Shown: positions 1 through 64,000 of the stretch, piece after piece
Numbering within the stretch: position 1 is the first letter of the stretch
Layout: each line of letters starts with the position of its first letter
Assembly: GCA_030765185.1 (NCBI GenBank)
Contig: JAVCDE010000003.1
Span: 38-64,037 of the forward strand
From: Candidatus Aceula meridiana
GTDB taxonomy: Bacteria; Omnitrophota; Gorgyraeia; Zapsychrales; Aceulaceae
Direction of reading: 5' to 3'
Length of the DNA: 64,000 nt
Notes under the pieces: generated by a model
Told to the model about the DNA's origin: nothing
The model's input: only the letters and a program-made list of their open reading frames with translations
Databases searched by the model: none
Made by a program: the position numbers and the translations under genes

Positions 1-2
1 AA

Positions 3-191
3 GACGGTGGTGATCCTGATTTGAAGAAATACCGTAAGAATTTTGGGCGTACGGATATAGAAATTAAGGATATGCGTTTACGCATTGAGGCTGAATTGTT
101 CGATGTTCTCGTACCCAACGAACGTAAAAATTTTGATTTAGATACAGCCCTTAAGCGGATTAACAAGGTTATGGAAGGCGTGAGCGGATAG
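3..191 (+). CDS. 3' end of an upstream CDS (last 62 aa ...KRINKVMEGVSG*), function unknown
   Basis: Frame 3 is open from the window edge to TAG at 189-191; no recognisable motif. Confidence 0.3.
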   Translation, partial: DGGDPDLKKYRKNFGRTDIEIKDMRLRIEAELFDVLVPNERKNFDLDTALKRINKVMEGVSG

Positions 192-328
192 CTCGTCGCA
201 TGTAGTATGTAGGATATAGTTTTTGGAGGGACCCTTCAGGATAAGTTTTAGCAAATAACCGCAAGTCTTTAAATCACCCCTTTAGGATTTCGGCTGATGG
301 CAAGAAAAGGGGTTAACAAAATTGTGCG

Positions 329-360
329 TACTCGGAAAAAGTATTGACTTTTTCCGAGTA
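329..360. promoter_or_regulatory. Perfect 14-bp inverted repeat (TACTCGGAAAAAGT-ATTG-ACTTTTTCCGAGTA) 18 nt upstream of the ATPase start; candidate operator or RNA hairpin
   Basis: Read directly in sequence; contains TTGACT; no U-tract follows. Confidence 0.5.
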
Positions 361-377
361 TAGATTAGACTTTAAGT

Positions 378-1607
378 ATGAAGAAAAGAACCCTTTATAA
401 AGAGATTTGGAGTGAATTGTCCAAGGACAAGCCCATGGTTATGTTGGCCGGGCCACGTCAGTCAGGTAAAACCACATTTGCTCGAGATATCGTCGCAAAG
501 GATTTTACCGACACTATTTATTTTAATTGGGATCTTTCTGCCGATAAAAGTCGGCTTATTGAAGATCCGACTTTCTTTTCCAAAGCGCCTCAAAGCAGCA
601 CTTCTTCCCGTCCCCTGGTTATTCTTGACGAGATTCATAAATATCGCGATTGGAAGAATTATCTTAAGGGGGTTTATGATCAGTTTGCGGGAGAGTATCT
701 GTTCTTTGTCACTGGGAGCGGGCGCTTGGAGTTTTCTCGCAAGGCGGGTGATTCGCTTGCCGGCCGCTTCCTTAAGTTCCATATTTTTCCTTTGACGCTT
801 GGCGAACTTTTTTCCCACCGTAGAACACTGCGAGATTTTATCGATGACCCCCTGGAAGGTTTTGACGATATTTCCGCTAAAGCAACAGGGGAGGCATTTC
901 GTTCGCTCTGGGAGTTCAGTGGATTCCCAGAGCCTTTCATAAAGGGAAAAAAAGCATTTTGGTCCAAGTGGTCTGCTTCTTATGGTCAGCAAATCGTTAG
1001 GGATGATTTAAGGACGGTCGCAGACATACGTAACCTTGACTTGATCGAAACTCTTTTCGCGCTCGTTCCTTCGCGGGTCGGAAGCCCTCTATCGATGAAT
1101 AATTTAGCCGGGGATCTTGGAGTTGCTTTTGATACCGTCAAAAACTGGTTATTGCTTTTTGATTCATTTTATCTTACTTTTCGCATCTCTCCATGGACAG
1201 CGAAAATATCAAGAAGCATCCTTAAGGAAAAAAAGATATATCTTTTTAATTTTCCAGTTATTGATAATGAAGGCAGCCGCTTTGAGAATTTAGTTGCTCT
1301 TGAGCTTCTAAGGGCGGTTGAGACTTGGAATGACCGCGGGCTTGGCCAGTTTACGTTACGCTATCTCAGAAATAAGGATAAGCAGGAAGTAGATTTTCTT
1401 TTAGTAGAAAATAATCGTCCATTCCTTCTTGTGGAGACAAAGGTCTCTGACGGAACGCCCACTTCGAGCTTATTGACCTTTCAGGATTTATTAAACATTC
1501 CCGCTGTTCAGCTTATCAAGAAAGATGGAGTGAAGAAATTTTTCAAAAATGGCAAGAATAATGTTTTAGTTGTGACAGCTCATCAGTGGCTCTCATCGTT
1601 ACCTTAA
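378..1607 (+). CDS. AAA+ superfamily ATPase (COG1373/DUF4143-type)
   Basis: N-terminal P-loop LAGPRQSGKTTF; overall architecture of ATPase plus C-terminal DUF4143-like region. Confidence 0.6.
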   Translation: MKKRTLYKEIWSELSKDKPMVMLAGPRQSGKTTFARDIVAKDFTDTIYFNWDLSADKSRLIEDPTFFSKAPQSSTSSRPLVILDEIHKYRDWKNYLKGVYDQFAGEYLFFVTGSGRLEFSRKAGDSLAGRFLKFHIFPLTLGELFSHRRTLRDFIDDPLEGFDDISAKATGEAFRSLWEFSGFPEPFIKGKKAFWSKWSASYGQQIVRDDLRTVADIRNLDLIETLFALVPSRVGSPLSMNNLAGDLGVAFDTVKNWLLLFDSFYLTFRISPWTAKISRSILKEKKIYLFNFPVIDNEGSRFENLVALELLRAVETWNDRGLGQFTLRYLRNKDKQEVDFLLVENNRPFLLVETKVSDGTPTSSLLTFQDLLNIPAVQLIKKDGVKKFFKNGKNNVLVVTAHQWLSSLP

Positions 1608-1734
1608 ACAATTTAGCCGTTCGCAGAAACGCCCAACCCTATGGCCCTGTTGAGCCGCGAGGCTGGGGGCTAGAAATAAGATTTATCATGACAAAAAATT
1701 TTTCCAATAGTTTTATCAAAATGAAAGTTAAGAG

Positions 1735-2298
1735 ATGGTAAAACGAATTTTTGATTTTATTTTAGCTCTGTTTTTAATTGTTTTTTTGAGCATTCCGCTT
1801 TTGGTTATTGCTTTATGGATCAAGCTAAGCTCTAAGGGTCCTGCAATATTCTGGACGGATCGCATTGGCATCGATAATACTATTTTTAAGATGACAAAAT
1901 TTAGGACCATGCAAATCAATACGCCACAAGTGGCGACCCATTTGATGAAAAATCCAAAAGATTATTTGATTCCTGGAGGGGATTTCTTGCGTAAATACAG
2001 CTTGGATGAGTTGCCGCAATTATTTAATGTCTTAAAGGGGGAGATGAGCTTTGTTGGGCCGCGGCCTGCATTGTTTAATCAGGATGATCTAAAGGCGCTG
2101 CGCACAGAAAAAGATATTCATGTTCTTGTCCCGGGCATTACGGGTTGGGCTCAGGTTAACGGGAGGGACGATCTTCCTATTCCGGTAAAGGTTTCTTTTG
2201 ACGAGTATTATTTAAAACATCGTTGTTTTTTATTTGACCTTCGTATTCTTTTTTTAACTGTTTTTGGAGTTCTAAAGAAAAAAGGCGTCCAGCACTGA
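1735..2298 (+). CDS. Small monotopic phosphoglycosyl transferase (bacterial sugar transferase, PglC/WbaP C-terminal family)
   Basis: N-terminal membrane helix then conserved KFRTM...DELPQL...GEMSFVGPRP sugar-transferase motifs. Confidence 0.8.
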   Translation: MVKRIFDFILALFLIVFLSIPLLVIALWIKLSSKGPAIFWTDRIGIDNTIFKMTKFRTMQINTPQVATHLMKNPKDYLIPGGDFLRKYSLDELPQLFNVLKGEMSFVGPRPALFNQDDLKALRTEKDIHVLVPGITGWAQVNGRDDLPIPVKVSFDEYYLKHRCFLFDLRILFLTVFGVLKKKGVQH

Positions 2299-2350
2299 GG
2301 GCAACGACAATGAGTTGCTTAAATTATTTCTTAACGTATAATATAATCTT

Positions 2351-4192
2351 ATGAATATTTATATTAAAGGTCTAGTTCTAAAGTTTCGTCGTTTCCTTAT
2401 CTTGGTTGTCCACTTAATTCTCGCAACCGCTGCGTATATTTTGGCTTATCATCTGCGCTTAGATTTTACGATTAATCACGCGTATTGGGAGATAATCTTT
2501 AAGACCTTGCCGTTTCTTCTTGGCATTAAAATGGTCCTATTCTTTTATCATGGCCTTTTTTCCGGCTTGTGGCGATACGCGAGCGTTGATGATGTTTGGA
2601 GGATCGCCAAGGCAAATATTTTATCAACGCTAGGCTTTCTTGCCGGATCTGCCTTGTTATTTCCTGCCATCAGAATTCCGCGGTCTGTGATTATTTTAGA
2701 TTGTATTTTGTGCTTTGGTTTGATGACAGGAATCCGTCTTGCTGTCCGATTGTTTCGAGAAAAATTTCGTCCTTTTTTTATGAAAAATAAGAAAAGAGTT
2801 CTTATCGTTGGGGCAGGAGAGGCCGGTGTTTTAGTTTTAAGAGAAGCCCGCAATAATCCTAAAGCTAATATTGAGATTGTTGGCTTTATCGATGATGATC
2901 ATCATAAAAGAAATCTTCGCGTCCAAGGAATTAGGATTTTAGGAACACGCCATGATATTGAGGCGTTAGTACAGAAGCATGGAATTGATGAAATTATTAT
3001 TGCGATACCTTCGGCGGTTGGAGGGGTTATCAGGGATATCGTTTCCTATTGTCAAATTTCTTCTGTCAAAATAAGAATTGTGCCTGGCTTGCAAAAGATT
3101 TTGAGCGGCGAAACAGAAGTGAAACCTCGAGACATAAGACCTGATGACCTTTTGGGCCGAGAGACTGTTCAGGTTAACGAAGAAGAGATCAGCGCGTATC
3201 TGACGGACAAAGTTGTTTTAGTGACTGGCGCAGGGGGGTCTATTGGGTCAGTTTTATGTAAGCAAATTGCAAGGTTTCATCCGAAAGAAATATTGTTATT
3301 TGATCATAATGAAAATGATGTTTATTTTTTAACCATTGATTTTCTAAAGAAATATCCGCATGTTAAGCTAACAACGATTATCGGAGACATTAAGGATGTC
3401 GGAGTTTTAAAGCATACGCTTTCTCGTTATAAGCCTCAGGTTGTTTTTCATGCCGCTGCGCATAAACATGTTCCCTTGCTTGAAGAAAATCCAGCATCTG
3501 CTGTTAAAAATAATGTTTTAGGAACCGGAAATTTAATTTATGCTTCGCATCATTATAAGGTGGAGAGGTTTATCTTAATTTCAACGGATAAGGCCGTTAA
3601 TCCATCGAGCGTGATGGGGCTTACAAAGCGTGTTGCCGAGATGCTTTTGCAGGCTAAAGCCAAAAAAAGCCAAACAAAGTTTATGGCTGTGCGTTTTGGT
3701 AATGTATTAGGATCAGCAGGGAGCATCGTGCCATTGTTTATGAAGCAGATTGAGGAAGGCGGGCCTGTTACGGTAACGCATCCAGAAGCACAGCGGTATT
3801 TCATGAGTGTTAACGAAGCGGTTTTGCTGGTTTTGCAGGCAAGCGTTATGGGCCAAGGTGGGGAGGTTTTTGTTTTAGACATGGGAGAGCAAATTAAAAT
3901 TGTTGATTTGGCGAGGGATCTTATTATTCTTTCTGGTTTTGTTCCGGAAAAAGATATCGAGATTTCTTTTGTTGGGCTTCGCCCAGGAGAAAAATTGAAA
4001 GAAGTATTATTTTTAAACAGGGAGCGAGATTCTGCAACGCAATACGATAAAATTTTTGTGGCGCCTCCGGATGAGTTTGATATTCGAAAATTAAAGCAAG
4101 AAATCCGTAAGCTTTTATTGTGCGCGCAGAATTATGATTATGCGAAGATTCGTGATTTGCTTAATGAGATTGTTTTGGACGTAAAAAAATAG
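2351..4192 (+). CDS. Membrane-anchored UDP-sugar 4,6-dehydratase (PglF/CapD/WbpM family polysaccharide biosynthesis protein)
   Basis: Four N-terminal TM helices; two Rossmann motifs (VLIVGAGEAG, VLVTGAGGSIGS); CapD-like C-terminus. Confidence 0.85.
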   Translation: MNIYIKGLVLKFRRFLILVVHLILATAAYILAYHLRLDFTINHAYWEIIFKTLPFLLGIKMVLFFYHGLFSGLWRYASVDDVWRIAKANILSTLGFLAGSALLFPAIRIPRSVIILDCILCFGLMTGIRLAVRLFREKFRPFFMKNKKRVLIVGAGEAGVLVLREARNNPKANIEIVGFIDDDHHKRNLRVQGIRILGTRHDIEALVQKHGIDEIIIAIPSAVGGVIRDIVSYCQISSVKIRIVPGLQKILSGETEVKPRDIRPDDLLGRETVQVNEEEISAYLTDKVVLVTGAGGSIGSVLCKQIARFHPKEILLFDHNENDVYFLTIDFLKKYPHVKLTTIIGDIKDVGVLKHTLSRYKPQVVFHAAAHKHVPLLEENPASAVKNNVLGTGNLIYASHHYKVERFILISTDKAVNPSSVMGLTKRVAEMLLQAKAKKSQTKFMAVRFGNVLGSAGSIVPLFMKQIEEGGPVTVTHPEAQRYFMSVNEAVLLVLQASVMGQGGEVFVLDMGEQIKIVDLARDLIILSGFVPEKDIEISFVGLRPGEKLKEVLFLNRERDSATQYDKIFVAPPDEFDIRKLKQEIRKLLLCAQNYDYAKIRDLLNEIVLDVKK

Positions 4193-4230
4193 TAGGGATA
4201 ACGAATGGTTTTTAAAAAAAAGGTTTTAAT

Positions 4231-5436
4231 TTGAATCGTCAAAAAATTATTACTGTATCAGAAAAAGTTATTGAATACGGATTCTATGGATTAATATTTT
4301 TTCTTCCTATATCCAAGGCTTTGATTGAATCCTGTGCAGGGTTTGTTTTTCTTGGGTTTGTTGTTAACAAGGCAATGACTAGGGATTTTACAAGGTTTAA
4401 GACAGATGCCAAGATTTTCTGGCTTTTGTTTGCGTTATTTGTTTTTAGCGCACTGTCATTAATTAATAGCGGTCCTTTTTTAGCAAAAGGGTTTAAGGCG
4501 TTATTTTTTAAATGGGGAGAGTATTTTTTTCTTTTTATGATTGCCGTCGATCATTTTAAAGATCGAAAATTGATAAAAAGATTTTTTTATGTTTTTGCTT
4601 TTATTGTTACGCTCGTTGGCCTTTCGGCTTTGTCTCAGAGGTTTTTAGGCATTGAGTTTTTTAGAGGCCGGCCCCTGATAGGGCTTGCCGTGACGGGACC
4701 TTTTAAAAACCCTAATGATTTAGGCGCCTATCTTATTTGTTGTTTTCCGGTCTTAATTTCTTTAGCATATTGGAATTGGAAGTGGAAAAGAAAGGTGACC
4801 GCTCCTGTTGTATTTTTTGCGTGCGTTATTTTGTTGGCATCGATTCTTCTGACTATTTCAAGGGGCGCATGGCTTGGGGTTACGATTGGATTTTTGATGA
4901 TGATTGCCTTTTGTTCGAAAAAAAGACTTCTTTCGTTAGTTTTTGGAATTTTTCTTTGTTTTGTATTTTCGATTCCCTTTTTTAGGAAAGAAATTATTTA
5001 TTCTTTTGGCCCTGCAGGGGATGGGAATAGGTATGTTATTTGGAACGGTGCCATTGACATGATCAGAGAAAATCCATTCTTGGGCAAGGGCCTTGGGACG
5101 TTTATGGATTATTTTGAGAAGTATGTTCCTAATATAGGTATTTTTTATGCACATAATTGTTATTTGCAGATGTGGGCAGAGAGTGGGATTTTTACTTTGC
5201 TTGCGTTTTTGTTTTTAGCAGGTTTTGTTGTTTTTCGTGGAGCTCGAATTGCTTTTAAGAATCGAGAGGATGACTTTGGAATTCTTTTAAGCGGCTTGAT
5301 TGCAGGGATTTCTGGATTTCTGATAGCTAGTTTTTTTGATACACACTTGTATTCGCTGAAGCTGAGTGTTTTATTTTGGGTTATGTTAGGGGTGACCGTT
5401 TCTATCGAGAGGGTTCTTTTAGAAAAGAAAGTTTAG
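4231..5436 (+). CDS. O-antigen ligase-like (Wzy_C domain) polytopic membrane protein
   Basis: Multi-TM protein; large loop region shared with the downstream paralog (FRGRPLIGLAVTGPFKNPNDLGAYL, ISRGAWLG, YAHNCYLQMWAESG); TTG start supported by N-terminus conserved with paralog. Confidence 0.65.
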   Translation: MNRQKIITVSEKVIEYGFYGLIFFLPISKALIESCAGFVFLGFVVNKAMTRDFTRFKTDAKIFWLLFALFVFSALSLINSGPFLAKGFKALFFKWGEYFFLFMIAVDHFKDRKLIKRFFYVFAFIVTLVGLSALSQRFLGIEFFRGRPLIGLAVTGPFKNPNDLGAYLICCFPVLISLAYWNWKWKRKVTAPVVFFACVILLASILLTISRGAWLGVTIGFLMMIAFCSKKRLLSLVFGIFLCFVFSIPFFRKEIIYSFGPAGDGNRYVIWNGAIDMIRENPFLGKGLGTFMDYFEKYVPNIGIFYAHNCYLQMWAESGIFTLLAFLFLAGFVVFRGARIAFKNREDDFGILLSGLIAGISGFLIASFFDTHLYSLKLSVLFWVMLGVTVSIERVLLEKKV

Positions 5437-5438
5437 AG

Positions 5439-6728
5439 ATGAGCAGAGAAAAGATTATAAAAATAGCAGATAAAATAATTGAATATTCTATATATAGTCT
5501 CGTTTTTTTTATTCCTATTTCAATAGCTGGTGTTGGAATTTCTTGTGTTTTTGCTACGATTGCCTTTTTTGTAAAAAAGTCTTTGCATCCTGATTTTTCT
5601 TTTATTAAGGATAATAAGTTTGCTTATGTTTTTCTTTCTTTATTTATTATGTTCATGGCTTTATCACTTATTAACAGCGGCCCTTATCTTAGCAAAAGTT
5701 TAAGAGCTTTAGGTGGGAAATGGATACAGTATCTTTTTATTTTTATCATTGTTGCAGATACTTTTAGAACGCCAAAGCGGATTAAAAATGTAATTATCTT
5801 GGCACTAGGCATGCTAGGATGGGTTACTTTATCCGCATGGTGTCAGAAGTTTTTAGGGTTTGAATTTTTTAGGGGCAGGTCTTTAGTTGGGTTTGCTGTA
5901 ACAGGGCCTTTTAAGAATCCCAATGATTTTGGGGCGTATCTTGTTTTTTATTTGCTTTTAATTTTAAACGTAAATACTATTAATTTTAGAAATAAAATTT
6001 ATCGTTTTTTTGCTCTTTTAATTTTATTTTTATCTGGAGGCGCACTTTTACTGGCACTTTCTCGGGGAGCATGGCTTGGATTCTTGCTAGGAGGGTTTTT
6101 GTTAGTTGCGATAACGAAGAAATATAAATATATTTTGTCATTCTTAAGTCTTTTTTTTATTAGCGTAGCTTTTTTATCAACAGCAAGGGTGAGGCTAGAG
6201 AAGACTTTTTCTCTTGTTTGGAATGCAGTAAGTGCCCAGGCTGGAGGTAGCGCTACAGGTATTTCAGCTGGAGGTGGCGCTGAAGGTAGTGTCATAGGAG
6301 ATCCCATAAGATTTACTATATGGCAAGGGGCAATAGACATGATTAGAGAGAATCCCTTTTTGGGTAAGGGGCTTGGCACGTTTATGAGTTATTTTGAACA
6401 ATATTCTCATATCCCTAAAGGCGGTGTTTATTATGCACATAATTGTTATCTTCAGATGGCGGCAGAGAGCGGGATTTTTTCATTTATTTTCTTTCTTTGT
6501 TTTGTTGGGTTTATTTTATATCGTGCTGCACGTCTTTCATTTGTCAATCGACAAAAAAGCTTTGGACTTATTTTAGGTGGTTTAACAGCTGGCCTTTTTG
6601 GATTCTTGGTGCACAGTACTTTTGATACGCAGCTTTATTCAGTACAGCCTAAGGCGCTTTTTTGGGTGATGCTTGGGCTGACACAAGCAACGTACAGTGT
6701 TTTGCTTTGTGATCAAAAGAAGCTCTAA
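5439..6728 (+). CDS. O-antigen ligase-like (Wzy_C domain) membrane protein, tandem paralog with Gly/Ala/Ser-rich loop insert
   Basis: Same motifs as upstream paralog; ATG start at 5439 gives the conserved N-terminus (MSREKIIKIADKIIEY...); the ORF-track start 5376 overlaps the upstream gene. Confidence 0.65.
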   Translation: MSREKIIKIADKIIEYSIYSLVFFIPISIAGVGISCVFATIAFFVKKSLHPDFSFIKDNKFAYVFLSLFIMFMALSLINSGPYLSKSLRALGGKWIQYLFIFIIVADTFRTPKRIKNVIILALGMLGWVTLSAWCQKFLGFEFFRGRSLVGFAVTGPFKNPNDFGAYLVFYLLLILNVNTINFRNKIYRFFALLILFLSGGALLLALSRGAWLGFLLGGFLLVAITKKYKYILSFLSLFFISVAFLSTARVRLEKTFSLVWNAVSAQAGGSATGISAGGGAEGSVIGDPIRFTIWQGAIDMIRENPFLGKGLGTFMSYFEQYSHIPKGGVYYAHNCYLQMAAESGIFSFIFFLCFVGFILYRAARLSFVNRQKSFGLILGGLTAGLFGFLVHSTFDTQLYSVQPKALFWVMLGLTQATYSVLLCDQKKL

Positions 6729-6836
6729 GGGACTCCAAAGAGAAAAGATAGACCAACCTTCGCGCTTAAGGAGAATTTATTTTATTGTTTAGAAAGACTT
6801 GGTTTTAGTTGTGAGATTTTATTAATAGGAGAAAAA

Positions 6837-7178
6837 ATGAAAATATTAGACACAGCGATTACAGTTAACGAACTTAAACAGCTGGCACAAAATACTTTTG
6901 GCAATTTAATTAAAGCTGTTGTTGATATTGACCGCGGATTAGTTGCTGTTGATGCAGAGCTGCATTCTGATTTAGAGGCCTTGCTTCTAGAGCAGGGATC
7001 AGAGCAAAACAGCCTTTGGGGTATTAATTTTTATCCTGAGGTTGAAGGCGATGACTTCTTGGAATTTGATTCTATGATAAATATGCGGCCATCTCAAGGA
7101 AATAAAAGCCGAGGTGTTGATTCTGCAGAAATTCGTGGAAAAATTATTGAAATTGTTAATAAATGGATAAAACGATAA
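6837..7178 (+). CDS. Hypothetical protein (113 aa)
   Basis: ORF with RBS-like AGGAG upstream; overlaps next ORF by 16 nt. Confidence 0.4.
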   Translation: MKILDTAITVNELKQLAQNTFGNLIKAVVDIDRGLVAVDAELHSDLEALLLEQGSEQNSLWGINFYPEVEGDDFLEFDSMINMRPSQGNKSRGVDSAEIRGKIIEIVNKWIKR

Positions 7179-7507
7179 AAATGCAACACAAAGAACTTGC
7201 CAGGGGGCGCTGGGTTAAGATGTCTTTTTGTGAGCAAATGGCCAATGTTGGCAGCGAAGTTAGCCGCGCGCTCAATTGGCGAAAAAAGGAAAAAGACAGT
7301 CTTTCTAAAGAAGCAGTTAATCGGGCGTTGGAATTGCTTGATCTTACTATTGCGTCAGTGCAGAAATATTCTCGCCTGAAAGAGCTTTTTAGGGCAAGAG
7401 AAGCCCTTGTTGATTTTTTCTACGGGGTAAATGAATTTTCATCATCGGAAACTTTGTGGCGCAAGTATTTTGATTGTTTTAATTATGCGGCAAGAAAACA
7501 TTGTTAG
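7163..7507 (+). CDS. Hypothetical protein (114 aa), weak resemblance to a degenerate MazG-like all-alpha fold
   Basis: Translationally coupled to the upstream ORF; no confident motif. Confidence 0.35.
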   Translation: MDKTIKMQHKELARGRWVKMSFCEQMANVGSEVSRALNWRKKEKDSLSKEAVNRALELLDLTIASVQKYSRLKELFRAREALVDFFYGVNEFSSSETLWRKYFDCFNYAARKHC

Positions 7508-7590
7508 GGCTCTACCTTTAAGCGAAGATTTACACGATTAGCAAGAAAGAAGTATTGCTGTTTTGTATTGCTGTTTTGCTGGCGACTTCA

Positions 7591-7618
7591 TTGACAAATC
7601 GTTCAGAATATATATAAT
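7591..7618 (+). promoter_or_regulatory. Sigma70-type promoter for the pgk-tpiA-secG operon (TTGACA-N16-TATAAT)
   Basis: Consensus hexamers read in sequence about 75 nt upstream of the pgk ATG; preceded by a 2x13-bp tandem repeat. Confidence 0.55.
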
Positions 7619-7694
7619 AAGGCTGATTTTCCGCTTTTATTAAGGCACTATCCGTTTGGAAATTAAAGAGTTAGACGAAAAGGAGTTTTTTAAA

Positions 7695-8882
7695 ATGAAC
7701 AAAATGACGGTTAAAGATCTAGATGTTAAAGACAAGAAAGTTATTATTCGCGCTGATTTTAATGTTCCTCTAGATAAGGAGCTTAATATCACAGACGACA
7801 GGAGAATTCAGGCATCATTGCCTACCATAAAATATGTTTTAGAAAATGGCGCTTCTAAGGTTATTTTAATGAGTCATTTAGGCCGTCCTAAGGGCGAAGG
7901 CCCTGAAGATGCCTTTCGGCTTAATCCTGTGGCCAAGCGTCTCGAGGAGCTGTTAGGCCAAAAGGTTTTAAAGCTTGATGATTGCGTTGGCGATGAAGTT
8001 AAAGCAGCAGTTGATGGCGCCACAGAAAAGATTATTCTTTTAGAAAATTTAAGATTCCATAAACAAGAAAAGAAAAATGATCCTGAATTTGCTAAACAAT
8101 TAGCCTCTTTGGCGGATGTTTATGTCAACGATGCTTTTGGAACAGCGCACAGGGCACACGCCTCAGTAGCCGGCATTACAGAATATTTACCGTCGGCGGC
8201 AGGATTTCTTTTAGAGAAAGAGATTAAATATTTTGGTCAAGTTATTGAGAATCCACAAAAGCCTTTCGTTGTTATTCTCGGCGGAGCCAAGGTTTCGGAT
8301 AAAATTCCTTTAGTTGAAAGTCTTATTAAAAAAGCTGATAGTATTTTGATCGGCGGAGGGATGGCATATACATTTTTAAAGGCATTGGGCAAGAATATTG
8401 GAAATTCAAAGCTTGAAGCGGATAAAATTGATACGGCGAAAGACCTTTTAGAAAAAGCAAAAGAGGCTGGCGTTCAAATACTACTTTCAGAAGATTACGT
8501 TATCGTTGAAGATTTTGATAAGCCGGAAACAAAGAGGATTGTCGACGATATTCCTGACGGATGGGATAGCCTAGATATCGGTCCTAAGACGCGCGAAAGT
8601 TTTAAAAAAGTGCTAGCTACCGCTAAAACTGTTGTGTGGAATGGGCCTGTAGGAGTTTTTGAAATTGATGCTTATGCCGACGGAACAAAAGATATTGCTG
8701 AGTATCTCGCTACGTTAAAAGATGTCACGATTATCGTTGGCGGCGGAGATTCTGCGGCGGCTGTGGCTAAATTTGGCGTTGAAGATAAAATGACACACAT
8801 CTCGACCGGGGGAGGAGCTTCGCTAGAGTTTTTAGAAGGCAAAGAGCTTCCTGGGATTGCGGCGTTACAGGATAAAAAATAA
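7695..8882 (+). CDS. pgk: Phosphoglycerate kinase
   Basis: Full-length PGK homology (ADFNVPLD..., hinge and C-terminal nucleotide-binding motifs); ATG at 7695 with AAGGAG RBS 9 nt upstream; the ORF-track TTG at 7656 is probably an over-extension. Confidence 0.95.
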
Positions 8883-8997
8883 ATCAAGGAAGTCCCTATT
8901 CGGCTGCTGGGACGCAGCCTCACGGGATAAATTCGCGCGGCTGACTTGACGTTGCTTACGCTCCGTAAGTCAGGCGCTCATTTAAGAGGAGATATTC

Positions 8998-9759
8998 ATG
9001 GCACGGAAACCAATAATCGCAGGAAACTGGAAATTAAATAAAACAATCAAAGAAGCTCTTGAGCTAGTCGGCGGGATTAAGGAAAAAGTTGCAGACGTTA
9101 AGGACGTTGACATTGTCGTTGGTCCTGTTTTTACAGCTCTTTCTGAAGTTGGCAAACTTACTTCTGGGTCAAACATCGGCTTAAGCGCTCAAAATCTTTA
9201 TTGGGAAGAAGCAGGTGCTTTTACCGGAGAAGTTTCCGCGACATTATTAAAAGATGCTGGATGCCAGTATGTCATTATCGGTCATTCAGAAAGACGTCAG
9301 TATTTTAATGAGACCAATGAAACAGTAAATAAAAAGATTAAGGCAGCTTTAGCTCAGGGACTAACACCGATTGTTTGTGTTGGTGAAAATCTTGAAGAGC
9401 GAGAAGGCGAAAAGACATTTGATGTTGTTCGTGATCATGTTACAAATTCTCTCAAAGGATTTAGCGCTGATGAAATGAAAAAGATGGTAATCGCTTACGA
9501 GCCGGTTTGGGCTATTGGAACAGGTAAGACAGCAACACCGGATCAAGCTCAAGAAGTCCACGCGTTTATTAGAAAACTTTTAAATGAAATGCACGACGAG
9601 AGCGTTGCTGAGAGTATTCGTCTTCAATACGGTGGAAGCGTTAAACCTGACAATATTAAAGACCTTATTTCTCAAAAAGATATTGATGGTGCCTTAGTTG
9701 GCGGGGCGGGTCTTAAAGTTGATTCATTTGTTGGAATTATCCAGGGATGTTTATCGTAA
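8998..9759 (+). CDS. tpiA: Triosephosphate isomerase
   Basis: IAGNWKLN..., AYEPVWAIGTGKTAT, and conserved pgk-tpiA-secG order. Confidence 0.95.
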   Translation: MARKPIIAGNWKLNKTIKEALELVGGIKEKVADVKDVDIVVGPVFTALSEVGKLTSGSNIGLSAQNLYWEEAGAFTGEVSATLLKDAGCQYVIIGHSERRQYFNETNETVNKKIKAALAQGLTPIVCVGENLEEREGEKTFDVVRDHVTNSLKGFSADEMKKMVIAYEPVWAIGTGKTATPDQAQEVHAFIRKLLNEMHDESVAESIRLQYGGSVKPDNIKDLISQKDIDGALVGGAGLKVDSFVGIIQGCLS

Positions 9760-9781
9760 AAATTAAAGAAGGGGAAAGACA

Positions 9782-10168
9782 ATGTTTACATTCGTTTTAG
9801 TTATTCACGTTATTGTTTGTATAGTTCTTGTTTTTATTGTCCTGATGCAATCAGGGCGTGGAGGAGGCTTAACCGATAATTTTTCTGCTGCGGAGTCAAT
9901 GTTTGGCGCAAAGACCAATACTGTTTTAGTTCGTGCAACAACGACTTTGGCGTTTATTTTTCTTGTGACATCACTTAGCTTGGCCTATTTGTCGTCACAA
10001 AAAGAGAAGTCATTGCTGATGAATACGTCTCAGAAAGCTGAGGAAAAAACTTTTGACCCAGATAAGCTTTTTGACGAGGCCGAAAATGTAGAGAAAATAG
10101 AGATTAACACACAAGGGGCAAACACGCAAGAGGCAGCGCAACCAGTTGAAGCACCGACACAAAACTAA
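9782..10168 (+). CDS. secG: Preprotein translocase subunit SecG
   Basis: Two TM helices and the LMQSGRGGGL motif; position after tpiA. Confidence 0.85.
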   Translation: MFTFVLVIHVIVCIVLVFIVLMQSGRGGGLTDNFSAAESMFGAKTNTVLVRATTTLAFIFLVTSLSLAYLSSQKEKSLLMNTSQKAEEKTFDPDKLFDEAENVEKIEINTQGANTQEAAQPVEAPTQN

Positions 10169-11903
10169 TTCATATTTTTTCTTACCTATTTTCGCAAAAA
10201 AGCTACTAATTTTTTTAGTAGCTTTTTTGTGGGTGAGTCTCCGTGCGGTTGCTGCTGAGGATACAAATAAATACGGGGGCCAGCTTGTTTATGCCACGTC
10301 CTCTGATCCGCGCTCGTTTAATCCTGTTGTGGCCAAAGAAACTTCAACGACAGCGATTACCGGATACCTTTTTGAGGGCCTGACACGCACCAATGGTGAG
10401 ACTCTTAAAGTTGAACCTAATCTTGCCTACAAGTGGGATGTCAGCGTTGACGGGCTTTCGTGGACATTTTATATCCGCAAAGATATTGTTTGGTCTGATG
10501 GAGCACCTTTTACCGCTGATGATGTTCTTTTTACTTTCAACGATTTAATTTACAACAAAGATATTCCGAGTTCATCGCGTGATATTTTTACGATTGATGG
10601 AAAAGAATTTATTGTTAAGAAGATTGATGATTACACGGTTCGTTTTGATCTTCCGATGAAGTTTGCGCCTTTTTTACGCTCTATGGGAACGGGAATTATG
10701 CCTAAGCACAAACTTCACGAGTCCGTTAAGAACAATACTTTTAATTTTACCTGGGGCATCGATACGCCCGTCAGCGAGATTGTGGGAACAGGACCTTATC
10801 TAATTGATCTTTATCAGCCCGGACAGCGAATTGTGATGAAGGCAAATCCTTTGTATTGGCGTAAGTCTGAACAAGGCGAGAAGCTTCCTTTTATTGAAAA
10901 GATTATTTATCTGGTTGTCCAGAGTCCTGATATTGCTCTTTTAAAGTTTTTAGAGGGTGAGGTTGATTCAGTGGGCGTACGTGGGACAGATTACGCTATC
11001 CTAAAACCAATGGAGGAGAAAAGAAATTTTAAAATTTATGATATGGGCCCGGGTTTAAGCAGCAATTTTATTGTTTTTAATTTGAATACACGCAAGAATC
11101 CTAAAACAGGAAAACCTTTTGTTGACCCTATTAAACTTTCGTGGTTTCAGAACAAAGAGTTCAGGCGGGCTGTCGCGCACGCGATTGATAAAAAACGTAT
11201 TATTGAGATTACTATGAATGGCCTTGGATATCCGCAGAATGCCGCGGTTAATCCGACGGTAGAGGTTTTTCATAACCCGGACGTTATTAAGTATGAATAT
11301 GACCTTGATAAAGCAAGGCGAATTTTAGCCAAAGCAGGATTTTTAGATAGAAACGCTGACGGAGTTATTGAAGATAAAAACGGCAACAAGGTGGAATTTA
11401 ATCTTTTTACAAATGCTAATTCTCAAGAGCGAATTCAAATGGCAGCGATTATTCGTCATGATTTAGAGCAGTTGGGGATGAAGGTGAATTTCTTACCATT
11501 AGAGTTTAATAATCTTGTTTCTAAGCTCGTTGGTGCTTATGACTGGGATGCTATGATTATTGGCTTAACCGGAGGCATTGAGCCACATTTTGGAAAGAAT
11601 GTTTGGGTTTCAGATGGCCAACTCCATTTTTGGAATCCAGGCCAAGAAAGCCCGCAAACAGAATGGGAAAAAAGTATTGATGAGATTTTTACGGAAGCCG
11701 TACAGATCCTTGATGACCGTGACCGTGCGCCTTATTATCGCCGCTGGCAGGCAATTGTCGCTGAGGAGCTTCCTTTAATTTATACTGTTTTTAATGCCAA
11801 CCTTGTCGCTGTGCGAAATAAATTTGAGAATCTAAACCCCACGATTCACGGGGGAGTATTTAACGAACTTGAACAAATCTATATCAAACAACAATATCGC
11901 TGA
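10146..11903 (+). CDS. ABC transporter substrate-binding protein, family 5 (peptide/nickel, OppA/DppA-like)
   Basis: Signal peptide then SBP_bac_5 architecture; followed by cognate permeases and ATPases; TTG start uncertain. Confidence 0.85.
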   Translation: MKHRHKTNSYFFLPIFAKKLLIFLVAFLWVSLRAVAAEDTNKYGGQLVYATSSDPRSFNPVVAKETSTTAITGYLFEGLTRTNGETLKVEPNLAYKWDVSVDGLSWTFYIRKDIVWSDGAPFTADDVLFTFNDLIYNKDIPSSSRDIFTIDGKEFIVKKIDDYTVRFDLPMKFAPFLRSMGTGIMPKHKLHESVKNNTFNFTWGIDTPVSEIVGTGPYLIDLYQPGQRIVMKANPLYWRKSEQGEKLPFIEKIIYLVVQSPDIALLKFLEGEVDSVGVRGTDYAILKPMEEKRNFKIYDMGPGLSSNFIVFNLNTRKNPKTGKPFVDPIKLSWFQNKEFRRAVAHAIDKKRIIEITMNGLGYPQNAAVNPTVEVFHNPDVIKYEYDLDKARRILAKAGFLDRNADGVIEDKNGNKVEFNLFTNANSQERIQMAAIIRHDLEQLGMKVNFLPLEFNNLVSKLVGAYDWDAMIIGLTGGIEPHFGKNVWVSDGQLHFWNPGQESPQTEWEKSIDEIFTEAVQILDDRDRAPYYRRWQAIVAEELPLIYTVFNANLVAVRNKFENLNPTIHGGVFNELEQIYIKQQYR

Positions 11904-11905
11904 TT

Positions 11906-12871
11906 ATGTTTCGCTATATTATTAAAAGAATTCTAATTTCTATTCCGCTTCTTTTAGGGATTTCTCTTTTTACGTTTGTTCTTATTCAGCTAACGCCGGG
12001 AAACTTCTTTGACACTTTAAAACTTGATCCTCAAGTTTCCTCTGAAACCATTGCCCATTACGAGAAACTTTACAACTTAGATAAACCGTTATTGCAGCAG
12101 TATGGCTATTGGCTTAAAAATGTTCTTCAGCTTAATTTTGGATATTCTTTCTACTACAACTGCCCTGTCGTCAAAATTATTAAAAGTCGTCTTCTTAATA
12201 CGTTTATCCTTTCGTTTTCGGGCATGTTGCTCACATGGCTTGTAGCCATCCCCTTAGGAATCGTTATGGCTATTAACCGTAATCGATTTTGGGATAGATT
12301 TTTATCTTTTGGTGCTTTTATCTTTCTTTCGATTCCGGGTTTCTTTTTAGCGATTTTACTTTTGTATTTTGCTTCGCATTATGGAGGGCTTCCCTTGGGA
12401 GGGATGCAGAGCGTTAATTTTGATAATTTTAATATTTTTGAAAAGATTATTGATGTTTTGCGACATCTCGTTATTCCGACCATTGTTATTTCTGTCGGCG
12501 CGATTGCTGGTTTGCAGAGAATTATGCGTGGCAATCTTTTAGAGGTTTTGCGTCAGCAATATATTTTGGCGGCACGTGCTAAGGGCCTGCCAGAAAACAA
12601 AGTGCTTTATAAGCACGCCCTTCGAAACGCAATCAATCCCATGATTACTCTTTTGGGATATCATCTTTCCGGGCTTTTAAGCGGGGCAGCTATCGTCGAG
12701 ATTATCTGTAATTGGCCGGGCATTGGTACGGTTATGTTAACTGCCGTCCGCGCTAAGGACCTTTACCTTGTCATGGCGAGTATGCTCATGGGAGGGGTGT
12801 TACTATTTTTAGGAAATCTTTTAGCCGACATCATGTTGGCTTGGGTAGACCCACGGATTCGCTATGACTAA
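11906..12871 (+). CDS. ABC transporter permease (OppB/DppB-like)
   Basis: BPD_transp_1 permease fold; operon context. Confidence 0.85.
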   Translation: MFRYIIKRILISIPLLLGISLFTFVLIQLTPGNFFDTLKLDPQVSSETIAHYEKLYNLDKPLLQQYGYWLKNVLQLNFGYSFYYNCPVVKIIKSRLLNTFILSFSGMLLTWLVAIPLGIVMAINRNRFWDRFLSFGAFIFLSIPGFFLAILLLYFASHYGGLPLGGMQSVNFDNFNIFEKIIDVLRHLVIPTIVISVGAIAGLQRIMRGNLLEVLRQQYILAARAKGLPENKVLYKHALRNAINPMITLLGYHLSGLLSGAAIVEIICNWPGIGTVMLTAVRAKDLYLVMASMLMGGVLLFLGNLLADIMLAWVDPRIRYD

Positions 12872-13964
12872 GAATGGAGAAAGTTTAAGTCAACTTCAAA
12901 TGGCTATGGCCACATTCAGAAAGAATGGTTTGGCTATGGGCTGTGTTACGATTCTTGCGATTTTATATTTTAGTGCTATTTTTGCAGATTTTTTGTCTCC
13001 GTATCTTTACGACAACGAGGACCGCAACTATTCCTATTGTCCGCCTATGAAAATTCATTTTATTGGCGAGAATGGAAAAATAGAGCGTCCTTTTGTATAT
13101 CGAATGTATTTTTCTTTTGATGAATTCCATAAAAGAATATACAAAGAAGATAAAACGCAGAAATATCCTTTAGGGTTATTTGTTAAGGGCAAGCCGTATC
13201 GATTCTTAGGCTTTATTCCTTTTGACCGCCATTTGTTTGGCGCTCAGAACGGAGGACGCATTCATCTTTGGGGAGCGGATTCCCGAGGGAGAGATCTTTT
13301 CTCTAGACTTTTGTGGGGAGGACGTGTTTCACTCTCGATAGGGCTTATTGGCGTTACGATTTCTTTTTTCTTTGGTCTTTTGATAGGAGGCATTTCCGGT
13401 TATTACGGTGGAAAGACTGACAATATTATTATGCGTATTTGTGAGATGATTATGATGATCCCATCTTTTTATCTCATGTTAGCTTTGATGGCAACCTTGC
13501 CACCGGGATTAAATTCCATCAAGCGGTATATGCTGATGGTAGCTATCTTTTCTTTTATCGGTTGGGCTTCTTTGGCACGCGTTATCCGCGGCATGGCTAT
13601 GTCATTAAAGTCAAGAGAGTATGTTTTAGCAGCCAAGGCTATGGGCGTTTCGGATATACGCATTATTTTTACACATATTCTGCCGCATACGATGTCGTAT
13701 TCAATTATTGCGGTTATGCAGTCTGTTCCAGGATACATTATCGCTGAGAGTGGTCTAAGTCTTTTTGGTCTGGGAATTCAAGATCCGTATGCCAGTTGGG
13801 GTAATTTACTTTCTGAGGCGATGGGCATTATTCAGATTACATTTGCTCCGTGGATTCTTTTGCCAGGTTTTTTTATTTTCTTAACAATTATTTGTTTTAA
13901 TATTATTGGGGATGCCTTGCGCGATGCCTTAGATCCTACGCTCAAAGCAGAGGGACGAACATAG
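12864..13964 (+). CDS. ABC transporter permease (OppC/DppC-like)
   Basis: Permease fold with N-terminal extension typical of OppC; operon context. Confidence 0.85.
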   Translation: MTKNGESLSQLQMAMATFRKNGLAMGCVTILAILYFSAIFADFLSPYLYDNEDRNYSYCPPMKIHFIGENGKIERPFVYRMYFSFDEFHKRIYKEDKTQKYPLGLFVKGKPYRFLGFIPFDRHLFGAQNGGRIHLWGADSRGRDLFSRLLWGGRVSLSIGLIGVTISFFFGLLIGGISGYYGGKTDNIIMRICEMIMMIPSFYLMLALMATLPPGLNSIKRYMLMVAIFSFIGWASLARVIRGMAMSLKSREYVLAAKAMGVSDIRIIFTHILPHTMSYSIIAVMQSVPGYIIAESGLSLFGLGIQDPYASWGNLLSEAMGIIQITFAPWILLPGFFIFLTIICFNIIGDALRDALDPTLKAEGRT

Positions 13965-14747
13965 ATGAAAAATATTCTTTCTGTTAATAATTTAACAATT
14001 CAGATCCTTGGGAGTCAAGGCTTTCAGCCGCTTGTTTCTAATATTAATCTTACGCTGCGAGAGCTTGAGGTCGTTGCTTTGGTGGGAGGCTCTGGCGGTG
14101 GAAAGACAAGCATCGGGTTTTCCCTTTTGCAGCTTTTGCCCATGGCCATGAAAATTACGCAAGGAGAAATTCTTTTTGAAGGCAGAAACCTTTTGGACCT
14201 AACGAATAAACAAATGCAAAGTGTTCGTGGCGGAAAGATTGGGATGGTTTTTCAAGAACCATTAAGTGCGTTTAATCCGGTTTTTAAAGTTGGCAATCAG
14301 ATTGCAGAAGTTTTAAAATATCATACAAATTTAAGCGCGGGCAAAATCAAGAATAAAGTTCATGAGCTCTTGGATGTTGTTGAGGTTCCTGATCCAAAGC
14401 GCGTGGCTCAATATTATCCACACCAGCTAAGCGGAGGTTTGCGTCAACGGGCGATGATTGCTCAAGCGATTGCTGCTTCGCCAAAAGTAATCATTGCTGA
14501 TGAACCAACTAGCAATCTAGATGTCACCATTCAGGCAAAAATTTTAGAGCTTTTTAAGAAGCTAAAGAAGGAGCTTAATGTTTCGCTTCTTCTCATTACG
14601 CATGATTTAGGCGTTGTCCGTTTCTTAGCAGACCGTGTTTTTGTACTACATGGTGGACGTATTGTCGAGGAAGGAAAGGCAGAAGAAATTTTTAATAATC
14701 CTAAGGATGAATTTACAAAAACTCTCATAAAGGTAATCGAAGACTAA
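13965..14747 (+). CDS. ABC transporter ATP-binding protein (OppD/DppD-like)
   Basis: Walker A GGSGGGKTS, LSGGLRQR signature, Walker B IIADEPTSNLD. Confidence 0.9.
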   Translation: MKNILSVNNLTIQILGSQGFQPLVSNINLTLRELEVVALVGGSGGGKTSIGFSLLQLLPMAMKITQGEILFEGRNLLDLTNKQMQSVRGGKIGMVFQEPLSAFNPVFKVGNQIAEVLKYHTNLSAGKIKNKVHELLDVVEVPDPKRVAQYYPHQLSGGLRQRAMIAQAIAASPKVIIADEPTSNLDVTIQAKILELFKKLKKELNVSLLLITHDLGVVRFLADRVFVLHGGRIVEEGKAEEIFNNPKDEFTKTLIKVIED

Positions 14748-15611
14748 ATGCTTTTAGAATTAAAAAACATCAAGAAATATTTTCCAAGCCATATTGGTTT
14801 TTTTGGTAAGGTTTCAAGTTTTGTTAAGGCAGCTGACGGCGTTGATTTGACTATTGTCGAAGGAGAAAATTTTGGCCTTGTTGGAGAATCTGGTTGCGGT
14901 AAAACGACTTTAGGTCGCCTAGCAATAAAGCTTTTATTGTGCGATTCCGGGGAGATTATTTTTAAAGGAAGAAATATTGCGAATCTTTCGGCGAAAAAAA
15001 TGCGTGTTTTTCGCCAAGACATCCAGATGGTTTTTCAGGATCCCTTTACCAGCTTAGACCCACGCTTTACTGTGCGTAATATTCTTTCTGAGGCAATGCA
15101 ATTTCAAAAAGAAAGCTTGGTTAAGAAAGAAGAAAGAATGAAAGAGCTTCTTCTTGCGGTTAGGCTCCCGGCTGATATTTTAGGCCGGTTTCCGCATGAG
15201 TTTAGCGGAGGAGAGCGTCAACGGATTGCCATCGCGCGTGCGCTTTCCATGAATCCAAAACTTCTTATTTTAGATGAAGCGGTTTCGTCTTTAGATGTGC
15301 TGGTTCAGGAAGAAATTTTAAATTTACTTTTAGATTTACAACAAAAATTTAATGTGACATACTTTTTTATATCGCACAATTTACGCGTTGTTAAGAAAAT
15401 TTGTCATAAGGTTGCGGTTATGCTTAATGGAAGAATTGTTGAGAGAGGTCCTTGCGGAGAGATTTTCAGTAATCCTTTGCATCCTTATACTAAACAGCTT
15501 TTAAGTGCTGCGATAGAATATAAGGTAGCGTCAAATCAAAAAAATATTGTTCTAAAGGAAAATGCAAAACTTATAGATCAGGGAGGAGGGCATTTTGTCC
15601 TTGAAAATTGA
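14748..15611 (+). CDS. ABC transporter ATP-binding protein (OppF/DppF-like)
   Basis: Walker A GESGCGKTT, FSGGERQR signature, LILDEAVSSLD. Confidence 0.9.
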   Translation: MLLELKNIKKYFPSHIGFFGKVSSFVKAADGVDLTIVEGENFGLVGESGCGKTTLGRLAIKLLLCDSGEIIFKGRNIANLSAKKMRVFRQDIQMVFQDPFTSLDPRFTVRNILSEAMQFQKESLVKKEERMKELLLAVRLPADILGRFPHEFSGGERQRIAIARALSMNPKLLILDEAVSSLDVLVQEEILNLLLDLQQKFNVTYFFISHNLRVVKKICHKVAVMLNGRIVERGPCGEIFSNPLHPYTKQLLSAAIEYKVASNQKNIVLKENAKLIDQGGGHFVLEN

Positions 15612-17916
15612 ACTGAAGCCTAAGATTTTAAAAAAAATAGATTATTTTGTTGGGATGCTCGCCATTGGAATTCTGGCGGGGCTTATTATTTTTTTGTGCA
15701 ATAGCGAAGTCGGTGCTTTTGATATTTGGTTGCATCTTAAAACCGGTGAGTTTATTGCTCAGCATAATTATATTCCAACGGTCGACATTTTTTCGTGTGC
15801 TGTTGGTGGCAATGTGTGGAACAATCACGAGTGGCTTTTTCAGCTGCTTGCACATTTTGTCTTTTCGGCCTTTAGCTATGATGGCCTCATTACAATGCAA
15901 GCAAGTGTCATTGCATTAACCATGCTTCTTCTTCTTTTCCTAGGGGATATCCGCGACAAGCAGCTTGGAACGGCGGTATTGTTACTTTGCGTTATGATGG
16001 TTTACCGAACCCGCTTTAATATTCGCCCTGATATTTTTAGCCTCCTTTTCTTTACTAGTTATATTTATATTTTATCGCTTTATATCGACCGGCGCTGGTC
16101 TCTTTTTGCCTTAGGATTTATTCAAGTCCTCTGGGTCAATACGCACGGATTTTTTATTTTTGGCCCCTTATTCATTTCTATAGGTTTGTTATCAGAGTTT
16201 TTAAAAAGACGAGTTAGATTGCCTTGGGAATGGAACAAGGTGGGGCGCCTAGAGGATAAAGAGTATTTTCATCTTAAAATTGCCTTGGGTGTGACTCTTT
16301 TGGCTTGTTTGTGCAATCCCCAATTTTTGCGAGGAGCTTTTTATCCTTTTCAAGTTTTGTTTCAGCTGGCAGGAGAATCAAGAGTATTTTTTAGCTACAT
16401 TATTGAGCTTAGAAAACCGATCTTGTGGAGCAACCTTTTTTCTACAAATCAGGGTTATTTTAAGGCGCTTATTATAATTTCTTTTTACAGTTTTATTGTT
16501 AATCGACGGAAGGTTGATATTTCTGCGCTTTTTCTTTGGGTCTTTTTCTTGATCCTTTCGCTACAGGCGTTGCGCAATATGGTCTTTTTTGCTTTTGTGG
16601 CATATTTTGTTTGTTTTGCTAATTTTTCACAAGTCAAACTGAAAGATGTTTTACCCATTTCTTTTAAGAGCGAAAAATTTCGTCTTTTGACAATGATACT
16701 ATTAAAGGTTTTATTAATCGCGTGGATTTTTCGTTTTGGAGATTCTATCTCTAGATCAGCGTATTATGATTTTGATAAATATGAGATGAAAAGTAGCTGG
16801 GGAGGGGTAAGCCTTCGCCGCTATCCTGAAAAGGCTGCTGATTTTATTCTTAAGAGCGGTATTAGCGGAAATCTGTTTAATGACTTTAACTCTGGAGCTT
16901 ATTTGATTGGTCGGTGTTTTCCTCAGGTTAAGGTGTTTATTGATGGTCGGACGGAGCTCTACGGGCCGGAATTTTTCAAGATTTATAAAAAAGTCTGGGA
17001 ATCAGGAAGTGATGAGTTGAGGGAAGAGGCTCTTGAAAAATATAAAATTACTGCAGCTTTTTTAAATTCGACAGATAAAAAGATTTCGAAAAGTCTTCTA
17101 ACATTTTTTTATGAAAATGAGCAATGGATTCCGGTCTATTTAAATTATGATGGGATGATTTTCCTAAAGGACATTTCTAAGAATCAAGAAATTATTAAAG
17201 AGCATCGATTAGATAGAAAAGGGTATCGATTTAAGAATATTGATTTAAACCGCATTGGCCCCAGAAAAGTTCCGCCATTTAAGCAAATTAAACGTGCGTA
17301 TACTCTGCAGTCTCTTGACTTAAAAGAAGAAGCGTTAGGTCAAGTTGAGGAAGGTTTGCTGATTTCTCCTGGACATTCAGATTTTTATTACTTGCTAGGT
17401 CGATTTTATTTCGAGGACAAGAGCTATGAAGAAGCTTTTGAGAATTTTCGTATTGCGACAATGATTACGCCGAGCGATTCGGAATTTAGATTTTATTTAG
17501 CTCTTTCTTATGCCGAGATTAATGATTATGAGAACGCTATTAAGCAATTTGAGTCTTTGATTAAGAATGGTGTCAAGAAGGCAAAGGTATTTGCTGCTTT
17601 GGCTAATACGTATGTTCTTGATAACCAGTATGACAAGGCGCTTGAATTTGCACAAAAGGCTTTGGACGTTAATCCGATGTATACTAAAATTTTAAAAGTT
17701 GCGGATACATTTTTTGATAAAGAAGAATTTATTTTAGCTCAAAAAATATGCCTAATGACTTTGAAGGTAAATCCTCGGTTAAGTGATGCGTATTATAAGA
17801 TAGGGCTTTGCCATCAAAAACTTAAGAATAAAGCTGCAGCTAATGAGGTTTTTAGAAGAGGGTTAAAGATTGATCCGACTAATGAGGAAATTAAAAAGCA
17901 ATTAAAGATCAAATAA
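15595..17916 (+). CDS. Polytopic membrane protein with C-terminal TPR repeats (possible GT-C-fold glycosyltransferase)
   Basis: About 12 TM helices in the N-terminal 520 aa, with an acidic/aromatic first loop (AFDIWLHLKTGEF); C-terminal 250 aa has TPR-like repeats; TTG start with GGAGG RBS. Confidence 0.5.
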   Translation: MSLKIELKPKILKKIDYFVGMLAIGILAGLIIFLCNSEVGAFDIWLHLKTGEFIAQHNYIPTVDIFSCAVGGNVWNNHEWLFQLLAHFVFSAFSYDGLITMQASVIALTMLLLLFLGDIRDKQLGTAVLLLCVMMVYRTRFNIRPDIFSLLFFTSYIYILSLYIDRRWSLFALGFIQVLWVNTHGFFIFGPLFISIGLLSEFLKRRVRLPWEWNKVGRLEDKEYFHLKIALGVTLLACLCNPQFLRGAFYPFQVLFQLAGESRVFFSYIIELRKPILWSNLFSTNQGYFKALIIISFYSFIVNRRKVDISALFLWVFFLILSLQALRNMVFFAFVAYFVCFANFSQVKLKDVLPISFKSEKFRLLTMILLKVLLIAWIFRFGDSISRSAYYDFDKYEMKSSWGGVSLRRYPEKAADFILKSGISGNLFNDFNSGAYLIGRCFPQVKVFIDGRTELYGPEFFKIYKKVWESGSDELREEALEKYKITAAFLNSTDKKISKSLLTFFYENEQWIPVYLNYDGMIFLKDISKNQEIIKEHRLDRKGYRFKNIDLNRIGPRKVPPFKQIKRAYTLQSLDLKEEALGQVEEGLLISPGHSDFYYLLGRFYFEDKSYEEAFENFRIATMITPSDSEFRFYLALSYAEINDYENAIKQFESLIKNGVKKAKVFAALANTYVLDNQYDKALEFAQKALDVNPMYTKILKVADTFFDKEEFILAQKICLMTLKVNPRLSDAYYKIGLCHQKLKNKAAANEVFRRGLKIDPTNEEIKKQLKIK

Positions 17917-18003
17917 AAAGCATTAATCTCTCGCAGGAATTCTCGGGTCTTAGTTAGGTGTTGGTTTCTTTCGGAGGGAGCCTTGTTTTTTGGAGGCTCC
18001 ACT

Positions 18004-18032
18004 TGCAAAAAAAGGTACCGTTAAGTATAATA
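18004..18032 (+). promoter_or_regulatory. Sigma70-type promoter for glgC (TTGCAA-N17-TATAAT)
   Basis: Hexamers and spacing read in sequence, 38 nt upstream of the glgC ATG. Confidence 0.5.
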
Positions 18033-18069
18033 AATTATTATTTAAAACGAATTTGAAAGAGGAAAAAAT

Positions 18070-19290
18070 ATGCGTGATATCTTAACATTTATTTTAGCCG
18101 GTGGAAAAGGAGAAAGACTGGATCCTTTAACTCGCGATCGCGCCAAGCCTGCTGTGCCTTTTGGTGGGATTTATCGGATTATTGATTTTACTTTGAGTAA
18201 TTGTATCAACTCAGGCCTACGTCGTATTTTTGTCCTCATCCAATATAAATCATTTTCTTTGCAAAAACATCTTTTAGCAGGGTGGGATGTTTTTTCAAGC
18301 CAGCTAGGAGAATTTATTGATGTTATTCCGCCTCAGCAGAGAGTAGGGTCCGACTGGTACCAGGGAACGGCGGATGCAATTTATCAAAATATTTATGCTA
18401 TTAAAGATTATAATCCGAAGAAAGTTTTGATTCTTTCCGGTGATCATGTTTATCGCATGGATTATGGCCGTGTTTTAAAATTTCATAATGATAAGAAAGC
18501 AGATGCTGTTGTCTGTTGCGTTAAAATGCCCAAAAGTTCTTCGATTCACTTTGGTGTCATAGAGGTAGACGCAAAAGGGCGCATTTGTGGATTTCAAGAA
18601 AAACCAGAAACGCCTAAGACTATCCCAGGAGACCCTAAGAGTATTTTTGCATCCATGGGTGTTTATCTTTTTGATAGAGAACCGCTTTTGAACGTTCTGA
18701 ATGAAGATTCCAAAGACGGAGCTTCGGCGCATGATTTTGGGAAAGATATTATTCCTAAAATGATTAAAGAAAAGCAGAAAGTTTATGCATATAATTTTTC
18801 TGATGAGAACGGCAAATCCCGCTATTGGCGCGATATTGGAACGCGAGACTCTTATTATGAGGCGAACATGGATTTGCTTAAGCATAGGTCGAATTTTGAT
18901 ATCTTTCGGAAAGCTTGGCCTGTGCGAACCTACCACGAGCAGTATCCTCCAATTAAAGTCTTAGATGACGGCATCGGCAAAGCTGCAAAGTCGCCTCTCA
19001 TTGTCGATTCTTTTATTTCCGGCGGGTGCGTGATCAAAGGAGCTAAAATTAAAAAGTCTGTTTTGTCTCCCAATGTGCACATCGAAAGCAACGCTGATGT
19101 GAGTGGCTCGATTTTCTTAGGAAGTTGTGTAGTGGGGAAAGGAGCAAGGATTAAGAATGCTATCATTGACAAGGAAGTTAATATCCCCCCTAAAACTGAG
19201 ATTGGCTATAATCTAGAATCTGACCGTGAGCGTTTTGCTGTAACCACATCTGGAATTGTCATTGTTCCTAAAAAAGCTTCATTTAAATAA
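18070..19290 (+). CDS. glgC: Glucose-1-phosphate adenylyltransferase
   Basis: LAGGKGERL...AKPAVPFGG N-terminal motif and C-terminal left-handed beta-helix region. Confidence 0.9.
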   Translation: MRDILTFILAGGKGERLDPLTRDRAKPAVPFGGIYRIIDFTLSNCINSGLRRIFVLIQYKSFSLQKHLLAGWDVFSSQLGEFIDVIPPQQRVGSDWYQGTADAIYQNIYAIKDYNPKKVLILSGDHVYRMDYGRVLKFHNDKKADAVVCCVKMPKSSSIHFGVIEVDAKGRICGFQEKPETPKTIPGDPKSIFASMGVYLFDREPLLNVLNEDSKDGASAHDFGKDIIPKMIKEKQKVYAYNFSDENGKSRYWRDIGTRDSYYEANMDLLKHRSNFDIFRKAWPVRTYHEQYPPIKVLDDGIGKAAKSPLIVDSFISGGCVIKGAKIKKSVLSPNVHIESNADVSGSIFLGSCVVGKGARIKNAIIDKEVNIPPKTEIGYNLESDRERFAVTTSGIVIVPKKASFK

Positions 19291-19311
19291 AGTTTAATAG
19301 AAAAAGGAAAA

Positions 19312-19343
19312 GGGCCGCAAAAATATTTTTGCGGCCCTTTTGT
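19312..19343 (+). terminator. Rho-independent terminator hairpin GGGCCGCAAAAATATTTTTGCGGCCC plus TTTTGT (copy 1 of an identical 36-bp element)
   Basis: Perfect GC-rich palindrome followed by a T-run immediately after glgC. Confidence 0.7.
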
Positions 19344-19733
19344 ATTATTACAATTAATTATTTTTTGTCTTTTAGTCTGTCCCACCTTGAGGGTGTGAAC
19401 ATTGGGTTTATAGTCGATTCAGCCCGCAGGGTTATTGTCTTTTTTTTGCACAAAAGACCAGAATACATGATTTTTTAAGAAAAAAAATAAAATCAGAACT
19501 GCCTTCCACTAAAATTCTTTAGGAAAGGTGCGTACTCTGACTTCCTTAAAGTTCTTAATTAAGAAAAAGTCAATAAACGCGGTTTTTCTTGTCACTTGCC
19601 TCGTGCGGACTTGTATCTTTTTTGAGAAAGCGTTTCCCCAGAACCCTCCAAAACCCCTTATATTTGAATATATATAGTTTATACTTTTATAGTCAGGATA
19701 GAGGCTATAGATACATATACGAAGAAGGGGAAC

Positions 19734-22700
19734 ATGTTTCACTATTACCATAAAAGTCATTTTTCCTTAAAAGTTATTATTTTAGCTGTAATATTTATAT
19801 TTACAGTTAATACGATTATTCCTTCTCAAGCCATGGCCCAAGGAGTGTTAGGGCTTCCTGTACCTGGGACTATGGTGTCTTTAAGCCCGGCCTTCACACC
19901 TACCATTCTTCGTGGAATAAGAGTCTATCCTGACAATTCTCTTAAATTCGACTTTATCGTCGATTCTGGTGATACTGGGCTTAAAGGCACTGCATTAAAG
20001 AATGAATCTGAACGTCTTATAAAATATTTCCTTGCTGCTCTAACTATTCCTGAAGATAACCTATGGGTTAACTTATCTCCCCATGAAAAAGATAGAATCA
20101 TCCCTGATTCTTTAGCCCAAACAGATATGGGCACTGATATGCTCGCTCAAGACTATCTTTTAAAACAAATCACAGCATCTCTAATCTATCCAGAAGATGA
20201 ACTTGGTAAACAGTTCTGGCAAAAGATCTATAAAAAAGCCTATGAAGAGTATGGCACTACTAAAATCCCGGTAGATACCTTTAACAAAGTCTGGATCATG
20301 CCTGAGCATGCTGAAGTCTATGTAAAGGATGATCGAGCCTTCGTAGTTGAATCAAAATTGAAGGTTATGCTGGAAGAGGACTACCTCGCGCTCGAGAAGA
20401 GCGCAGAATCCCGAGCAACCAGGAATGCCGCACAATCAAGCCATGCTAACAAGAAAGCTGATAATAAATTAGCCTCTAACATCGTCCGTGAAATTGTTAT
20501 CCCAGCTCTTGAAAAAGAAGTTAATCAAGGTAAAAATTTCGCTCAATTAAGACAAATCTATAATTCTTTAATCCTAGCCTATTGGTTTAAAAATAACCTT
20601 AAAAGTTCTATTGTCAATCAAGTCTATTCTGATCAACAGAAAGTTAAAGGTGTTGATGTTGAAAATGTTTCTCAAGATATTTATAAGCAATATCTAAAAT
20701 CTTTTGAAAAAGGTGTCTGTGACTTTATTAAGGTGGAATACGATCAATATGCACAAAAGAATATTCCTCGAAAGTATTTCTCGGGAGGGGTAGCTTTTGG
20801 CGATGGAGCTAGCAGCGCCATCACCTTTAAGAAAGCCAAAACCCCAGAAGGGCAAAAAGCCGCAAGCGTGATTGGAAAAGTTTTAGGAAATGCAGCATTC
20901 GTTATTTTAGTTACAGTAGTGCTAACCATATCTGCTTTCTCAGGCCCACCTCTGAAGGCTAACCAAGAAGTTAGCAACAAAAGTCAAATCCACAATGTAG
21001 ACTTAGGAAATTTCTCAAGCTTAGAGATTCAAAATAATTCTTTTCCTCTAGATCGATTTTCGAAAGAAGATGATTCCTTGAAAAGCTCAAAAAATAAAAA
21101 TTCTGAAGTTGTTAATCAGCAAAACATGACCGTTTTTTCTGACTATGAAGAAATCAACAAAAGGTATGGTTTCTCACCTAACAGCAATAGCCTGAAAGCC
21201 TTAAAAAAGCTTTCAAGAATGGGGCTTAATGTTTTAAGAGGGGAAAATGAATACAGCAATGGTGTTGCGGCCTGGCAGATTATAGCTCTTTCAAAGGAGC
21301 CAGAAGTCGCCGACGCTATTGCACAAGAAGATTTTGAACAATTTTATTACCGTGTTAATGATACAATTTTTGGTGGTAAAGGTTTTCGAAAAATTGAGGA
21401 TTTGCTCGGCGTTTGTGATCTTTACAATCATTTCTTAAAGCATCAAGACGATAAAGAAATGTTTTATTCTTCTAGATTTAAAGATGCTCTTAATTATGTA
21501 CGCACAAAGTTTCCTAAATTACAAATTTCCACAGAATCTGCTGTTCATGTTTTAAATTTAGCAAGAAATTTTGACGAAAAAGAAACCAAAAAAATTGTTA
21601 CTCAATTCGAATCTTCACAAGAGGGCCAAGAGATATTTATAAACGATTTGTTTGTTTTAGATTATTGTAGAATAAATCCTCGCTTTTATCATTTTCTTTT
21701 TAACCGAAAAGATCTCGAAAAAGAAGTTTTATCAACTATTTATCGCGAACCTGAAAAAGACCGCGAATCTGGAGTTTGGTATAAAAAGGAGCGGCTTTCT
21801 TCAGAAGAAATTAATCAATATCCAACATTATTTCTTTTGCGATCGTTGCTTGTTTATGAGTCCTTAAGAAAAGACAGTGATTTTAAAGACCAGATTATTC
21901 GCCAAATTGCAAGAATTTATTATCAAGACCACCAAGATCAGACAACTGAATATGGTGGCTATCTTTCTCTTAAGGACGGAAAAATTCTTTTTAACCTTCA
22001 GGCGGGGTATTCGCATTATAACGATACCTTTTCAACAAGAGATATTATGATGCCTATTTTTGCAGATTTTCATCTTCATCCTTTTGATGTCGTTGATGGA
22101 GAAATTATTCAAAATTGGTCTGGGCCAAGCGAGGCTGATTTTAAAGTGAGCATCAACGAAAACACCGGACTATCACAAGGGTTTGTTTTCTCAGCTTTTT
22201 CTGATCAAGACGATCAGGTCAAAGTTAATATTGATACGTATATTGGAGATTATTTTTTTAAACCGTTCTTTTTTAAGTTTCCTAAAAATCTCAACTTAGA
22301 CCTTGGAATCATTACCCTTCCCGACAATCAGGATTCTTTTAAGCCTGTAGAGGAATATTCTGGAAAAGATCTTAAAAGGATATGGAAAATTTTAAGAAAA
22401 TTTATTAAAGAAGAAAATAAACGAGCTCAAAAACCTGAAACTTCTAAAAAATTTGCTGATTTGGAAAAAAAAGCACAAAAGAATCCTGAAGATCTTTTTA
22501 TTCCAGAAAATCCTTATTATAAAAACTTAGCTGATAGCGTAAAGAGAGCTCCTGAAAAGTACTCAAAAGAAATAATAATGAACTTTTCTGACATCGCACC
22601 ATTTTTTAAGAATAAAAATAATTTTAGAGAAATCCTGAAAGATGCCATGAATAAATATCCCGAGCTTGCGATAAAATTCTGGGCTTACTCTTATTTTGAA

Positions 22701-25175
22701 AGCGCGGAACAACCTCAGATCTTACTTGATCTTATTAAAAAAGTTCCCGCATTTGGCCTTCAAAATTTTAATGCACGATTTAGATCAAAAGATCTTCGAG
22801 AAGATTTTGCAAGTGGACTCATTGAGATTCTTGAGAATAATCCTGATATTGTTTTTGAATATGCAGACAATATTATTCAACGAAATTCAGACTTTTTTCT
22901 AAACAAAGAGACTGGATTTTCTAAAAAACTTAAAGGAAAAACAGAAAATGAAAAAATTTCACTTCTCATTTCTTCACTAAGAATTCTTGCGGGAGCAAAA
23001 ATGCCTTACGATAAAGAGCATATCAACAATGCTGTTTCTTTGGCTATTGATTTTCAAGAAATTAGTGGCAACGAAATATATTACGATAAAAATACAACAG
23101 TTATTAATATCCTAAACGTTGAAGAGCAGTTCCTTAAGGCAGACGCAGAGGAGCTTGCGGAATTAGGCGGAGTTCCTAAAAATAAAATATTTTCCTTTAA
23201 AGGGGGAGAAGAGAGCAAAGAAGATGTTATTGAAGCCTTAAAGGCAAGTCAGGGTACACGAGTTATTCTTTTTAATGGACACAATACGCCAATCTTTGAA
23301 CGAGACGAAGTAGAAGACTATGGAATTGATTGGGAAATTTTATATGATGATTTAGTAGTCAAAAATAACTTTGCAACTGAAGAATATGAACAAATGATAC
23401 TTATTGAAAATTTAGATAAAATTAAAGAATATTTAAAAACAGTTCATGACCAAGATACATTTAAAAAGATTTCACATTTCTTAGACATAACAGCAAATCG
23501 CCTTGCCTTTGATTATGGAGTATATCTAAATTACGAAGAAATAGTAAATGCGCTCGGAGTTTCTGGAGATTTTAGCCAGACACGTCTCATTAACCTTAGT
23601 TGTGATTCATATAATCACAACTGGTCTTTTGTTAATTTTTTAAATCAAAATTTTTCTCAAAATCCACAAGTCACAGTTTCTGAGGCCGATAGAGGAGAGC
23701 CTGGATCAGGAAAAGAGGCCGATTACTTAAGGTCCATAATAAAAACAGTTAAAGAAGAACGAGGCAACGATCAAGAAAAGAAACCAATTCTTGGGCGACA
23801 CTTCTTGGCAGCAAAAACAGATGCCGTCCTCTCTAAACAGCATCCTGTTATCTTCTTTTTTCCAGGAAAACAAGTTGTCCGAGACCTATTTGTTAAATAT
23901 TTTGGTGAAAAAGGCACCGAGTATTACGATGAATTTTACAATAAAAATGATGATATTGACAATCTTCCAGAGGGTGGAATGGAGACAGGGTGGATTTTAA
24001 ACACCAAACTCAAAAGCCAAAATCCATTATTAGCATTTCAGGTCTCGTTATCTCCGAATAACAGTGTAAACGAAAACAATATTTTATTCGGAAAATTAAA
24101 TACAGATGTTTTGGATCAAGGAGAGGTTCTTGGAGCAAGCAAGGGAGATACTTTTTATCCTTCTGAATTTTACGACATGACAGCTGCAATGTTTACGGCT
24201 GTTTTAAGAAATGAAGATTTAGAAGTCCTTACTGAGAATGGAGGAAAACAACTTTTAGTTGAGCGTGTTGAAGCTCCCCAAAAAGCATCGAGTAGCCAAG
24301 CTGCATCTTCTGTTATTCGGAGCGAAGATGGAAAGCTCGAGATTCAAAAGCTTCCAAATTTAAAGCAAGTAAAAGATGCATCAAAAAAATCTATCATTAT
24401 AAAAGAAAACCAAGGACAACCAAGCCAAGGCCTTGCCCCTATGAAAAGTGAAAAAGAATTCTTGTTTTGTCATGCCATCATTCTTCGCAATAAAACAACC
24501 GATAAATATGTATTCTTGCATTTAGCTGATGGATTAAAAGAAACTGGAAGCGAATTCTTAGCCCGAATCAATAATACTCAAACACAAAAAACAACTGAAA
24601 ATAAAAAATTTGGAGAATTAACTTTTGGAGAACTCTTAGAATCTCTAGGAAAGGGCGAAAAAGAAGCTATTTATCTAGCTCGCAATAAAGCAGAGGCAAA
24701 AAAATCAGAAGAATATCTATCAAATAAATTTAATATTAAAACATCACAATTTGTCGAAATCACTGGGAAAAATCTTGTTTCTTGGAATATGATTTTTGAG
24801 CCAGAAATAAATGAAATTATTGTCTATGGGGGCAGAGAAGCTTATAGCTTTCAAGCTTTTGCTGAATCTTCAGAAGAAAATGTTAAAAATAGAAGCGCTA
24901 AAAAAACTGCATCATCCAAGATTACATCTACAGGTGGTATCGACTTTAATGCTGAAAACATGAACGTTACAACTAAAGGCGATCAAATTAATTTTAATGT
25001 TCCAATCGATATGCAAAATATTAGCTCAAGTAGCATTGAAGGTTTTGTGCCGATTATTATTAATATTACTCCTGTGACAAATTTTATAGGTCTTCTAGGC
25101 CTTGATGATACGGACAAAAAGGATGCCGAACAGATTAGTTATATATCTGAACTCATAGGAGATAAGCAATCTTGA
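19734..25175 (+). CDS. Giant hypothetical protein (1813 aa): signal peptide plus one internal TM helix, otherwise unrecognisable
   Basis: Uninterrupted 5.4-kb ORF; N-terminal signal-like segment ending AMAQG; hydrophobic helix near residue 375-395; Lys/Glu/Asn-rich remainder. Confidence 0.6.
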   Translation: MFHYYHKSHFSLKVIILAVIFIFTVNTIIPSQAMAQGVLGLPVPGTMVSLSPAFTPTILRGIRVYPDNSLKFDFIVDSGDTGLKGTALKNESERLIKYFLAALTIPEDNLWVNLSPHEKDRIIPDSLAQTDMGTDMLAQDYLLKQITASLIYPEDELGKQFWQKIYKKAYEEYGTTKIPVDTFNKVWIMPEHAEVYVKDDRAFVVESKLKVMLEEDYLALEKSAESRATRNAAQSSHANKKADNKLASNIVREIVIPALEKEVNQGKNFAQLRQIYNSLILAYWFKNNLKSSIVNQVYSDQQKVKGVDVENVSQDIYKQYLKSFEKGVCDFIKVEYDQYAQKNIPRKYFSGGVAFGDGASSAITFKKAKTPEGQKAASVIGKVLGNAAFVILVTVVLTISAFSGPPLKANQEVSNKSQIHNVDLGNFSSLEIQNNSFPLDRFSKEDDSLKSSKNKNSEVVNQQNMTVFSDYEEINKRYGFSPNSNSLKALKKLSRMGLNVLRGENEYSNGVAAWQIIALSKEPEVADAIAQEDFEQFYYRVNDTIFGGKGFRKIEDLLGVCDLYNHFLKHQDDKEMFYSSRFKDALNYVRTKFPKLQISTESAVHVLNLARNFDEKETKKIVTQFESSQEGQEIFINDLFVLDYCRINPRFYHFLFNRKDLEKEVLSTIYREPEKDRESGVWYKKERLSSEEINQYPTLFLLRSLLVYESLRKDSDFKDQIIRQIARIYYQDHQDQTTEYGGYLSLKDGKILFNLQAGYSHYNDTFSTRDIMMPIFADFHLHPFDVVDGEIIQNWSGPSEADFKVSINENTGLSQGFVFSAFSDQDDQVKVNIDTYIGDYFFKPFFFKFPKNLNLDLGIITLPDNQDSFKPVEEYSGKDLKRIWKILRKFIKEENKRAQKPETSKKFADLEKKAQKNPEDLFIPENPYYKNLADSVKRAPEKYSKEIIMNFSDIAPFFKNKNNFREILKDAMNKYPELAIKFWAYSYFESAEQPQILLDLIKKVPAFGLQNFNARFRSKDLREDFASGLIEILENNPDIVFEYADNIIQRNSDFFLNKETGFSKKLKGKTENEKISLLISSLRILAGAKMPYDKEHINNAVSLAIDFQEISGNEIYYDKNTTVINILNVEEQFLKADAEELAELGGVPKNKIFSFKGGEESKEDVIEALKASQGTRVILFNGHNTPIFERDEVEDYGIDWEILYDDLVVKNNFATEEYEQMILIENLDKIKEYLKTVHDQDTFKKISHFLDITANRLAFDYGVYLNYEEIVNALGVSGDFSQTRLINLSCDSYNHNWSFVNFLNQNFSQNPQVTVSEADRGEPGSGKEADYLRSIIKTVKEERGNDQEKKPILGRHFLAAKTDAVLSKQHPVIFFFPGKQVVRDLFVKYFGEKGTEYYDEFYNKNDDIDNLPEGGMETGWILNTKLKSQNPLLAFQVSLSPNNSVNENNILFGKLNTDVLDQGEVLGASKGDTFYPSEFYDMTAAMFTAVLRNEDLEVLTENGGKQLLVERVEAPQKASSSQAASSVIRSEDGKLEIQKLPNLKQVKDASKKSIIIKENQGQPSQGLAPMKSEKEFLFCHAIILRNKTTDKYVFLHLADGLKETGSEFLARINNTQTQKTTENKKFGELTFGELLESLGKGEKEAIYLARNKAEAKKSEEYLSNKFNIKTSQFVEITGKNLVSWNMIFEPEINEIIVYGGREAYSFQAFAESSEENVKNRSAKKTASSKITSTGGIDFNAENMNVTTKGDQINFNVPIDMQNISSSSIEGFVPIIINITPVTNFIGLLGLDDTDKKDAEQISYISELIGDKQS

Positions 25176-25207
25176 TTAAGAAAAAAGAAACGGTTAAGAC
25201 ATAAAAA

Positions 25208-25239
25208 GGGCCGCAAAAATATTTTTGCGGCCCTTTTGT
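25208..25239. terminator. Bidirectional rho-independent terminator, identical copy 2 of the 36-bp hairpin element
   Basis: Same palindrome and flanks as at 19312; lies between convergent genes (giant ORF on + and etfA on -). Confidence 0.7.
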
Positions 25240-25255
25240 CTATAAACTAAAATTT

Positions 25256-26452
25256 TTATTTGTTTAATGCTTTTTTAAATTTTGCGGTTAAAAGAGGAAC
25301 AACCTTAAATAAGTCTCCGACAATACCATAGTTGGCAACGGTAAAAATTGGAGCGCTAGAATCTTGGTTGATCGCAATGATGATGTCAGCGGATTGCATT
25401 CCAACAAGATGCTGAATTTGCCCGGAGATACCGCAGGCGATATAAATTTTTGGACAAACTGTTTTTCCTGTTTGGCCTACTTGGTGGGAGTAAGGCATCC
25501 ATCCGGCATCAACGGCTGCACGCGAAGATCCAACAGCCCCTCCTAAAACTTTAGCTAATTCTTCAATAATTTCAAAATTTTCTGGGCTCTTCATGCCACG
25601 TCCACCGGAAACAATAATGTTGGCCTCGGCAATATTAATTGTTGAGGTCACTTCTTCGACAATATCTAAAATTTTAGTACGTGATGCCAAAAGCGTTTTT
25701 GGGACTTCTTCAACAATAACTTCGCCTTTACGGCTCGTATCAATTTCAGCTTCTTTAAAAACTTTATGACGAACCGTAGCCATTTGAGGACGATGGTTTT
25801 TGCTTAAAATTGTAGCCATGATGTTTCCACCAAAAGCTGGTCGTGTTTGAAGCAAGAATTTTTCTTTTTCATCAATATCAAGACCGGTGCAATCTGCGGT
25901 TAAGCCTGTATGAAGCTTAACGGCAACACGAGAAATAAGAGAGCGTCCCATAAAAGTGGCACCGCATAAAAATATTTCTGGTCTATGTTTGCGAAGAAGA
26001 TTGACTAAAACATTTGTGTAAGGCTCATCTAAAAAGTTTTCTAGCTCAGGACTATCAACAACATAGACTTTATTCGCACCACGATGAATAAGCTCTTGAA
26101 GATTGTTTTTGATATTATGACCAAGGACAACGCAGCAAACTTCTGTTTTTAATTTTTTAGCAAGCTCTTGAGCTTTTCCTAAAAGTTCGTAAGAAATAGA
26201 TTGGATAACGCCTTTTTTTTGTTCACCAAAAACCCAGATACCTTTATATTCTTCTAAGTTAGGTGTTTTTCCGCTGTCGCGTTTTAATTCAATGGCATCA
26301 AATTTACAAGAATCCACACAAGCGCCGCAAAGCGTACATTTATCAAGATCAATGACAGCTTTTTTGCTGCTCATCTCAATGGCGGCAAAAGGGCATACCT
26401 TAACGCATAAGGTGCATCCGGTACATTTATCATTAATTACTTTGATGCTCAT
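25256..26452 (-). CDS. etfA: Electron transfer flavoprotein alpha subunit with N-terminal 2x[4Fe-4S] ferredoxin domain
   Basis: Two CxxCxxCxxxCP motifs in the first 60 aa, then the EtfA FAD-binding domain (CGISGQIQHLVGM...). Confidence 0.85.
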   Translation of the reverse strand: MSIKVINDKCTGCTLCVKVCPFAAIEMSSKKAVIDLDKCTLCGACVDSCKFDAIELKRDSGKTPNLEEYKGIWVFGEQKKGVIQSISYELLGKAQELAKKLKTEVCCVVLGHNIKNNLQELIHRGANKVYVVDSPELENFLDEPYTNVLVNLLRKHRPEIFLCGATFMGRSLISRVAVKLHTGLTADCTGLDIDEKEKFLLQTRPAFGGNIMATILSKNHRPQMATVRHKVFKEAEIDTSRKGEVIVEEVPKTLLASRTKILDIVEEVTSTINIAEANIIVSGGRGMKSPENFEIIEELAKVLGGAVGSSRAAVDAGWMPYSHQVGQTGKTVCPKIYIACGISGQIQHLVGMQSADIIIAINQDSSAPIFTVANYGIVGDLFKVVPLLTAKFKKALNK

Positions 26453-27234
26453 GAATTTAACCTATCTTTCAAAGCCTCAACGAGCTTGGTGGCTACATCT
26501 TCGGGCTCGCCTTCAAAAACTTCACCCCTGGGCCTTGGAGGAGGTGTAAAGATTTTCGAAACCCACGTCGGCGATCCAGTCAATCCCAAACGAGCTTCGT
26601 CAATATCAAGGTCAATCGCCTTCCAGGAAACAATTTCTGCTTTTTTAGCTTTCATGCGGCCTTTAAGAGAAGGGATGCGTGGTTCATTGATTTCTTTAAC
26701 AACTGTAAAAAGGCAAGGAAGAGAAGTCTTAACGATCTCAAATCCTTCTTCAGTCATGCGTTCGACTTGAGCAGATTTTTCATCGGCTTCTTCAATTTTT
26801 TTAACATAAGTAACTTGAGGGATGTCTAATTGTGTGGCAATGCCAGGACCGACTTGAGCCGTATCGCCATCGGATGCCTGCTTTCCGCAAAGGATGATAT
26901 CAAAGTTTTTAATTTTTTGGATAGCCTTAGCGAGCGTATAGCCTGTAGCGAGTGTATCACTTCCGGCAAAAGCACGGTCACTAACAAGGTAAGCCTCATC
27001 ACAGCCCATTGAAATAGCTTCACGTAAAGCAGCTTCTGCCTGAGGTGGGCCCATCGTTAAAACAACAGTTTTTCCGCCGAATTTCTCCTTAAGGCGCACA
27101 CCTTCCTCGATGGCGTATGTGTCAAAAGGATTAATAATTGACTCAACACCTTCGCGGATCAAAGTATTTGTTTCGGGATCAATTCTAACTTGGGTTGTAT
27201 CAGGAACTTGCTTTATGCAAACAATGATATTCAT
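26449..27234 (-). CDS. etfB: Electron transfer flavoprotein beta subunit
   Basis: MNIIVCIKQVPD N-terminus, typical EtfB/FixA. Confidence 0.9.
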   Translation of the reverse strand: MNIIVCIKQVPDTTQVRIDPETNTLIREGVESIINPFDTYAIEEGVRLKEKFGGKTVVLTMGPPQAEAALREAISMGCDEAYLVSDRAFAGSDTLATGYTLAKAIQKIKNFDIILCGKQASDGDTAQVGPGIATQLDIPQVTYVKKIEEADEKSAQVERMTEEGFEIVKTSLPCLFTVVKEINEPRIPSLKGRMKAKKAEIVSWKAIDLDIDEARLGLTGSPTWVSKIFTPPPRPRGEVFEGEPEDVATKLVEALKDRLNS

Positions 27235-27236
27235 AA

Positions 27237-28388
27237 TTATATTTTTGATTGTTTGATGAGTTCAAGCGCAATAATATTTCTTTGAATTTGGTTTGTGCCT
27301 TCGTAAATTTGAGTTATTTTAGCATCGCGCATATATTTTTCAACAGGATATTCTTTGCAATATCCGTAGCCGCCAAAAATTTGGACAGCATCTACGGTAA
27401 CTTTCATAGCAACATCCGAGGCATACATTTTGGCCATGGATGATTCTTTAGTGATGCTTTTGACGCCAGCATCAATCTGACGAGCAGAAGCGTATATCAG
27501 TGCGCGGGCAGCTTCAATCTCTGTGGCCATATCCGCAAGCATAAACTGAATACCCTGGAAGCTTGAGATGGATTTTCCAAATTGTTTTCTTTCTTGAGAA
27601 TATTTGAGGGCTGCTTCAAATGCGCCTTGGGCGATTCCAAGAGCTTGAGCCCCGATACCTGGACGAGACTGATCAAAAGTTCTCATAGCTAATAAAAAGC
27701 CTTGGCCCTCGCGGCCAATTAAGTTTTCTTTAGGGACCTTACAGTCGGTAAAAATAAGTTCGCGTGTCGAGGACGCGCGAATACCAAGTTTTTCTTCTTT
27801 TTTCCCAAAAGTGAACCCTGGAGTGTCTTTATCAACAATAAAGATGCTAGCTCCGCGAGCACCCTTTGCTTTATTGGTCATGGCAACAATGGTATAAATT
27901 TCTGCGTCACCACCGTTGGTAATAAAATGCTTTGTTCCGTTTAAGATATAATGATCGCCGTCTTTTTTGGCTGTGGTTTGCATACCAGCGACATCCGATC
28001 CTGCGGCTGGTTCGGTAATGCCATAGGCGGCTAGTTTTTTGCCAGAGGCAATATCCGGAAGGTATCTTTCTTTTTGGTCGTCATTTCCAGCGATTAAAAT
28101 TGGCTCAGCGCCTAGGGCTGTTCCGGCAAAAGCTAGGGCAATCCCAGCACATCCCCGTGAAAGCTCTTCAGCTACGATACAAAGCTCCATCATCCCGCCG
28201 CCCATACCGCCGTATTTTTCATCAATATAAACACCGCAGATATCAGAATCAGCTAGGACTTTTACGATATCCCAGGGGAATATTTCTTTTTCATCATATT
28301 CAGCAGCAACAGGCTTGATTTTTTCTTCGGTAATTTCACGACAAAGGTCGCGTATCATTACTTGTTCTTCGGTCAAAAGATAATCCAT
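27237..28388 (-). CDS. Acyl-CoA dehydrogenase (short/butyryl-CoA dehydrogenase-like)
   Basis: ACAD N-terminal, middle and C-terminal domains (catalytic YEGTNQIQ region); ATG at 28388 with GGAGG RBS, the longer ORF-track start is unlikely. Confidence 0.9.
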   Translation of the reverse strand: MDYLLTEEQVMIRDLCREITEEKIKPVAAEYDEKEIFPWDIVKVLADSDICGVYIDEKYGGMGGGMMELCIVAEELSRGCAGIALAFAGTALGAEPILIAGNDDQKERYLPDIASGKKLAAYGITEPAAGSDVAGMQTTAKKDGDHYILNGTKHFITNGGDAEIYTIVAMTNKAKGARGASIFIVDKDTPGFTFGKKEEKLGIRASSTRELIFTDCKVPKENLIGREGQGFLLAMRTFDQSRPGIGAQALGIAQGAFEAALKYSQERKQFGKSISSFQGIQFMLADMATEIEAARALIYASARQIDAGVKSITKESSMAKMYASDVAMKVTVDAVQIFGGYGYCKEYPVEKYMRDAKITQIYEGTNQIQRNIIALELIKQSKI

Positions 28389-28705
28389 TTTGAGAGCCTC
28401 CTGTATATAAATATCTAATATAAAGACGTTTGTGAAACTGAAACATAGTACCACATGCAGACTAAGGAAGGCAATATTTTTTTTAAATTTTCATTCGTTA
28501 TTTTTAAAATTTAAAAAATATTTTTAGAGTTTCGATGTCTAACTAAAGAATATTTTTTTGTGAATCGGCGGTTGTTGTTACAGTAATTACTTCTGAAATT
28601 TATGAAAATTTTTAAAAGATGTTTTTAGGAAAGTGAGACGGTGTGGGTGGCATCTTTAGAGCAAAAACAGGGGCTATTTTTATTGATTTTTCGTCAATAT
28701 TGGCA

Positions 28706-28801
28706 ATGTAAGAATATGTAAGAATATGTAAAATATGTAATCCTAAAGACTATTATAGAAAAATTATGTAAAAATACTTGACTTAATGCTAATTATGTAA
28801 T
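28706..28801. repeat. Array of six ATGTAA-containing direct repeats (three at 9-10 bp phasing) in the divergent intergenic region
   Basis: AATGTAAGAATATGTAAGAATATGTAAAATATGTAAT ... TTATGTAAAAATAC ... TTATGTAATAAATT, read directly. Confidence 0.6.
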
Positions 28802-28806
28802 AAATT
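28778..28806 (+). promoter_or_regulatory. Candidate promoter (TTGACT-N17-TAAATT) for the HTH/ACP/smc transcript, overlapping the last two ATGTAA repeats
   Basis: Hexamer and spacing match only. Confidence 0.35.
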
Positions 28807-28880
28807 AGTTTTCGAAGCAAGTTTTTGTTAATAATCTGTTTTATCCGTTTGAAATAATATATATAAAAAAGAAAGAACAT

Positions 28881-29069
28881 ATGCCTTTTCAGTCGCTAAT
28901 GACTATAGAGGAAGTCGCTGGATACCTTAGGGTTAAGAAGCGTACGGTTTATGATTGGGTCAAGAAGGGAAAAATCCCGGCCATCAAAACCGTCGGACAG
29001 TGGCGTTTTAAAAAAGAAAGAATTGATCAATGGCTTGAGACACAAAACCAAGGAGGAGGGGCATGGTGA
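28881..29069 (+). CDS. Small helix-turn-helix DNA-binding protein (HTH_17/excisionase-AlpA-like, MerR-type fold)
   Basis: MTIEEVAGYLRVKKRTVYDWVKKGKIPAIKTVGQWRFKKERIDQWL is the canonical HTH_17 pattern. Confidence 0.75.
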   Translation: MPFQSLMTIEEVAGYLRVKKRTVYDWVKKGKIPAIKTVGQWRFKKERIDQWLETQNQGGGAW

Positions 29070-29329
29070 AACTAAACAACCTCGATCTTGAACAAGATCT
29101 TCGCGGCCTTATTGCCGAAATTTTAGAATCCGAACCAGATTCTATCGACGGCGATGCAGGCTTTGTTAAGGATCTTGGAATGGACTCAATGATGGCTTTA
29201 GAAATTTTAGCTGGCATTGAGAAAAAATACAAAATTGTTATTCCTGAAGATCTACTGCCAAAGTTTACATCTCTTAACGAGACTATCAGGATCGTTGAAG
29301 GAATTTTGGCAGGTAAAAAAAATATTTAA
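29063..29329 (+). CDS. Acyl-carrier-protein-like phosphopantetheine-binding protein
   Basis: DLGMDSMMALE matches the ACP DSL(M) phosphopantetheine attachment motif within a four-helix-sized 88-aa protein; strong AGGAGGAGG RBS; overlaps the HTH gene by 7 nt. Confidence 0.6.
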   Translation: MVKLNNLDLEQDLRGLIAEILESEPDSIDGDAGFVKDLGMDSMMALEILAGIEKKYKIVIPEDLLPKFTSLNETIRIVEGILAGKKNI

Positions 29330-29362
29330 ACTTAAAGATAATCTTAAGGAAAGGGATTTTGT

Positions 29363-32300
29363 ATGTACTTAAAACGAATTGAAATATTTGGATTTAAATC
29401 CTTCGCAGATAAAACTGTACTTAATTTTGAACCCGGAATTACGGCAGTCGTAGGCCCCAACGGTTGCGGCAAGAGTAATGTTTTCGATGCTATTCGCTGG
29501 GTTTTAGGCGAACAGAGTATGAAGGAGTTGCGTGGATCGACGAAGGAAGACGTCATTTTTAACGGAACGAGCAAACGACCAGCCCTTAATTTTGCTGAAG
29601 TGAGCTTAACTTTTTCTAATGAAAATAAAGTTTTTCCTATTGAGTATGACGAAGTCACTGTTTCTCGCAGGGTTTACCGCTCTGGCGAGAGTGAATACCT
29701 CCTTAATAAAACTCAAGTTCGTCTTAAAGATATTTTAGAGCTTTTTATGGGAACCGGTATCGGTGCTGAGGCTTATTCTTTGGTTCAGCAGGGCAGGGTT
29801 GACTTGATTGTTAGTGCCCGGCCGGATGACAGGCGCCTTATTTTTGATGAGGCCGCTGGCATCACGAAGTATAAAGCCAAAAAACGCGAAGCTCTTAATA
29901 AATTAAAGGATACTGATAATAATCTTCTGCGTAGCAACGACATCATTTTAGAAGTTAAAAAGCAAATTGCCTCTATTGAGCGTCAAGCCAAAAAAGCACA
30001 ACGCTATAAAGAGGAATATGAACGCTTAAAAATCATGGAGTTTATTTTTGCTGAAGATCAGATAGCCAATCTTGATAAGAACCGGACGGATCTTGAGAGC
30101 GCGCTTAGTGAATTTGGTCAGCAAGAGCAAGCCTTACATGACGACCTTACTAGGCTGAATCAAGTCTTAAGTGATGAAAATAAATTGATTGCCGAACTTG
30201 ATCAAAAAGAAAACGAACTTCATCAAGAAGACATCAAGCTTGAGAATCAAATTGAGATGGAAAATCGCCAGATCAATTTTAATGAAGAGCGCATCACAAC
30301 AATTGACAGCAACGAAGAGAGAATCAAAGAGCAAAAAAATAAACTGACAGAACAATGCCATAGCCAAGAGGGGAAAATTACTAATCTCCGTGAGGCGTTT
30401 GACTTATTGCGCCAAGAAGTTGTTAAGAATACAGAACAACTCGCTTCTCAGCGTTTATGTCTGCAAGAGCTTGAGAGTCAGATTCAATTAACGAAGAATG
30501 CTATCAGGCAAGAGGAAGAAGAAATTTTTCAGCTTAGCACTAGCCAGGTTAACTTTAAGAACGAAGTAACCGAGATTATGAAAGATTTTCAGGGAGCCTT
30601 AGCGCGTAAACGCCGCTTAGATTTAGAGAATGATAAGGTTATAAACGAAAAGCAGGAAATCGACATTAAGCTTGAGGTTGTTAATCAAGATATCAGCCGA
30701 TGTCTCGAGGAAATTAATCGTCTGAGAAGTGAAAAAAATACAAAAGACGGCTCTTTAAACGAAACCAAACATCAACTTGCTGATCTTGCGCAGACGATCA
30801 CAACATTAGAAAATACAATACTGGGCTTGAAATCAAAGCGTGAATTTATTGAAGAAATGCGCGTGCAGTATGAAAACACAACGGATCCAATTTCTTCCGG
30901 AAGGTTCATTACTCGCATGCCGCCGCCAGATGGTATTCAAGGAATGATTGGAAGAATTAAAGAGGTTACCAAGCTCGAGGGTGAAAGACGCCGAGCACTT
31001 GATGGGCGTTTTACGGACAACCCCAACGAAGAACTTTATGAGATTGTTTGTGAAACTAAGTTTATTGAGCTTGATCCAGAACAAATTACCGCTAAGATTG
31101 ATGCTCTTGCAGAACAGGTTACTTATAAGAATGAAGAGAAGAGAAATATTCTTATAAAAATTGCAGAACAGGAAAGTGACATCAACCGATTAGGAATTTT
31201 AGTTCACGATAAAGAAAAAGAAATGTCCGGGTTTGTTGCCGACAAAAATAATGTTTTGGAAGTCGTGAGCAAGCTTGCCGACGAGCTTACTTTAATCACT
31301 CAGGAGATTGTTGAGACAAAGGAAGTTTTAGCCGACTTAAAAGCTAATGAAGATGAACTTAATGAGCGCTTAGCGTCCGTTAACGAAAAGATTGAAAGTT
31401 TTAAAGGCACAATTAATCAGCAGCAATCTGATATTGTGGCCAAAACACAAAATCGCGAAGGCATCCTAATCGAGGTTACCCAGCTTGAGACAGAACTTGA
31501 ATCTTCAAAAGAACAAGAAGAAGGACAGCAAGAAAATTTAAGACTTTTTGAAGGAAGTCTTATTACGACTCGTCAAGAATTGGATCGCATTGAGAGGGAG
31601 TCGCAGGAGAGCCATGTTAAACGGCAAGAATATTTGAAATCCAACGAACAAATTCATCTTAAAATTGAGGATTTAAAAATTAAAAGAGATGAGCTTAAAA
31701 TATGCTTGAATAATTATGAGCAGCAAAAACAGGAAGTTTACACGCGCATTCAAGAGCTTCGCCCAAGAATTGGTGAGGTCGAAAAAGGGCTTGAGGCGGT
31801 TAAAGAGCAGTCTCATAATCAAGCACTCAAAAGACAAGAGCTTTCTTTCGGCGAACAGAGTGTTAAGGACAAGCTTTTACAAACTTATAAAATTGATTTT
31901 GATGAATTTGCCCGCCCTGAAGAAGAAGGTAGCATTGAATCGCTTGAGGTTTTTGATTTTTCAACACTTAACCCAGATCAAGACCAAGAATTAATTCAGC
32001 AGGAAAAAGAAAAGATCGCTTTTAAAGAATTAAAAGAGCGACTTGTTACCATCCGTCCTGAAATTCAGACTGAAGGGCTTGAAGATGAGGTCGAGAGATT
32101 AAAGAAGCGATGCGATTCTTATGGCTCGGTCAATTTAGTTGCTATTGATGAACATGAAGAATTAAAGCAGCGTTTCGAATTTTTAACAAAACAACAAACA
32201 GACCTTTTAGAAGCCAAACAAAGTTTGATGAATGCGATTACCAAAATTAATCGTACGACCCGTCAACTTTTTGTAGATACCTTTACAAAAGTTAGCGAGG

Positions 32301-32761
32301 AATTTCGTATTTACTTCCGTATGTTGTTTGGTGGAGGTGAAGCTGATTTAATTTTGGTTGATCCTGAAAATGTTTTAGAGTCCGGCATTGATATTGTGGC
32401 TAAGCCACCGGGGAAAAAGCTTCAAAATATTACGCTTTTATCAGGTGGAGAAAAAACCATGGCGGCTATTGCACTTATCTTTGCCGTTTTTAAAGTAAGG
32501 CCGTCTCCGTTCTGCGTTCTTGACGAAATTGATGCAGCGCTAGACGAGTCTAATGTCGGCCGCTATAGCTATCTTTTGCAAGAATTCTCAAAGATCGCGC
32601 AGTTTATTGTTATCACGCACAACAAAAAGACTATTTCTGCTGCTGATGTTATGTACGGCATCACTATGCAAGAGCGCGGTGTTTCGAAAATTGTGTCCGT
32701 TAAGTTATCTGAAGACCAAGAAGAGGTCGGAAGTCGGGAAAAGATTCCTGCCGCCGTCTAA
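29363..32761 (+). CDS. smc: Chromosome segregation protein SMC
   Basis: N-terminal Walker A GPNGCGKSN, long coiled coils, hinge, C-terminal LSGGEKT signature and DE Walker B. Confidence 0.95.
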   Translation: MYLKRIEIFGFKSFADKTVLNFEPGITAVVGPNGCGKSNVFDAIRWVLGEQSMKELRGSTKEDVIFNGTSKRPALNFAEVSLTFSNENKVFPIEYDEVTVSRRVYRSGESEYLLNKTQVRLKDILELFMGTGIGAEAYSLVQQGRVDLIVSARPDDRRLIFDEAAGITKYKAKKREALNKLKDTDNNLLRSNDIILEVKKQIASIERQAKKAQRYKEEYERLKIMEFIFAEDQIANLDKNRTDLESALSEFGQQEQALHDDLTRLNQVLSDENKLIAELDQKENELHQEDIKLENQIEMENRQINFNEERITTIDSNEERIKEQKNKLTEQCHSQEGKITNLREAFDLLRQEVVKNTEQLASQRLCLQELESQIQLTKNAIRQEEEEIFQLSTSQVNFKNEVTEIMKDFQGALARKRRLDLENDKVINEKQEIDIKLEVVNQDISRCLEEINRLRSEKNTKDGSLNETKHQLADLAQTITTLENTILGLKSKREFIEEMRVQYENTTDPISSGRFITRMPPPDGIQGMIGRIKEVTKLEGERRRALDGRFTDNPNEELYEIVCETKFIELDPEQITAKIDALAEQVTYKNEEKRNILIKIAEQESDINRLGILVHDKEKEMSGFVADKNNVLEVVSKLADELTLITQEIVETKEVLADLKANEDELNERLASVNEKIESFKGTINQQQSDIVAKTQNREGILIEVTQLETELESSKEQEEGQQENLRLFEGSLITTRQELDRIERESQESHVKRQEYLKSNEQIHLKIEDLKIKRDELKICLNNYEQQKQEVYTRIQELRPRIGEVEKGLEAVKEQSHNQALKRQELSFGEQSVKDKLLQTYKIDFDEFARPEEEGSIESLEVFDFSTLNPDQDQELIQQEKEKIAFKELKERLVTIRPEIQTEGLEDEVERLKKRCDSYGSVNLVAIDEHEELKQRFEFLTKQQTDLLEAKQSLMNAITKINRTTRQLFVDTFTKVSEEFRIYFRMLFGGGEADLILVDPENVLESGIDIVAKPPGKKLQNITLLSGGEKTMAAIALIFAVFKVRPSPFCVLDEIDAALDESNVGRYSYLLQEFSKIAQFIVITHNKKTISAADVMYGITMQERGVSKIVSVKLSEDQEEVGSREKIPAAV

Positions 32762-32771
32762 GGGAGGGACT

Positions 32772-33116
32772 ATGGATTCGAGTGAAAAAAGAAGATATCT
32801 AAGGTTTAGAATTTTTATGGATGTAGACGTAATAGGCTTTGAAGCAAAGAATTCTTTAAAAGGAACATTAGAAAATATTTCTAGGCAGGGCATTGGTATT
32901 ATTTTAAAAAAGGGTAAAAAGCCCAAGGGTACTGAAGTTGATTTGAACTTGCATCTTGATTCTCAAAAAAAACCTGTTTCAGCTAGAGGGAGAATTACCT
33001 GGATAGAGGAAGAAAGTAATAAAAACCGTCTAGGAGTTGAGATTAAAAGGATTGACAAAGAGGTTCAGGATGATATTCTTGATATAGCTTATCAAGACTG
33101 GAAAGCCCAAATTTAA
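32772..33116 (+). CDS. PilZ domain protein (c-di-GMP receptor)
   Basis: RRYLRFR (RxxxR) and ENISRQG (D/NxSxxG) PilZ motifs; GGGAGGG RBS before the ATG at 32772. Confidence 0.7.
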   Translation: MDSSEKRRYLRFRIFMDVDVIGFEAKNSLKGTLENISRQGIGIILKKGKKPKGTEVDLNLHLDSQKKPVSARGRITWIEEESNKNRLGVEIKRIDKEVQDDILDIAYQDWKAQI

Positions 33117-33138
33117 AATTTGTAGGATTTAAGAAATA

Positions 33139-34842
33139 ATGACAGAAAAAAGAGAAAAAATTGGTGATTACCTTTTAAAAAATGGAACTCTTTCGCAGGA
33201 GCAGCTTATCCTTGCCTTAGAACATCAAAAAGAAAATGAAAAATTCCTTGGTGAAATTCTTGTTGAAAAAGGATACGTTGCCGAAGAAGAAGTCGCTGCC
33301 GTCTTAGCTGAACAATTTAACCTCCCGTTTATTCTTTTAAGTGCTTGCCCCATTGACGATACCCTCAAGAAACTTTTTCCTGTTAACAAAATGAAACAGT
33401 GGAAGATTTTTCCCATTAAGCTTGAGGGAGACATCTTAACTGTTGCCGTAACCAATCCTTTAGATATTAAAATGATGCAGGAGCTCAAGTATTTAAGCGG
33501 CTATAAACTTGATTTAGCTGTTACAACCTCCAAAGAAATTTTCGATTGCATTCATAAGAATTTTGGGTCTAATGCTAACCTTGAAGAAGCCATTGCAGAT
33601 GTAAGTTTCCGAAGTCAGTCTCAGGCATTTAATTTAAAGGGAGATATGAAAACCCTTGAAGAGGCTGTTCAAGATGCTCCCATCGTCAAGTTGGTTAACT
33701 CTGTTGTTGATGAAGCGATTAAGCAAAATGCTTCGGATATTCATTTTGAGCCACAGAAAGCAGCGCTTCGCATCCGTTATCGTGTCGACGGAGTTTTATA
33801 TGAGTCTTTCAATGTCCCTAAGGAGCTTCAGCTTCCTGTGATTTCACGTATCAAGATTATCAGCGGTATGGATATTTCAGAAACGCGCCGTCCCCAGGAT
33901 GGACGCATGAGCTTTGAGATTAACCACAGGTCTTATGATATCCGTACATCGACTTTGCCAGATTCTTTTGGTGAAAAAATTGTTATGCGTATTTTAGATA
34001 AAGAAAATATTTTTCTTGAGATTAGAAATTTAGGCCTTAGCGACAAAGAATCTCAGTTTGTAAAGAATCTTATCCAGATTCCTTATGGAATTATTTTGAT
34101 TACAGGCCCAACCGGAAGCGGAAAAACGACTACGCTTTATTCAATGCTTAACCAGCTTAATGACGAAACGCGTAATATCGTAACAGTGGAAAATCCGACT
34201 GAGTATCAGCTAGAAGGGATTAATCAAACAGAAGTTAACGAGAAAGCAGGGTATACGTTTGCGACAGGCATGCGCCATATTTTGCGACAGGACCCTGATG
34301 TCATTATGATTGGAGAAATCCGCGACTTGGAAACGGCGGAGATTGCCGTGCAGGCTGCGCTAACAGGGCATTTAGTTCTCTCGACGCTGCATACGAATAA
34401 TGCCGCCGGTAGTGTCGTGAGGCTTTTAGATATGAACGTAGAACCTTTTTTAATTGGCTCTTCCGTGGTTGGAGTTGTCGCTCAAAGGTTAGTACGCAAG
34501 CTATGTCCACACTGCTCAAAGGAAGAGGATATCTCTGTCGAAGTTGAAAAGAGTATTTTAAAATATGTTCCGGATTTCAAAAGTCGTAAATTTGCAAAAC
34601 CCGTAGGATGCAAGAAGTGCCGGAATATTGGCTATCAAGGGCGGACAGGAATTTTTGAAATGATGAACGTCACCCCTGAGATTAAAGAGATGATTATTAA
34701 AAGAGCAACGGAGGCTGAGATTGAAAAGAAAGCTATTGAGCAGGGAATGAGCACGTTGCAGATGAGTGCTATTGAAAAAGCTTCACAAGGCGCAACTTCT
34801 CTTGAAGAAGCCATGCGCGTAACCTTTGTTAGGATGGTGTAA
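33139..34842 (+). CDS. pilB: Type IV pilus assembly ATPase PilB/GspE family with N-terminal MshEN-type (T2SSE_N) domain
   Basis: N-terminal KIGDYLLKNGTLSQEQLILALEHQ (MshEN-like); Walker A GPTGSGKTTT; Asp and His boxes; tetracysteine CPHC...CKKC. Confidence 0.9.
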   Translation: MTEKREKIGDYLLKNGTLSQEQLILALEHQKENEKFLGEILVEKGYVAEEEVAAVLAEQFNLPFILLSACPIDDTLKKLFPVNKMKQWKIFPIKLEGDILTVAVTNPLDIKMMQELKYLSGYKLDLAVTTSKEIFDCIHKNFGSNANLEEAIADVSFRSQSQAFNLKGDMKTLEEAVQDAPIVKLVNSVVDEAIKQNASDIHFEPQKAALRIRYRVDGVLYESFNVPKELQLPVISRIKIISGMDISETRRPQDGRMSFEINHRSYDIRTSTLPDSFGEKIVMRILDKENIFLEIRNLGLSDKESQFVKNLIQIPYGIILITGPTGSGKTTTLYSMLNQLNDETRNIVTVENPTEYQLEGINQTEVNEKAGYTFATGMRHILRQDPDVIMIGEIRDLETAEIAVQAALTGHLVLSTLHTNNAAGSVVRLLDMNVEPFLIGSSVVGVVAQRLVRKLCPHCSKEEDISVEVEKSILKYVPDFKSRKFAKPVGCKKCRNIGYQGRTGIFEMMNVTPEIKEMIIKRATEAEIEKKAIEQGMSTLQMSAIEKASQGATSLEEAMRVTFVRMV

Positions 34843-34843
34843 G

Positions 34844-36043
34844 ATGCCAAAATTTTTATACAAAGTCAAAGATATAGACGGCAAACTGCTTGTCGGTGCG
34901 CTAGAGGCAGAAAATGAAAGATCTGTCAGACATATTATTACTGAGAAGGGTTATTTTGTTATCAACGTTCAGAAAATGAAGAAAACAAAATTAGCTGGAT
35001 TTGGAAAGCCGGTGAGCATCGATAGCCTCATTCGTTTTACGCATAAACTCAGCGCGATGTTTAAAGCCGGGGTTCCTATTTTGACAGCTTTAAGAATGTT
35101 GTGGGAGCAAGGCGAAAACAAGTATCTTCAGATTATTACCAGTGAGATTATTACAGATATTAGTCAGGGTGAATTATTTTCGGATTCGTTGAGAAAGTTT
35201 CCTGAGGTCTTTTCTGAGATTTATATTAGTCTTGTTCAGGTTAGTGAAAGCAGCGGGGATTTTCCGCAGGCCTTAGAGCAAATCATTGCACACTTAAACC
35301 GTCAGAAAGAGATCAGGCGAAAAGTGCAGAACGCTCTTATGTATCCTATTATTGTTGTTGTTATGATTATTGCTGTTATCATCGCAATGCTAGTGATTGT
35401 TATCCCAGTCTTTAAAAAGATATTCTCGGACATCAACGTTGATCTCCCGTTCATCACAAGAATGTTTATTTTCTTGTCTGATAATTTTATTCGTTATTGG
35501 TGGGTGGGGTTTGTTATTACAGGAGTATTGGTTTTTGTTTATCGAAAATATAAAAAGACCCCGCGCGGGGCATATAAAATCGATGAATGCAAACTGCGTA
35601 TTCCAACTATAGGTCAATTAATTTATTACGTTGCACTTTCGAAATTTATTCACTCGTTTTATGCTTTATCCGTTAGCGGTGTTGAAATCTCAAAGACTTT
35701 AGCCAGTTCTGCGCGTAGTTGTGCCAACAGGGTATTAGAAGGGAAAATTAGTTCTGCCACAGAATCTATTGTTAAGGGAAAGAGCATTAGTCGGGCACTT
35801 CAGGAGGCAGGGTGTCTGCCTGCTTTTTTTGTGCAAATGCTTTCGATTGGGGAGACAAGCGGATCGATACTCAATATGATGAAAATTTTAATGACATTTT
35901 TAGATGATGAAATTGATTTTCAGATTAATAAAATTTTTACGATTTTAGGGCCGGCTACGATTATTATTGTCGGGTTTATTGTCTTGTTTGTTTTACTAGC
36001 TATTTATTTCCCGATATTTACATTGTGGGGTAATATTGGATAA
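34844..36043 (+). CDS. pilC: Type IV pilus inner-membrane platform protein PilC/GspF family
   Basis: Two T2SF repeats and three TM helices; ATG at 34844 after the pilB stop. Confidence 0.85.
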   Translation: MPKFLYKVKDIDGKLLVGALEAENERSVRHIITEKGYFVINVQKMKKTKLAGFGKPVSIDSLIRFTHKLSAMFKAGVPILTALRMLWEQGENKYLQIITSEIITDISQGELFSDSLRKFPEVFSEIYISLVQVSESSGDFPQALEQIIAHLNRQKEIRRKVQNALMYPIIVVVMIIAVIIAMLVIVIPVFKKIFSDINVDLPFITRMFIFLSDNFIRYWWVGFVITGVLVFVYRKYKKTPRGAYKIDECKLRIPTIGQLIYYVALSKFIHSFYALSVSGVEISKTLASSARSCANRVLEGKISSATESIVKGKSISRALQEAGCLPAFFVQMLSIGETSGSILNMMKILMTFLDDEIDFQINKIFTILGPATIIIVGFIVLFVLLAIYFPIFTLWGNIG

Positions 36044-36076
36044 GATGTAATTTTTTTGAAAATTTTTATGATTTTC

Positions 36077-36107
36077 TTGAGCAAACAAGGCAAAAAAATG
36101 CTATACT
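36077..36107 (+). promoter_or_regulatory. Candidate promoter for the pilin operon (TTGAGC ... TGcTATACT extended -10)
   Basis: Read in sequence; GGAGG RBS follows before the pilin ATG. Confidence 0.45.
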
Positions 36108-36159
36108 AAAATGTTAAACTAAATTAAAAATTATTAACCATTTAAATGAAGGAGGAAAT

Positions 36160-36525
36160 ATGATGAAAAGGAAAGGTTTTACATTGGTAGAAATACTCTT
36201 TGTTGTAGTCATCGTTGGCATCTTAGTCGCTATTTTGGTGCCAAATGCTTTAAAAGCCGTTGCTGCTGCTAATACAAAAGCATGCGCTGGCAACATTCGT
36301 TCGATTGATGCTGCATTTGTGGCTTGCTATGCGGATACGCGCGATTGGGCTAGCTGCGATGACATAGCTGCCTTGGTAACCGGAGGCTACTTAGAAGATA
36401 CCCCTGTTTGTCCAATTGGTGTAGATTATGCAGCAGACTCAACAAATGGGAGGCGATGTGCCAGGACAGGCCACTTTAGCGCCGGCAACTTCCCGCATAC
36501 GCACGATGCAGTAGTAGTAGAGTAA
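36160..36525 (+). CDS. pilA: Type IV major pilin (PilA-like), class III signal peptide
   Basis: MMKRKG|FTLVEILFVVVIVGILVAILVP prepilin cleavage/N-methylation motif with Glu5; 121 aa, Cys-rich C-terminal head. Confidence 0.85.
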   Translation: MMKRKGFTLVEILFVVVIVGILVAILVPNALKAVAAANTKACAGNIRSIDAAFVACYADTRDWASCDDIAALVTGGYLEDTPVCPIGVDYAADSTNGRRCARTGHFSAGNFPHTHDAVVVE

Positions 36526-36554
36526 CATTATTGTAATTCTTTTTAAGGATAACT

Positions 36555-38051
36555 ATGACAATTCTTGAATTAGGATATAAAAAGATACGTTGTCTTGTTT
36601 ATCAAAAACAAGGAAAAGGTATTGCTATTCAAAAAGCTGAGAGTTTTAATTTTGATAGCGATATCTTTCCAATTCAGGATATAGGGAAAGCGGCGAAGCC
36701 GATAAAAGATTTCTGTAAAGAAAAAAGAATATCTACTTCGCCGCTTTCTTTGATTATTTCTCACCCGGGCGTTATTTTTAGGGACCTCACCTTGCCGCCT
36801 ATGTCGCACAAAGAAATCGAAGCCGTTATTATTAACGACATCGAAAGAGGCCCTCGTTTTTCTTCCAAAAAATACCTTTATACATATTCCGCACACTATA
36901 TGACGGGTGGCCGTAAAATTCGCGTAGTTTATTTTGTGCTTGAAAAAGAAATTCTTAATAAAGCTATACGGCTTGTGAAGGCAGCAGGATTTTCTTTAAA
37001 ATCCGTAAGCCTTTGTCCGGCTACACTTTTAGGTTTGCCAGCTGTAAATCCTTTAGATGGCAAAGATTTGATGCTTGTTTATCCTCAAGAAAAAACAACA
37101 TATGCCGTTATTACTAACGGAAAAGTTTGTCAGGGCATTTATACTATCGACATAGGACTTAAAGATATTTATGACAAAGAAGGCAATCAGATTAAAGAGA
37201 AACAGTTTGGCCTCTTCGGCGAAGAAATTCGTCGTACTTTAAAATCGTATGAAACTGCACAACATGCTATTATTTCCGAAGTTATTTTATTTTCTGACAA
37301 CCAACTAACCGGTGATTTAAGCGAGAAGATAGCTTCTTCCTTGGGTCGCACGGTTAAGGCTCCGCAGCTTCCGGCTCAGGCAAAGATTTCAAGCAAAGTA
37401 ATTGATGCACCACTCGATGGAACCTATTTTAGCTGTCTAGGAAAAGCCTTAGAGCCCTTAAGGGGAAACCCTTGCTTTAATTTTTTAAAAATTTGGGATT
37501 ACCGCAAAACTTCAGAATATAAAAATAAAGTTTTATTGTTTGTGGGGATTTATTTAGCGGTGGTAGGGATACTTTTCTTTAAGCCTGTTTCTCAGGTTTA
37601 TAACAAAGTAAGCGATGAGAACAGGCAAGGAATTGCTCTTATGGCGAAGACTGAAGGGCTAGAGGCTCGAACAAATATTTTAGAACAGCAACGAAAGCAA
37701 TATCTAGCGACAAAAAATAATTTACTTCGGCAGGCGACAGTGGTTCATAAACTGAAAAAGATATCTTGGTCAGAAGCATTTTTTAAAATTGGTGAAGTTT
37801 TACCCGAGGATATCTGGCTGACAAGTTTTGTCTTGGGAAAATCAGGAAGTTTTTACCTTAAGGGAAAAGGCATGACCTTAGATTCTGTTGCTGCTTTTAT
37901 TCGCGCGTTAAAAAAAGTTGATTTATTCGGTGAGGCAAAATTAAAATCGACGCGGGAAGCCAAAATCGAAGAAGAAATAGTACGTGAATTCGACATAGAA
38001 TCTTTTGTCATTGTTTCGCCAGACGAAACAGTGGACAAGAAAGAAAAATAA
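36555..38051 (+). CDS. PilM-PilN fusion protein (actin-like PilM domain, TM helix, PilN-like periplasmic domain)
   Basis: About 320-aa PilM/FtsA-like N-terminal region, a TM segment (VLLFVGIYLAVVGILFF), then a roughly 170-aa coiled-coil/periplasmic region; locus context. Confidence 0.65.
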   Translation: MTILELGYKKIRCLVYQKQGKGIAIQKAESFNFDSDIFPIQDIGKAAKPIKDFCKEKRISTSPLSLIISHPGVIFRDLTLPPMSHKEIEAVIINDIERGPRFSSKKYLYTYSAHYMTGGRKIRVVYFVLEKEILNKAIRLVKAAGFSLKSVSLCPATLLGLPAVNPLDGKDLMLVYPQEKTTYAVITNGKVCQGIYTIDIGLKDIYDKEGNQIKEKQFGLFGEEIRRTLKSYETAQHAIISEVILFSDNQLTGDLSEKIASSLGRTVKAPQLPAQAKISSKVIDAPLDGTYFSCLGKALEPLRGNPCFNFLKIWDYRKTSEYKNKVLLFVGIYLAVVGILFFKPVSQVYNKVSDENRQGIALMAKTEGLEARTNILEQQRKQYLATKNNLLRQATVVHKLKKISWSEAFFKIGEVLPEDIWLTSFVLGKSGSFYLKGKGMTLDSVAAFIRALKKVDLFGEAKLKSTREAKIEEEIVREFDIESFVIVSPDETVDKKEK

Positions 38052-38683
38052 TGAAACAAAAAACTTCTCTTAGCGTGACAAAGATGATTGCTGTTGGGAT
38101 TTGTCTCTTGATTACGGCAGTCGCGATTTTTTCTTTGAAATATTTTAAGGCAAAAAGGCTAAGCCTTCAGGCTGAAAATAAATTTTATCAGCAAAGAAGT
38201 GAGACAGCCGAAGAGAGAATAACCCAGCTTGATGTTCTTCTTGGAGAGTATTACGAAGATATTGAAAATTTTGAGAAATTTTTATTTAAGGAAAAGGATA
38301 TTCCTCTTTTTCTAGAGGACATGTCAGACTCTTCGGAAGAATTTGAAATTGCGGTTAAAAATATTCAAGCCCTTGAAATTAAGGAAGTCGAAGTCGAAAA
38401 GGCGCCTCGCACCGCAGAAAAAATTGCTCAAAATCAAAGTAGGAACTCTAATAAAAAAGAACTTGATACGAATATTCTTGTGATGGTTTCAACACCTTTT
38501 AAAATTAATATTGAAGGAAAATTTCGTGATGTATTGCAGTTTATTCTTTCAGTTGAAGAAAGCCGACAATTGTTAACGGTTAGTGAGGTAAAGATTAGCT
38601 CTCGGAAATATCCTGTTATTCTAGGGGAATTTCGACTAGATCTTTATAGTTTAAGCGGGTTAGAGGAGAAGAAAGCAGAATGA
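38051..38683 (+). CDS. PilO-like type IV pilus assembly protein
   Basis: N-terminal TM helix, coiled coil, C-terminal ferredoxin-like region; position after pilMN. Confidence 0.55.
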   Translation: MKQKTSLSVTKMIAVGICLLITAVAIFSLKYFKAKRLSLQAENKFYQQRSETAEERITQLDVLLGEYYEDIENFEKFLFKEKDIPLFLEDMSDSSEEFEIAVKNIQALEIKEVEVEKAPRTAEKIAQNQSRNSNKKELDTNILVMVSTPFKINIEGKFRDVLQFILSVEESRQLLTVSEVKISSRKYPVILGEFRLDLYSLSGLEEKKAE

Positions 38684-39162
38684 AAAAAAACTTCGCCATC
38701 ATTTTAGCCTTTATTACAATTAGTTTAGTTTCGACTAGCTGTGATATGAATCCTTTTTCTGCGAAGCAAGAATCTCTTAGGCTTGAAGATGAATCTTTTT
38801 ATATTCAGGATATTGAATTGGCCAAGGCCCTGGTATGGCCGAAACCAAGAGAGATTTCGTTTGAACGTGATGTTTTTCGTCCGCTTGTTGGAGAAGGTGC
38901 TGGATCAGCATCGATAACAGGCAGAACTGGTGAAGAAGGAAACACGCAAGTGGCAGACCTTGATCGATTTGTACTGACTGCAACATTTTTATCAGATAAT
39001 TCTATTGCCTATATTAAGCCGAAGGATGAAGGTAAGGCGTTTTTTGTTCATGTCGGAGAAAAAATAGGCAGTGCTGTTGTTAAAGAAATCAAGCGCAACG
39101 AAGTAATCGTTGAGCTTGAAGGCCAAGAAATATTTTTAAAAATTTTAGGGGGTCAAAAATGA
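38680..39162 (+). CDS. PilP-like lipoprotein
   Basis: Lipoprotein signal (LVSTSC), C-terminal beta-rich domain; ATGA coupling with both neighbours. Confidence 0.5.
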   Translation: MKKNFAIILAFITISLVSTSCDMNPFSAKQESLRLEDESFYIQDIELAKALVWPKPREISFERDVFRPLVGEGAGSASITGRTGEEGNTQVADLDRFVLTATFLSDNSIAYIKPKDEGKAFFVHVGEKIGSAVVKEIKRNEVIVELEGQEIFLKILGGQK

Positions 39163-40964
39163 TAAAATTAAAATATTTATTCTTTATTTTTCTTGTTATT
39201 TTGTTTGCCTTTGCATCCTATCTGCCTGCGGCTTCAGCAGAAGGAAATCGAGGGTTTCTTTATAGTGCTGACGTGAGCACTGACGTGGCTAGTGATGCCG
39301 AGATGGCTAGCGATGTCGAGATGGCTAGTGATGCCGACGTGGCTAGCGATGTCGAGATGGCTAGTGATGTCGAGATGGCTAGTGATGCTGATGCGGTTGG
39401 CGATGCTGACACGGTTAGCAATACTGACGCGGTCGGCGATGTTGAGGCGTTGACTGCTTCTATCTTAGCGGAACGCGATACTGTTCAAGAAATTCAGGCT
39501 GCTTCTTTAAGCGAAGAATATTTAAGGCGAGGAGAAGAAGAAGCTAACAAGCTTGCCATGGAGAGGGTTTCCAAAGAGCCTCAATCAAGGGGGGAAGAGC
39601 TTCCCGTTAAGCAAGCTTTTTGGCAAGAGGCAAAAGTAGAAGTTCCTTTAGAAGAAGAGCTTCAGGAAGATGTCCTTGAGGTGGAAGATTTAGACGAGTG
39701 GGCAGAAGAAGAAGGTGTTCAAGCGCAGGAGCCTGCTGAAGAAGTTGCTGAAGCCGTTGTTGAAGCTGCTCCTCTTAAAAAGGAAGCTCTTTTTGATTTT
39801 ATCGCAGAAAATTCTGAAGAGAGAATTTCATTAGATTTTGATAATATAACTTTAGAGGAGGCGCTTCGGGTAGTAGGCGAAGGAAGCAATATTAATATCG
39901 TTGTTGACCCCTTGGTAAGAGATAAGAAAATTACTCTTCATTTAAAGGATGTTACAGTTCCTGAAGCTTTAAAATTGGTTTTTCAGTCCTATGATTTATC
40001 TTTTTCAAAGACAGGAAATTCGATGTTTGTTTCCACTAAAGATAAAATTATTTCTATGGCATCAATCAATAAGGTTATTCGATTAAAGAATATTAATGCT
40101 GATGATGCTCAAAAACTTGTTAAGGATTTAGCTCAATCTGTTACTGCTGACAAAGGAATTAATGCTTTAGTGATTACTGGAACTGAAGCCCAGGTTGCAG
40201 AGATCGAGCGTATTTTAGCAGAAATTGATGTGTCTCGCAGACAGGTTTTATTGGTTACACAAATTTTAGAGATTGATAAAGATTCTTTGGAGGAACTCGG
40301 TGTGGATTGGTCGGATGAACTTGCATTTTCATTCCAAGAATCTAGATTTGACCCTGATATTGTTGGAACAACGGTCACAGACCCCTTGGATGCTTTTAAC
40401 ATCTATCGCTTCGGCAGAACGCCTATGCAGCTTTCGGCAACAATTAAGATGTTGATTCAAAACAATAAGGCAAAAATTCTTTCAAATCCGAAGATTGCAA
40501 CTATTAGCGGCGAAGAGGCTAGTATTTTTATAGGGGATAGAGTTCCCTACGAGGTGACAAGAATTTCTGGTGGGGTTTCCAATACTGAAGTCGAGTTTGT
40601 TGAAGCTGGCATTCGCTTAAATATTCTTCCTTCAATTATTGAAGAGGACTATGTGGTCGTTAGTGTAAGACCTGAAGTGAGCTTTATCCATTCTTGGCGC
40701 GGAGAAAATGATCAGTATCCATGGGTAAGAACCCGTGAAGCCTCTGCAAGTGTTAAGGTTAAAAATGGAGAGCCTTTTGTTGTGGGTGGCTTAATAAGTG
40801 AAGAAGAAAAAGAAAATATTTACAAAATTCCTGTGTTGGGAGATATTCCATTCTTGGGGGCGCTTTTTCGATACAAGAACACAACGGTAGATAATAAAGA
40901 AATTATTATCACGGTTATTCCACAAATCATGATGGAAGAGCCTCTAACTGCATCAAATATATAG
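39159..40964 (+). CDS. pilQ: Type IV pilus secretin PilQ with N-terminal acidic hexapeptide repeat region
   Basis: Signal peptide; (ASDVEM)-like repeats; C-terminal secretin domain (ILSNPKIATISGEEASIFIGDRVPY ... PVLGDIPFLGALFRYKNT). Confidence 0.85.
   Translation: MIKLKYLFFIFLVILFAFASYLPAASAEGNRGFLYSADVSTDVASDAEMASDVEMASDADVASDVEMASDVEMASDADAVGDADTVSNTDAVGDVEALTASILAERDTVQEIQAASLSEEYLRRGEEEANKLAMERVSKEPQSRGEELPVKQAFWQEAKVEVPLEEELQEDVLEVEDLDEWAEEEGVQAQEPAEEVAEAVVEAAPLKKEALFDFIAENSEERISLDFDNITLEEALRVVGEGSNINIVVDPLVRDKKITLHLKDVTVPEALKLVFQSYDLSFSKTGNSMFVSTKDKIISMASINKVIRLKNINADDAQKLVKDLAQSVTADKGINALVITGTEAQVAEIERILAEIDVSRRQVLLVTQILEIDKDSLEELGVDWSDELAFSFQESRFDPDIVGTTVTDPLDAFNIYRFGRTPMQLSATIKMLIQNNKAKILSNPKIATISGEEASIFIGDRVPYEVTRISGGVSNTEVEFVEAGIRLNILPSIIEEDYVVVSVRPEVSFIHSWRGENDQYPWVRTREASASVKVKNGEPFVVGGLISEEEKENIYKIPVLGDIPFLGALFRYKNTTVDNKEIIITVIPQIMMEEPLTASNI
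39288..39449 (+). repeat. Nine tandem 18-bp repeats (consensus GCTAGTGATGTCGAGATG) inside pilQ, encoding (A/V)(S/G)D(A/V)(E/D)(M/V/A)
   Basis: Read directly; additional degenerate copies lie upstream at 39265-39287. Confidence 0.8.
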
Positions 40965-41058
40965 ACTTAAGCGAGTTTCCTTGAGCTTCCCACCGCCTTG
41001 CTATCGGTATATATATAGTGTATACTTTTAATAACATTTTTATATTTTGGGGGTTTTT

Positions 41059-43284
41059 ATGTCAAGGCAGATATCTTCCGTATATAACAAAAAAGCTTTT
41101 ACCCTTGTCGAAGTTCTCATCAGCATTGTAATTTTATCAGTCACCTTAACGGCTACTTATTTTTCTTTTTCTGCGCTATCGAAGCAAGAAGTACTTTCCC
41201 GTGATCTTCTTACCGCAAAAAATATTTTAACTTCTGAATTTGAAAAAGTTAAGCAAAGAACTTTAAACGAAGAAAACTATTTTGATCAAATCGATGACGA
41301 GACTATGGACGGATCGCTAAGTCCTGTTGATGCTGCAGGGTATCCTGCAGGTTTTTTTCAGGAGAAAAAAGTTTTTTTAGGAGTTAATGGCGATCTTAAG
41401 AAATTTTTTATTGAAGTCCAGTGGACAGAAAGAGGAAAAAATCATTTGATTAATAATGCGTTTTATTTGGCGCTGCCACCATATGCTCTTCCCGGAAACA
41501 TTGCGGGAACTATTACAGCAGGGACAGTAGAGCAGTGTGCCGCAGACCAAGGCTCTTCTCTTTCTGATTCTGATGTCCAGATTCTCCAAGGAGGCGGCTT
41601 TGAAAATAGTTTTGTTAACACTGATGCAAGCGGATATTATGATTTTAGTTCCTTAGCAGAAGGGTCTTTTATTTTACCTCGTGGAAATGACTATCGTCTA
41701 CAAGTCTCTAAAACAGGGTACACAATTTATCGAACGCCGCAAGATAGTCTTATTACAGTTAATGCTGGCGAAGAAACAATCCAGAATGCTTGCCTTACAC
41801 CGGCAGGAAGTGCAACAATTAAAGGATCCGTTGAGGATACTTTGGGGAACCAAATTCTTAATCAAGCTGTTTCCTTGTATCAGGATGGGGAATTTGTTCA
41901 AACAGTTTTTAATGGGGTCAATGGATTTTCTTTTAACGTTCCGATTGAAGAACCAAGTGGAGAGAGTTTTTCCTTGATTACAAGTGGCGAAATAGATAAT
42001 ATTACTAATTCGGGCTTTCCTTTTCAACGAGTTAACGGGGATGAATTTTGTGGGCTTATGTGCCCGGCGATGCCAGGGTGGGATTTTAACTATAGTTATC
42101 GGGGATGGTCATCTGCCGTGTCTTTAAATGAAACCTACACTCTTGGTTCGGGATATATTACTACGGAGTGTTCGAATCCTTGGGTCGGCAGTGAGGACGC
42201 AGACCGCATTTTTGTGCAGCCAGGAGATACAGAAGATCTTGAGAGCATTATCCTTGATCACGTCCCAACAACAACAGTAGCAGGTTTTGTAAGAGAGGGT
42301 AGCTCAAGTGGTCCTGGGGTTGCAGGGGCAGCAATTAGCGGTCGGTGGTGGTGGAATGTTAATCTTTATGATAGCGATACGACAGAGGCAGATGGTTCTT
42401 ATGAACTTGATACTCCAGCGATTCAAGAGCTTTTTCCAGACACTTATTCGTATCATTACAAGATGTCTGTCGAGGCTCCTGTGCCAGAGCCGAATTGTTG
42501 TGATGAAGTAACTCAAACGCAAACTGCGGCTTCAAATTTTAGGCCTCTTTATAAAAATCAAACGGCCAATAAAGATTTTGTTTTTTCAATCGGTGTGCCA
42601 CCTGAATGCGGCGACCTTGGAGGATATGTCCGAGACTCGCAAACAGGTATTAACCTTCAAGGGGCCTCGGTATACGTGTCAGGAGAGGGGCAGGAAAGTA
42701 CTGGAGGAGGAAATGATTTAGGAAAATATCGGTTTGCTTGCGAAAGCTCCCCTAATCCTCCACCGTATTGCCTTGAAGCGAGCGCCAATAGCCGAGGTTA
42801 TCAGGTTTCAAAGAGCGGCTATTATTCTTTGAGAACCTGGTCTGGGTCTTGGCCGTATGTGGGCCTTAATGAATTGATTATCCCGGCCAATCAGGTGACA
42901 ACGGCAGATTTTAGCATTTTAAGGCTCGGCAAGGGTTCTGCCGATGGAACAGTTGTTGATTCTGCGACAAAAGATCCCATCGAGGGGGCGATTGTTCACG
43001 TCTACAGATATTCTGATGATTCTATTACAAAAGTTAGCCAGACTCCAAGCAGCGGATTTTTTAATATTAATAATATTTATGAAAGCTGGCCTAAGCAGGA
43101 GTGGTTTAATGCGGGATGGAATGTACCGCCACAATTTGATCCAGCGCTAGAGCGACATAGAGTTGTTGTTTCAAAAGAAGACTATGAGAGCAAAGAAATT
43201 CTTGATGTCATTATCATTGATGGGCAAACAACGCATTTAGGGACTATCGAACTAGACCCTGTAAGCGTTGGAGGTGGTGTGTAA
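41059..43284 (+). CDS. Large (742 aa) pilin-like protein: N-terminal prepilin-type hydrophobic domain with Ala at the -1 position, followed by beta-rich carboxypeptidase-regulatory-like/adhesin-like domains
   Basis: MSRQISSVYNKKA|FTLVEVLISIVIL (Glu5 present; Ala rather than Gly before Phe1); repeated GYY...G motifs in a Gly/Ser/Thr-rich body. Confidence 0.6.
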   Translation: MSRQISSVYNKKAFTLVEVLISIVILSVTLTATYFSFSALSKQEVLSRDLLTAKNILTSEFEKVKQRTLNEENYFDQIDDETMDGSLSPVDAAGYPAGFFQEKKVFLGVNGDLKKFFIEVQWTERGKNHLINNAFYLALPPYALPGNIAGTITAGTVEQCAADQGSSLSDSDVQILQGGGFENSFVNTDASGYYDFSSLAEGSFILPRGNDYRLQVSKTGYTIYRTPQDSLITVNAGEETIQNACLTPAGSATIKGSVEDTLGNQILNQAVSLYQDGEFVQTVFNGVNGFSFNVPIEEPSGESFSLITSGEIDNITNSGFPFQRVNGDEFCGLMCPAMPGWDFNYSYRGWSSAVSLNETYTLGSGYITTECSNPWVGSEDADRIFVQPGDTEDLESIILDHVPTTTVAGFVREGSSSGPGVAGAAISGRWWWNVNLYDSDTTEADGSYELDTPAIQELFPDTYSYHYKMSVEAPVPEPNCCDEVTQTQTAASNFRPLYKNQTANKDFVFSIGVPPECGDLGGYVRDSQTGINLQGASVYVSGEGQESTGGGNDLGKYRFACESSPNPPPYCLEASANSRGYQVSKSGYYSLRTWSGSWPYVGLNELIIPANQVTTADFSILRLGKGSADGTVVDSATKDPIEGAIVHVYRYSDDSITKVSQTPSSGFFNINNIYESWPKQEWFNAGWNVPPQFDPALERHRVVVSKEDYESKEILDVIIIDGQTTHLGTIELDPVSVGGGV

Positions 43285-43288
43285 AAGA

Positions 43289-43774
43289 ATGAAAAAACAA
43301 AAGGGACATACTTTAATCGAAATGCTTTTTGTGGTCACGTTAGTTGGTATTGGTATGGTTTTGTTTTCAGCAGTCTTTTTTTCAGGCTGGATAAATTATG
43401 AGGTTAATCTAACGCGGCTTAATCTTCAGGCTCAACTCGACAGCGCTTTAACAATGCTAGAAGAAGATGTCTTAGAAGCAGAGGATTTTCCAACGATTAG
43501 CGGAACAACCAGTATTTTACTTAAGTATCCTAATAGTCCAAATTTTTTAGTTCAACAAAGAACATATCAAATTGATGTTGATGGGAGTCTTATTCGGATT
43601 TCCGGTGCTTCTAGCGAAGTTTTAATTAATCAGCTTTTAGACACAGGAAAATCTCAGTTTTATCAAGATAGTCAAGTAAATAATGTGTTGGTTTGTGATT
43701 TGACATTACAAGAGAGAACCTTTGGCCATCTCGTTGTTGCCAACGGGCAAAAAAAGATTGCAGTAAGAAATTAA
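43289..43774 (+). CDS. Minor pseudopilin (prepilin-type N-terminal cleavage/methylation domain; GspH/FimT-like)
   Basis: MKKQKG|HTLIEMLFVVTLVGIGMVLF. Confidence 0.7.
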   Translation: MKKQKGHTLIEMLFVVTLVGIGMVLFSAVFFSGWINYEVNLTRLNLQAQLDSALTMLEEDVLEAEDFPTISGTTSILLKYPNSPNFLVQQRTYQIDVDGSLIRISGASSEVLINQLLDTGKSQFYQDSQVNNVLVCDLTLQERTFGHLVVANGQKKIAVRN

Positions 43775-43788
43775 TAGGAGCTTTTTTG

Positions 43789-45084
43789 ATGAAAATTCAT
43801 CGTATATGTAAAGAAAAAAAAGGTTTCACCCTTGTTGCAAGCATCATGGTATCTTTGGTTTTAGGAATTATCATGATGGTTTCTTTTATCCGTGCTGCAT
43901 CTCACATGGGTTTTCTTCGTTCGAGCCAAGATGGCAAAGATGCTCTTTGTGCGGCATTTGTTGGTCTTGAAAACGCCTTGAACCAGTTAAGAACTGACAT
44001 TGACTGGGTTGGAAACCCAGTCGGGACTTTTATTCCGATTGATGAAACCGTTGACGAGAATGTTAAGAATTTTGGAGATTATAATGTTTGGATTGATGTT
44101 GCCGGTACGACATATTCCCCAAATGGCGTATGGAGGCTTATTCCTGCAATTATTACAGGACGCAATTCAATTCAGAATTCAACCCACACAGCAATCAGGC
44201 AGTTAAGTGTTTTGATTAAAGCACAATCCCCTGCAGCTTTTTTTATATCAAGCTTGTCACCTTTAACGATTCAAGCAGGGGCGGATATCGGGTCCAATGT
44301 TTTGGGGCTTGATATTGCCTTTGGCGCAGCGACGGAAGAACACCCGATTAATATTAACAATGGTGGAAATGCCATTTATTTAAGAAATCTTTCCGGAGAA
44401 GATAATCCTAATATTCATTTTAACGGTGATCCTGCAGGAGAAATTAGGCAAAGCGAGCCAATTACCTTTGTCGGGATTGATAAAGACCGGTATATTGATA
44501 ATGCCCAGAATGGTGGTGGATATTATCATCAGGGGGGAGGCACTTTAGTTATTGACAATGCTGTTTTAGATAGAAATAATTATCTTTTTTCAGGTATAGA
44601 TAACGCTGAAAATGGTTTTGTGTATGCTGATGGAGATGTTGAGATTTCTGTCCAGGAAGTCTTAGATCCTATGGTTATTGTCGCTGGCGGGAATATTTAT
44701 ATCACAGGAGATATTAAATATGATAATATTTCTGATCCCTTTCTTGGGGACCAATTGATGCAGTTAGGGTTGTTTGCTAAAGGTGATATTATTATTGAAA
44801 ACCCAGGAGGAGGAGATAGGACTATTGAAGCTTTTCTTTCCTCAGAGGGAAATCTGAAAGCACTGGGGGACAGAAACGAAAACGGGGTGCTTGATTTTTA
44901 TGGGGCTATGGCGATACGCGGAAGGGACGATAATACGGGATCGGCTATTAATCTTTCAACCTTTCAAGACAGGAATTACCGCTACCACAGTGCGCTTCTT
45001 ACAAACAGTCAAATCGAAATGAACTATATGGCAGATGTTGTTGAATGGTCAATTATTGGCGATCCGGTAGACCTTGCCAACTAG
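43789..45084 (+). CDS. Large minor pilin, GspK/PilX-like (prepilin-type N-terminus lacking Glu5)
   Basis: MKIHRICKEKKG|FTLVASIMVSLVLGIIMM with Ala at +5; 431 aa. Confidence 0.5.
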   Translation: MKIHRICKEKKGFTLVASIMVSLVLGIIMMVSFIRAASHMGFLRSSQDGKDALCAAFVGLENALNQLRTDIDWVGNPVGTFIPIDETVDENVKNFGDYNVWIDVAGTTYSPNGVWRLIPAIITGRNSIQNSTHTAIRQLSVLIKAQSPAAFFISSLSPLTIQAGADIGSNVLGLDIAFGAATEEHPININNGGNAIYLRNLSGEDNPNIHFNGDPAGEIRQSEPITFVGIDKDRYIDNAQNGGGYYHQGGGTLVIDNAVLDRNNYLFSGIDNAENGFVYADGDVEISVQEVLDPMVIVAGGNIYITGDIKYDNISDPFLGDQLMQLGLFAKGDIIIENPGGGDRTIEAFLSSEGNLKALGDRNENGVLDFYGAMAIRGRDDNTGSAINLSTFQDRNYRYHSALLTNSQIEMNYMADVVEWSIIGDPVDLAN

Positions 45085-45216
45085 TTTTTTTAACTTAAAA
45101 TGTGAATTCTAGGAATTAGTGAATTAAAAAATTTTTTTATAATTCCATCCTCTTGACAAGTTGCAAGTTCATTTATATCAATTAGTTACATTCCAGCTTG
45201 TTAGAAAGCGCTTTCT

Positions 45217-45245
45217 TGACATCCCGATAGTCGTGTGCTATACTT
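45217..45245 (+). promoter_or_regulatory. Sigma70-type promoter (TTGACA-N17-TATACT) for cvpA
   Basis: Read in sequence; implies the ORF-track GTG start at 45235 is within the promoter and the true start is ATG 45286. Confidence 0.5.
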
Positions 45246-45285
45246 TGCCCAATCGCAAGCAATTTTACTTATATCATTTTATTTC

Positions 45286-45864
45286 ATGGCTTTAGAAATC
45301 ATTCATAAACTCAATTGGGTGGACCTTGTTATCGGCATTGTTTTAGTTCGGGCGATTTATATCGGATTAAAGCGTGGTTTTGTTGATGAAGTATTTCATC
45401 TAATCGCCGTTGTTGCAACAATTTTTATCACGTTTCATTATTATCCTGAGCTTTCACGCTTCTTAGAGGGCAGAGCATTTTTCAAGTCTGCAATGGCCAA
45501 CACCATTGCCTATCTTTTTTTATGGGGGATTGTTTCTCTCATTGCAAAACTTGTCCGGGATGGAATCCGCATCCTTTTTAAAATCGAAACTAAATCTTTA
45601 ATTAACAAGACTGGTGGGTTAATTGTCGCGCTTTGTCGAGCAGCATTAACCTGTAGCTTGGTAGTTTGGTTTTTATTTATAACAACCAACGAATATGCAG
45701 GGCGCACTGCGAATGCTTCATTCAGTGGGAAAAGATTTGCTCAGGTCGGCTCAGTGACCTATAAAAAGATTTTTACCGGTCTTGTCGAGAAGTATTTTCC
45801 AAGCGAGATAATCAATCAAGACGTTATTTTAAGTCGACGCGATTCTTTACGGCAAAAAAATTAA
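45286..45864 (+). CDS. cvpA: CvpA family membrane protein
   Basis: NWVDLVIGIVLVRAIYIGLKRGFVDEV N-terminal pattern and four TM helices. Confidence 0.7.
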   Translation: MALEIIHKLNWVDLVIGIVLVRAIYIGLKRGFVDEVFHLIAVVATIFITFHYYPELSRFLEGRAFFKSAMANTIAYLFLWGIVSLIAKLVRDGIRILFKIETKSLINKTGGLIVALCRAALTCSLVVWFLFITTNEYAGRTANASFSGKRFAQVGSVTYKKIFTGLVEKYFPSEIINQDVILSRRDSLRQKN

Positions 45865-45898
45865 TCTAAAAGAACGAATTTTTATCAAAGGATACATA

Positions 45899-46855
45899 TT
45901 GCAACTAAGCGACATCTATCAGTTTTGTGTTAAAGAGGGAATGGCTCAAGATTCTCGAACAAAAAAAGAAGTCGCAAAGAAAATTGTTTTAACCAAGGGG
46001 GCTTATCGAAAACTACCCTCGACTGAAAAAAAGTTTTTTGACAAAGAAAGCTTAAGAAATCCTTATGCGGATACGCGTATTTTATTCGGGGCTTCTAATA
46101 CGCCGGTCAAAAGAATTTTAGTCGGCATTGATATTGGTGTTGGCGAAGTTCTTTTAGCAGATCGCCTTTCGTCTAAGGGTAAGAAGATTGATCTGATTAT
46201 TTCGCACCATCCTTTAGGGGATGCATTGGCGGGTCTTTATGATGTCATGGATCTGCAGGCAGATTTGCTTACGAGATTAGGCATCGAAGAGAGCATTGCT
46301 AGCTCTCTTATGAAAAAACGTATTGGTGAGGTTGAGCGCAGCCTTCATTCATCTAATCACCAAAGGGTTGTAGACGCGGCGAAAAGTTTAGGAATTCCTT
46401 TGATGTGTTGTCATACCGCTGCCGACAATCATGTGGCAACGTATTTGCAGAAACGCATGGATAAGCAAAAACCGAAAACGCTTCAAAGGGTTGTTGATTT
46501 GCTTTTGAAAGAGCCAGAATACAAGCTAGCTGCGGCCAAGAAGGCCGGACCAAAAATTTTAGTTGGAAAGCCGACATGCAGCCCTAAGAAAATTGTTCTG
46601 GATATGACAGGCGGGACTGAGGGCTCTAAAGAAGTTTTTGCGCGTCTTTCGCAAGCAGGCGTTAAGACATTAATTGGCATGCATATGTCGGAGAATCACC
46701 TTAAGAAGGTGAAAGACGAGCACTTGCACGTCGTGATCGCCGGGCATATTGCTAGTGATAATTTAGGGCTGAATTTGCTTTTTGATAAGCTTATCAAAAA
46801 AGATAAAGGTTTAGAAATTTTAGAGTGTTCTGGTTTTAGAAGGGTCAAGCGCTAA
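45899..46855 (+). CDS. Nif3-like dinuclear metal centre protein (GTP cyclohydrolase I type 2 homolog/YqfO family)
   Basis: KRILVGIDIG...IDLIISHHPLG, ...CCHTAADNH..., ...AGHIASD motifs; position upstream of dnaG-rpoD as in Bacillus. Confidence 0.55.
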   Translation: MQLSDIYQFCVKEGMAQDSRTKKEVAKKIVLTKGAYRKLPSTEKKFFDKESLRNPYADTRILFGASNTPVKRILVGIDIGVGEVLLADRLSSKGKKIDLIISHHPLGDALAGLYDVMDLQADLLTRLGIEESIASSLMKKRIGEVERSLHSSNHQRVVDAAKSLGIPLMCCHTAADNHVATYLQKRMDKQKPKTLQRVVDLLLKEPEYKLAAAKKAGPKILVGKPTCSPKKIVLDMTGGTEGSKEVFARLSQAGVKTLIGMHMSENHLKKVKDEHLHVVIAGHIASDNLGLNLLFDKLIKKDKGLEILECSGFRRVKR

Positions 46856-48618
46856 TGGGGCTCATTCCTGAAGATGTCATTGCACAAGTTTTAGATAGGT
46901 CGGATATCACTGAGGTTGTATCAGAGTATCTACCGCTTAAAAAGGCTGGACGGAATTTTAAGGCGTGTTGTCCTTTTCATCATGAAAAAACGCCATCGTT
47001 CGTTGTCAATCGGGATAAACAGATTTTTCATTGTTTTGGCTGTGGGGCTGGTGGAAATGTTGTGAGTTTTGTCATGCAGCATGAGCATATGGATTTTCCA
47101 ACGGCTTTAAAAGTTTTGGCTCAAAAAGCGGGAATTGAGGTTCCAGATGCCTCGGATGAAAGAACACAAAAGACCAAGAGCCTCAAAGAGGCGTTGTTTC
47201 AAGCCAATGATTTAGCTGTCAACTTTTTTCATGACGCGCTTGTTTCGGGAGAAAAAGGAGCCAAAGCTGCTCAAGATTATTTAAAACAGCGTCGGGTAAA
47301 GCTTGAGACTGTCAAGGCATTGAAACTTGGATTTGCCCAGGATCAGTGGGAAGGGCTTATCACACATTTGCGAAATAAAAAGGTTAGTCTTTCTTTGATG
47401 GAAAAATCTGGCCTTGTTGTTGCGAAAGAAAAAGGCGAAGGATTTTACGACCGGTTTCGCGATAGAATTATTTTTCCAATCTTTGATGTACGCAACCGTT
47501 GCATTGGTTTTGGCGCACGCACGATGAGCAAGGATGTTTCTGCAAAGTATATTAATTCACCGGAGACTCTGGTTTATACCAAAGGACATCATCTTTATGG
47601 TTTGCATTTGGTGAAAAACGCTATTGTTCAAAAAGATGTTGCGGTCATTGTTGAAGGTTACATGGATTTTTTAATGCCTTACCAAGAAGGGTTTGAGCCG
47701 ATTGTTGCTTCTTTAGGGACTGCGTTAACAACAGAGCAGATTCGGCTTTTAAGACGCTATACAAAAAATGTTGTGATGCTCTTTGATTCAGATGCTGCCG
47801 GAGAATCGGCCATGATGCGTAGTCTGGACACGTTGATTGAGGAAGACATGAACGTTAAAGTCGCTGTTTTAGGTGATGGTCAAGATCCGGATTCTTTTGT
47901 GAGCAAGCACGGAGTTGTTGATTTTCAAAAGCGTATAGACGAGGCTCAAACATTATTTGATTATAAACTGCGCATTCTTACAAAGAAATATGACCGAACA
48001 AGTATCGAAGGTAGAGCTAGGATATCCGCTGAGATGCTTGAGACGATTGCTAAAGTGCGTAACCATATTTTAAAAGAGGGATACGTTCGAAAATTGGCGC
48101 AAGAGCTTTCAGTTTCAGAGCAGGCGTTAGTGCTCGAGATGGAAAAAACGTTTAAAGCTCCTGTTGCCGCAGAAGTGCCGATAAAGAAAAAGACCAGTGG
48201 TCCTGTGCGCATAGTCGAACGCAATCTATTAAGATTGTTACTTGAAGAGGGGGTAACGATTTCTTCAATTCAAGAAGAAGTTAAGATTTCTGATTTTCAG
48301 GATGATCAAGTGCGGCCGATCGTCGAGCAGATTTTTGATTTATCTAACGAGAAAGAGATTGTTAACGCGTCAAAACTTATTCAGTATTTTCATGACCAAG
48401 AGACAGTGAGTTTTCTTTCTGAGCTCATGGCTTCACCGCAGCCGGTGGCGGAGGATAAAGATGTTTTACGAAAAGATTATATTCATAGAATTAAGAGTGA
48501 TAGGCAAAAGCTCGAAAGAAGAACTTTGCGTGACGCAATTGAGGCCGCTGAGGCTAAAGGTGATGAAACGAAATTAAACGAGCTTAAAGAAAAATTTAAT
48601 CAATTAATCAAGAGTTAA
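46855..48618 (+). CDS. dnaG: DNA primase
   Basis: Zinc ribbon CPFHHEKTPSFVV...CFGCG; TOPRIM EGYMD...DSD. Confidence 0.95.
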   Translation: MGLIPEDVIAQVLDRSDITEVVSEYLPLKKAGRNFKACCPFHHEKTPSFVVNRDKQIFHCFGCGAGGNVVSFVMQHEHMDFPTALKVLAQKAGIEVPDASDERTQKTKSLKEALFQANDLAVNFFHDALVSGEKGAKAAQDYLKQRRVKLETVKALKLGFAQDQWEGLITHLRNKKVSLSLMEKSGLVVAKEKGEGFYDRFRDRIIFPIFDVRNRCIGFGARTMSKDVSAKYINSPETLVYTKGHHLYGLHLVKNAIVQKDVAVIVEGYMDFLMPYQEGFEPIVASLGTALTTEQIRLLRRYTKNVVMLFDSDAAGESAMMRSLDTLIEEDMNVKVAVLGDGQDPDSFVSKHGVVDFQKRIDEAQTLFDYKLRILTKKYDRTSIEGRARISAEMLETIAKVRNHILKEGYVRKLAQELSVSEQALVLEMEKTFKAPVAAEVPIKKKTSGPVRIVERNLLRLLLEEGVTISSIQEEVKISDFQDDQVRPIVEQIFDLSNEKEIVNASKLIQYFHDQETVSFLSELMASPQPVAEDKDVLRKDYIHRIKSDRQKLERRTLRDAIEAAEAKGDETKLNELKEKFNQLIKS

Positions 48619-48633
48619 GTAAACGGGGAGAGA

Positions 48634-50226
48634 ATGAAAAAAAAGACGATAAAACAAAAAGGATTGCAGGAGTGCCTTGAAAAGCTTTTAACGCTTGGTA
48701 AGAGCAAAGGCTTTTTGACTTACGACGAGGTCAATGATACACTCGCAAAAGATGTCGAGTCTTCCGATGAAATCGATCAAGTTTTTGATTCGCTTGAGAC
48801 GAAGGGAATCAAGATTGTTGATTCTGCGCCCGACAAAGAAGAAGAGCTTGAATCTGGTCCTCGCGCTAAGGATCTTAAGCGTATCACAGACGAGCAGACG
48901 AGCGAACCTGTTTCTTATGGGGATAAGTTTATTCCGCTTGATGATCCTGTAAAAATGTATCTTAAACAGATGGGATCGATTTCACTTTTGACTCGCGAAA
49001 AAGAAATTCTTTTAGCTAAAAAAATCGAGGCTGCAGAAATAAAATTTGCTGAGGCTCTTTTTAAAATGGCATTTGCGCGTACGGAAGCTATGGGGATGAT
49101 TAATAAAATCTTGAATGAAGAAATTAATTTTGAAGACATTATCAAAGACGTTCTCGAGCGCCGCAACAAGTTGATTCGCGATTTAAAAAGACTTTTGCAC
49201 AAGGCCCGTCATTCACGTAAAGGCTCTGATCAGTCCGCAACAATTATTGCTCAATTTAAGCTAACCTCCACGGTTAATGAAGGCCTTGTGATTCGCGCTA
49301 AAGACATTATTAAGAAAATTGACCGGATTGACCGAACGCTTAAAAGCCGTAAAAAGATTCCGAAAGTGACTGAGCTGCGTAAAGAGAGAACCCAGCTTTT
49401 AAAGGAATTAGGCGAGCCTCTTAAGCGCGCTAAGGACTTGATGCGTATTACGCGTATGCGTCAGGCAAAGTTTAATCGTGCGAAAAAGGCATTGGTCGAA
49501 GCAAACTTAAGGCTTGTTGTCAGTATTGCCAAGAAATATATTAACCGTGGTCTATCTTTTCTTGATCTTATTCAGGAAGGCAACATGGGCTTGATTCGCG
49601 CTGTTGAAAAGTTTGAATATCAACGCGGGTATAAATTTTCAACCTATGCGACATGGTGGATTCGTCAGGCGATTACGCGCTCTATTGCAGATCAGGCAAG
49701 AACAATTCGCATTCCTGTTCACATGACAGAAACGATTAACAAAATTATTCGTGTTTCGAGATTGTTCGTTCAGGACAGCGGCCGTGAGCCAACTCCAAAA
49801 GAGATTGCTAAACAAGTGAAGCTTCCTGTGGTTAAGGTTAAGGAGATTTTAAAAATTTCTCAGGTGCCGATTTCCTTGCAAACGCCTATTGGCGATGAAG
49901 GGGATACGCATTTTGGCGATTTTATTGAAGATAAAAAAGCGGTTTCACCGGCTAATGCTACTGTGCATTCAATGTTAAAAGAAGAAATCATCGAAGTTCT
50001 GCAGACTTTAGACAGCCGCGAGCGCCAGATTTTAGAATTGCGCTTCGGCATCCAAGATGGCTCGACAAGGACGCTAGAAGAGGTTGGAAGTGTTTTTCGA
50101 GTAACTCGTGAACGCGTCCGTCAGATAGAATCTAAGGCTCTTCGAAAGTTACGCCATCCTACACGCTCAAGAAGACTTAAAACTTTCTTAGATATGACTG
50201 TAAAAGAGAGCGAGGGACTTCTTTAA
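48634..50226 (+). CDS. rpoD: RNA polymerase sigma factor RpoD (sigma-70)
   Basis: Regions 1.2-4.2 including [27 protein letters not shown]. Confidence 0.95.
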
Positions 50227-50254
50227 GAGTCAAAAGGATTATGTTTTAGTTAAA

Positions 50255-50290
50255 GGGCCTATTCCTGCATGCAGAATAGGCCCTTTTTTT
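50255..50290 (+). terminator. Rho-independent terminator after rpoD (GGGCCTATT...AATAGGCCC plus T7)
   Basis: 9-bp GC-rich stem, palindromic loop, followed by TTTTTTT. Confidence 0.8.
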
Positions 50291-50522
50291 GTCTTAAAGT
50301 ACTTAGTTTCTCTGTGTAAAAAGGTGCTAGTCAATGCTCCAAAAATTTGGTATACTTTACTTTCTGATTTTATATTTGACCCTAAATTTTACATTGGCAT
50401 TTTTTACTATTTCAAGTTAAAATGCCAATGCAAAACGCCTTTGGTGGGGGTTTACTCCGCAAGTCGCAACAAAGGTGCGATGCTGCGGCCCTTCGGACGG
50501 ATTTTTTAATATAAAATCCGGG

Positions 50523-50549
50523 TTGATTAACTATATATACTAGTATAAT
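50523..50549 (+). promoter_or_regulatory. Candidate promoter for the tRNA pair (TTGATT-N15-TATAAT)
   Basis: Hexamers read in sequence about 23 nt upstream of the tRNA 5' end; spacer is short. Confidence 0.4.
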
Positions 50550-50572
50550 ATGTTATAAGTTTAAGTTCATGC

Positions 50573-50647
50573 GGGCCCATAGCTCAGTCTGGTTAGAGCA
50601 GTTGACTCATAATCAATTGGTCCCAGGTTCAAGTCCTGGTGGGCCCA
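50573..50647 (+). tRNA. tRNA with CAT anticodon (elongator tRNA-Met, or tRNA-Ile2 if lysidinylated); CCA not encoded
   Basis: Cloverleaf folded by hand: acceptor GGGCCCA/TGGGCCC, D-stem GCTC/GAGC, anticodon loop CTCATAA, T-arm CCAGG-TTCAAGT-CCTGG. Confidence 0.8.
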
Positions 50648-50656
50648 GTTAAATAG

Positions 50657-50733
50657 GGGCGCATAGCTCAGCTGGTTAGAGTGCTGCCCTCACATGGCAG
50701 AGGTCGAAGGTTCGAGTCCTTCTGTGCCCACCA
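50657..50733 (+). tRNA. tRNA-Val (CAC anticodon), CCA encoded
   Basis: Acceptor GGGCGCA/TGTGCCC, anticodon stem-loop CTGCC-CTCACAT-GGCAG, T-arm GAAGG-TTCGAGT-CCTTC, 3' ACCA. Confidence 0.8.
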
Positions 50734-50759
50734 TTATTTGAAATATTTGAAAGGAAAAA

Positions 50760-51485
50760 ATGACATCAAAATCCGCAAAAGACCAGATTATTAAGCTTGT
50801 TGAACTTCAAAAATTTGATACAGAGATTTATCAGTACAATAAGGAACTTAAAGAGGGCCCTGAGCGCCTCCAAGAGATTAAGATCCAATTTGAAGCAAAA
50901 AAGCAAATCTTAAAAGAATTTGATGAGAGGACTAAATCGAAACAGCTTGAGCGCAAGGAAAAAGAAGTTGACCTCCAGGCCAAGGAAGATGAAATTGTTA
51001 AATCTAATAATCATCTATCACAGCTAAAAACTAATAAAGAATATAAAGCTAAGCTGACAGAGATTGAGAATATTAAAGCTGATAAGTCAATTATTGAAGA
51101 AAAAATTCTTATTCTTTTTGACGAAGTTGATAAGATAAAAGATCAGTTTGAGAAGGAAAAGGTTCTTTTGGCAGAGGAAGAAAAGAATTACATTGCAGAG
51201 AAAAAACAGATTGAAGATTTCATGAAAGAGCTTGAGGAGAAGGTTAAGCTTCTTGAGAATAAACGAAAACAAACAGCTGTGGACATTGACGCAAATGCTT
51301 TAAGCCGTTATGAACGTATTTTAAAGGGAAAAGATGGTTTGGCGATTGTGAAAGTTGAAAATGGTTCTTGCACCGGATGCTATATGAATGTTCCTGCACA
51401 GCAAGTTAATCAAATTAAGAAGCATGAAAATCTTATTTATTGTGAAATGTGTGCCCGTATTCTTTATATCGAGGAAGACCTTTGA
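50760..51485 (+). CDS. Zinc-ribbon domain protein, COG1579 family (coiled coil plus C-terminal C4 zinc ribbon)
   Basis: Long coiled coil then NGSCTGCYMNVPAQQVNQIKKHENLIYCEMCARILY. Confidence 0.7.
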   Translation: MTSKSAKDQIIKLVELQKFDTEIYQYNKELKEGPERLQEIKIQFEAKKQILKEFDERTKSKQLERKEKEVDLQAKEDEIVKSNNHLSQLKTNKEYKAKLTEIENIKADKSIIEEKILILFDEVDKIKDQFEKEKVLLAEEEKNYIAEKKQIEDFMKELEEKVKLLENKRKQTAVDIDANALSRYERILKGKDGLAIVKVENGSCTGCYMNVPAQQVNQIKKHENLIYCEMCARILYIEEDL

Positions 51486-51961
51486 GTAAGACATTAAAAA
51501 TATTTATTGATGGTGCATGCCGTGGAAATCCTGGTCCTGCAGGGATTGGTGTTGTTATCCTAGAGGGGAAAAAAGTTTTAAAAGAGATTTCTAAACCTAT
51601 TGGTGAAGCGACTAACAATATTGCTGAATATTCAGCGCTTATTTTTAGCCTTATTGAATCGATAGCTTTAAAGGCCGAAAAAATTCAGATTTGTTCTGAT
51701 AGTGAACTTGTTTGTCGACAGCTTGGCGGAAAATATAAAATTAAGAATTCAAAATTAAAGTTTCTTTACGATGAAGCCATCGCGCTGTTTAAGTGTTTTA
51801 AGTCTGTTGAGATTAAACATATTCCACGCGAGGAAAACAAGCAAGCCGATAGGCTTGCGACAGGTTCTTTAAAAGATATAAAGAGCAGCCTAGATGATCG
51901 CCCCGAAGTCTATCTCTTTGGGGAGGAAAGTCCGAGCTCCAAAGGATATGCATCCCGATAA
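51482..51961 (+). CDS. rnhA: Ribonuclease HI
   Basis: IFIDGACRGNPGPAGIGVVI ... IPREENKQADRLA RNase H motifs; TTG start overlapping the upstream stop; last 27 codons run into the rnpB gene. Confidence 0.7.
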   Translation: MSKTLKIFIDGACRGNPGPAGIGVVILEGKKVLKEISKPIGEATNNIAEYSALIFSLIESIALKAEKIQICSDSELVCRQLGGKYKIKNSKLKFLYDEAIALFKCFKSVEIKHIPREENKQADRLATGSLKDIKSSLDDRPEVYLFGEESPSSKGYASR

Positions 51962-52242
51962 TGCGGGACACCTTGGCATCTGTCGAGGGAGGATTAGAGC
52001 CACAGTGACGATGCCTTTGCCTTTGGCAAAGGAGTGAAACGCGCAATCTCTGCATGGAGCAAGGCCAAATAGGGGGAGACGCTGCCTTTAACAGCAGCGA
52101 CGAAGTGGTCCGCTTCGTCATCATTTCCGGGTAGGCCGCAAGAGTCAAGGGAGTAATTCCTTGAGTTAGTCAAATGATCATTGACCTCGCCCATAAAAAA
52201 TCGAGGGAAACAGAACTCGGCTTATGGGCTGCTCTTTTGATT
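51880..52242 (+). ncRNA. rnpB: RNase P RNA (bacterial type A)
   Basis: Universally conserved P4 and flanking blocks read directly: GGAGGAAAGTCCGAGCTCC (about 51922-51940), GGAGCAAGGCCAAATAGGGGG, GGGAAACAGAACTCGGCTTATGGG; P1 pairing AAAGAGCAGCC (51882-51893) with GGCTGCTCTTT (about 52228-52238); compensatory CCGAG/CTCGG in P4. Confidence 0.8.
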
Positions 52243-52368
52243 CATCGAGATATTTTAAGGGTTTCTTACTCGATGAATCATCCTTAAAGTCCAAAGGACT
52301 TAAGGGCTCAGAAGTTTTTAAAACAGATAAACAAGCATTCAAGCAAAAAAATAAGGGAGGATTCAAAC

Positions 52369-53118
52369 ATGTCAGGACATTCAAAATGGGCAAGTATTAA
52401 GCACAAGAAGGCAGCAACCGACGCCAAAAGAGGCGCGGCTTTTACAAAGATAATTAAAGAAATTACAACCGCAGCCAGAGAAGGTGGTGGGAATCCAGAT
52501 ACAAATCCACGCCTGCGCACAGCCATGCAGCGTGCAAAGCTCAACAATATGCCTTCTAATAATGTTGATAATGCGATTAAAAAGGGGACCGGCGAACTTC
52601 CTGGCGTTACTTATGAATCAGGTCTTTTAGAAGGATATGGTTCTGGCGGTGTTGCTGTTTTGGTTGAAACGTTAACAGACAATAAGAATCGTACTGTCGC
52701 CGAGGTTCGCAGTATTTTAAATAAGAAAAATGGGAGCTTGGCTGGTGCGGGAAGCACAGCATGGATGTTTACCAAAAAAGGTTTTATTGTTATCTCTGCG
52801 GACAAAGCCAAGGAAGATGAGCTAATGGATATTGTTATCGAGGCTGGAGCTGAAGATTTAAAAGTTGAAGGTGATAATTTTGAAGTTACCACAGATCCTT
52901 CGAGTTTTGAAGCTGTTAAAACAGCTCTCGAAGGAAAAAATATTGAGACGACAACAGCGGAAGTAACAATGATTCCAAACTCAACAGTTAAGGTTGAGGG
53001 TAATGAAGCTAGCCAAATTTTGGCTTTGATGGAAGCGCTTGAAGAGCAAGAAGACGTCCAAGCGGTGTATGCAAATTTTGATATTTCAGATGAGGAAATG
53101 GAAAAGATTTCCCAGTAA
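52369..53118 (+). CDS. yebC: YebC/PmpR family DNA-binding transcriptional regulator
   Basis: MSGHSKWASIKHKKAATDAKRG N-terminus. Confidence 0.9.
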   Translation: MSGHSKWASIKHKKAATDAKRGAAFTKIIKEITTAAREGGGNPDTNPRLRTAMQRAKLNNMPSNNVDNAIKKGTGELPGVTYESGLLEGYGSGGVAVLVETLTDNKNRTVAEVRSILNKKNGSLAGAGSTAWMFTKKGFIVISADKAKEDELMDIVIEAGAEDLKVEGDNFEVTTDPSSFEAVKTALEGKNIETTTAEVTMIPNSTVKVEGNEASQILALMEALEEQEDVQAVYANFDISDEEMEKISQ

Positions 53119-53600
53119 TGAAAATTTTAGGGATTGATCCTGGTTCAGTAATTACAGGCTACGGCTTAATTAATGCTAAGGATGGGGTTGTTAAACTTAT
53201 CGAAGCCGGCATCATTAAGATGAGAGCAGCTGATCCTTTAAAAGATCGCATACATACCGTTTATCGCAATTTAAACGATGTGGTTGTAGCGCACAAGCCG
53301 GATGTCCTTGTCCTTGAGAAATTATATACGCACCACAGCTATCGGACAACTGCTTCAATTTTAGGGCATGTGCGTGGCGTCATTTGCCTTCTTTGCGCTC
53401 AGAAGAATATTATACTAGCAGAGAGCAGTGTTAAGCGTATTCGTAAAGCTGTCACGGGGAATGGCGGAGCAAGCAAGAAACAAACACAGGTTATGGTCGC
53501 GCATCTTCTTAGTATTTCTGAAGATAAGCTTACGGCTGATGCTGGCGATGCCCTAGCTTTAGCTATCGGCTATATTAGCTTAAATCGGAAAAAAATATGA
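53118..53600 (+). CDS. ruvC: Crossover junction endodeoxyribonuclease RuvC
   Basis: MKILGIDPGSVITGYGLI and catalytic acidic residues. Confidence 0.9.
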   Translation: MKILGIDPGSVITGYGLINAKDGVVKLIEAGIIKMRAADPLKDRIHTVYRNLNDVVVAHKPDVLVLEKLYTHHSYRTTASILGHVRGVICLLCAQKNIILAESSVKRIRKAVTGNGGASKKQTQVMVAHLLSISEDKLTADAGDALALAIGYISLNRKKI

Positions 53601-54238
53601 TCGCTCGTATTTGCGGAAAAGTTTTTAAGAAAGAACAAAACGCTATTGTTATTGATGTCAATGGCATTTATTACGAGGTGATTGTCCCGAATTCTGTTTT
53701 GCAGCGCATGGATGAAACCAAAGACAGCGAAGGGCGAGTTAATCTAATTACGTATCACTATATTCAAACAGACCCCTCGAGGGGCATGCCGGTCTTGATA
53801 GGATTTATGAGTGAAGTTGAAAAAGATTTTTTTCAGCAATTTATTAAAGTTTCAGGTATTGGACCGCGCGCGGCTGTTAAGGCATTGGATAAGCCTATTT
53901 CGGAAATTGTCCGTGCGATTGATGAAGGGGACCTCGTTTTTTTAAAAACATTGCCGGGCATTGGTATGCAACGCGCTAAAGAAGTCGTGGCTAAACTTCA
54001 AGGGAAAGTCGGTAAATTTGGTCTTATTCAAGACGGTGGGTCTTCTTCGACCGACGTTCAGGGTGTAGGTGCTTCTGATTTTCAGGATGAGGTTCTTTCA
54101 GTGCTCTTGCAGCTGCAATATAAAAAGCAAGAAGCATTGGATATGATCAAGAAAGCTTTGGGGCGGACAGAAAACGTTAGCAACGCAGAAGATCTTTTGA
54201 ACGAAATTTATAAACAAAGGGTAAAAGACAATGGATAA
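53597..54238 (+). CDS. ruvA: Holliday junction branch migration protein RuvA
   Basis: OB domain plus two HhH motifs (LPGIGMQRAKEVV); ruvC-ruvA order. Confidence 0.9.
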   Translation: MIARICGKVFKKEQNAIVIDVNGIYYEVIVPNSVLQRMDETKDSEGRVNLITYHYIQTDPSRGMPVLIGFMSEVEKDFFQQFIKVSGIGPRAAVKALDKPISEIVRAIDEGDLVFLKTLPGIGMQRAKEVVAKLQGKVGKFGLIQDGGSSSTDVQGVGASDFQDEVLSVLLQLQYKKQEALDMIKKALGRTENVSNAEDLLNEIYKQRVKDNG

Positions 54239-55100
54239 TGATTTACAGTACATCAAAGGCGTTGCTGAGGCTTTGCTTTTTGTCAGCGAAAAGCCGGTTA
54301 CTATGGATGAGTTTAAGAATGCGCTTGAAGGTGTAGATACTAAGGCACTTCGCCAAGCGATTGAAGAGATGAAAGAGAATTATCAAGAGCGTCAAAGCGG
54401 CATGGTTATCACGGAAATTGCCGGAGGCTATCAGATGCTAAGTAATCCGCAATATGCGGCATCTGTTCGCGTGTTTTATCGAACACAGAAAAAAGAAAGA
54501 TTATCCAAGCCGTCTTTAGAAACATTAGCCATTATTGCTTATAAGCAGCCGGTCACACGTATTGAGGTCGAGATGATCCGTGGGGTTAATTCTGACGGTG
54601 TTGTTAATCATCTTTTAGAAAAAGGGTTATTAAAGATTAATGGGCGTAAAGATGTTCCGGGAAAGCCTTATATTTACGGAACGACAAAGCAATTTTTAGA
54701 ATATTTTGGGTTGCGGTCTTTAGCCGATCTTCCGAGGCTAGAAGAGTTTGAGACGCTGGAAGATGGGCCACAGAAAATTCAGGCTTTTCAGCAGGTAACG
54801 GAAAAGTTTATAGAGCAGGCCGAAGAAAACGCGCCTGAGGATGCTTTCGTAGGTGCAGAAGAGACTCCAAGCGTTGAGCAAGTTCTTACGAGCGAGTTGC
54901 CTGACGAGGCAGAGCCGACAGAGCAGGATGCTGAAAAGGCAGAAGAACCACAAGACATTGAAAAGACAGAAGAACCAATTGAGAAAAAACAAGAAAATCA
55001 GACTATTTCACAAAAAGCCAAACCCCAAGAGGCGGCTTCTTTATTAGAACAAGAGACTGTTACTGAGGGAGGTAGCAATGAGCATCCCCAAGCTTCGTAA
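54231..55100 (+). CDS. scpB: SMC-Scp complex subunit ScpB with acidic C-terminal tail
   Basis: Two winged-helix domains (ALLFVSEKPVTMDEF ... AIIAYKQPVTRIEVEMIRGV). Confidence 0.8.
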   Translation: MDNDLQYIKGVAEALLFVSEKPVTMDEFKNALEGVDTKALRQAIEEMKENYQERQSGMVITEIAGGYQMLSNPQYAASVRVFYRTQKKERLSKPSLETLAIIAYKQPVTRIEVEMIRGVNSDGVVNHLLEKGLLKINGRKDVPGKPYIYGTTKQFLEYFGLRSLADLPRLEEFETLEDGPQKIQAFQQVTEKFIEQAEENAPEDAFVGAEETPSVEQVLTSELPDEAEPTEQDAEKAEEPQDIEKTEEPIEKKQENQTISQKAKPQEAASLLEQETVTEGGSNEHPQAS

Positions 55101-56133
55101 AAAAATAGATATCCTTGATGCAAGGATTATTGCGTTGCTCAACGACCGGGCCAATGTTAGCTTGGCTATTGGGAAAGAAAAGAATAAAAGTCAAAAAAGT
55201 ATTTATGCTCCGGACAGAGAAAAGAAGGTTCTCGACCGCATTAAGAAGCTAAGCAAGGGTCCGATGAAACCAGATGCCTTGGATGCGATTTATCGAGAGG
55301 TAATGTCGTCTTCACTTTCTTTAGAAAAGCCGCTTCAAATTGCTTATTTGGGGCCTCAGGCGTCGTTTACACATTTAGCTGCCAGAAAGAAATTCGGTTC
55401 GCAGATAACCTATGTTCCGTGCATGAATATTCCTGATGTTTTTGATAGAGTTGAAAAAGGTGATTGTGATTATGGCGTTGTTCCTATCGAAAATTCAATT
55501 GATGGCGCCATCACGCACACGCTTGATCCTTTAGCGGATTCTGAATTAAAGATTTGTGCGCAGGTTTTATTGGAAATTTCGCACAACCTTTTGTCTGGCG
55601 GAAATTTAAATTCTATAAAGACTATTTATTCAAAATCACAGGTTTTCGGGCAGTGTCGTAATTGGATTCGAAATAATCTCCCGAGGGCAGAGTTGATTGA
55701 GGCATCTTCAACAACAAAGGCGGCTCAGATTGTGGCTAAGAAAAAAACAGCCGCTTGCATTGCTTCAGCTCTAGCGGCGCAAGTGTATGATCTAAAAATT
55801 CTTGAAAAAGGAATCGAAGATTTTTCGCATAACATTACGCGCTTTCTTGTCATCGCAAATGATGATGCATCTCCGACGGGAAAAGATCGCACATCGATTT
55901 TATTTTCAATTAAAGATAGGGTCGGCGCTCTTCATGAGATGCTGGTGCCTTTTAGCCGTAACAAAATTAATTTAACAAAAATTGAATCAAGGCCGTCCAA
56001 GAAAAAGGCTTGGGATTATTACTTCTTCGTAGATTGCCAGGGTCATCATCAGGACAAAAATGTTCAAAAGGCCTTAAAAGAATTAGAAAAGAAATGTAAA
56101 TATTTAAAAGTGCTGGGATCTTATCCAGTTTAA
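55078..56133 (+). CDS. pheA: Bifunctional chorismate mutase/prephenate dehydratase (P-protein)
   Basis: N-terminal CM_2 region (LRKKIDILDARIIALLNDRA), PDT domain, C-terminal ACT domain. Confidence 0.85.
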   Translation: MSIPKLRKKIDILDARIIALLNDRANVSLAIGKEKNKSQKSIYAPDREKKVLDRIKKLSKGPMKPDALDAIYREVMSSSLSLEKPLQIAYLGPQASFTHLAARKKFGSQITYVPCMNIPDVFDRVEKGDCDYGVVPIENSIDGAITHTLDPLADSELKICAQVLLEISHNLLSGGNLNSIKTIYSKSQVFGQCRNWIRNNLPRAELIEASSTTKAAQIVAKKKTAACIASALAAQVYDLKILEKGIEDFSHNITRFLVIANDDASPTGKDRTSILFSIKDRVGALHEMLVPFSRNKINLTKIESRPSKKKAWDYYFFVDCQGHHQDKNVQKALKELEKKCKYLKVLGSYPV

Positions 56134-56137
56134 GAAA

Positions 56138-57223
56138 ATGAAAAATGCTGCTCGAAAGAATATTTTAAAGATAAAGCCGTATGTTCCGGGAAAACCCATT
56201 GAAGAGGTTAAGCGTGATTTGGGATTAAAAGAGGTATGTAAATTAGCCTCCAACGAAAATCCGTTTAGTCCATCGCCCAAGGTCTTAAAGGCTATGCAAA
56301 AGGCACTCAAGGGGCTTAACCGTTATCCTGATGGAAGCTGCTATTATCTTCGTAAAGAAATTGCCAAGAATTTGAAGGTGAAAGAGACACAGTTGATTTT
56401 TGGCAATGGTTCCGATGAAGTTATTTTTCAGGTGGTGAGGGCTTTTGTAAACGAAGGTGAAGAGATTGTCATTGCCCATCCGACATTTCTTATGTACGGA
56501 ATTGTTGGGCAAATTGCTGGCGCAAAAATCAAAACAATTCCGCTAAAGAATTTCCGCTATGATCTTGTTGCTATGAAAAAAGCAGTTAGCAAGAAAACAA
56601 AAGTTATTTTCATCGCAAATCCGGATAACCCTATGGGAACTTACGTCACCAAAAAAGAACTTGATGTATTTTTAAAAGGGTTACGCAAAGATATTCTTGT
56701 TTTTTTAGATGAGGCTTATTATGAGTTTGCCCCAAAAAAAGATTATCCCAATAGTTTTAGCTTGCTAAAGAAGTACAAGAATATTATTGTGACGCGGACA
56801 TTTTCTAAGATGTATGGATTGGCAGGTTTGCGTATTGGCTATGGTGTTTCAAGCGAAGAGGTGATTGATATTCTAAATCGTGTACGCGAGCCATTTAACA
56901 TTAATAGCGTCGCACAAGCCGCAGCAGTTGCAGCGTTAAAAGACCAAGCTTATTATCAAAAGGCAATACGATTGTGTGAAAAAGAGAAGCAATACCTTTA
57001 TGAGGAATTTAAAAAATTTGGACTTTCCTTTGTAAAAAGTGCAACAAATTTTGTTGTCATTGACGTTAAAAAAGATAGCCAAAAGGTTTTTCAAAAGCTT
57101 TTACGCAAAGGAATCATTGTCCGCAACATGAATGCCTGGGGTCTTAAGAACTATATCCGCGTGACCGTCGGGAAACCTCAGGAAAATAGAAAATTTATAA
57201 GAAGCTTAAAGGAGATTTTATGA
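56138..57223 (+). CDS. hisC: Histidinol-phosphate/aromatic aminotransferase (class I/II)
   Basis: LASNENPFSPSP N-terminal motif; PLP-lysine region FSKMYGLAGLRIGY. Confidence 0.85.
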   Translation: MKNAARKNILKIKPYVPGKPIEEVKRDLGLKEVCKLASNENPFSPSPKVLKAMQKALKGLNRYPDGSCYYLRKEIAKNLKVKETQLIFGNGSDEVIFQVVRAFVNEGEEIVIAHPTFLMYGIVGQIAGAKIKTIPLKNFRYDLVAMKKAVSKKTKVIFIANPDNPMGTYVTKKELDVFLKGLRKDILVFLDEAYYEFAPKKDYPNSFSLLKKYKNIIVTRTFSKMYGLAGLRIGYGVSSEEVIDILNRVREPFNINSVAQAAAVAALKDQAYYQKAIRLCEKEKQYLYEEFKKFGLSFVKSATNFVVIDVKKDSQKVFQKLLRKGIIVRNMNAWGLKNYIRVTVGKPQENRKFIRSLKEIL

Positions 57224-58236
57224 TAGTCGTTTTAAAACCAAATGCAACAGAGAAGCAAATTCAGTACATTCTTGCTAAGACAAAGAATCTAGGATTAAAG
57301 TCCCACGTGTCCCGTGGAGTCGAGCGAACAGTCATTGGCTTTATCGGCCCTGAAGATGTTTTGCGCGTAACACCTCTTGAAGTTTTTCCAGGTGTTGCCG
57401 AAGTTATGCCGGTTTTATCACCCTACCGGCTTGTTTCGCGTGAGTTTAAAAAAGAAAATTCTCAAGTTGCGATAACAAAGAATATCAAAATCGGTGGTAA
57501 GAAAATTATTTTAATGGCAGGGCCGTGCTCAGTTGAAAGCAGAAAAGGTCTTCTTTCCATTGCCCGCAAAGTTAAGGCTTCCGGAGCGAGCGTTTTACGC
57601 GGTGGAGCTTTTAAGCCGAGAACGTCACCGTATGATTTTCAAGGCTTAGGGGAAGAGGGACTAAAGTATTTAAAAGAGGCCTCAGAAAGATTTGGCCTTG
57701 CAACCGTTACTGAAGTTATTGACCCTCGTCATGTCGAATTGATGTCAAAATATATTGATGTTTTTCAAATCGGTGCTCGTAATATGCAAAATTTTGTTTT
57801 GCTTAAAGAGGTCGGGAGAACGAAAAAGCCTGTGCTACTTAAAAGAGGCATGAGTGCCACCATCAAAGACTGGCTGATGAGCGCCGAGTATATTCTTTCA
57901 GAAGGGAATTTTAATGTTATCCTTTGCGAAAGAGGAATCCGTACATTTGAAACAGCGACTCGTAATACTTTGGATATCAATGCTGTAGCTGTCGCTAAAA
58001 ATTTATCACATCTTCCGGTGGTTGTTGACCCGAGCCATGGGACTGGGAAATGGGGCTTAGTCGGCGCTGCCGCTAAAGCGGGCGTTGCTGCCGGATGTGA
58101 TGGTCTTATGATCGAAGTTCATGATAATCCAGAGGCTGCATTATCAGATGGCGCGCAGTCGCTTCTTCCTAAAAACTTTAATAACCTTGTCAAAGAATTG
58201 AGGAAAATTTCTTTGGCGGTTCAGAGAGATTTATAA
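57220..58236 (+). CDS. 3-deoxy-7-phosphoheptulonate (DAHP) synthase, type I-beta with N-terminal ferredoxin-like regulatory domain
   Basis: About 70-aa N-terminal regulatory domain then KDO8PS/DAHPS TIM barrel (LMAGPCSVES, KPRTSPY, VDPSHG). Confidence 0.8.
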   Translation: MIVVLKPNATEKQIQYILAKTKNLGLKSHVSRGVERTVIGFIGPEDVLRVTPLEVFPGVAEVMPVLSPYRLVSREFKKENSQVAITKNIKIGGKKIILMAGPCSVESRKGLLSIARKVKASGASVLRGGAFKPRTSPYDFQGLGEEGLKYLKEASERFGLATVTEVIDPRHVELMSKYIDVFQIGARNMQNFVLLKEVGRTKKPVLLKRGMSATIKDWLMSAEYILSEGNFNVILCERGIRTFETATRNTLDINAVAVAKNLSHLPVVVDPSHGTGKWGLVGAAAKAGVAAGCDGLMIEVHDNPEAALSDGAQSLLPKNFNNLVKELRKISLAVQRDL

Positions 58237-58237
58237 A

Positions 58238-59095
58238 ATGAGAGTTCAGGGAAATCCTTTATTATTTCGCAAAGTAACAATTATTGGAATTGGACTTCTG
58301 GGTGGATCCATTGGGATGGCGATTAAAAAGCAACGCCTTGCCCGAGAGGTTGTGGGTGTTTCGCGGCGCCAGGCAACACTTAGCTACGCACTGCGAAACA
58401 AAATTGTAGACAAGGTTACAAGTGATATTACCAAATCGCTAGAAAATGCAGATTTAGTAATTCTTGCAACGCCGGTTAAAACAATTGTGACACTTTTAGC
58501 TAACATCGGCAAACACCTAAAACGTGGATGCATTGTTATGGATGTCGGAAGCACAAAATCAACCATTGTTGAGGTTGCGCATAAACATCTACCGGCACAT
58601 GTTTCTTTCGTGGGGGCACATCCTTTGGCTGGTTCTGAGAAAAAAGGTGTTGAGTTTAGCAGTGCGCAATTATTCGATGGGAGTTTTTGCGTTTTAACGT
58701 CTACGGAAAAAACAAATAAGCAGGCCGAAGAAAAAATAAAATCGCTTTGGACTCATGTCGGGTCTAAGATCAAAGTAGTTTCTCCAAGTGAGCACGATAA
58801 AATTTTAGCCTACACTTCTCATGTGCCGCATCTTTTAGCCTATGGCATGATTGAGGCAATTCCCGAAAAATATCTTGAGTATGGGTCGACAGGTCTTAAG
58901 GACACAACGCGCATTGCCGGATCAAATCCGCAACTCTGGAGTGATATCTCAATGGAGAATTCAAAGAATATCTTAAATGTTCTTGATGAGGTTGTTAAAA
59001 CTCTTTCAGTGTATAGGCAAGCTGTTGCCTCAAGAAATGAGTCTGTTTTAACTGAAAAGTTTAAAAGTTCTAAAAGTAAACGCGATGCCATCTAA
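58238..59095 (+). CDS. tyrA: Prephenate dehydrogenase
   Basis: Rossmann motif VTIIGIGLLGGSIG plus PDH C-terminal domain; aromatic amino acid gene cluster context. Confidence 0.85.
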   Translation: MRVQGNPLLFRKVTIIGIGLLGGSIGMAIKKQRLAREVVGVSRRQATLSYALRNKIVDKVTSDITKSLENADLVILATPVKTIVTLLANIGKHLKRGCIVMDVGSTKSTIVEVAHKHLPAHVSFVGAHPLAGSEKKGVEFSSAQLFDGSFCVLTSTEKTNKQAEEKIKSLWTHVGSKIKVVSPSEHDKILAYTSHVPHLLAYGMIEAIPEKYLEYGSTGLKDTTRIAGSNPQLWSDISMENSKNILNVLDEVVKTLSVYRQAVASRNESVLTEKFKSSKSKRDAI

Positions 59096-59771
59096 TCCAC
59101 AAAATACTGTTGTCGTAGCCATTGACGGGCCAGCTGGTGCCGGAAAAAGTACTATTGCTAAAGCCGTTGCGAAGCACTTAGGCTTTACCTATCTAGACAC
59201 GGGTGCGATGTATCGATCTTTAACGCTTAAGGCATTAAAACAGAATGTTAATCTTGAGAGCGAAGAGGATTTAGTTAAGCTTGCAGAGAACACTCTGATT
59301 GACCTTATTGTCAGCGAAGATCATCAGCTTAAAGTTCTTTTAGATAATGAAGATGTTACTGAAGAAATTCGCACGGTAGAGGTTACGAATAACACTTTCT
59401 TTATAGCACGCACGCCTGGTGTCCGAACCATTATGGTTGATCGCCAGAGAGAGATTGGTGGTTCAAATAATATTGTAGCTGAAGGAAGGGATATCGGAAC
59501 AGTTGTTTTTCCAGCTGCAAAAAAGAAATTTTATCTTGATGCCAACCTTGAAGAGCGCTCTCAGAGACGCTTTAAAGAGCTAGCAGAAAAAGGAAAGCAA
59601 GTCGAACCTAAGGATATTCAGACTGATCTTCAAGACAGGGATCATAAAGATTTTACACGGAAAGTCGGTGCTTTAAAGATTGCTGATGACGCCATTGTCA
59701 TCGACTCCACACACATGTCCATCGAAGACGTTGTAAGCCACATTATTGAAATTGTTGTACAAAATGGATAA
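59085..59771 (+). CDS. cmk: Cytidylate kinase
   Basis: VVAIDGPAGAGKSTIAKAVAKHLGFTYLDTGAMYR. Confidence 0.9.
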   Translation: MPSNPQNTVVVAIDGPAGAGKSTIAKAVAKHLGFTYLDTGAMYRSLTLKALKQNVNLESEEDLVKLAENTLIDLIVSEDHQLKVLLDNEDVTEEIRTVEVTNNTFFIARTPGVRTIMVDRQREIGGSNNIVAEGRDIGTVVFPAAKKKFYLDANLEERSQRRFKELAEKGKQVEPKDIQTDLQDRDHKDFTRKVGALKIADDAIVIDSTHMSIEDVVSHIIEIVVQNG

Positions 59772-61554
59772 ATCCCTCATTCGTAATTTTTCTATTATTG
59801 CTCATATCGATCACGGTAAGTCTACCTTAGCGGATAGGATGATGCTTTATACCGGCGCGATCGATGAGCGAAAATTTCATAATCAACTTTTAGATGACAT
59901 GGATCTTGAGCGTGAGCGAGGAATCACGATTAAGGCTTCGGCCGTTCGCCTTAAATATAAAGCTACCGATGGCAAGACTTATATGCTTAATCTTATTGAT
60001 ACCCCTGGGCATGTTGATTTCACATATGAGGTTGAGAAATCTTTACGTGCTTGCGAAGGTGCATTGCTTGTTGTTGATGCTTCTCAAGGGGTAGAGTCGC
60101 AAACAATTGGTAATTTTTATCTTGGTATTGAGAGCAACCTTGAGATGCTTCCTGTTGTTAACAAAATTGATATTGCTAATATTGATTTAAGTATCGCAAA
60201 AAATGAACTTCAGGAAATTTTTGGTTTTAAGGAAAAAGATACGGTTTTTGTCTCGGCAAAAGAAGGGACAGGAATCAAAGAACTCTTAGAAAAGATTGTT
60301 GAGTTTATTCCTCCTCCTGAGGGTGATGACAGCGCTCCTGTCCAGGCCCTTATTTTTGATTCAAAGTATGATGTCTATAAAGGGGTCGTCGTCTATATCC
60401 GTCTAATCAATGGTGTTTTAAAGCCAAACATGAAAATTAAGATGATGCATCTTGATAAGGAATTTACTGTTGAGGAAATAGGTATTTTAAAACCTGAAGC
60501 GGAAAAAGTAAAACAGCTGACAGCTGGTGAAGTTGGATACATTACTTGCAACATTCGCGACCCAAGCGAGGTTCATGTTGGAGACACAGTTACGGATGCT
60601 AGCAATCCTACGGAAAAGCCATTAGAAGGCTACCGTCAGTTAAAGCCTCTTGTTTTTGCCGGCATGTATCCGGAGAATTCTAAAGATTTTATGAACTTGC
60701 GTGAAGCCATTGAGAAGCTGCGCCTTAACGATCCTAGTTTTGTTTATGAGCCGGAATCATCGCAATCGTTTGGACATGGATTTAGGTGTGGTTTTTTAGG
60801 ACTTTTGCATATGGAAATTGTGCAAGAGAGACTTCAGCGGGAATTTAACTTAAATTTAATTCTAACAACTCCTAATGTTAGTTATCGTATTGTTAAGAAA
60901 AATAAAGAGGTCGTTGAAATTGAAAGTCCGTCGCAGCTTCCGGATTTAACAGAAATCGATCAAATTGAAGAGCCGATTTTAAGTGTTTCTGTTTTTACGC
61001 CTGTTGGCACAATGGATGCGGTTATGGAGTTTTCCAAACGTAAGCGAGCTGTTTATCAAGAAAGCAGTTACGTCTCTGATCGTATGAAAATTGTTTTTGA
61101 TGTCCCACTTTCTGAAGTTATTGTTGATTTTAATGATTTGGTTAAGTCAGCGACTCGCGGCTATGGTTCGATTGATTATGAATTTAAAGGATACCAAGTA
61201 ACACAAATTGTTAAGATGGATATTTTAATCAACGGTAAGATATGTGATGCTTTTTCGTGTTTGGTACATAAAGAACGTTCCTATGAAAAAGGGCAGTCAT
61301 TGGTCTCTAAATTAAAAGAACTTATTCCTCAGCAGCTTTTTGAAGTGCGTATTCAGGCCTCATGTAATGGGCGAATTCTCTCAAGCGCAAAGGTGCGTGC
61401 TGTTGGAAAGAATGTAACGGCGAAGTGTTATGGGGGAGACATTTCGCGCAAACGTAAACTTTGGGAAAAACAAAAGGAAGGGAAAAAGCGTCTTAAGCAA
61501 ATTGGTCAAGTTGAAATTCCTCAAGAGGCTTTTTTAGCGGTATTAAAATTATGA
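59764..61554 (+). CDS. lepA: Translation elongation factor 4 (LepA)
   Basis: G domain IRNFSIIAHIDHGKST...DTPGHVDF and LepA-specific C-terminal domain; ATG at 59764. Confidence 0.95.
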   Translation: MDKSLIRNFSIIAHIDHGKSTLADRMMLYTGAIDERKFHNQLLDDMDLERERGITIKASAVRLKYKATDGKTYMLNLIDTPGHVDFTYEVEKSLRACEGALLVVDASQGVESQTIGNFYLGIESNLEMLPVVNKIDIANIDLSIAKNELQEIFGFKEKDTVFVSAKEGTGIKELLEKIVEFIPPPEGDDSAPVQALIFDSKYDVYKGVVVYIRLINGVLKPNMKIKMMHLDKEFTVEEIGILKPEAEKVKQLTAGEVGYITCNIRDPSEVHVGDTVTDASNPTEKPLEGYRQLKPLVFAGMYPENSKDFMNLREAIEKLRLNDPSFVYEPESSQSFGHGFRCGFLGLLHMEIVQERLQREFNLNLILTTPNVSYRIVKKNKEVVEIESPSQLPDLTEIDQIEEPILSVSVFTPVGTMDAVMEFSKRKRAVYQESSYVSDRMKIVFDVPLSEVIVDFNDLVKSATRGYGSIDYEFKGYQVTQIVKMDILINGKICDAFSCLVHKERSYEKGQSLVSKLKELIPQQLFEVRIQASCNGRILSSAKVRAVGKNVTAKCYGGDISRKRKLWEKQKEGKKRLKQIGQVEIPQEAFLAVLKL

Positions 61555-62138
61555 ATTTTAAAAAATATTTACACAAAAGTCATCCTGTCCGAGAGTGGGG
61601 TGAGTCCATTATTATTGCGTTTTTTTTGGCGATGGTGATTCGTACTTTTTTCATTCAAGCGTTTAAAATTCCAACTGGATCGATGCGCATGACACTTATA
61701 GAAGGAGACCGTATCCTTGTTGACAAACTGCGCTATGGTCCTATGATTCCTTTTAGCGATATCCGTCTTCCTGGATTTGGGTCTTTAGAGAGAGGGGATG
61801 TCGTTGTTTTTAAATATCCGGTAAATCCTAAGCGGGATTTTATTAAACGTTTTATCGCGTTTCCCGGGGAGACTGTTGAGATTATCGATGGGGATATCTA
61901 TATTGATGGAACGCTTATTGAGGATTCACGGATAAAAAATACTTTTTATTATAACCGTGGAAAGTATGGTATGCGGCATCAAAAGGTAACGGTACCTGAA
62001 GATCATTATTTTGTTTTAGGCGACAATAGTTCTTCTAGTATGGATAGCCGTTTTTGGGGATTTGTCCCTGAGTCGTATTTAATTGGAAGAGCTGAATTTA
62101 TTTATTGGCCAGTAACCAGAATTAGGAAGATAAAATAA
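61551..62138 (+). CDS. lepB: Signal peptidase I
   Basis: IPTGSM catalytic Ser box, KRxxxxPGE, GDNSSSSMDSR. Confidence 0.9.
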   Translation: MNFKKYLHKSHPVREWGESIIIAFFLAMVIRTFFIQAFKIPTGSMRMTLIEGDRILVDKLRYGPMIPFSDIRLPGFGSLERGDVVVFKYPVNPKRDFIKRFIAFPGETVEIIDGDIYIDGTLIEDSRIKNTFYYNRGKYGMRHQKVTVPEDHYFVLGDNSSSSMDSRFWGFVPESYLIGRAEFIYWPVTRIRKIK

Positions 62139-62407
62139 TGAAAATTTTATTTTTACTTATTTGCTTTTTGTCTTTTATCGGATGCCAGACATGCTTTACG
62201 TGCCGAGGTAGCTCGCCTAAAGCAATAGTAAACCCTAAAGGCGAAAGCGATCAGGAAGTTCAATCTGCCATTGAGTCTGTTGCCGGCGCTGTAACCCAGA
62301 CAAAAGTTTATATCAGATATTGCCCTGTCTGTGGTAGACGTTTTAGTCCAGATCAAGAAAAGTGTCCGTATGATGGCAGTGAATTGAAAGATTTAAAAGA
62401 GGAATAG
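62138..62407 (+). CDS. Small putative lipoprotein with C-terminal zinc-ribbon (CPVCGRRF...CPYDG)
   Basis: Lipobox-like SFIGC; two CxxC pairs. Confidence 0.4.
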   Translation: MKILFLLICFLSFIGCQTCFTCRGSSPKAIVNPKGESDQEVQSAIESVAGAVTQTKVYIRYCPVCGRRFSPDQEKCPYDGSELKDLKEE

Positions 62408-62968
62408 ATGAGTTTAACCTTGGCCAATAAATTAACCATCGGAAGAATTCTAGCTGTTCCTTTCTTTATTGCCTCGTTAATTTATTATGTTCCTGAGCGT
62501 GATTATTTGCGTTATTTTGCTTTGGGGATTTTTTTGCTGGCCATTATTACCGATGTGATTGATGGATATGTCGCTCGGCGCCACCATCAGAAGACTGAAG
62601 CAGGGGCGATTTTGGATCCTTTGGCAGATAAGTTTCTTTTAATCAGTGCTTTTGTATGTCTTTATAAAGTTAAAGAAATAAGCGGTAGCTTGGGGGTTCC
62701 AATGTCTATTTTGCTTATTGTGATTAGCCGCGATGCAATTTTATTAACTGGGTCAGCTGTAATATATATGGTTAACAGTAAAATCGATATCGTGCCAACA
62801 AAATGGGGTAAGGCTACAACATTTCTTCAAGTTGTTGCTATCGTTGGAGTTTTTTTGAGATTACCTATTTTTCCTATTGCATGGTATGCTGTCGCCGGTA
62901 TAACAATTATTTCAGGGCTTGATTATGTTCGAAATGGAATGAAGGCGCTTAATGTTAATGTTAATTAA
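62408..62968 (+). CDS. pgsA: CDP-diacylglycerol--glycerol-3-phosphate 3-phosphatidyltransferase (CDP-alcohol phosphatidyltransferase family)
   Basis: DVIDGYVARRHHQKTEAGAILDPLADK CDP-OH transferase motif. Confidence 0.85.
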   Translation: MSLTLANKLTIGRILAVPFFIASLIYYVPERDYLRYFALGIFLLAIITDVIDGYVARRHHQKTEAGAILDPLADKFLLISAFVCLYKVKEISGSLGVPMSILLIVISRDAILLTGSAVIYMVNSKIDIVPTKWGKATTFLQVVAIVGVFLRLPIFPIAWYAVAGITIISGLDYVRNGMKALNVNVN

Positions 62969-63587
62969 ATTGATTTTTGGACTTGGACTTTCTTATTTCT
63001 TAGGGTCTATTCCGACAGCTTATATTTTCGGAAAGCTTTATAAGGGAATTGATATTCGTGAGCATGGGTCTAAGAATGTTGGAGCGACAAATGTCTTTCG
63101 AACTCTCGGGAAAGTTCCGGGATCGATTGTCCTTACCCTTGATATTTTAAAAGGTGTTGTCGCTGTTGTTGCTGTTTCATACTTTATACAGGTGGACCAG
63201 GTAGTTTTTTATATTCTCTTTGGAGTTGCTGCTGTTTGTGGACACAATTGGACTGTTTTTTTGAATTTTAAAGGAGGCAAGGGGGTCGCTACAAGCCTTG
63301 GTGTTTTGATAGGGCTGACCATTAAAATTGCTTCTTTGCGTCTTGTTCTTGCTTTTGTGGTTTTGATCTGGACAACTGTTTTTCTTTCTACTGGATATGT
63401 ATCTCTTGCCTCTATGATTGCGGTTGTTTTTTTGCCGCTTTTAATGCTTATTTTTACCCAGTCTTTGGCCCTTATTATTCTTGGCATTGTTTTTTGTATT
63501 TTTGTTGTTTTGCGCCATCGTCCGAATATCCAGAGGCTTCTTAACCGTAAGGAATCCCGCGTTAAACTACCATTTTGTCGTCGATAA
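62952..63587 (+). CDS. plsY: Glycerol-3-phosphate acyltransferase PlsY
   Basis: GSKNVGATNVFR and HNWTVFLNFKGGKGVAT motifs. Confidence 0.85.
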   Translation: MLMLIKLIFGLGLSYFLGSIPTAYIFGKLYKGIDIREHGSKNVGATNVFRTLGKVPGSIVLTLDILKGVVAVVAVSYFIQVDQVVFYILFGVAAVCGHNWTVFLNFKGGKGVATSLGVLIGLTIKIASLRLVLAFVVLIWTTVFLSTGYVSLASMIAVVFLPLLMLIFTQSLALIILGIVFCIFVVLRHRPNIQRLLNRKESRVKLPFCRR

Positions 63588-63779
63588 AAAGAAAGCGGTT
63601 TCTTTTTATCCTTCTACAAAAAGACAAGAAAATCTTTTTTGGCCTAAAGTATTTCATCTTTTTTTCTTCTGTTTTTTTAATCTATTCTTTTTCTTACCGT
63701 CGGGGAATAGAAAAAATCTTTATTTTGAAGAAAACGTTTCCTTTTTTGGTCTTAGTTGACCTTGTTTTTGTAACCTCCG

Positions 63780-63917
63780 ATGTTATACTCGAGGCAGATA
63801 TTAAAGCCACGGGAAACCGAGATTGCAAGGTCCCCACCAGTCATGGAGGACGATAAGCCGAGTTGCCCGGGAACGGATGACTCGGCTTTGACTAAAAAGG
63901 GAAGGACGATAAGATGA
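63780..63917 (+). promoter_or_regulatory. Structured 5' leader of the last gene: extended -10 (TGtTATACT, about 63776-63788), hairpin GCCGAGT-N16-ACTCGGC, duplicated GGAGGACGATAAG / GGAAGGACGATAAG boxes and a possible 24-codon uORF (63843-63917) whose TGA overlaps the main ATG
   Basis: All elements read directly; function not assignable to a known riboswitch class. Confidence 0.3.
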
Positions 63918-64000
63918 AAGAAATAGCTTTCAAAAACATAACGTCCGTGCGAAAACGTAGAAAAATTATCTCTCTTGTAGAAAAGACCGAGAAAGATGGT
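63914..64000 (+). CDS. 5' end of a CDS (MKEIAFKNITSVRKRRKIISLVEKTEKDG...), function unknown, runs off the window
   Basis: ATG with GGAAGGA RBS; open to window end. Confidence 0.3.
   Translation, partial: MKEIAFKNITSVRKRRKIISLVEKTEKDG

Follow-up and report, generated by a model that had tools for sequence, protein, structure and literature searches.

A 1,813-residue modular protein of Candidatus Aceula meridiana with family-wide end-modules and a predicted JAMM-like domain

Bacteria of the phylum Omnitrophota are ultra-small, widespread and uncultivated; they are thought to live on other cells, and their large proteins pose a recognized puzzle. The longest open reading frame in a 64,000-nucleotide stretch of Candidatus Aceula meridiana DNA (contig JAVCDE010000003.1; hereafter, the window) presents this puzzle in a compact form: is its product an isolated giant protein, as an initial sequence-only reading of the window suggested, or a member of a recognizable family, and what could such a protein do?

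19734–25175, + strand: complete coding sequence with an ATG start, 1,813 amino acids plus stop (ORF call; colinear with protein P0001)

The frame is uninterrupted and the next longest in the window encodes only 1,132 amino acids, in agreement with the description of this 5.4-kb ORF as the largest and unbroken. The descriptive statements of the sequence-only reading on the ORF, the leader, the hairpins and the hydrophobic segments all hold. This applies also to the Lys/Glu/Asn-rich composition (K 9.2, E 8.1, N 7.1%) and to the stated lack of adhesin repeats: no Pfam repeat family of the Ig-like, cadherin, RTX or beta-helix type is present in the protein, and no DNA tandem repeats were found across the gene. 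The GC3 of the ORF is 0.26, compared to 0.29–0.36 in five other genes of the window. A tblastn search with the N-module, the middle and the C-module (see below) detects no paralog elsewhere in the window. Comparison of the whole protein with Pfam, NCBIfam and PDB sequences yields no usable match and, in particular, no full-length profile match to a characterized family. The sole Pfam or NCBIfam match at E ≤ 1 is a sub-threshold one to MRAP (Pfam, E 0.069), which covers the internal hydrophobic segment and is unrelated to sorting.

Only the unusual length and the lower GC would fit a chimeric assembly or the chance read-through of a pseudogene. This explanation is highly improbable: besides the unbroken frame, 66 complete relatives show this order of modules, colinearity with P0001 extends over residues 13–1530 and 1721–1797, residues 1531–1745 match the equivalent region of P0002, P0010 and P0052, and the flanking synteny is intact.

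The end-modules and their family

19839–20789, + strand: N-module, residues 36–352, ending in RKYFSGG; family-defining conserved domain
24324–24833, + strand: pre-C module, residues 1531–1700, about 50% identity with a subset of members (P0002, P0010, P0052)
24933–25133, + strand: C-module, residues 1734–1800 (GGIDFN...GFVPIIINITPVTNFIGLLGL); family-defining C-terminal domain

Among 8,000 candidates scored, 3,754 match the protein at E ≤ 1e-3, and every named one belongs to Omnitrophota; the matches align to query residues ~1–355 and ~1720–1800 only. At least 589 genomic matches were identified, every one in metagenome-assembled genomes (MAGs) of Omnitrophota. The earlier label of an ORFan thus fails for the first ~355 and the last ~80 residues (more than 3,700 hits, at least 589 loci), and comes close to holding for the middle of ~1,300 residues, which is nearly orphan. 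Over residues 1–352, 118 of the 120 top hits show 45–80% identity to the query. The alignment of the N-module contains 48 invariant columns, and its motifs, WVNLSP[YH]E ... LAQDYLLKQ ... RKYFSGG, are all present in the query. The C-module is aligned by 97 of the 120 hits, and its motifs, GGID[FL]N ... PVIINI.P ... LLGL, are present once. For neither module is there a Pfam or NCBIfam model or a matching PDB fold, and no description of either was found in the literature searched, the coverage of which was incomplete.

All 66 complete frames, which range from 800 to 3,535 amino acids, start with exactly one N-module and end with exactly one C-module at the extreme C-terminus. The notion that the giant proteins are chains of N...C units was rejected, since more than one N-module is found in no frame or top hit; likewise, an interpretation of GGIDFN as an RTX or Pmp motif was rejected given its single occurrence and the absence of repeats. 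Family genes form tandem arrays of up to 5. The sequences between the modules, here denoted cargo, are unrelated between members and range from LysM and NHL to GAPDH, PGK, PPDK and hexokinase; the proteins with the nearest N-modules (75–80% identity: P0002, P0004, P0005, P0008, P0011) hold other cargo than the query. By these comparisons, the query is a full-length member of a very large, Omnitrophota-specific modular family that is apparently undescribed. The family follows a simple, testable rule, under which thousands of Omnitrophota proteins share two common end-modules with interchangeable cargo between them.

The insertion site and the upstream region

19308–19343, no strand: left copy of a 36-nt perfect palindromic hairpin; the same hairpin is single at the empty site in L081
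19344–19733, + strand: leader/promoter region, 390 nt, GC 0.346
19626–19637, no strand: operator-like palindrome GAAAGCGTTTCC, 108 nt upstream of the ATG, one mismatch from GAAAnCGnTTTC
19680–19685, + strand: TATACT box resembling a –10 element, within the block TATAGTTTATACTTTTATAGTCAGGA
25204–25239, no strand: right copy of the 36-nt hairpin; the two copies flank a 5,896-bp unit that L081 lacks

The window contains the 36-nt palindrome AAAAGGGCCGCAAAAATATTTTTGCGGCCCTTTTGT only at the two positions listed above, and 100 shuffles gave no match, so that no copy would be expected by chance; the bracketing hairpins are identical, as had been claimed. In the contig L081, which is syntenic (69–80% nucleotide identity), a single hairpin lies between glgC and etfA and the gene is absent, whereas in L080 and L082 the site is occupied by another paralog, with an N-module that is 53% identical and an unrelated cargo. 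The left hairpin is the bidirectional terminator that separated the glgC-like gene from etfA in the ancestral state. The 5,896-bp unit is bounded by the 36-nt direct repeat and shows presence/absence at a defined site, which bears out the accessory status for which such a comparison had been proposed; its GC is 0.345, compared to 0.394 in the remaining window. The cassette consists of the leader, the ORF and one hairpin copy, and it is set into this bidirectional terminator. The scanned neighbors (10146–19290 and 25256–28454) are transport and metabolic genes. The comparison of empty and occupied sites shows acquisition or replacement of genes of this family at particular sites.

From the end of the upstream gene at 19290, the intergenic region spans 443 nt, with 390 nt after the hairpin. 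The reported leader of ~390 nt is therefore correct, and its AT-richness is only modest (GC 0.346 vs 0.394 in the remaining window). Over its first ~90 and last ~110 nt, the leader shows conservation relative to that of the other paralog, found in L080 and L082. An Rfam scan of the leader detects no family at threshold, and the sub-threshold matches are to the hairpin alone.

The gene was also thought to have its own promoter region, and this is supported by the recurrence of both the TATACT box and the palindrome upstream of paralogs in other genomes. Paralogs in the closest genome are preceded by a conserved copy of the block TATAGTTTATACTTTTATAGTCAGGA, and TATACTT is found in 33 of 93 upstream regions (–150 to –1) vs 0 of 93 control regions. 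Across 1.26 Mb of family loci, 17 of the 21 sites with the exact GAAAnCGnTTTC palindrome are located no more than 250 nt ahead of a family gene; when one mismatch is tolerated, 31 of 93 upstream regions contain the palindrome, whereas 0.019 sites would be expected per 250 nt. It is not family-specific, because it also adjoins the promoter of an unrelated cvpA-like gene in the window. In shape, GAAAnCGnTTTC resembles the operators of the LacI family (LacI/CcpA operators, cre-like, with a central CG), and TGAAAGCGCTTTCC from L080, for example, agrees at 13 of 14 positions with the ideal cre, TGAAAGCGCTTTCA. The cassette would bring its own promoter, with an operator-like palindrome common to many paralogs, and a factor binding this palindrome would regulate it. 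The shared palindrome offers a way into the regulation of the family.

The cargo and its predicted JAMM-like domain

21141–24323, + strand: near-orphan cargo, residues 470–1530, matched end to end only by P0001 (59% identity)
21816–22343, + strand: predicted JAMM/MPN+-like metallopeptidase domain, residues ~695–870, with E739, H780, H782, S799 and D802

The whole middle of ~1,300 residues qualifies as near-orphan because a word-indexed search of 5.8 billion sequences identifies two relatives, and all other similarity is at the level of domains. Apart from P0001, the cargo is covered in part by P0003, in which residues 1107–1402 are missing. An exhaustive HMMER scan with the cargo detects domain-level relatives only, with 72 matches at E ≤ 1e-3, mostly to residues ~520–860, and a Pfam search with ten distant cargo relatives finds no family.

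The earlier statement that no enzyme motif can be discerned has to be revised, given that the cargo holds a conserved E...HxH...SxxD signature of the JAMM/MPN+ type. The five residues E739, H780, H782, S799 and D802 are kept in the query, P0001, P0003 and ~58 distant relatives; in an alignment of 26 diverse sequences (21–32% identity), these five residues and one Gly are the only invariant columns, which is the pattern that selection on an active site would yield. A module of this kind is also present in P0147, a 4,930-residue Omnitrophota protein; the cluster names of eight proteins gave no information beyond this phylum assignment of P0147. The order of the signature, Glu, HxH, SxxD, is the same as in JAMM/MPN+ enzymes (Rpn11, CSN5, AMSH, prokaryotic JAB), which nevertheless show no significant sequence or profile similarity to the query domain. 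The Pfam families JAB, Prok-JAB and RadC match neither the query nor 10 relatives, and a profile of the module finds nothing significant among PDB sequences. An hhalign comparison with CSN5 places HxH and SxxD onto the catalytic residues of the latter, with a non-significant probability of 0.4%. In canonical JAMM enzymes, the spacing from HxH to Ser is ~7–10 residues, whereas in the query domain it is 16; a further difference is a conserved helical segment, LLR..L...AL, just before the domain. The assignment of residues ~695–870 to JAMM/MPN+ is thus at the level of the motif only, and the gene is predicted to represent a new branch of JAMM-like metallopeptidases.

An AlphaFold2 model of residues 700–1813 (the C-terminal 1,114 residues) is poor overall (pLDDT 55), with the C-module and the JAMM-like region (pLDDT 40–69), where an MPN alpha/beta fold would be expected, ill-defined; the exceptions are helical repeats at residues 929–1000 (pLDDT above 90) and part of the pre-C module (pLDDT 75–86). 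Foldseek matches of this model (TM ~0.05) were discarded as meaningless. The predicted helicity of much of the cargo, including the 929–1000 repeats, would be compatible with a non-enzymatic structural or adhesin-like coat, in which the cargo is mostly a helical scaffold and HxH and SxxD are structural metal binders or relics; a coat or adhesin role has been proposed for giant Omnitrophota proteins (PMC10066038). Such a coat is nonetheless improbable for the query, in which adhesin repeats, Ig, cadherin and RTX are not found and the catalytic-type residues are strictly invariant at 21–32% identity. Elsewhere in the cargo, GHN (1182–1184) and SCD (1289–1291) resemble by eye the His/Cys dyad of clan CD (caspase-like) peptidases; two sequences cover this region and no claim is made.

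Topology, function and comparison with known systems

19734–19838, + strand: signal-peptide-like segment, residues 1–35, with predicted cleavage between AMA and QG
20880–20936, + strand: internal hydrophobic segment, residues 383–401 (VLGNAAFVILVTVVLTISA), Kyte-Doolittle peak 2.29, with a K-rich N-flank

At the N-terminus, a positive n-region is followed by a hydrophobic core with a Kyte-Doolittle peak of 2.37 and by the putative cleavage site. These features are kept in 89 complete relatives, which have strong h-regions and A-x-A-Q directly before the N-module; the net charge of their n-regions is mostly +2 to +5 and is positive in 86 of the 89. The assignment of a signal peptide, and with it of envelope targeting, is supported by this classical and conserved pattern. 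The second helix, originally placed near residues 375–395, corresponds to the hydrophobic segment at 383–401, which may function as a TM helix or as an internal signal-anchor. Of 121 family proteins (the query and 120 hits), 28 have such a segment, paralogs with GNAT or HAD cargo among them, and its flanks carry mean net charges of +3.2 on the N-side and –0.9 on the C-side. A third, weaker hydrophobic stretch is located at ~1770–1790, within the C-module. Judging from these features, the protein is most likely Sec-exported or membrane-anchored and modular, and it is plausible that the gene product is a surface protein. Real export is favored by the LysM cargo in a paralog that lacks the internal TM segment.

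The internal segment raises the possibility of a membrane-tethered cytoplasmic enzyme, with the N-module in the periplasm, residues 383–401 as a stop-transfer sequence, and the JAMM-like cargo and C-module in the cytoplasm, acting on cytoplasmic substrates. The two strong hydrophobic segments and the similar segment in the GNAT- and HAD-cargo paralogs are compatible with this topology, and JAMM/MPN+ enzymes are typically cytoplasmic. Moreover, many long Omnitrophota proteins were assigned membrane-anchored topologies with cytoplasmic domains (bioRxiv 10.64898/2026.06.07.730766). The charges of the flanks, strongly positive on the N-side and acidic on the C-side in the 28 paralogs, are the opposite of the expectation for a stop-transfer anchor in this orientation: the segment after the N-module is charged like an internal signal peptide, in conflict with a simple arrangement of the N-module outside and the cargo inside. 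In addition, the side of the membrane on which the C-module lies would have to differ between paralogs that have the segment and those that lack it. On balance, this topology appears unlikely.

Alternatively, the whole chain after the signal peptide might be exported as a secreted or surface effector against a host or prey, so that the cargo peptidase attacks envelope proteins of the partner cell; the C-module, for which four short stretches of beta-strand character are predicted, would then be an outer-membrane anchor or a secretion tag. Omnitrophota have been reported to be predatory or parasitic nanobacteria, and giant proteins with similar enzyme sets are predicted to be extracellular (PMC10066038; bioRxiv 10.1101/2023.11.21.568195; bioRxiv 10.64898/2026.06.07.730766). 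The conserved signal peptide, the occurrence of LysM cargo in the family, and the accessory status of the gene with rapid turnover at the site fit such a role. Against it, Pfam and NCBIfam models of known C-terminal sorting domains or autotransporters (T9SS CTD, PEP-CTERM, autotransporter beta-domain, LPXTG) are unmatched, and there is no tripartite motif-TM-basic tail, the tail beyond the C-terminal hydrophobic stretch being acidic rather than basic; the structure prediction for the C-module is of low confidence, and no secretion-system genes adjoin the gene. Furthermore, JAMM-type zinc isopeptidases are not known to act as secreted effectors. We consider an effector role to be rather doubtful.

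Taken as a whole, the observations are moderately in favor of a modular Omnitrophota envelope protein that carries exchangeable cargo with a JAMM-type peptidase and is encoded in an accessory cassette. Each complete family member consists, in this order, of a Sec-type signal peptide, the highly conserved ~320-aa N-module, exchangeable cargo and the terminal ~70-aa C-module; the conserved ends may be common handles by which the proteins are sorted, anchored or assembled at the envelope, and the cargo would endow each paralog with its own specific activity. In the query, the cargo is a rare multidomain block of ~1,300 residues with a predicted JAMM/MPN+-type zinc (iso)peptidase domain, for which the most likely activity would be metal-dependent cleavage of peptide or isopeptide bonds at the membrane or envelope. 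Among the points against this explanation is that many paralogs without the internal segment carry enzymes of cytoplasmic type, such as GAPDH, PGK and PPDK, for which a place beyond the cytoplasm is difficult to envisage. Should the modules act as handles for sorting or anchoring, the family would account for the way in which Omnitrophota cells equip their envelope, and it would raise the further question of why metabolic enzymes of this kind sit behind signal peptides.

A broader and more tentative proposal, which we rate as possible rather than probable, is that the N- and C-modules constitute an unrecognized phylum-specific system of sorting, display or assembly that would bring dozens of different cargo proteins per genome, including complete enzymes of central metabolism and glycolysis, to the envelope of these host-dependent bacteria or beyond. 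The family would then be the equivalent, with 'one enzyme per chain', of the giant multi-enzyme proteins, cassettes would bring new cargo at hot spots, and the shared operator would co-regulate them.

The closest parallels are the giant multi-enzyme membrane proteins of Omnitrophota, the 'Archaeovorins', and related giant ORFs (bioRxiv 10.1101/2023.11.21.568195; bioRxiv 10.64898/2026.06.07.730766; PMC10066038), publications that contain no description of the N- and C-modules. Archaeovorins and the query family come from the same phylum, have signal peptides and/or TM segments, and consist mostly of unannotated sequence; their cargo overlaps in PPDK, HAD, GNAT, methyltransferase, radical SAM, HEAT, phosphoglucomutase and glycogen synthase. 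However, Archaeovorins exceed ~10,000 aa and contain many TM helices and multiple enzyme domains, whereas the query numbers 1,813 aa and has two or three hydrophobic segments, and its family spans 800–3,535 aa with a single N-module and a single C-module, no protein with multiple N-modules being present among the top-scoring hits. The cargo proteins of the T9SS (with the CTD), autotransporters and polymorphic toxins resemble the query family in the combination of a Sec signal, a variable passenger and a small terminal C-domain, as well as in the many paralogs per genome and the accessory distribution. Unlike these systems, the query family has an extra conserved N-module of 320 aa, and its cargo includes housekeeping metabolic enzymes, in contrast to the toxins, adhesins and hydrolases of known sorting systems; the ~70 aa of the C-module do not suffice for a monomeric beta-barrel. 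Finally, in being polymorphic at a defined site and bounded by repeats, the query unit resembles mobile gene cassettes of the integron-like or site-specifically inserted kind.

A modular family with conserved ends

The 1,813-aa protein encoded by the ORF 19734-25175 (hereafter, the query) was described as an ORFan in the sequence-only reading, but a search of 5.8 billion proteins, in which 8,000 candidates were scored, gives 3,754 matches at E<=1e-3, with every named match from Candidatus Omnitrophota. When the best 120 of the 3,754 matches are mapped onto the query, 118 align with residues ~1-355 (identity 45-80 %) and 97 also with residues ~1720-1800; these are the two regions that match thousands of proteins, and the ORFan label does not hold. 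Between the two end regions, these best 120 matches are related neither to the query nor to one another. Proteins with this N-module (query residues 36-352), this C-module (residues 1734-1800) and an exchangeable cargo in between are treated here as one family. Precomputed Pfam domains in the cargo of the matches include GNAT, SAM methyltransferases, PPDK, phosphoglucomutase, HMGL-like, GAPDH, PGK, class II aldolase, hexokinase, isocitrate and glutamate dehydrogenases, glycogen synthase, branching enzyme, helicases, HEAT, NHL and LysM.

A genome-collection scan detects at least 589 matching loci, all in Omnitrophota MAGs; several are titled 'uncultured Planctomycetales' and are taken as Omnitrophota because the assembly of P0001, the closest relative of the query, is one of these, and its closest named relatives are all Omnitrophota. 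In the 79 fetched loci, 66 open frames (800-3,535 aa, median ~1,600) begin with a single N-module and finish with a single C-module at their very end, and none has two N-modules. Family genes form tandem arrays of up to five; for example, locus L079 (244-16066) carries five in 16 kb on the same strand, with an N-module in each and a C-module in each complete one, and same-strand arrays are also found in L036, L044 and L001. The N-module retains 48 invariant columns in an alignment of 54 sequences, a degree of conservation that is remarkable given how unrelated the cargo of these paralogs is. The window also encodes a stand-alone full-length phosphoglycerate kinase (7656-8882), whereas the PGK domain is cargo in paralogs elsewhere, e.g., P0051; the family-borne enzymes therefore appear to be extra copies rather than housekeeping ones. 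The observation is real, and its interest goes beyond that of a lone orphan gene: the query leads into a large modular family that is unannotated and specific to one phylum.

Promoter and accessory site

The query ORF is located among ordinary chromosomal genes; elsewhere, the window encodes PGK, SMC, RNase P RNA and tRNAs, as well as a 745-aa protein (41047-43284) with an N-terminal prepilin-type methylation motif (N_methyl) and CarboxypepD_reg-like domains, which resembles a pilin or pseudopilin of unusual size.

Features of the query locus
Upstream: Opp-type ABC transporter, TPR protein, GlgC-like nucleotidyltransferase (glgC-like gene ends at 19290)
19308-19343: hairpin, left copy, 36-nt perfect palindrome
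Leader, 390 nt from the left hairpin to the ATG: GC 0.346 (0.394 in the rest of the window)
19626-19637: copy of the short operator-like palindrome
19680-19685: TATACT box
19734-25175 (+): query ORF
Start of the protein: positive stretch, strongly hydrophobic core, then AMA|QG
Residues 383-401: second hydrophobic segment
Residues ~1770-1790: weaker hydrophobic segment
25204-25239: hairpin, right copy, exact repeat of the left one
Downstream, opposite strand: EtfA (with ferredoxin domain), EtfB, acyl-CoA dehydrogenase

All descriptive statements of the sequence-only reading on this ORF are confirmed: it is the longest in the window and uninterrupted, starts with a signal-peptide-like segment, contains an additional hydrophobic helix, follows an AT-rich leader of ~390 nt and is bracketed by identical hairpins. 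The proposal that the gene has its own promoter also stands, given that both the TATACT box and the palindrome in the leader recur upstream of paralogs. A TATACT(T) box is present in 33 of 93 family upstream regions, compared with none of 93 control regions. The palindrome, GAAAnCGnTTTC, is enriched upstream of family genes: the 1.26 Mb of loci contain 21 exact sites, 17 of them no more than 250 nt upstream of such genes, and with one mismatch allowed, it is found in 31 of 93 upstream regions (expected, 0.019 per 250 nt). Its shape presumably recalls LacI/CcpA operators. At 45203-45250 (AGAAAGCGCTTTC), an exact copy adjoins the perfect TTGACA-N17-TATACT promoter (~45.2 kb) upstream of a CvpA-like gene (Colicin V production); the listed GTG start of this gene (45235) probably falls inside the promoter, so that the true start is likely to be farther downstream. 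The palindrome is therefore a putative promoter-associated operator in the source organism and is not exclusive to the family. Three further copies follow plsY at the window end, one exact (GAAAGCGGTTTC, 63591-63602) and two that each deviate at a single position (GAAAACGTTTCC, 63730-63741; GAAATAGCTTTC, 63920-63931). The first two precede a TATACT box (~63785-63790) and the start of a new ORF near 63915, and the third lies just within that ORF, an arrangement that looks like another regulated promoter.

The 36-nt hairpin occurs twice in the window and no more (zero expected by chance). In the scanned metagenome collection, it is confined to the glgC/etfA locus; the three contigs with exact matches all share synteny with the window (34 nt; L080 4583-4616, L081 9309-9342, L082 12352-12385). 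It is 100 % identical in all three, with flanking genes only ~69-80 % identical to the window, and is thus conserved to an unusually strong degree for a terminator. The 183-kb contig L081 has the order opp, TPR, glgC, one hairpin, etfA, with the stop codons of glgC and etfA just 66 nt apart; this junction is an empty site. At the same site, L080 and L082 encode a different family member (>2,143 aa) with an N-module 53 % identical to that of the query and unrelated cargo, the first ~90 nt of the leader and the promoter block, including the exact GAAAGCGCTTTC, being common with the window. Thus, the 5,896-bp unit 19344-25239 (GC 0.345, GC3 0.26, both below the surroundings) is bounded by a duplicated terminator, in line with the accessory status proposed earlier. 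The comparison provides clear evidence of cassette-like turnover of family genes at this site. The unit probably arose by insertion or exchange through recombination at the hairpin, although no recombinase was identified.

Cargo of the query

A word-indexed protein search identifies only two relatives of query residues 402-1720: P0001, colinear over 470-1530 with 59 % identity, and P0003, with 46 % identity and without residues 1107-1402. Because the query is colinear with its relatives and the flanking synteny is intact, an assembly artefact is very unlikely. P0001 (L001 10001-16465) additionally contains an insertion at its residues ~441-750 with a HEMTH (HExxH-type) motif that follows its TM segment, as well as a HAD-hydrolase domain ahead of its C-module, both absent in the query, which illustrates module gain and loss inside the cargo.

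The earlier statement that no enzyme motif is recognizable holds when the whole protein is compared with Pfam, NCBIfam and the PDB sequences, which yields nothing meaningful, but not for the cargo. When 1.84 billion cluster representatives are scanned exhaustively by HMMER with a profile of residues 470-1530, 72 proteins reach E<=1e-3, and nearly all of these match residues ~520-860 only; none of the ten distant relatives scanned has a Pfam domain, and a family N- or C-module is present in only 2 of the 67 new ones. Across 26 such sequences aligned with one another (21-32 % identity to the query), no columns are invariant except E739, one Gly, H780, H782, S799 and D802, which reproduce in order and identity the E...HxH...SxxD signature known from JAMM/MPN+ zinc isopeptidases. 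A profile search of PDB sequences with this region found nothing, hhalign against the CSN5 MPN domain (sequence checked to match PDB entry 4f7o) aligns the motifs correctly with a probability of only 0.4 %, and the AF2 model of the region is unreliable. Given that statistical homology is not established by these comparisons, the JAMM/MPN+-type domain is a motif-level prediction of moderate confidence, and the cargo of the query is probably a metallopeptidase. Residues 929-1000 are confidently predicted to be helical, and residues 1531-1700 form a module common to a subset of family members. The same helical-plus-JAMM-like module is found in residues 1924-2127 of P0147 (4,930 aa, partial; Candidatus Omnitrophica, MSR77945.1); therefore, giant proteins and the N/C-module family use the same modules.

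Topology and relation to known systems

In 89 complete family N-termini, an n-region with a net charge of mostly +2 to +5 and a strong h-region are followed by A-x-A-Q directly before the N-module, so that this segment is predicted to be a classical signal peptide across the family. LysM cargo in one paralog without any internal hydrophobic segment fits export; this picture is complicated by paralogs of the same layout whose cargo is complete GAPDH and aldolase or another enzyme of cytoplasmic type. An internal hydrophobic segment is present in 28 of 121 proteins (120 top matches and the query), with mean net charges of +3.2 on the N-side and -0.9 on the C-side and an often A-x-A-like end; it has the look of an internal signal peptide, unlike a stop-transfer anchor. 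This suggests that the N-module was joined to cargo genes that already had export signals. In P0009 (residues ~441-490), the segment includes a lipobox-like FFQGC.

The cytoplasmic-type cargo and the appearance of the second segment leave room for more than one topology. Three rival readings, a cytoplasmic enzyme tethered to the membrane, an effector that is secreted or displayed at the surface, and a structural coat protein, are set apart mainly by topology and role. As to function and topology, we infer, as the best-supported reading, a modular envelope protein in which the conserved modules would serve as common handles and the cargo would give each protein its specificity, the query being encoded on an accessory cassette that carries a promoter of its own, probably a regulated one.

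Pfam and NCBIfam searches do not place the query among T9SS CTD, PEP-CTERM or autotransporter proteins. In agreement with the earlier reading, these searches and tandem-repeat checks reveal no adhesin repeat family and no tandem repeats. Among described proteins, the giant multi-enzyme ones of Omnitrophota come closest: they have the phylum, membrane association and cargo repertoire in common with the family of the query, which differs in size and in its defined pair of N- and C-modules.

What the first reader, a model, noticed from the sequence alone, without database searches (positions are those of the whole stretch)
32772..45084. Complete type IV pilus locus with apparent c-di-GMP input
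The following genes are contiguous and co-directional: PilZ, PilB, PilC, pilin, PilM-PilN, PilO, PilP, PilQ, a large pilin-like protein and two minor pseudopilins. Many operons show ATGA or short-overlap coupling. PilB carries an N-terminal MshEN-like c-di-GMP-binding segment (KIGDYLLKNGTLSQEQLILALEHQ). A stand-alone PilZ receptor sits immediately upstream. No prepilin peptidase (PilD) and no PilT/PilU retraction ATPase are present in the window, which suggests a non-retractile or MSHA/Tad-like usage, or that those genes lie elsewhere.
Basis: partly seen in the sequence, partly recalled or inferred. Interest (0 to 1): 0.55.

Follow-up and report, generated by a model that had tools for sequence, protein, structure and literature searches.

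The report
Type IV pilus operon with PilZ
This is a real but largely ordinary type IV pilus gene cluster from an uncultured Antarctic-lake Omnitrophota bacterium, in which both the assembly motor and a small protein encoded just upstream carry intact binding motifs for the signalling nucleotide c-di-GMP.

Summary
The gene list is confirmed. Window 32772-45084 holds eleven co-directional, tightly packed genes: pilZ, pilB, pilC, a pilin, a true pilM-pilN fusion, pilO, a pilP-like lipoprotein, pilQ, a 741-aa modular pilin, a 161-aa minor pilin and a 431-aa pilin-like protein without Glu5. The source is Candidatus Aceula meridiana (Omnitrophota, class Velamenicoccia), a phylum already reported to carry type IVa pili.

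The c-di-GMP reading holds. PilB residues 7-59 pass NCBI's curated MshE-type c-di-GMP-motif model, as do five orthologues. PilZ keeps RxxxR and D/NxSxxG in six of six orthologues that are only about 30-35% identical. PilZ stays directly upstream of pilB in relatives where smc is replaced by other genes, so it belongs to the pilus module.

Two claims fail. "Complete" overstates, because the prepilin peptidase is missing. "Non-retractile or MSHA/Tad-like" has no support: pilT and pilD are rarely near pilB in other genomes, a more distant cluster with a long PilM-like protein carries both, and the ATPase, PilM/N/O and secretin are type IVa-like.

Lineage-specific features are the PilZ plus MshEN pairing, the PilM-N fusion and a family of about 700-aa pilins with adhesin-like beta-sandwich stalks. 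No binding or function has been tested.

The parts
32772..33116 (+). pilZ: stand-alone 114-aa PilZ-domain protein with RxxxR (RRYLR, aa 7-11) and D/NxSxxG (NISRQG, aa 35-40)
   Evidence: PF07238 58.3 bits. Both motifs are kept in 6/6 orthologues. Always directly upstream of pilB in relatives.
33139..34842 (+). pilB: type IVa pilus assembly ATPase, 567 aa
   Evidence: TIGR02538 619.9 bits over the full length, against GspE 590.6 from aa 80. Best solved relatives are Geobacter PilB 6olj (4e-148) and M. xanthus PilB 3jc8.
33157..33315 (+). MshEN-type c-di-GMP-binding segment of PilB (aa 7-59): two 24-residue motifs joined by the 5-residue spacer KENEK
   Evidence: NF053729 57.9 bits, cutoff 38. 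The N-domain matches MshE 5htl at 3e-15. Motif read against PMC5013675 and PMC11731258.
34844..36043 (+). pilC: platform protein, 399 aa
   Evidence: T2SSF 170.6 bits in two repeats. PilC and GspF models hit but below cutoff.
36160..36525 (+). major pilin candidate, 121-aa prepilin (leader MMKRKG|FTLVE, five Cys)
   Evidence: N_methyl 30.9 bits. ComGC and GspG models 43.5 bits each, below cutoff. Orthologue present in every related cluster.
36555..38051 (+). pilM-pilN fusion, 498 aa (actin-like PilM domain, FNFL motif resembling the PilN N-terminus, TM helix, PilN domain)
   Evidence: PilN Pfam hit at aa 412-482. Profile A2 hits PilM 3jc8_Ma 9.5e-21, 2ych 2.4e-13, 5eou 4.7e-7 and PilN 3jc8_Na 7.8e-4, with no GspL hit.
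38051..38683 (+). pilO, 210 aa
   Evidence: Pfam PilO 18.5 bits, below cutoff 22. Profile A3 hits M. xanthus PilO 3jc8_Oa at 4.7e-5.
38680..39162 (+). pilP-like protein, 160 aa, with a lipoprotein-like N-terminus (assignment inferred)
   Evidence: Position between pilO and pilQ. Weak HR-domain similarity only: GspC_delta 1.4e-4, T2SSC 0.042, GspC 3oss 0.19. The lipoprotein-like N-terminus is my reading of the sequence, not a predictor result.
39159..40964 (+). pilQ secretin, 601 aa: acidic repeat region, N0 (STN), one N1 domain, secretin domain; no AMIN domain
   Evidence: Secretin 152.9, STN 45.5, Secretin_N 41.7 bits. PilQ model 203 bits against GspD 179.5.
39282..39449 (+). 18-bp (6-aa, acidic) tandem repeats inside pilQ; the window protein is about 90-130 aa longer than its orthologues
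   Evidence: TRF. Orthologues are 472-510 aa.
41059..43284 (+). 741-aa modular minor pilin: type IV pilin N-terminal domain plus a stalk of prealbumin/CnaB-like beta-sandwich domains
   Evidence: N_methyl plus CarboxypepD_reg. About 100 full-length relatives of 680-770 aa. AF2 model pLDDT 88.1. Foldseek hits to TIE protein, CNA B repeats, SdrD and SpaA-type pilins at 1e-13 to 1e-6 with low global TM-scores.
43289..43774 (+). 161-aa minor pilin
   Evidence: N_methyl 30.4 bits. GspH, ComGD and GspG models weak. Conserved after the big pilin in all relatives.
43789..45084 (+). 431-aa conserved last gene: pilin-like hydrophobic N-terminus without Glu5, then a beta-rich region; possible GspK/PilX-like cap (inferred)
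   Evidence: No Pfam or PDB hit. Orthologues in 7 related loci. Single-sequence model is unusable, pLDDT 41.8.

Best explanation
This is an 11-gene type IVa-like pilus assembly module (pilZ-pilB-pilC-pilin-pilMN-pilO-pilP-pilQ-big pilin-minor pilin-431-aa protein) of the ultra-small Omnitrophota bacterium Ca. Aceula meridiana.

Shown by sequence:
- PilB is a PilB-type hexameric-ATPase homologue with a zinc-ribbon Cys motif (read by eye).
- The alignment complex is PilM/N/O-type, with PilM and PilN fused in one chain.
- The secretin has PilQ-like architecture (N0 plus one N1 domain).
- PilB's first 59 residues form an MshEN-type c-di-GMP site.
- PilZ carries the complete canonical c-di-GMP motifs and is conserved as the first gene of the module.

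Inferred:
- c-di-GMP binds the PilB N-domain and licenses or stabilises the motor for pilin polymerisation, as in V. cholerae MshE, M. xanthus PilB and Thermus PilF.
- c-di-GMP-loaded PilZ acts on the same motor, most simply by docking on the PilB N-terminal domain as Xanthomonas PilZ does. This would give a second, separately tuned c-di-GMP input.
- The fibre is primed or capped by the three pilin-like proteins. The 741-aa pilin would display a stalk of adhesin-like beta-sandwich domains for attachment to surfaces or host or prey cells.
- The prepilin peptidase, and probably a PilT, are encoded elsewhere in the genome.
For: Identity of the parts.

MshEN motif:
- NF053729 scores above cutoff in the window and in L164, L167, L169, L170 and L001.
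- The N-domain matches MshE 5htl and PilF GSPII domains.
- The first residues of the two motifs are K7 and F36. This lysine plus hydrophobic pattern parallels K167/L196 of Thermus PilF GSPII-B, which binds c-di-GMP at 6 nM (PMC11731258).

PilZ:
- RxxxR and D/NxSxxG are invariant in six orthologues that share about 30-35% identity with the window PilZ.
- PilZ-pilB gaps are 1-25 nt.
- The adjacency is kept in at least two kinds of flank. smc precedes pilZ in the window, L164, L167 and L170. A small MerR-type HTH gene precedes it in L169, and in L173 that HTH gene follows sugar-modifying enzymes.
- PilZ does not reach the 25 commonest families among the same-strand ORFs directly upstream of 125 other pilB homologues, so fewer than 4 of 126 members carry it. 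The pairing is therefore clade-specific rather than background.

Big pilin: a coherent family of about 100 representatives with a conserved FTLxE N-terminus, a confident model, fold matches to Gram-positive adhesin and pilin stalk domains, and named members from Omnitrophota.

Context: 135/141 Velamenicoccia genomes encode a type IVa pilus, read there as a host-attachment organelle (PMC10066038).
Against: - Nothing has been tested biochemically.
- Motif I has Thr where L/V/I is expected (position 11).
- Motif II starts with Phe, which is outside the published (R/K/L) set.
- The turn Gly of motif II is replaced in two orthologues: R in L164 and E in L173.
- No GGDEF, EAL or HD-GYP gene and no c-di-GMP riboswitch lies in the window. 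Whether this organism makes c-di-GMP at all is unverified.
- A PilZ-PilB contact is pure analogy. The Xanthomonas/Pseudomonas PilZ that binds PilB is the non-c-di-GMP-binding type.
- The more distant syntenic cluster L001 has no PilZ, so PilZ is not needed by this kind of machine.
- A promoter-like site lies inside the 3' end of pilZ. With the 10-nt smc-pilZ gap, this leaves the transcription units of the window itself undefined.
- PilP and the 431-aa protein are assigned by position only.
Confidence: 0.6

Rival explanations
1. The machine works mainly as a type II secretion-like endopilus. A short, non-retracted pseudopilus would push folded exoproteins, such as the secreted glycoside hydrolases and peptidases inferred for this organism, through the secretin.
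For: - The pilin is short (115 aa mature) and scores equally on the ComGC and GspG models.
- One chain carrying PilM and PilN has the same topology as GspL.
- The PilP-like protein's only similarities are to the GspC HR domain.
- No pilT lies in the window.
- PGAP names several genes 'type II secretion system'.
- Secreted hydrolases are inferred for Ace Lake Omnitrophota (PMC8542988).
Against: - PilB-type models and structures fit better and over the full length than GspE.
- The fusion's profile hits PilM and PilN and gives no GspL hit.
- PilO hits PilO, not GspM.
- The secretin has N0 plus a single N1 domain and scores higher on PilQ than on GspD.
- The pilin has five Cys. GspG-type pseudopilins typically lack a disulfide (own knowledge).
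- There is no PDZ-bearing GspC.
- A 741-aa adhesin-like pilin is hard to fit into a periplasmic pseudopilus.
Confidence: 0.15
2. The pilus is primarily a DNA-uptake (competence) pilus, as proposed for other ultra-small bacteria with reduced genomes.
For: - The pilin's joint-best named model is ComGC, and the minor pilins hit ComGD/E/F weakly.
- The secretin aligns with HofQ at 150 bits, below cutoff.
- Thermus PilF, the closest c-di-GMP-motif analogue, serves both twitching and transformation (PMC11731258).
Against: - No comEA, comEC or dprA lies in the 64-kb window.
- All Com-model scores are below cutoff.
- The large beta-sandwich-stalk pilin points to adhesion.
- DNA uptake and adhesion are not mutually exclusive, so this is more an added function than a true rival.
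Confidence: 0.12
3. PilZ is not a pilus component. It sits there by synteny and serves another process, for example chromosome organisation together with the upstream smc (compare the M. xanthus PilZ protein CdbS), or it is a generic c-di-GMP adaptor.
For: - In the window pilZ starts 10 nt after smc, with no terminator between them.
- A promoter-like site for pilB lies inside pilZ.
- The whole smc...rpoD block is syntenic in L164 and L170, so adjacency there could be inherited order.
- L001 has the pilus module without PilZ.
- A PilZ protein acting on chromosome organisation exists (PMC10313047, title and abstract only).
Against: - In L169 and in L173/L174 smc is not upstream, yet PilZ is still the gene directly before pilB, behind a small MerR-type gene and an AT-rich intergenic region.
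- PilZ-pilB gaps of 1-6 nt in four relatives suggest co-translation.
Confidence: 0.12
4. The two c-di-GMP motifs are evolutionary leftovers. The N-domain and PilZ serve structural or protein-docking roles without nucleotide sensing.
For: - The motifs deviate: T17, F36, and a replaced motif II turn Gly in two orthologues.
- XpsE and PilF GSPII-A show that MshEN-like domains can lose binding (PMC5013675; PMC11731258).
- No c-di-GMP enzymes are seen in the window.
Against: - The curated HMM cutoff is passed in all six proteins tested.
- The residues that matter (both Gly of the L-G pairs, the Leu clusters and both terminal Gln) are present in the window protein.
- PilZ binding residues are invariant against a background of about 30-35% identity. 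That is hard to explain without selection for binding.
Confidence: 0.15

Closest known systems
Type IVa pilus machine of Myxococcus xanthus (PilB, PilC, PilM, PilN, PilO, PilP, PilQ; PDB 3jc8)
   Same: It gives the best or near-best solved matches for PilB (1e-139), PilM (9.5e-21), PilN (7.8e-4) and PilO (4.7e-5). M. xanthus PilB also binds c-di-GMP through an MshEN domain (PMC11656802).
   Different: Here PilM and PilN are one polypeptide. The secretin has an acidic repeat region, and no AMIN domain was detected. No pilT or pilD lies in the cluster. A canonical PilZ heads the operon. The minor-pilin set is three genes, one of them 741 aa.
Vibrio cholerae MshE / MshEN domain (PDB 5htl) and Thermus thermophilus PilF GSPII-B (PDB 8pdk)
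   Same: A 53-residue site built from two 24-residue motifs and a 5-residue spacer at the N-terminus of the assembly ATPase. NF053729 is passed and 5htl is hit at 3e-15. Lys then a hydrophobic residue at the first motif positions parallels GSPII-B K167/L196.
   Different: The rest of the locus is not MSHA-type: the MshL model scores far below cutoff and I saw no other Msh-specific genes. There is a single N-domain, not three as in PilF. Phe, not Leu, is at motif II position 1, and Thr is at motif I position 11. Binding is untested.
PilZ (PA2960 / XAC1133) - PilB - FimX complex of Pseudomonas and Xanthomonas (PDB 7lko)
   Same: A stand-alone PilZ-domain protein of about 115-120 aa is functionally tied to the pilus assembly ATPase. 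That PilZ binds the PilB N-terminal domain (PMC8389850; PMC11656802).
   Different: That PilZ does not bind c-di-GMP. It relies on FimX for the signal, and its PilB N-domain is not a c-di-GMP binder. Here both PilZ and PilB keep complete binding motifs, pilZ is operonic with pilB, and no FimX-like gene is nearby. No sequence similarity to solved PilZ chains was detectable.
GspL of type II secretion systems
   Same: One chain combines a cytoplasmic actin-like domain, a TM helix and a periplasmic ferredoxin-like domain, which is the topology of a PilM-PilN fusion (own knowledge).
   Different: The profile of the fusion finds PilM and PilN but no GspL chain. After the PilM domain the fusion has an FNFL/INLL motif that resembles the PilN N-terminal peptide which PilM binds (compare the engineered PilM-PilN chimera 5eou). 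The link to that peptide is my own knowledge.
Type IVa pilus clusters reported across Omnitrophota (Seymour et al. 2023, PMC10066038)
   Same: Same phylum and class. 135/141 Velamenicoccia genomes score positive for a type IVa pilus, read there as a host-attachment organelle.
   Different: Term searches of that paper's main text found no c-di-GMP, and searches of its supplements found no pilT or pilD. The passages I read do not mention PilZ, the PilM-N fusion or the 700-aa pilin family. The 'symbiotic' F-type ATPase often found beside those clusters is not in this window.
Modular type IV pilins with grafted functional domains (e.g. Streptococcus sanguinis PilB/PilC; Thermus ComZ) - own knowledge, not tested here
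   Same: A pilin N-terminal domain carries extra globular modules that give the fibre an adhesive or binding function.
   Different: Here the modules are several prealbumin/CnaB-like beta-sandwiches. The family appears confined to Omnitrophota wherever an organism name is readable.

Membership tests
Type IVa pilus (T4aP) | PilB-type assembly ATPase | tested here: met
   TIGR02538 619.9 bits over aa 7-562. This is the best model but is below the equivalog cutoff of 675.65. Full-length match to Geobacter and Myxococcus PilB structures.
Type IVa pilus (T4aP) | PilC platform protein and a class III signal-peptide pilin | tested here: met
   T2SSF in two repeats and N_methyl 30.9 bits, with G|FTLVE.
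Type IVa pilus (T4aP) | PilM, PilN, PilO alignment proteins | tested here: met
   Profiles hit PilM 9.5e-21, PilN 7.8e-4 and PilO 4.7e-5. PilM and PilN are fused.
Type IVa pilus (T4aP) | PilP lipoprotein | tested here: inconclusive
   Only sub-threshold HR-domain hits. The position and a lipoprotein-like N-terminus (read from the sequence) fit.
Type IVa pilus (T4aP) | PilQ secretin | tested here: met
   Secretin, STN and one Secretin_N domain. The PilQ model is best at 203 bits, below its cutoff of 284.
Type IVa pilus (T4aP) | PilT retraction ATPase | tested here: not met
   None in the 64-kb window. The rest of the genome cannot be reached with these tools.
Type IVa pilus (T4aP) | PilD prepilin peptidase | tested here: not met
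   None in the window. It is expected elsewhere, because the prepilins need it.
Type II secretion system | GspE, GspL, GspM, GspC (with PDZ) and a GspD with N0-N3 domains | tested here: not met
   GspE scores below PilB. There is no GspL or GspM hit, no PDZ domain and a single N1 domain.
MSHA pilus | MshL secretin | tested here: not met
   The MshL model scores 135.7 against a cutoff of 250.2.
Tad / type IVc pilus | TadA-type ATPase | tested here: not met
   The TadA-type model scores 48.8 against a cutoff of 373. The locus proteins hit PilB/PilC/PilQ-type models instead.
MshEN c-di-GMP-binding domain | Two 24-residue motifs (R/K/L)LGxx(L/V/I)(L/V/I)xxG(L/V/I)(L/V/I)xxxxLxxxLxxQ joined by a 5-residue spacer | tested here: met
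   NF053729 57.9 bits against a cutoff of 38, aa 7-59. By eye there are four deviations: I8, T17, F36 and V52. The motif is conserved in five orthologues.
MshEN c-di-GMP-binding domain | Measured c-di-GMP binding | not testable with these tools
   Needs ITC or DRaCALA on PilB(1-150).
Canonical (c-di-GMP-binding) PilZ domain | PilZ fold with RxxxR and D/NxSxxG motifs | tested here: met
   PF07238 58.3 bits. RRYLR and NISRQG are present, and both motifs occur in 6/6 orthologues.
Canonical (c-di-GMP-binding) PilZ domain | Measured c-di-GMP binding | not testable with these tools
   Needs in vitro binding assays.
PilZ of the PA2960/XAC1133 type (PilB chaperone) | Degenerate motifs with no c-di-GMP binding, and binding to the PilB N-domain and FimX | tested here: not met
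   The motifs are intact here. There is no detectable sequence similarity to 7lko or other solved PilZ chains. No FimX-like gene lies in the window. PilB binding is untested.

The most novel reading that the evidence does not exclude
In this Omnitrophota clade the pilus motor may be gated by two c-di-GMP receptors encoded side by side: a canonical PilZ that docks on PilB, and PilB's own arginine-poor MshEN site, which could be high-affinity. Together they would form a two-threshold or coincidence switch. That switch would decide when an ultra-small, probably host-dependent cell extends a pilus tipped with a 700-aa CnaB-like adhesin pilin to grab its host. On this reading the module (pilZ, PilM-N fusion, giant pilin, 400-aa cap without Glu5) is an undescribed, lineage-specific subtype of type IVa pilus.
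Probability: 0.25. Interest if true: 0.55.

Novelty: new variant of a known kind. Interest (0 to 1): 0.35.

Why it matters
Omnitrophota are uncultured, mostly ultra-small bacteria thought to live on other cells, and type IV pili are their main candidate attachment organelle. A conserved module whose first gene is a c-di-GMP receptor, and whose motor carries a second c-di-GMP site, gives a concrete hypothesis for how attachment is switched on. The parts are small and soluble, so binding can be tested without culturing the organism. The natural PilM-PilN fusion and the 700-aa pilin family are useful comparative material for pilus and T2SS evolution and for finding the adhesin. Beyond that the locus is a normal type IV pilus cluster in a phylum already known to have them.

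Tried and rejected
- Pattern-based scans of genome contigs and metagenome contigs with PilB gave 160 loci, none closer than 46-48% identity. Only L001 was fully syntenic and L104 partly. They did not find the close relatives that were later reached through the big pilin.
- The word-indexed protein search returned only the query itself for PilZ and for PilMN. An alignment query added just three distant PilM proteins.
- Exact look-ups of the window's PilB and PilZ gave no contig, so the other 140 kb of the source contig and the rest of the genome could not be read. pilT, pilD and GGDEF/EAL genes could not be searched genome-wide.
- Single-sequence PDB searches for PilMN and PilZ found nothing. 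The profile search for the 431-aa family found nothing significant.
- The single-sequence AlphaFold model of the 431-aa protein was unusable, pLDDT 41.8, so I ran no fold search on it.
- The afdb50 fold library was unavailable.
- My first regex count of MshEN motifs in PilB homologues was unreliable because of start-codon choice. I replaced it with the curated HMM.
- The PilT/PilD base rate uses crude motifs. At least one 'PilT' hit, in a short locus outside the 52 counted (L063), is a PilB paralogue, so the PilT count may include such false positives.
- The sigma-70 promoter and terminator scans gave counts close to the shuffled expectation, so they define no operon boundaries.
- Rejected readings: MSHA-type and Tad-type system; GspL identity for the fusion.

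Full report
**What is in the sequence**

Window 32772-45084 carries eleven genes on the + strand with short gaps or overlaps:

| Junction | Spacing |
|---|---|
| smc / pilZ | 10-nt gap |
| pilZ / pilB | 22-nt gap |
| pilB / pilC | 1-nt gap |
| pilMN / pilO | 1-nt overlap |
| pilO / pilP | ATGA, 4-nt overlap |
| pilP / pilQ | ATGA, 4-nt overlap |
| big pilin / minor pilin | 4-nt gap |
| minor pilin / last gene | 14-nt gap |

Only pilC/pilin (116 nt) and pilQ/big pilin (94 nt) have sizeable spacers.

Pfam and NCBIfam identify:
- a PilZ domain;
- a PilB-type ATPase;
- PilC;
- a 121-aa prepilin;
- a 498-aa protein with a C-terminal PilN domain;
- a weak PilO;
- a small protein with a lipoprotein-like N-terminus;
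- a secretin with N0 (STN), one N1 domain and the secretin domain;
- a 741-aa prepilin with CarboxypepD_reg domains;
- a 161-aa prepilin;
- a 431-aa protein with no family hit.

The flanks are housekeeping genes: smc upstream, and cvpA, a NIF3-family gene, dnaG and rpoD downstream. No other ORF of at least 100 aa in the 64 kb is a prepilin peptidase, a PilT-family ATPase or a GGDEF/EAL protein. No c-di-GMP riboswitch reaches Rfam's threshold.

**Source organism**

The proteins are identical to GenBank entries MDP8265424-33 of a Candidatus Aceula meridiana MAG, on a contig of 202,994 bp. PGAP gives only generic names, and three of the proteins are 'hypothetical'. The organism comes from Ace Lake, Antarctica. 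It belongs to Omnitrophota, class Velamenicoccia, order Zapsychrales, with a genome of about 1.9 Mb. A phylum-wide survey already reported type IVa pilus clusters in 135 of 141 Velamenicoccia genomes and read them as host-attachment organelles (PMC10066038). The kind of locus is therefore not new.

**Which type IV filament system**

PilB:
- It fits the type IVa PilB model best and over its full length. TIGR02538 scores 619.9 bits, against GspE 590.6 bits starting at residue 80. Both are below their equivalog cutoffs.
- Its best solved relatives are Geobacter and Myxococcus PilB. GspE structures align only from residue 153.

The 498-aa protein:
- Its N-terminal two-thirds had no Pfam hit.
- A profile built from it and two homologues (L001, L104) hits solved PilM structures: 3jc8 at 9.5e-21, 2ych at 2.4e-13 and 5eou at 4.7e-7.
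- The C-terminal part of the profile hits PilN at 7.8e-4.
- No GspL chain appears.
- It is therefore a natural PilM-PilN fusion. Just after the PilM domain it has an FNFL/INLL motif that resembles the PilN N-terminal peptide PilM normally binds.

Other components:
- The PilO profile hits M. xanthus PilO at 4.7e-5.
- 'PilP' has only sub-threshold similarity to the GspC/PilP HR domain. It is assigned by position.
- The secretin scores higher on PilQ than on GspD and has a single N1 domain.
- MSHA and Tad models score far below cutoff.

The machine is type IVa-like. The T2SS reading keeps some weight because of the short GspG/ComGC-like pilin and the GspL-like topology of the fusion.

**c-di-GMP site in PilB**

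- Residues 7-59 pass NCBI's curated MshE-type c-di-GMP-motif model: NF053729, 57.9 bits, cutoff 38.
- The N-domain aligns with the solved MshE N-domain (5htl, 3e-15) and with the PilF GSPII domains.
- Read against the published motif (PMC5013675), motif I is KIGDYLLKNGTLSQEQLILALEHQ, the spacer is KENEK and motif II is FLGEILVEKGYVAEEEVAAVLAEQ.
- Both L-G pairs, the Leu clusters and both terminal Gln residues are present.
- The deviations are I8, T17, V52 and the first residues of the two motifs, K7 and F36.
- A lysine plus a hydrophobic residue at those first positions parallels K167/L196 of Thermus PilF GSPII-B. That domain binds c-di-GMP at 6 nM without arginines (PMC11731258).
- The same model is passed by the PilB orthologues of L164, L167, L169, L170 and L001, at 55-65 bits.
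- The turn glycine of motif II is replaced in L164 and L173.

**Is PilZ part of the pilus module?**

In the window alone this is ambiguous. pilZ starts 10 nt after smc, behind a strong ribosome-binding site. A promoter-like site lies inside its 3' end.

Among the same-strand ORFs directly upstream of 125 other pilB homologues, PilZ does not reach the 25 commonest families, so fewer than 4 of 126 members carry it. The only syntenic locus found through PilB (L001) has an NHL-repeat protein there instead.

The question was settled through the big pilin. An exhaustive HMMER search found about 100 full-length relatives, and I could read the contigs of several:

| Locus | Genes immediately upstream of pilB |
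|---|---|
| L164 | smc, pilZ |
| L167 | smc, pilZ |
| L170 | smc, pilZ |
| L169 | 74-aa MerR-type HTH gene (behind an AT-rich intergenic region), pilZ |
| L173/L174 | hexapeptide transferase, epimerase, small MerR-type HTH gene, pilZ |

- L164, L167 and L170 repeat the window's whole gene order. L164 and L170 also share its downstream genes.
- PilZ is the gene directly upstream of pilB in all six orthologous clusters with upstream sequence. Gaps are 1-25 nt.
- These relatives are well diverged from the window: RpoD 77%, PilB 59-62%, PilZ 33-35% identity.
- RxxxR and D/NxSxxG are nevertheless present at equivalent positions in all six PilZ proteins.

PilZ thus travels with pilB rather than with smc, and its binding residues appear to be under selection.

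**The pilin-like genes**

The 741-aa protein:
- It belongs to a coherent family of 680-770 aa proteins.
- Conserved features are the FTLxE N-terminus, a GWSSA motif, paired cysteines and a C-terminal ETWPP motif.
- An AlphaFold model built on 61 family members is confident, with pLDDT 88.1. It shows a long pilin helix, a pilin beta-sheet and then a string of beta-sandwich domains.
- Foldseek matches those domains to CNA B repeats, SdrD B domains, the TIE protein and SpaA-type Gram-positive pilins at 1e-13 to 1e-6. Global TM-scores are low, as expected for a multi-domain chain.
- Wherever an organism name is readable, members are from Omnitrophota.
- I read it as a modular minor pilin that displays an adhesin-like stalk.

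The 431-aa protein:
- It is equally conserved in the module.
- It has a pilin-like hydrophobic N-terminus without Glu5 and a beta-rich body.
- No family or structure match was obtained.
- A GspK/PilX-like cap role is only an inference.

**Retraction and the peptidase**

The 'non-retractile' inference rests on absence from 64 kb.
- In a crude motif scan of 52 loci holding +-10 kb around a pilB homologue, only 8 had a PilT-like gene and 6 a PilD-like gene. Absence nearby is therefore the usual case.
- A more distant cluster with a 606-aa PilM_2 protein (L161) encodes PilD next to PilB and a genuine PilT after the secretin: TIGR01420 452 bits, cutoff 319.
- I could not read the rest of the Aceula genome, so the question stays open.
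- The locus should not be called complete, because the four prepilins need a peptidase.

**Comparative note on regulation**

The more distant clusters carry other signalling modules at the same place. L104 has a stand-alone CheY-like receiver upstream of pilB. L161 has a receiver fused to PilB, whose N-terminal motif looks degenerate by eye. The pilB 5' side therefore looks like a slot for variable regulatory inputs. That fits PilZ being a regulator of the motor.

**Verdict**

The c-di-GMP interpretation is supported at the sequence level and strengthened by conservation. The 'complete', 'non-retractile' and 'MSHA/Tad-like' parts are not supported.

The most likely mechanism is a type IVa pilus whose extension motor senses c-di-GMP directly through its MshEN site and indirectly through an operonic canonical PilZ. 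The fibre would present a large adhesin-like pilin. The motifs and the synteny are shown. Binding, the PilZ-PilB contact and the adhesin role are inferred.

It is a lineage-specific variant of a well-known system in a phylum already known to have it, so interest is moderate to low.

Noticed in passing
window 19734-25175 (+): A 1813-aa ORF with no Pfam hit and a signal-peptide-like N-terminus. It lies about 8 kb upstream of the pilus module, on the far side of a divergent ETF/acyl-CoA dehydrogenase block. Large orphan surface proteins are a theme in Omnitrophota.
   Followed up: no
window 51882-52239 (+) and 51449-51961 (+): The RNase P RNA (RF00010, 147.9 bits) overlaps the last ~80 nt of the RNase H-like ORF.
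   Followed up: no
window 39282-39449 (inside pilQ): Acidic 6-aa tandem repeats (18-bp unit) make this PilQ 601 aa, against 472-510 aa in orthologues. This looks like a recent repeat expansion in the periplasmic N-terminal region.
   Followed up: partly
L169 362-586; L173 1861-2049: A small (62-74 aa) MerR/HTH_17-type gene lies directly upstream of pilZ in two relatives that lack smc at this position. It may be a dedicated transcriptional regulator of the module and is absent from the window.
   Followed up: partly
L104 8895-9266; L161 257-2452: More distant clusters have a stand-alone CheY-like receiver upstream of pilB (L104) or a receiver fused to the C-terminus of PilB (L161) instead of PilZ.
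   Followed up: partly
L063 2569-5432; L005 6835-10370: Other Omnitrophota pilus loci carry two PilB-like assembly ATPase genes close together upstream of pilC. They are adjacent in L063 and about 200 bp apart in L005.
   Followed up: no
window 29363-53600 vs L170 1-22316: The whole block smc, pilus module, cvpA, NIF3, dnaG, rpoD, Zn-ribbon gene, RNase H, yebC, ruvC is syntenic between the window and a relative with RpoD of roughly 77% identity. The pilus module is thus embedded in a conserved core-genome neighbourhood.
   Followed up: partly
window 4231-6728 (+): Two adjacent Wzy_C/O-antigen-ligase-family genes sit in a polysaccharide cluster. This family also includes pilin O-glycosylases, but I tested no link to the pilus.
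   Followed up: no
window 50573-50733 (+): tRNA-Met (CAT) and tRNA-Val (CAC) lie directly after rpoD.
   Followed up: no

Follow-up and report, generated by a model that had tools for sequence, protein, structure and literature searches.

A Likely Modular Minor Type IV Pilin Encoded Within a Conserved Pilus Operon of Omnitrophota

The product of the gene located at positions 41059..43284 on the forward strand of the window (the whole stretch of DNA analysed here, 64 kb in length) is likely a modular minor type IV pilin that belongs to a T4aP-like machine of Omnitrophota and acts in its priming/tip complex. It probably serves as an adhesin exposed at the tip of the pilus. This reading draws on the sequence features of the protein, the conservation of its family, the position of its gene in a pilus operon, and the predicted fold.

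The Gene, Its Family, and the N-Terminus of the Protein

The open reading frame extends from the ATG at 41059 to the TAA ending at 43284 and was identified from its translation, in which the N_methyl and CarboxypepD_reg domains score above their cut-offs. It consists of 742 codons with the stop codon included, and the protein is therefore 741 aa long; the length of 742 aa given in the initial annotation corresponds to the codon count. A Shine-Dalgarno-like GGGGG run is located 5 nt upstream of the ATG. One weak promoter-like site is present at 40998-41026, within the 94-nt gap between the secretin gene and the target, with counts that do not clearly exceed the shuffled background. The NCBI protein MDP8265431.1 from a Candidatus Aceula MAG is identical to the target protein and is annotated as a prepilin-type N-terminal cleavage/methylation domain-containing protein.

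The protein begins with MSRQISSVYNKKA, followed across the predicted cleavage site by FTLVEVLISIVIL or, in a longer reading, by FTLVEVLISIVILSVTLTATY, which places Ala at position -1, Phe at +1, and Glu at +5. The leader peptide (41059..41097, forward strand), for which cleavage by a prepilin peptidase is predicted, consists of 13 residues, the last of which is Ala(-1). A class III signal-peptide-like start with Ala(-1), Phe1, and Glu5 had already been read from the sequence, and prepilin profiles agree with it: N_methyl (Pfam PF07963; IPR012902) reaches 28.6 bits (cut-off 21.2), and TIGR02532 (NCBIfam, IV_pilin_GFxxxE) reaches 23.0 (cut-off 16.3). Type IV pilins are characterized by a hydrophilic leader ending in Gly or Ala, which is the case for MSRQISSVYNKKA, and by a hydrophobic stretch of about 20 residues, including Glu at +5, that follows the cleavage site, as found in FTLVEVLISIVILSVTLTATY. 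The possibility, raised at the outset, that an unrelated protein resembles a pilin at its N-terminus by coincidence was ruled out in view of curated profiles that pass their cut-offs, a conserved helix-plus-sheet module, and a fitting operon context.

About 100 full-length homologs were found among representatives at 50% identity, and all named members of the family belong to Omnitrophota. A second homolog search (word-indexed, with a profile query) added no proteins to the first nine. A scan of reference genomes with alignment A2, which was dominated by the generic FTL[VI]EVL pattern, returned only two irrelevant N-terminal matches (L005 in SAR86 and L006 in Verrucomicrobiia).

The Residue Preceding the Cleavage Site

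As judged from the aligned sequences, Ala(-1) is a normal, freely interchangeable variant. Among 71 full-length homologs, position -1 is occupied by Ala in 32, Gly in 28, Ser in 8, and Cys and Asn in 1 each. The 71-tip family tree requires at least 25 changes at this position, compared with 29.8 +/- 2.1 for shuffled labels, indicating that Gly, Ala, and Ser exchange almost freely. In the 86 tabulated N-terminal motif matches, which include a few spurious ones from truncated sequences, Phe is found at +1 in 76, Glu at +5 in 79, and Gly, Ala, or Ser at -1 in 80. An alignment of orthologs had been proposed as a check on Ala(-1); its mixed, and not uniformly Gly, outcome rules out a sequencing or variant artefact. 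Reviews describe either Gly or Ala as the last residue of prepilin leader peptides (PMC10191384, PMC3244431, PMC9934059). The initial annotation treated Ala(-1) as a notable anomaly, a view supported neither by these reviews nor by the free exchange within the family.

The major pilin of the operon retains Gly(-1) in 4/4 loci carrying its gene, whereas all three minor pilins vary among Gly, Ala, and Ser, with the small and K-like ones also occurring with Ala or Ser. The peptidase of this lineage must therefore handle Gly, Ala, and Ser substrates.

An uncleaved membrane-anchored adhesin was one of the two options originally put forward. Here, Ala(-1) would block the peptidase, and the product would be a bitopic inner-membrane protein whose beta-rich body would lie in the periplasm. 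Strom and Lory are said to have found in 1991 that P. aeruginosa PilD cleaves an Ala substrate less well than a Gly one, which would favor such an anchor, as would the lack of a visible peptidase gene in the window, where a regular-expression search for prepilin peptidase motifs found none (a weak negative). However, the reviews list Ala as a normal cleavage-site residue, and at least 25 switches among Gly, Ala, and Ser in orthologs would mean a repeated change between a cleaved and an uncleaved lifestyle. Moreover, an inner-membrane adhesin of a diderm would trap its body of about 600 residues beneath the outer membrane. Phe+1 and Glu+5, relevant only to processing, methylation, and filament assembly, are nearly invariant beside the exchanging residue at -1, which argues for a processed pilin and makes the uncleaved anchor very improbable.

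Domain Architecture and Predicted Structure

The AlphaFold (AF2) model of the protein (pLDDT 88.8) contains a pilin module, a PLPGNI linker, five homologous beta-sandwiches, and one insert, all encoded on the forward strand. The pilin module (residues 14-140; 41098..41478), delimited by AF2 secondary structure, is composed of the alpha1 helix (16-70, with Phe1/Glu5), a short helix (74-77), and a beta-sheet (88-138), with pLDDT values mostly of 83-96 and lower at the first helix residues. In the model, these elements form the lollipop fold of type IV pilins, a long alpha1 with a head that contains an antiparallel beta-sheet. When the profile of the module was compared with PDB sequences, only alpha1N was matched; hence, no GspH/I/J/PilV class can be given to it. 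The linker RPPxPLPGNIxG (residues 136-150; 41464..41508), which leads to the first beta-sandwich, is the most conserved stretch of the family in the conservation profile of alignment A3.

The first beta-sandwich, D1 (residues 146-247; 41494..41799), carries a CarboxypepD_reg (PF13620) match at residues 162-244 (64.2 bits, cut-off 32.3) and is related by hhalign to D4 (98.8%) and D5 (98.4%). D2 (residues 248-312; 41800..41994) is a shorter repeat, with AF2 strands at 250-307 and hhalign probabilities of 95.5% to D5, 89.9% to D3, and 78.6% to D1. It is followed by a family-specific insert (residues 313-383; 41995..42207), delimited by the conservation profile, hhalign, and AF2, in which G349-W-S-S352, C371, G377, and D382 are almost invariant and for which hhalign found no similarity to the repeats. 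With an input of 9 sequences, the pLDDT of this insert was below 50; 71 sequences raised it to mostly 79-96, apart from a dip to about 65 at 311-320. D3 (residues 384-514; 42208..42600), defined by conservation, AF2, and hhalign, contains the conserved PAxQELFP motif and a conserved CC pair at 480-481. D4 (residues 515-622; 42601..42924) is recognized by AF2 and hhalign, and D5 (residues 623-735; 42925..43263) by Pfam, conservation, AF2, and hhalign, with a conserved ETWPP motif and weak CarbopepD_reg_2/SpaA matches. In profile-profile comparison, the five repeats are mutually homologous (hhalign probabilities of 75-99%); apart from the PF13620 match, they are recognized only by hhalign or by sub-threshold PF13715. 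No tandem DNA repeats were found inside the gene; the five protein repeats are therefore old and diverged.

In the body (residues 146-741), Gly, Ser, and Thr account for 28% of residues, and G[YF][YF] motifs occur at 192, 587, and 666, in agreement with the Gly/Ser/Thr-rich beta body with GYY-type motifs described in the initial annotation. The proposed resemblance to carboxypeptidase-regulatory modules is confirmed by PF13620, while the resemblance to CnaB holds at the level of fold only: the target falls outside the CnaB/SpaA/SdrD-B stalk-domain profiles, with SpaA (17.6 vs. 23.1) and SdrD_B (17.9 vs. 29.7) below their gathering scores. Structure prediction, which had been suggested as a check, yielded a confident model of a pilin module with beta-sandwiches, for which the best Foldseek matches are stalk-forming CnaB-type surface proteins (E 1e-14 to 1e-8); the TM-scores on the query are low (0.1-0.2), so the match is limited to individual domains. 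The top match, 6fwv, would point to a thioester or isopeptide (TIE-like) reading; the spacing of the conserved Cys/Gln residues in the target appears to differ from that of such motifs, and SpaA and SdrD_B stay sub-threshold.

Raynaud et al. (2021) define modular pilins by an N-terminal pilin module joined to one or more domains not peculiar to type IV filaments, and the target, with its PF13620 match and five sandwiches, has this composition. Modular pilins are widespread and likely tip-exposed; PF13620 is a frequent module among them, and N_methyl + PF13620 is one of the commonest architectures (PMC8179133). This architecture is already catalogued, and the family of the target adds one family to the modular pilins. 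The earlier remark that the protein is not a standard minor pilin is apt with regard to a modular pilin of unusual size, but the modular class to which it belongs had already been described.

Organization of the Pilus Operon

Like other type IV pilin genes, the target gene is linked to genes of filament assembly, with pilB, pilC, the pilin gene, pilMN, pilO, and the secretin gene located immediately upstream. All genes named below lie on the forward strand. The cluster starts with a PilZ-domain ORF (32553-33116), an extension ATPase with MshEN and T2SSE domains (33139-34842), and the platform protein PilC (34826-36043), which occur in the same order in L001. The candidate major pilin (36160..36525) is a protein of 121 aa with KG/FTLVEILF at the predicted cleavage site (marked by the slash) and sub-threshold GspG and ComGC matches. 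A pilM/N fusion (36555-38051; Pfam PilN above cut-off), pilO (38051-38683; Pfam PilO below cut-off), and a 160-aa protein at the PilP position (38680-39162), in which a faint T2SSC match was detected, occur in the same order in L001, L004, L007, and L010. The PilQ-type secretin (39159..40964; Pfam Secretin 152.9 bits, STN, Secretin_N) precedes the target.

Two pilin-like proteins are encoded downstream. The ATG of the partner minor pilin (43289..43774; about 160 aa, KG/HTLIEM, with Glu5) starts 5 nt past the target stop, and its ortholog follows the big pilin in 8/8 loci. The second partner (43786..45084; 432 aa, KG/FTLVAS) is devoid of Glu5, as are its orthologs, which show sub-threshold PilX_N and FapA/MinC_C beta-solenoid matches. 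By analogy with the logic of GspK/PilX, this protein is a candidate tip cap; the target itself, having Glu5, does not belong to the Glu5-less cap pilins of that type.

The full shared gene order is pilB-pilC-major pilin-pilMN-pilO-x-secretin-target-small pilin-~400-aa pilin-like protein without Glu5. The part from the secretin gene to the last of these is kept in 8/8 loci (the window and seven related ones), and pilB-pilC-pilin-pilMN-pilO was found upstream wherever the contig extends far enough. In all eight loci, the target directly follows the secretin gene and is grouped with minor pilin genes, a placement that favors the second option of the initial annotation, a pilus-tip or priming subunit. 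No PilY1-type tip adhesin was found in the operon of the window or in the seven related loci.

It is unlikely that the protein is instead part of a short periplasmic pseudopilus, a T2SS-like endopilus in which the large body would interact with secreted cargo or with the gate of the secretin and not with an external ligand. Such a reading would be in line with a single ATPase in the cluster, the lack of PilT in the 64-kb window, the faint T2SSC match in the pre-secretin protein, and the sub-threshold GspG/ComGC matches of the major pilin. On the other hand, the PilM/N-PilO set and the secretin with STN and Secretin_N are of T4aP type, and no GspC/L/M or GspH-K matches above cut-off were found. 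Among the T4aP markers searched for in the window, PilN, Secretin, T2SSE, and T2SSF exceed their cut-offs, PilO remains below, and PilT and PilD were not found; PilT could be encoded elsewhere in the genome, as the window covers 64 kb of a 203-kb contig. In addition, Seymour et al. classified Omnitrophota clusters as T4aP, near-universal in the phylum and proposed for host attachment, and reported expressed T4a pili in V. archaeovorus (PMC10066038).

Proposed Mechanism

For the preferred reading, that of a minor pilin of the priming/tip complex, we infer the following steps. The prepilin would enter the inner membrane, its 13-residue leader remaining on the cytoplasmic side, and a prepilin peptidase, whose gene was not found in the window, would cut after Ala13, as it would after Gly or Ser in orthologs; Ala, Gly, and Ser at -1 may be functionally equivalent small residues for the peptidase of this lineage. 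The new Phe1, possibly N-methylated, would then begin a mature protein that docks in the filament core via Glu5 and the hydrophobic alpha1N helix. Together with the two downstream proteins (with and without Glu5, respectively), it may make up a low-abundance priming/tip complex that initiates assembly of the pilus beneath the secretin. The body of about 600 residues, with its five CarboxypepD_reg-like beta-sandwiches and the insert, would project from the tip on the PLPGNI linker as a stalk, and this stalk probably attaches to a ligand, for which a carbohydrate is most likely, on the surface of a substrate or host cell.

A place along the shaft, where the pilin would be inserted at intervals with its beta-sandwich stalks projecting sideways, is quite unlikely. 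The retained Glu5 is what body subunits have, and Raynaud et al. allow a filament-body location given a flexible linker (PMC8179133). Nevertheless, a short conserved linker would bring a body of this size into conflict with helical packing and with its transit through the secretin, and tight packing of the gene in the cluster of the Glu5-less cap-like pilin is the pattern of a tip/priming complex.

Significance

Omnitrophota are uncultured, ultra-small bacteria whose near-universal type IVa pili have been proposed to serve attachment to host cells (PMC10066038). As a conserved, operon-encoded stalk fused to a pilin, with all named members in Omnitrophota, the family may reasonably be put forward as the pilus component that contacts the target, and the stalk protein is suitable for binding and localization studies. 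A tentative and somewhat doubtful joint reading goes further: the family would be the device by which the T4a pilus of Omnitrophota recognizes a host or substrate, and the drift at -1 in minor pilins would be a means of tuning their processing. The pilin-fused, rigid stalk could replace PilY1 at the tip, with the almost invariant GWSS...D insert as the putative binding site. Drift to Ala or Ser in minor, but not major, pilins could tune processing so that tip subunits are produced slowly and in low copy. If true, either point would provide a tangible starting point for understanding attachment to partners in these uncultured, ultra-small bacteria, which may be predatory or parasitic. The family also provides a clean natural data set in which minor pilins carry Gly, Ala, or Ser interchangeably at prepilin position -1 while Gly is kept by the major pilin, which is useful for pilin-prediction rules that require Gly. 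Beyond this candidate role and the data on position -1, no concept is changed and the finding is largely ordinary.

Comparison with Known Systems

The closest described examples are the modular pilins of S. sanguinis, PilB (pilin + vWA) and PilC (pilin + Ig-like + lectin) (PMC8179133, PMC9934059). The latter, a 52.8-kDa pilin with these Ig-like and lectin modules, undergoes processing and functions in a glycan-binding minor-pilin complex (PMC9934059). Like them, the target combines a canonical class III signal peptide and Glu5 in a short pilin module that a short linker joins to non-pilus domains, and it is encoded alongside other minor pilins. In contrast, the sequence relationship is detectable only in alpha1N, the body is built of five CarboxypepD_reg-like sandwiches and a unique insert and not of vWA or lectin modules, and the host is a diderm with a secretin, with named members all from Omnitrophota.

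CofB/TcpB (T4bP), GspK (T2SS), and ComZ (Thermus) are likewise oversized minor pilins, and they prime assembly at the tip (PMC8179133). In CofB, an extension of beta-repeat and beta-sandwich is joined by a linker to the pilin module's C-terminus (PMC8179133). GspK is without Glu5 and has its extra domain inserted in the pilin sheet, whereas the target has Glu5 and C-terminal extra domains. No sequence match of the target to any of these proteins was found in Pfam, NCBIfam, or PDB sequences.

Tandem prealbumin-like beta-sandwiches are shared with PF13620/CnaB stalks, such as the B. anthracis TIE protein (6fwv), the Cna B repeats (1d2p), and sortase pilins. Unlike these surface stalks, the target has no sortase signal and would be anchored via a type IV pilin module and not a cell-wall anchor. 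Finally, the role proposed here, that of a large adhesin displayed by a minor-pilin tip complex, resembles the role of PilY1/PilC, the T4aP tip adhesin. PilY1, which bears a C-terminal beta-propeller, is not itself a pilin; in the target, the adhesin-like body is fused straight to the pilin.

The gene and its surroundings

The best-supported reading of the product of the gene at 41059-43284 (+), called here the big pilin, is that of a modular minor pilin. The reading frame is intact, running from an ATG at 41059, preceded by a GGGGG run resembling a ribosome-binding site, to a TAA codon; the initial annotation located it correctly, but its 742 aa should read 741. The N-terminus (MSRQISSVYNKKA before and FTLVEVLISIVILSVTLTATY after the predicted cleavage site) carries Ala at -1, the last leader residue, with Phe at +1 and Glu at +5, exactly as had been noted, and it exceeds the cut-offs of both Pfam N_methyl (28.6 bits vs 21.2) and NCBIfam TIGR02532 (23.0 bits vs 16.3). 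Beyond the N-terminal part, Gly, Ser and Thr make up 28% of the protein, G[YF][YF] motifs occur at residues 192, 587 and 666, and CarboxypepD_reg (PF13620) is matched at 64.2 bits (cut-off 32.3); matches to CarbopepD_reg_2, SpaA and SdrD_B are weaker and all below their cut-offs. Candidatus Aceula is a member of the Omnitrophota, a phylum of the PVC group, and NCBI already lists an identical protein from a MAG of this taxon (MDP8265431.1), with the annotation prepilin-type N-terminal cleavage/methylation domain protein.

The gene lies within a type IV pilus cluster encoded entirely on the + strand. Upstream are a PilZ-domain ORF (32553-33116), an extension ATPase with MshEN and T2SSE domains (33139-34842), a PilC/T2SSF platform protein (34826-36043), a 121-aa pilin (36160-36525; KG/FTLVEILF, the slash marking the predicted cleavage), a PilM/N fusion (36555-38051), a PilO-like protein (38051-38683), a 160-aa protein in the PilP position (38680-39162) and a secretin (39159-40964). 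Downstream follow a small pilin of ~160 aa (43289-43774; KG/HTLIEM) and a 432-aa pilin-like protein lacking Glu5 (43786-45084; KG/FTLVAS). A six-frame motif scan of the 64-kb window found exactly these four pilin-like N-termini, and neither a prepilin peptidase motif nor a second T2SSE ATPase (PilT) was seen in it. The single, MshEN-type ATPase without PilT in the window, together with a faint T2SSC match in the PilP-position protein, would suit a T2SS-like periplasmic pseudopilus; this is not favoured, however, since both the PilM/N/O genes and the way the literature classifies such clusters point to a T4aP.

Several features of the cluster deserve mention in their own right. The PilZ ORF lies directly 5' of the PilB-type ATPase with its MshEN domain, a pairing repeated in the related locus L001, which suggests c-di-GMP control of pilus extension. 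Because the PilZ ORF as listed overlaps the 3' end of an SMC gene, PilZ translation probably begins at an ATG further inside the ORF. The place of PilM and PilN is taken by a single 498-aa ORF, in which Pfam recognises the PilN part alone (residues 412-482), and such fusions (489-526 aa) also occur in L001 and three further related loci (L004, L007 and L010). The secretin gene contains 18-nt tandem repeats at 39282-39449 (+; 5.7 and 3.7 copies) encoding acidic ASD(V/A)EM-type hexapeptides near the N-terminus, followed by a Glu-rich stretch; secretin length ranges from 435 to 601 aa across loci. Elsewhere in the window, a 1813-aa ORF (19734-25175, +) begins with a hydrophobic signal-like segment and matches no Pfam family at E<=0.001.

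A family with a fixed operon position

A word-indexed search returned eight full-length homologs of the big pilin at 26-32% identity, and when 1.8 billion representatives were searched exhaustively with a profile, 256 matched at E <= 1e-30. Single-stretch, full-length proteins of some 600-800 aa account for about 100 of the matches; the others are giant multi-repeat proteins matched through their beta-sandwich repeats only. The giants (P0016, P0051, P0059 and others among the profile matches) measure 1,100-6,300 aa with up to 59 repeat matches, indicating that the same repeat unit also builds very long metagenome proteins. All members with a complete source name come from Omnitrophota/Omnitrophica (RKY28174.1, OQX79897.1, MFP4472642.1 and the Aceula protein).

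The order secretin, big pilin, small pilin is kept in all seven related contigs, with a 400-430-aa protein next after the small pilin wherever the contig is long enough, and pilB-pilC-pilin-pilMN-pilO upstream of the secretin wherever the contig reaches. Because this order is constant, the big pilin is a fixed component of the operon type, not an accessory insertion. Building it in along the shaft of the filament is an unattractive alternative, both sterically and as a poor fit with the operon pattern.

Domain architecture

AlphaFold performed poorly with nine sequences (pLDDT 65) and confidently with 71 (mean pLDDT 88.8, pTM 0.60), predicting a pilin module followed by beta-sandwich domains. 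The model comprises a disordered leader (residues 1-13), the alpha1 helix (16-70), a short helix (74-77), a beta-sheet head (88-138) and five beta-sandwiches, D1-D5 (about 146-247, 248-312, 384-514, 515-622 and 623-735). Conservation across the family peaks at residues 136-150 (RPPxPLPGNIxG). Profile-profile comparison identifies D1-D5 as homologous repeats (D1-D4 98.8%, D1-D5 98.4%, D4-D5 97.5%, remaining pairs 75-97%), and these must be ancient, as no tandem DNA repeats occur within the gene. In the same comparison, residues 313-383 (41995-42207, +) match nothing else in the protein. This family-specific insert contains the almost invariant G349-W-S-S352, C371, G377 and D382, and is a candidate functional site; other conserved cysteines are at 480/481, 517 and 561.

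Foldseek against the PDB retrieved stalk-forming surface proteins made of CnaB/prealbumin-type sandwiches, including the B. anthracis TIE protein 6fwv, streptococcal and lactobacillal sortase pilins, Cna B repeats, SdrD and alpha2-macroglobulin MG domains. E-values reach down to 1e-14 and TM-scores are low, so the resemblance holds domain by domain. The pilin head has no sequence relative among solved structures, where alpha1N alone aligns.

The residue before the cleavage site

In view of Ala at -1, one of the two options first put forward was a pilin-like adhesin that stays uncleaved and anchored in the membrane. Among 86 family proteins of 560-900 aa with an N-terminal motif match, a few of them spurious owing to incomplete sequences, the -1 residue is Gly in 39, Ala in 33, Ser in 8, Cys and Asn in 1 each and another residue in 4, with Phe at +1 in 76 and Glu at +5 in 79. 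The curated 71-sequence alignment has A32, G28, S8, C1 and N1. When the signal peptide is left out and a neighbour-joining tree is built from the rest, Ala, Gly and Ser turn over in at least 25 changes of state, compared with 29.8 +/- 2.1 for shuffled labels, which indicates near-free interchange. The Cys and Asn cases are P0014 (KKC/FTLIEV) and P0020 (OQX79897.1; KKN/FTLVEV).

The major pilin has Gly in all four loci with a value. Across the eight loci (the window and seven related contigs), position -1 reads A,G,G,G,A,A,A,S in the big pilin, G,G,G,A,S,G,G,S in the small pilin and, by locus, G,G,G,S,G,G in the Glu5-less protein. In this operon type it is therefore the minor pilins that show the relaxation, and the same peptidase must accept Gly, Ala and Ser. 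In the 1991 work of Strom and Lory, the substitution tolerated by P. aeruginosa PilA was reportedly Gly-1 to Ala. Archaeal PibD takes Gly, Ala or Ser at this position. PilD 'cleaves at a glycine or alanine' (PMC3244431); Ser, like the lone Cys and Asn, goes slightly beyond this textbook statement. Given this tolerance and the interchange within the family, Ala(-1) is not evidence of an uncleaved protein; an inner-membrane anchor is unlikely, and Phe1 and Glu5 are strictly retained, which speaks for a protein that is processed and incorporated into the filament.

Partner pilins and proposed role

His, at +1 of the small pilin (KQKG/HTLIEM), is an unusual residue with which to begin a mature pilin. 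In the seven related loci, position +1 of the orthologs reads F, F, S, F, I, M, F and position -1 reads G, G, A, S, G, G, S. The 432-aa protein (N-terminus KKG/FTLVAS) matches no Pfam family at E<=0.01, and its orthologs show only sub-threshold matches to PilX_N and to FapA/MinC_C/bactofilin (beta-solenoid). These features suggest a cap pilin whose body is beta-helical, resembling ComZ; GspK-type cap subunits likewise lack Glu5. The 432-aa protein is a stronger candidate than the big pilin for the uppermost position; the big pilin would come directly beneath it.

The big pilin would be a small pilin module bearing a beta-sandwich stalk of about 600 residues, processed as any prepilin, and would form with the two downstream proteins the priming/tip complex of a T4aP-like filament. 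Its cleavage, tip location and ligand binding are what we infer. A PilY1-like gene is found in none of the eight loci; the role of adhesin may therefore fall to the stalk fused to the pilin module. We consider it rather improbable that the protein serves as the tip by which the Omnitrophota pilus recognises its host, with Ala/Ser(-1) tuning the processing of tip subunits; if true, this would be of moderate interest.

Comparison with known systems

Modular pilins are widespread (>1,200 proteins in 264 architectures) and were argued to be likely tip-exposed, and the modules most often grafted onto them include PF13620, for which the gloss given is 'carbohydrate-binding-like fold' (Raynaud et al., PMC8179133). 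S. sanguinis PilC, a 52.8 kDa PilD-processed fusion of pilin, Ig-like and lectin domains, works within a glycan-binding minor-pilin complex (PMC9934059). Nearly all Omnitrophota have T4aP clusters, for which host-cell attachment has been proposed (Seymour et al., PMC10066038); the big pilin is discussed neither there nor in a 2026 Omnitrophota preprint. The modular type IV pilin class, the N_methyl plus PF13620 architecture and Ala at -1 are already known. New are the coherent family in a fixed operon position, confined to Omnitrophota as far as its members are named, the five-repeat stalk with its conserved unique insert, and the clear G/A/S interchange in minor pilins, in contrast to the Gly-only major pilin.
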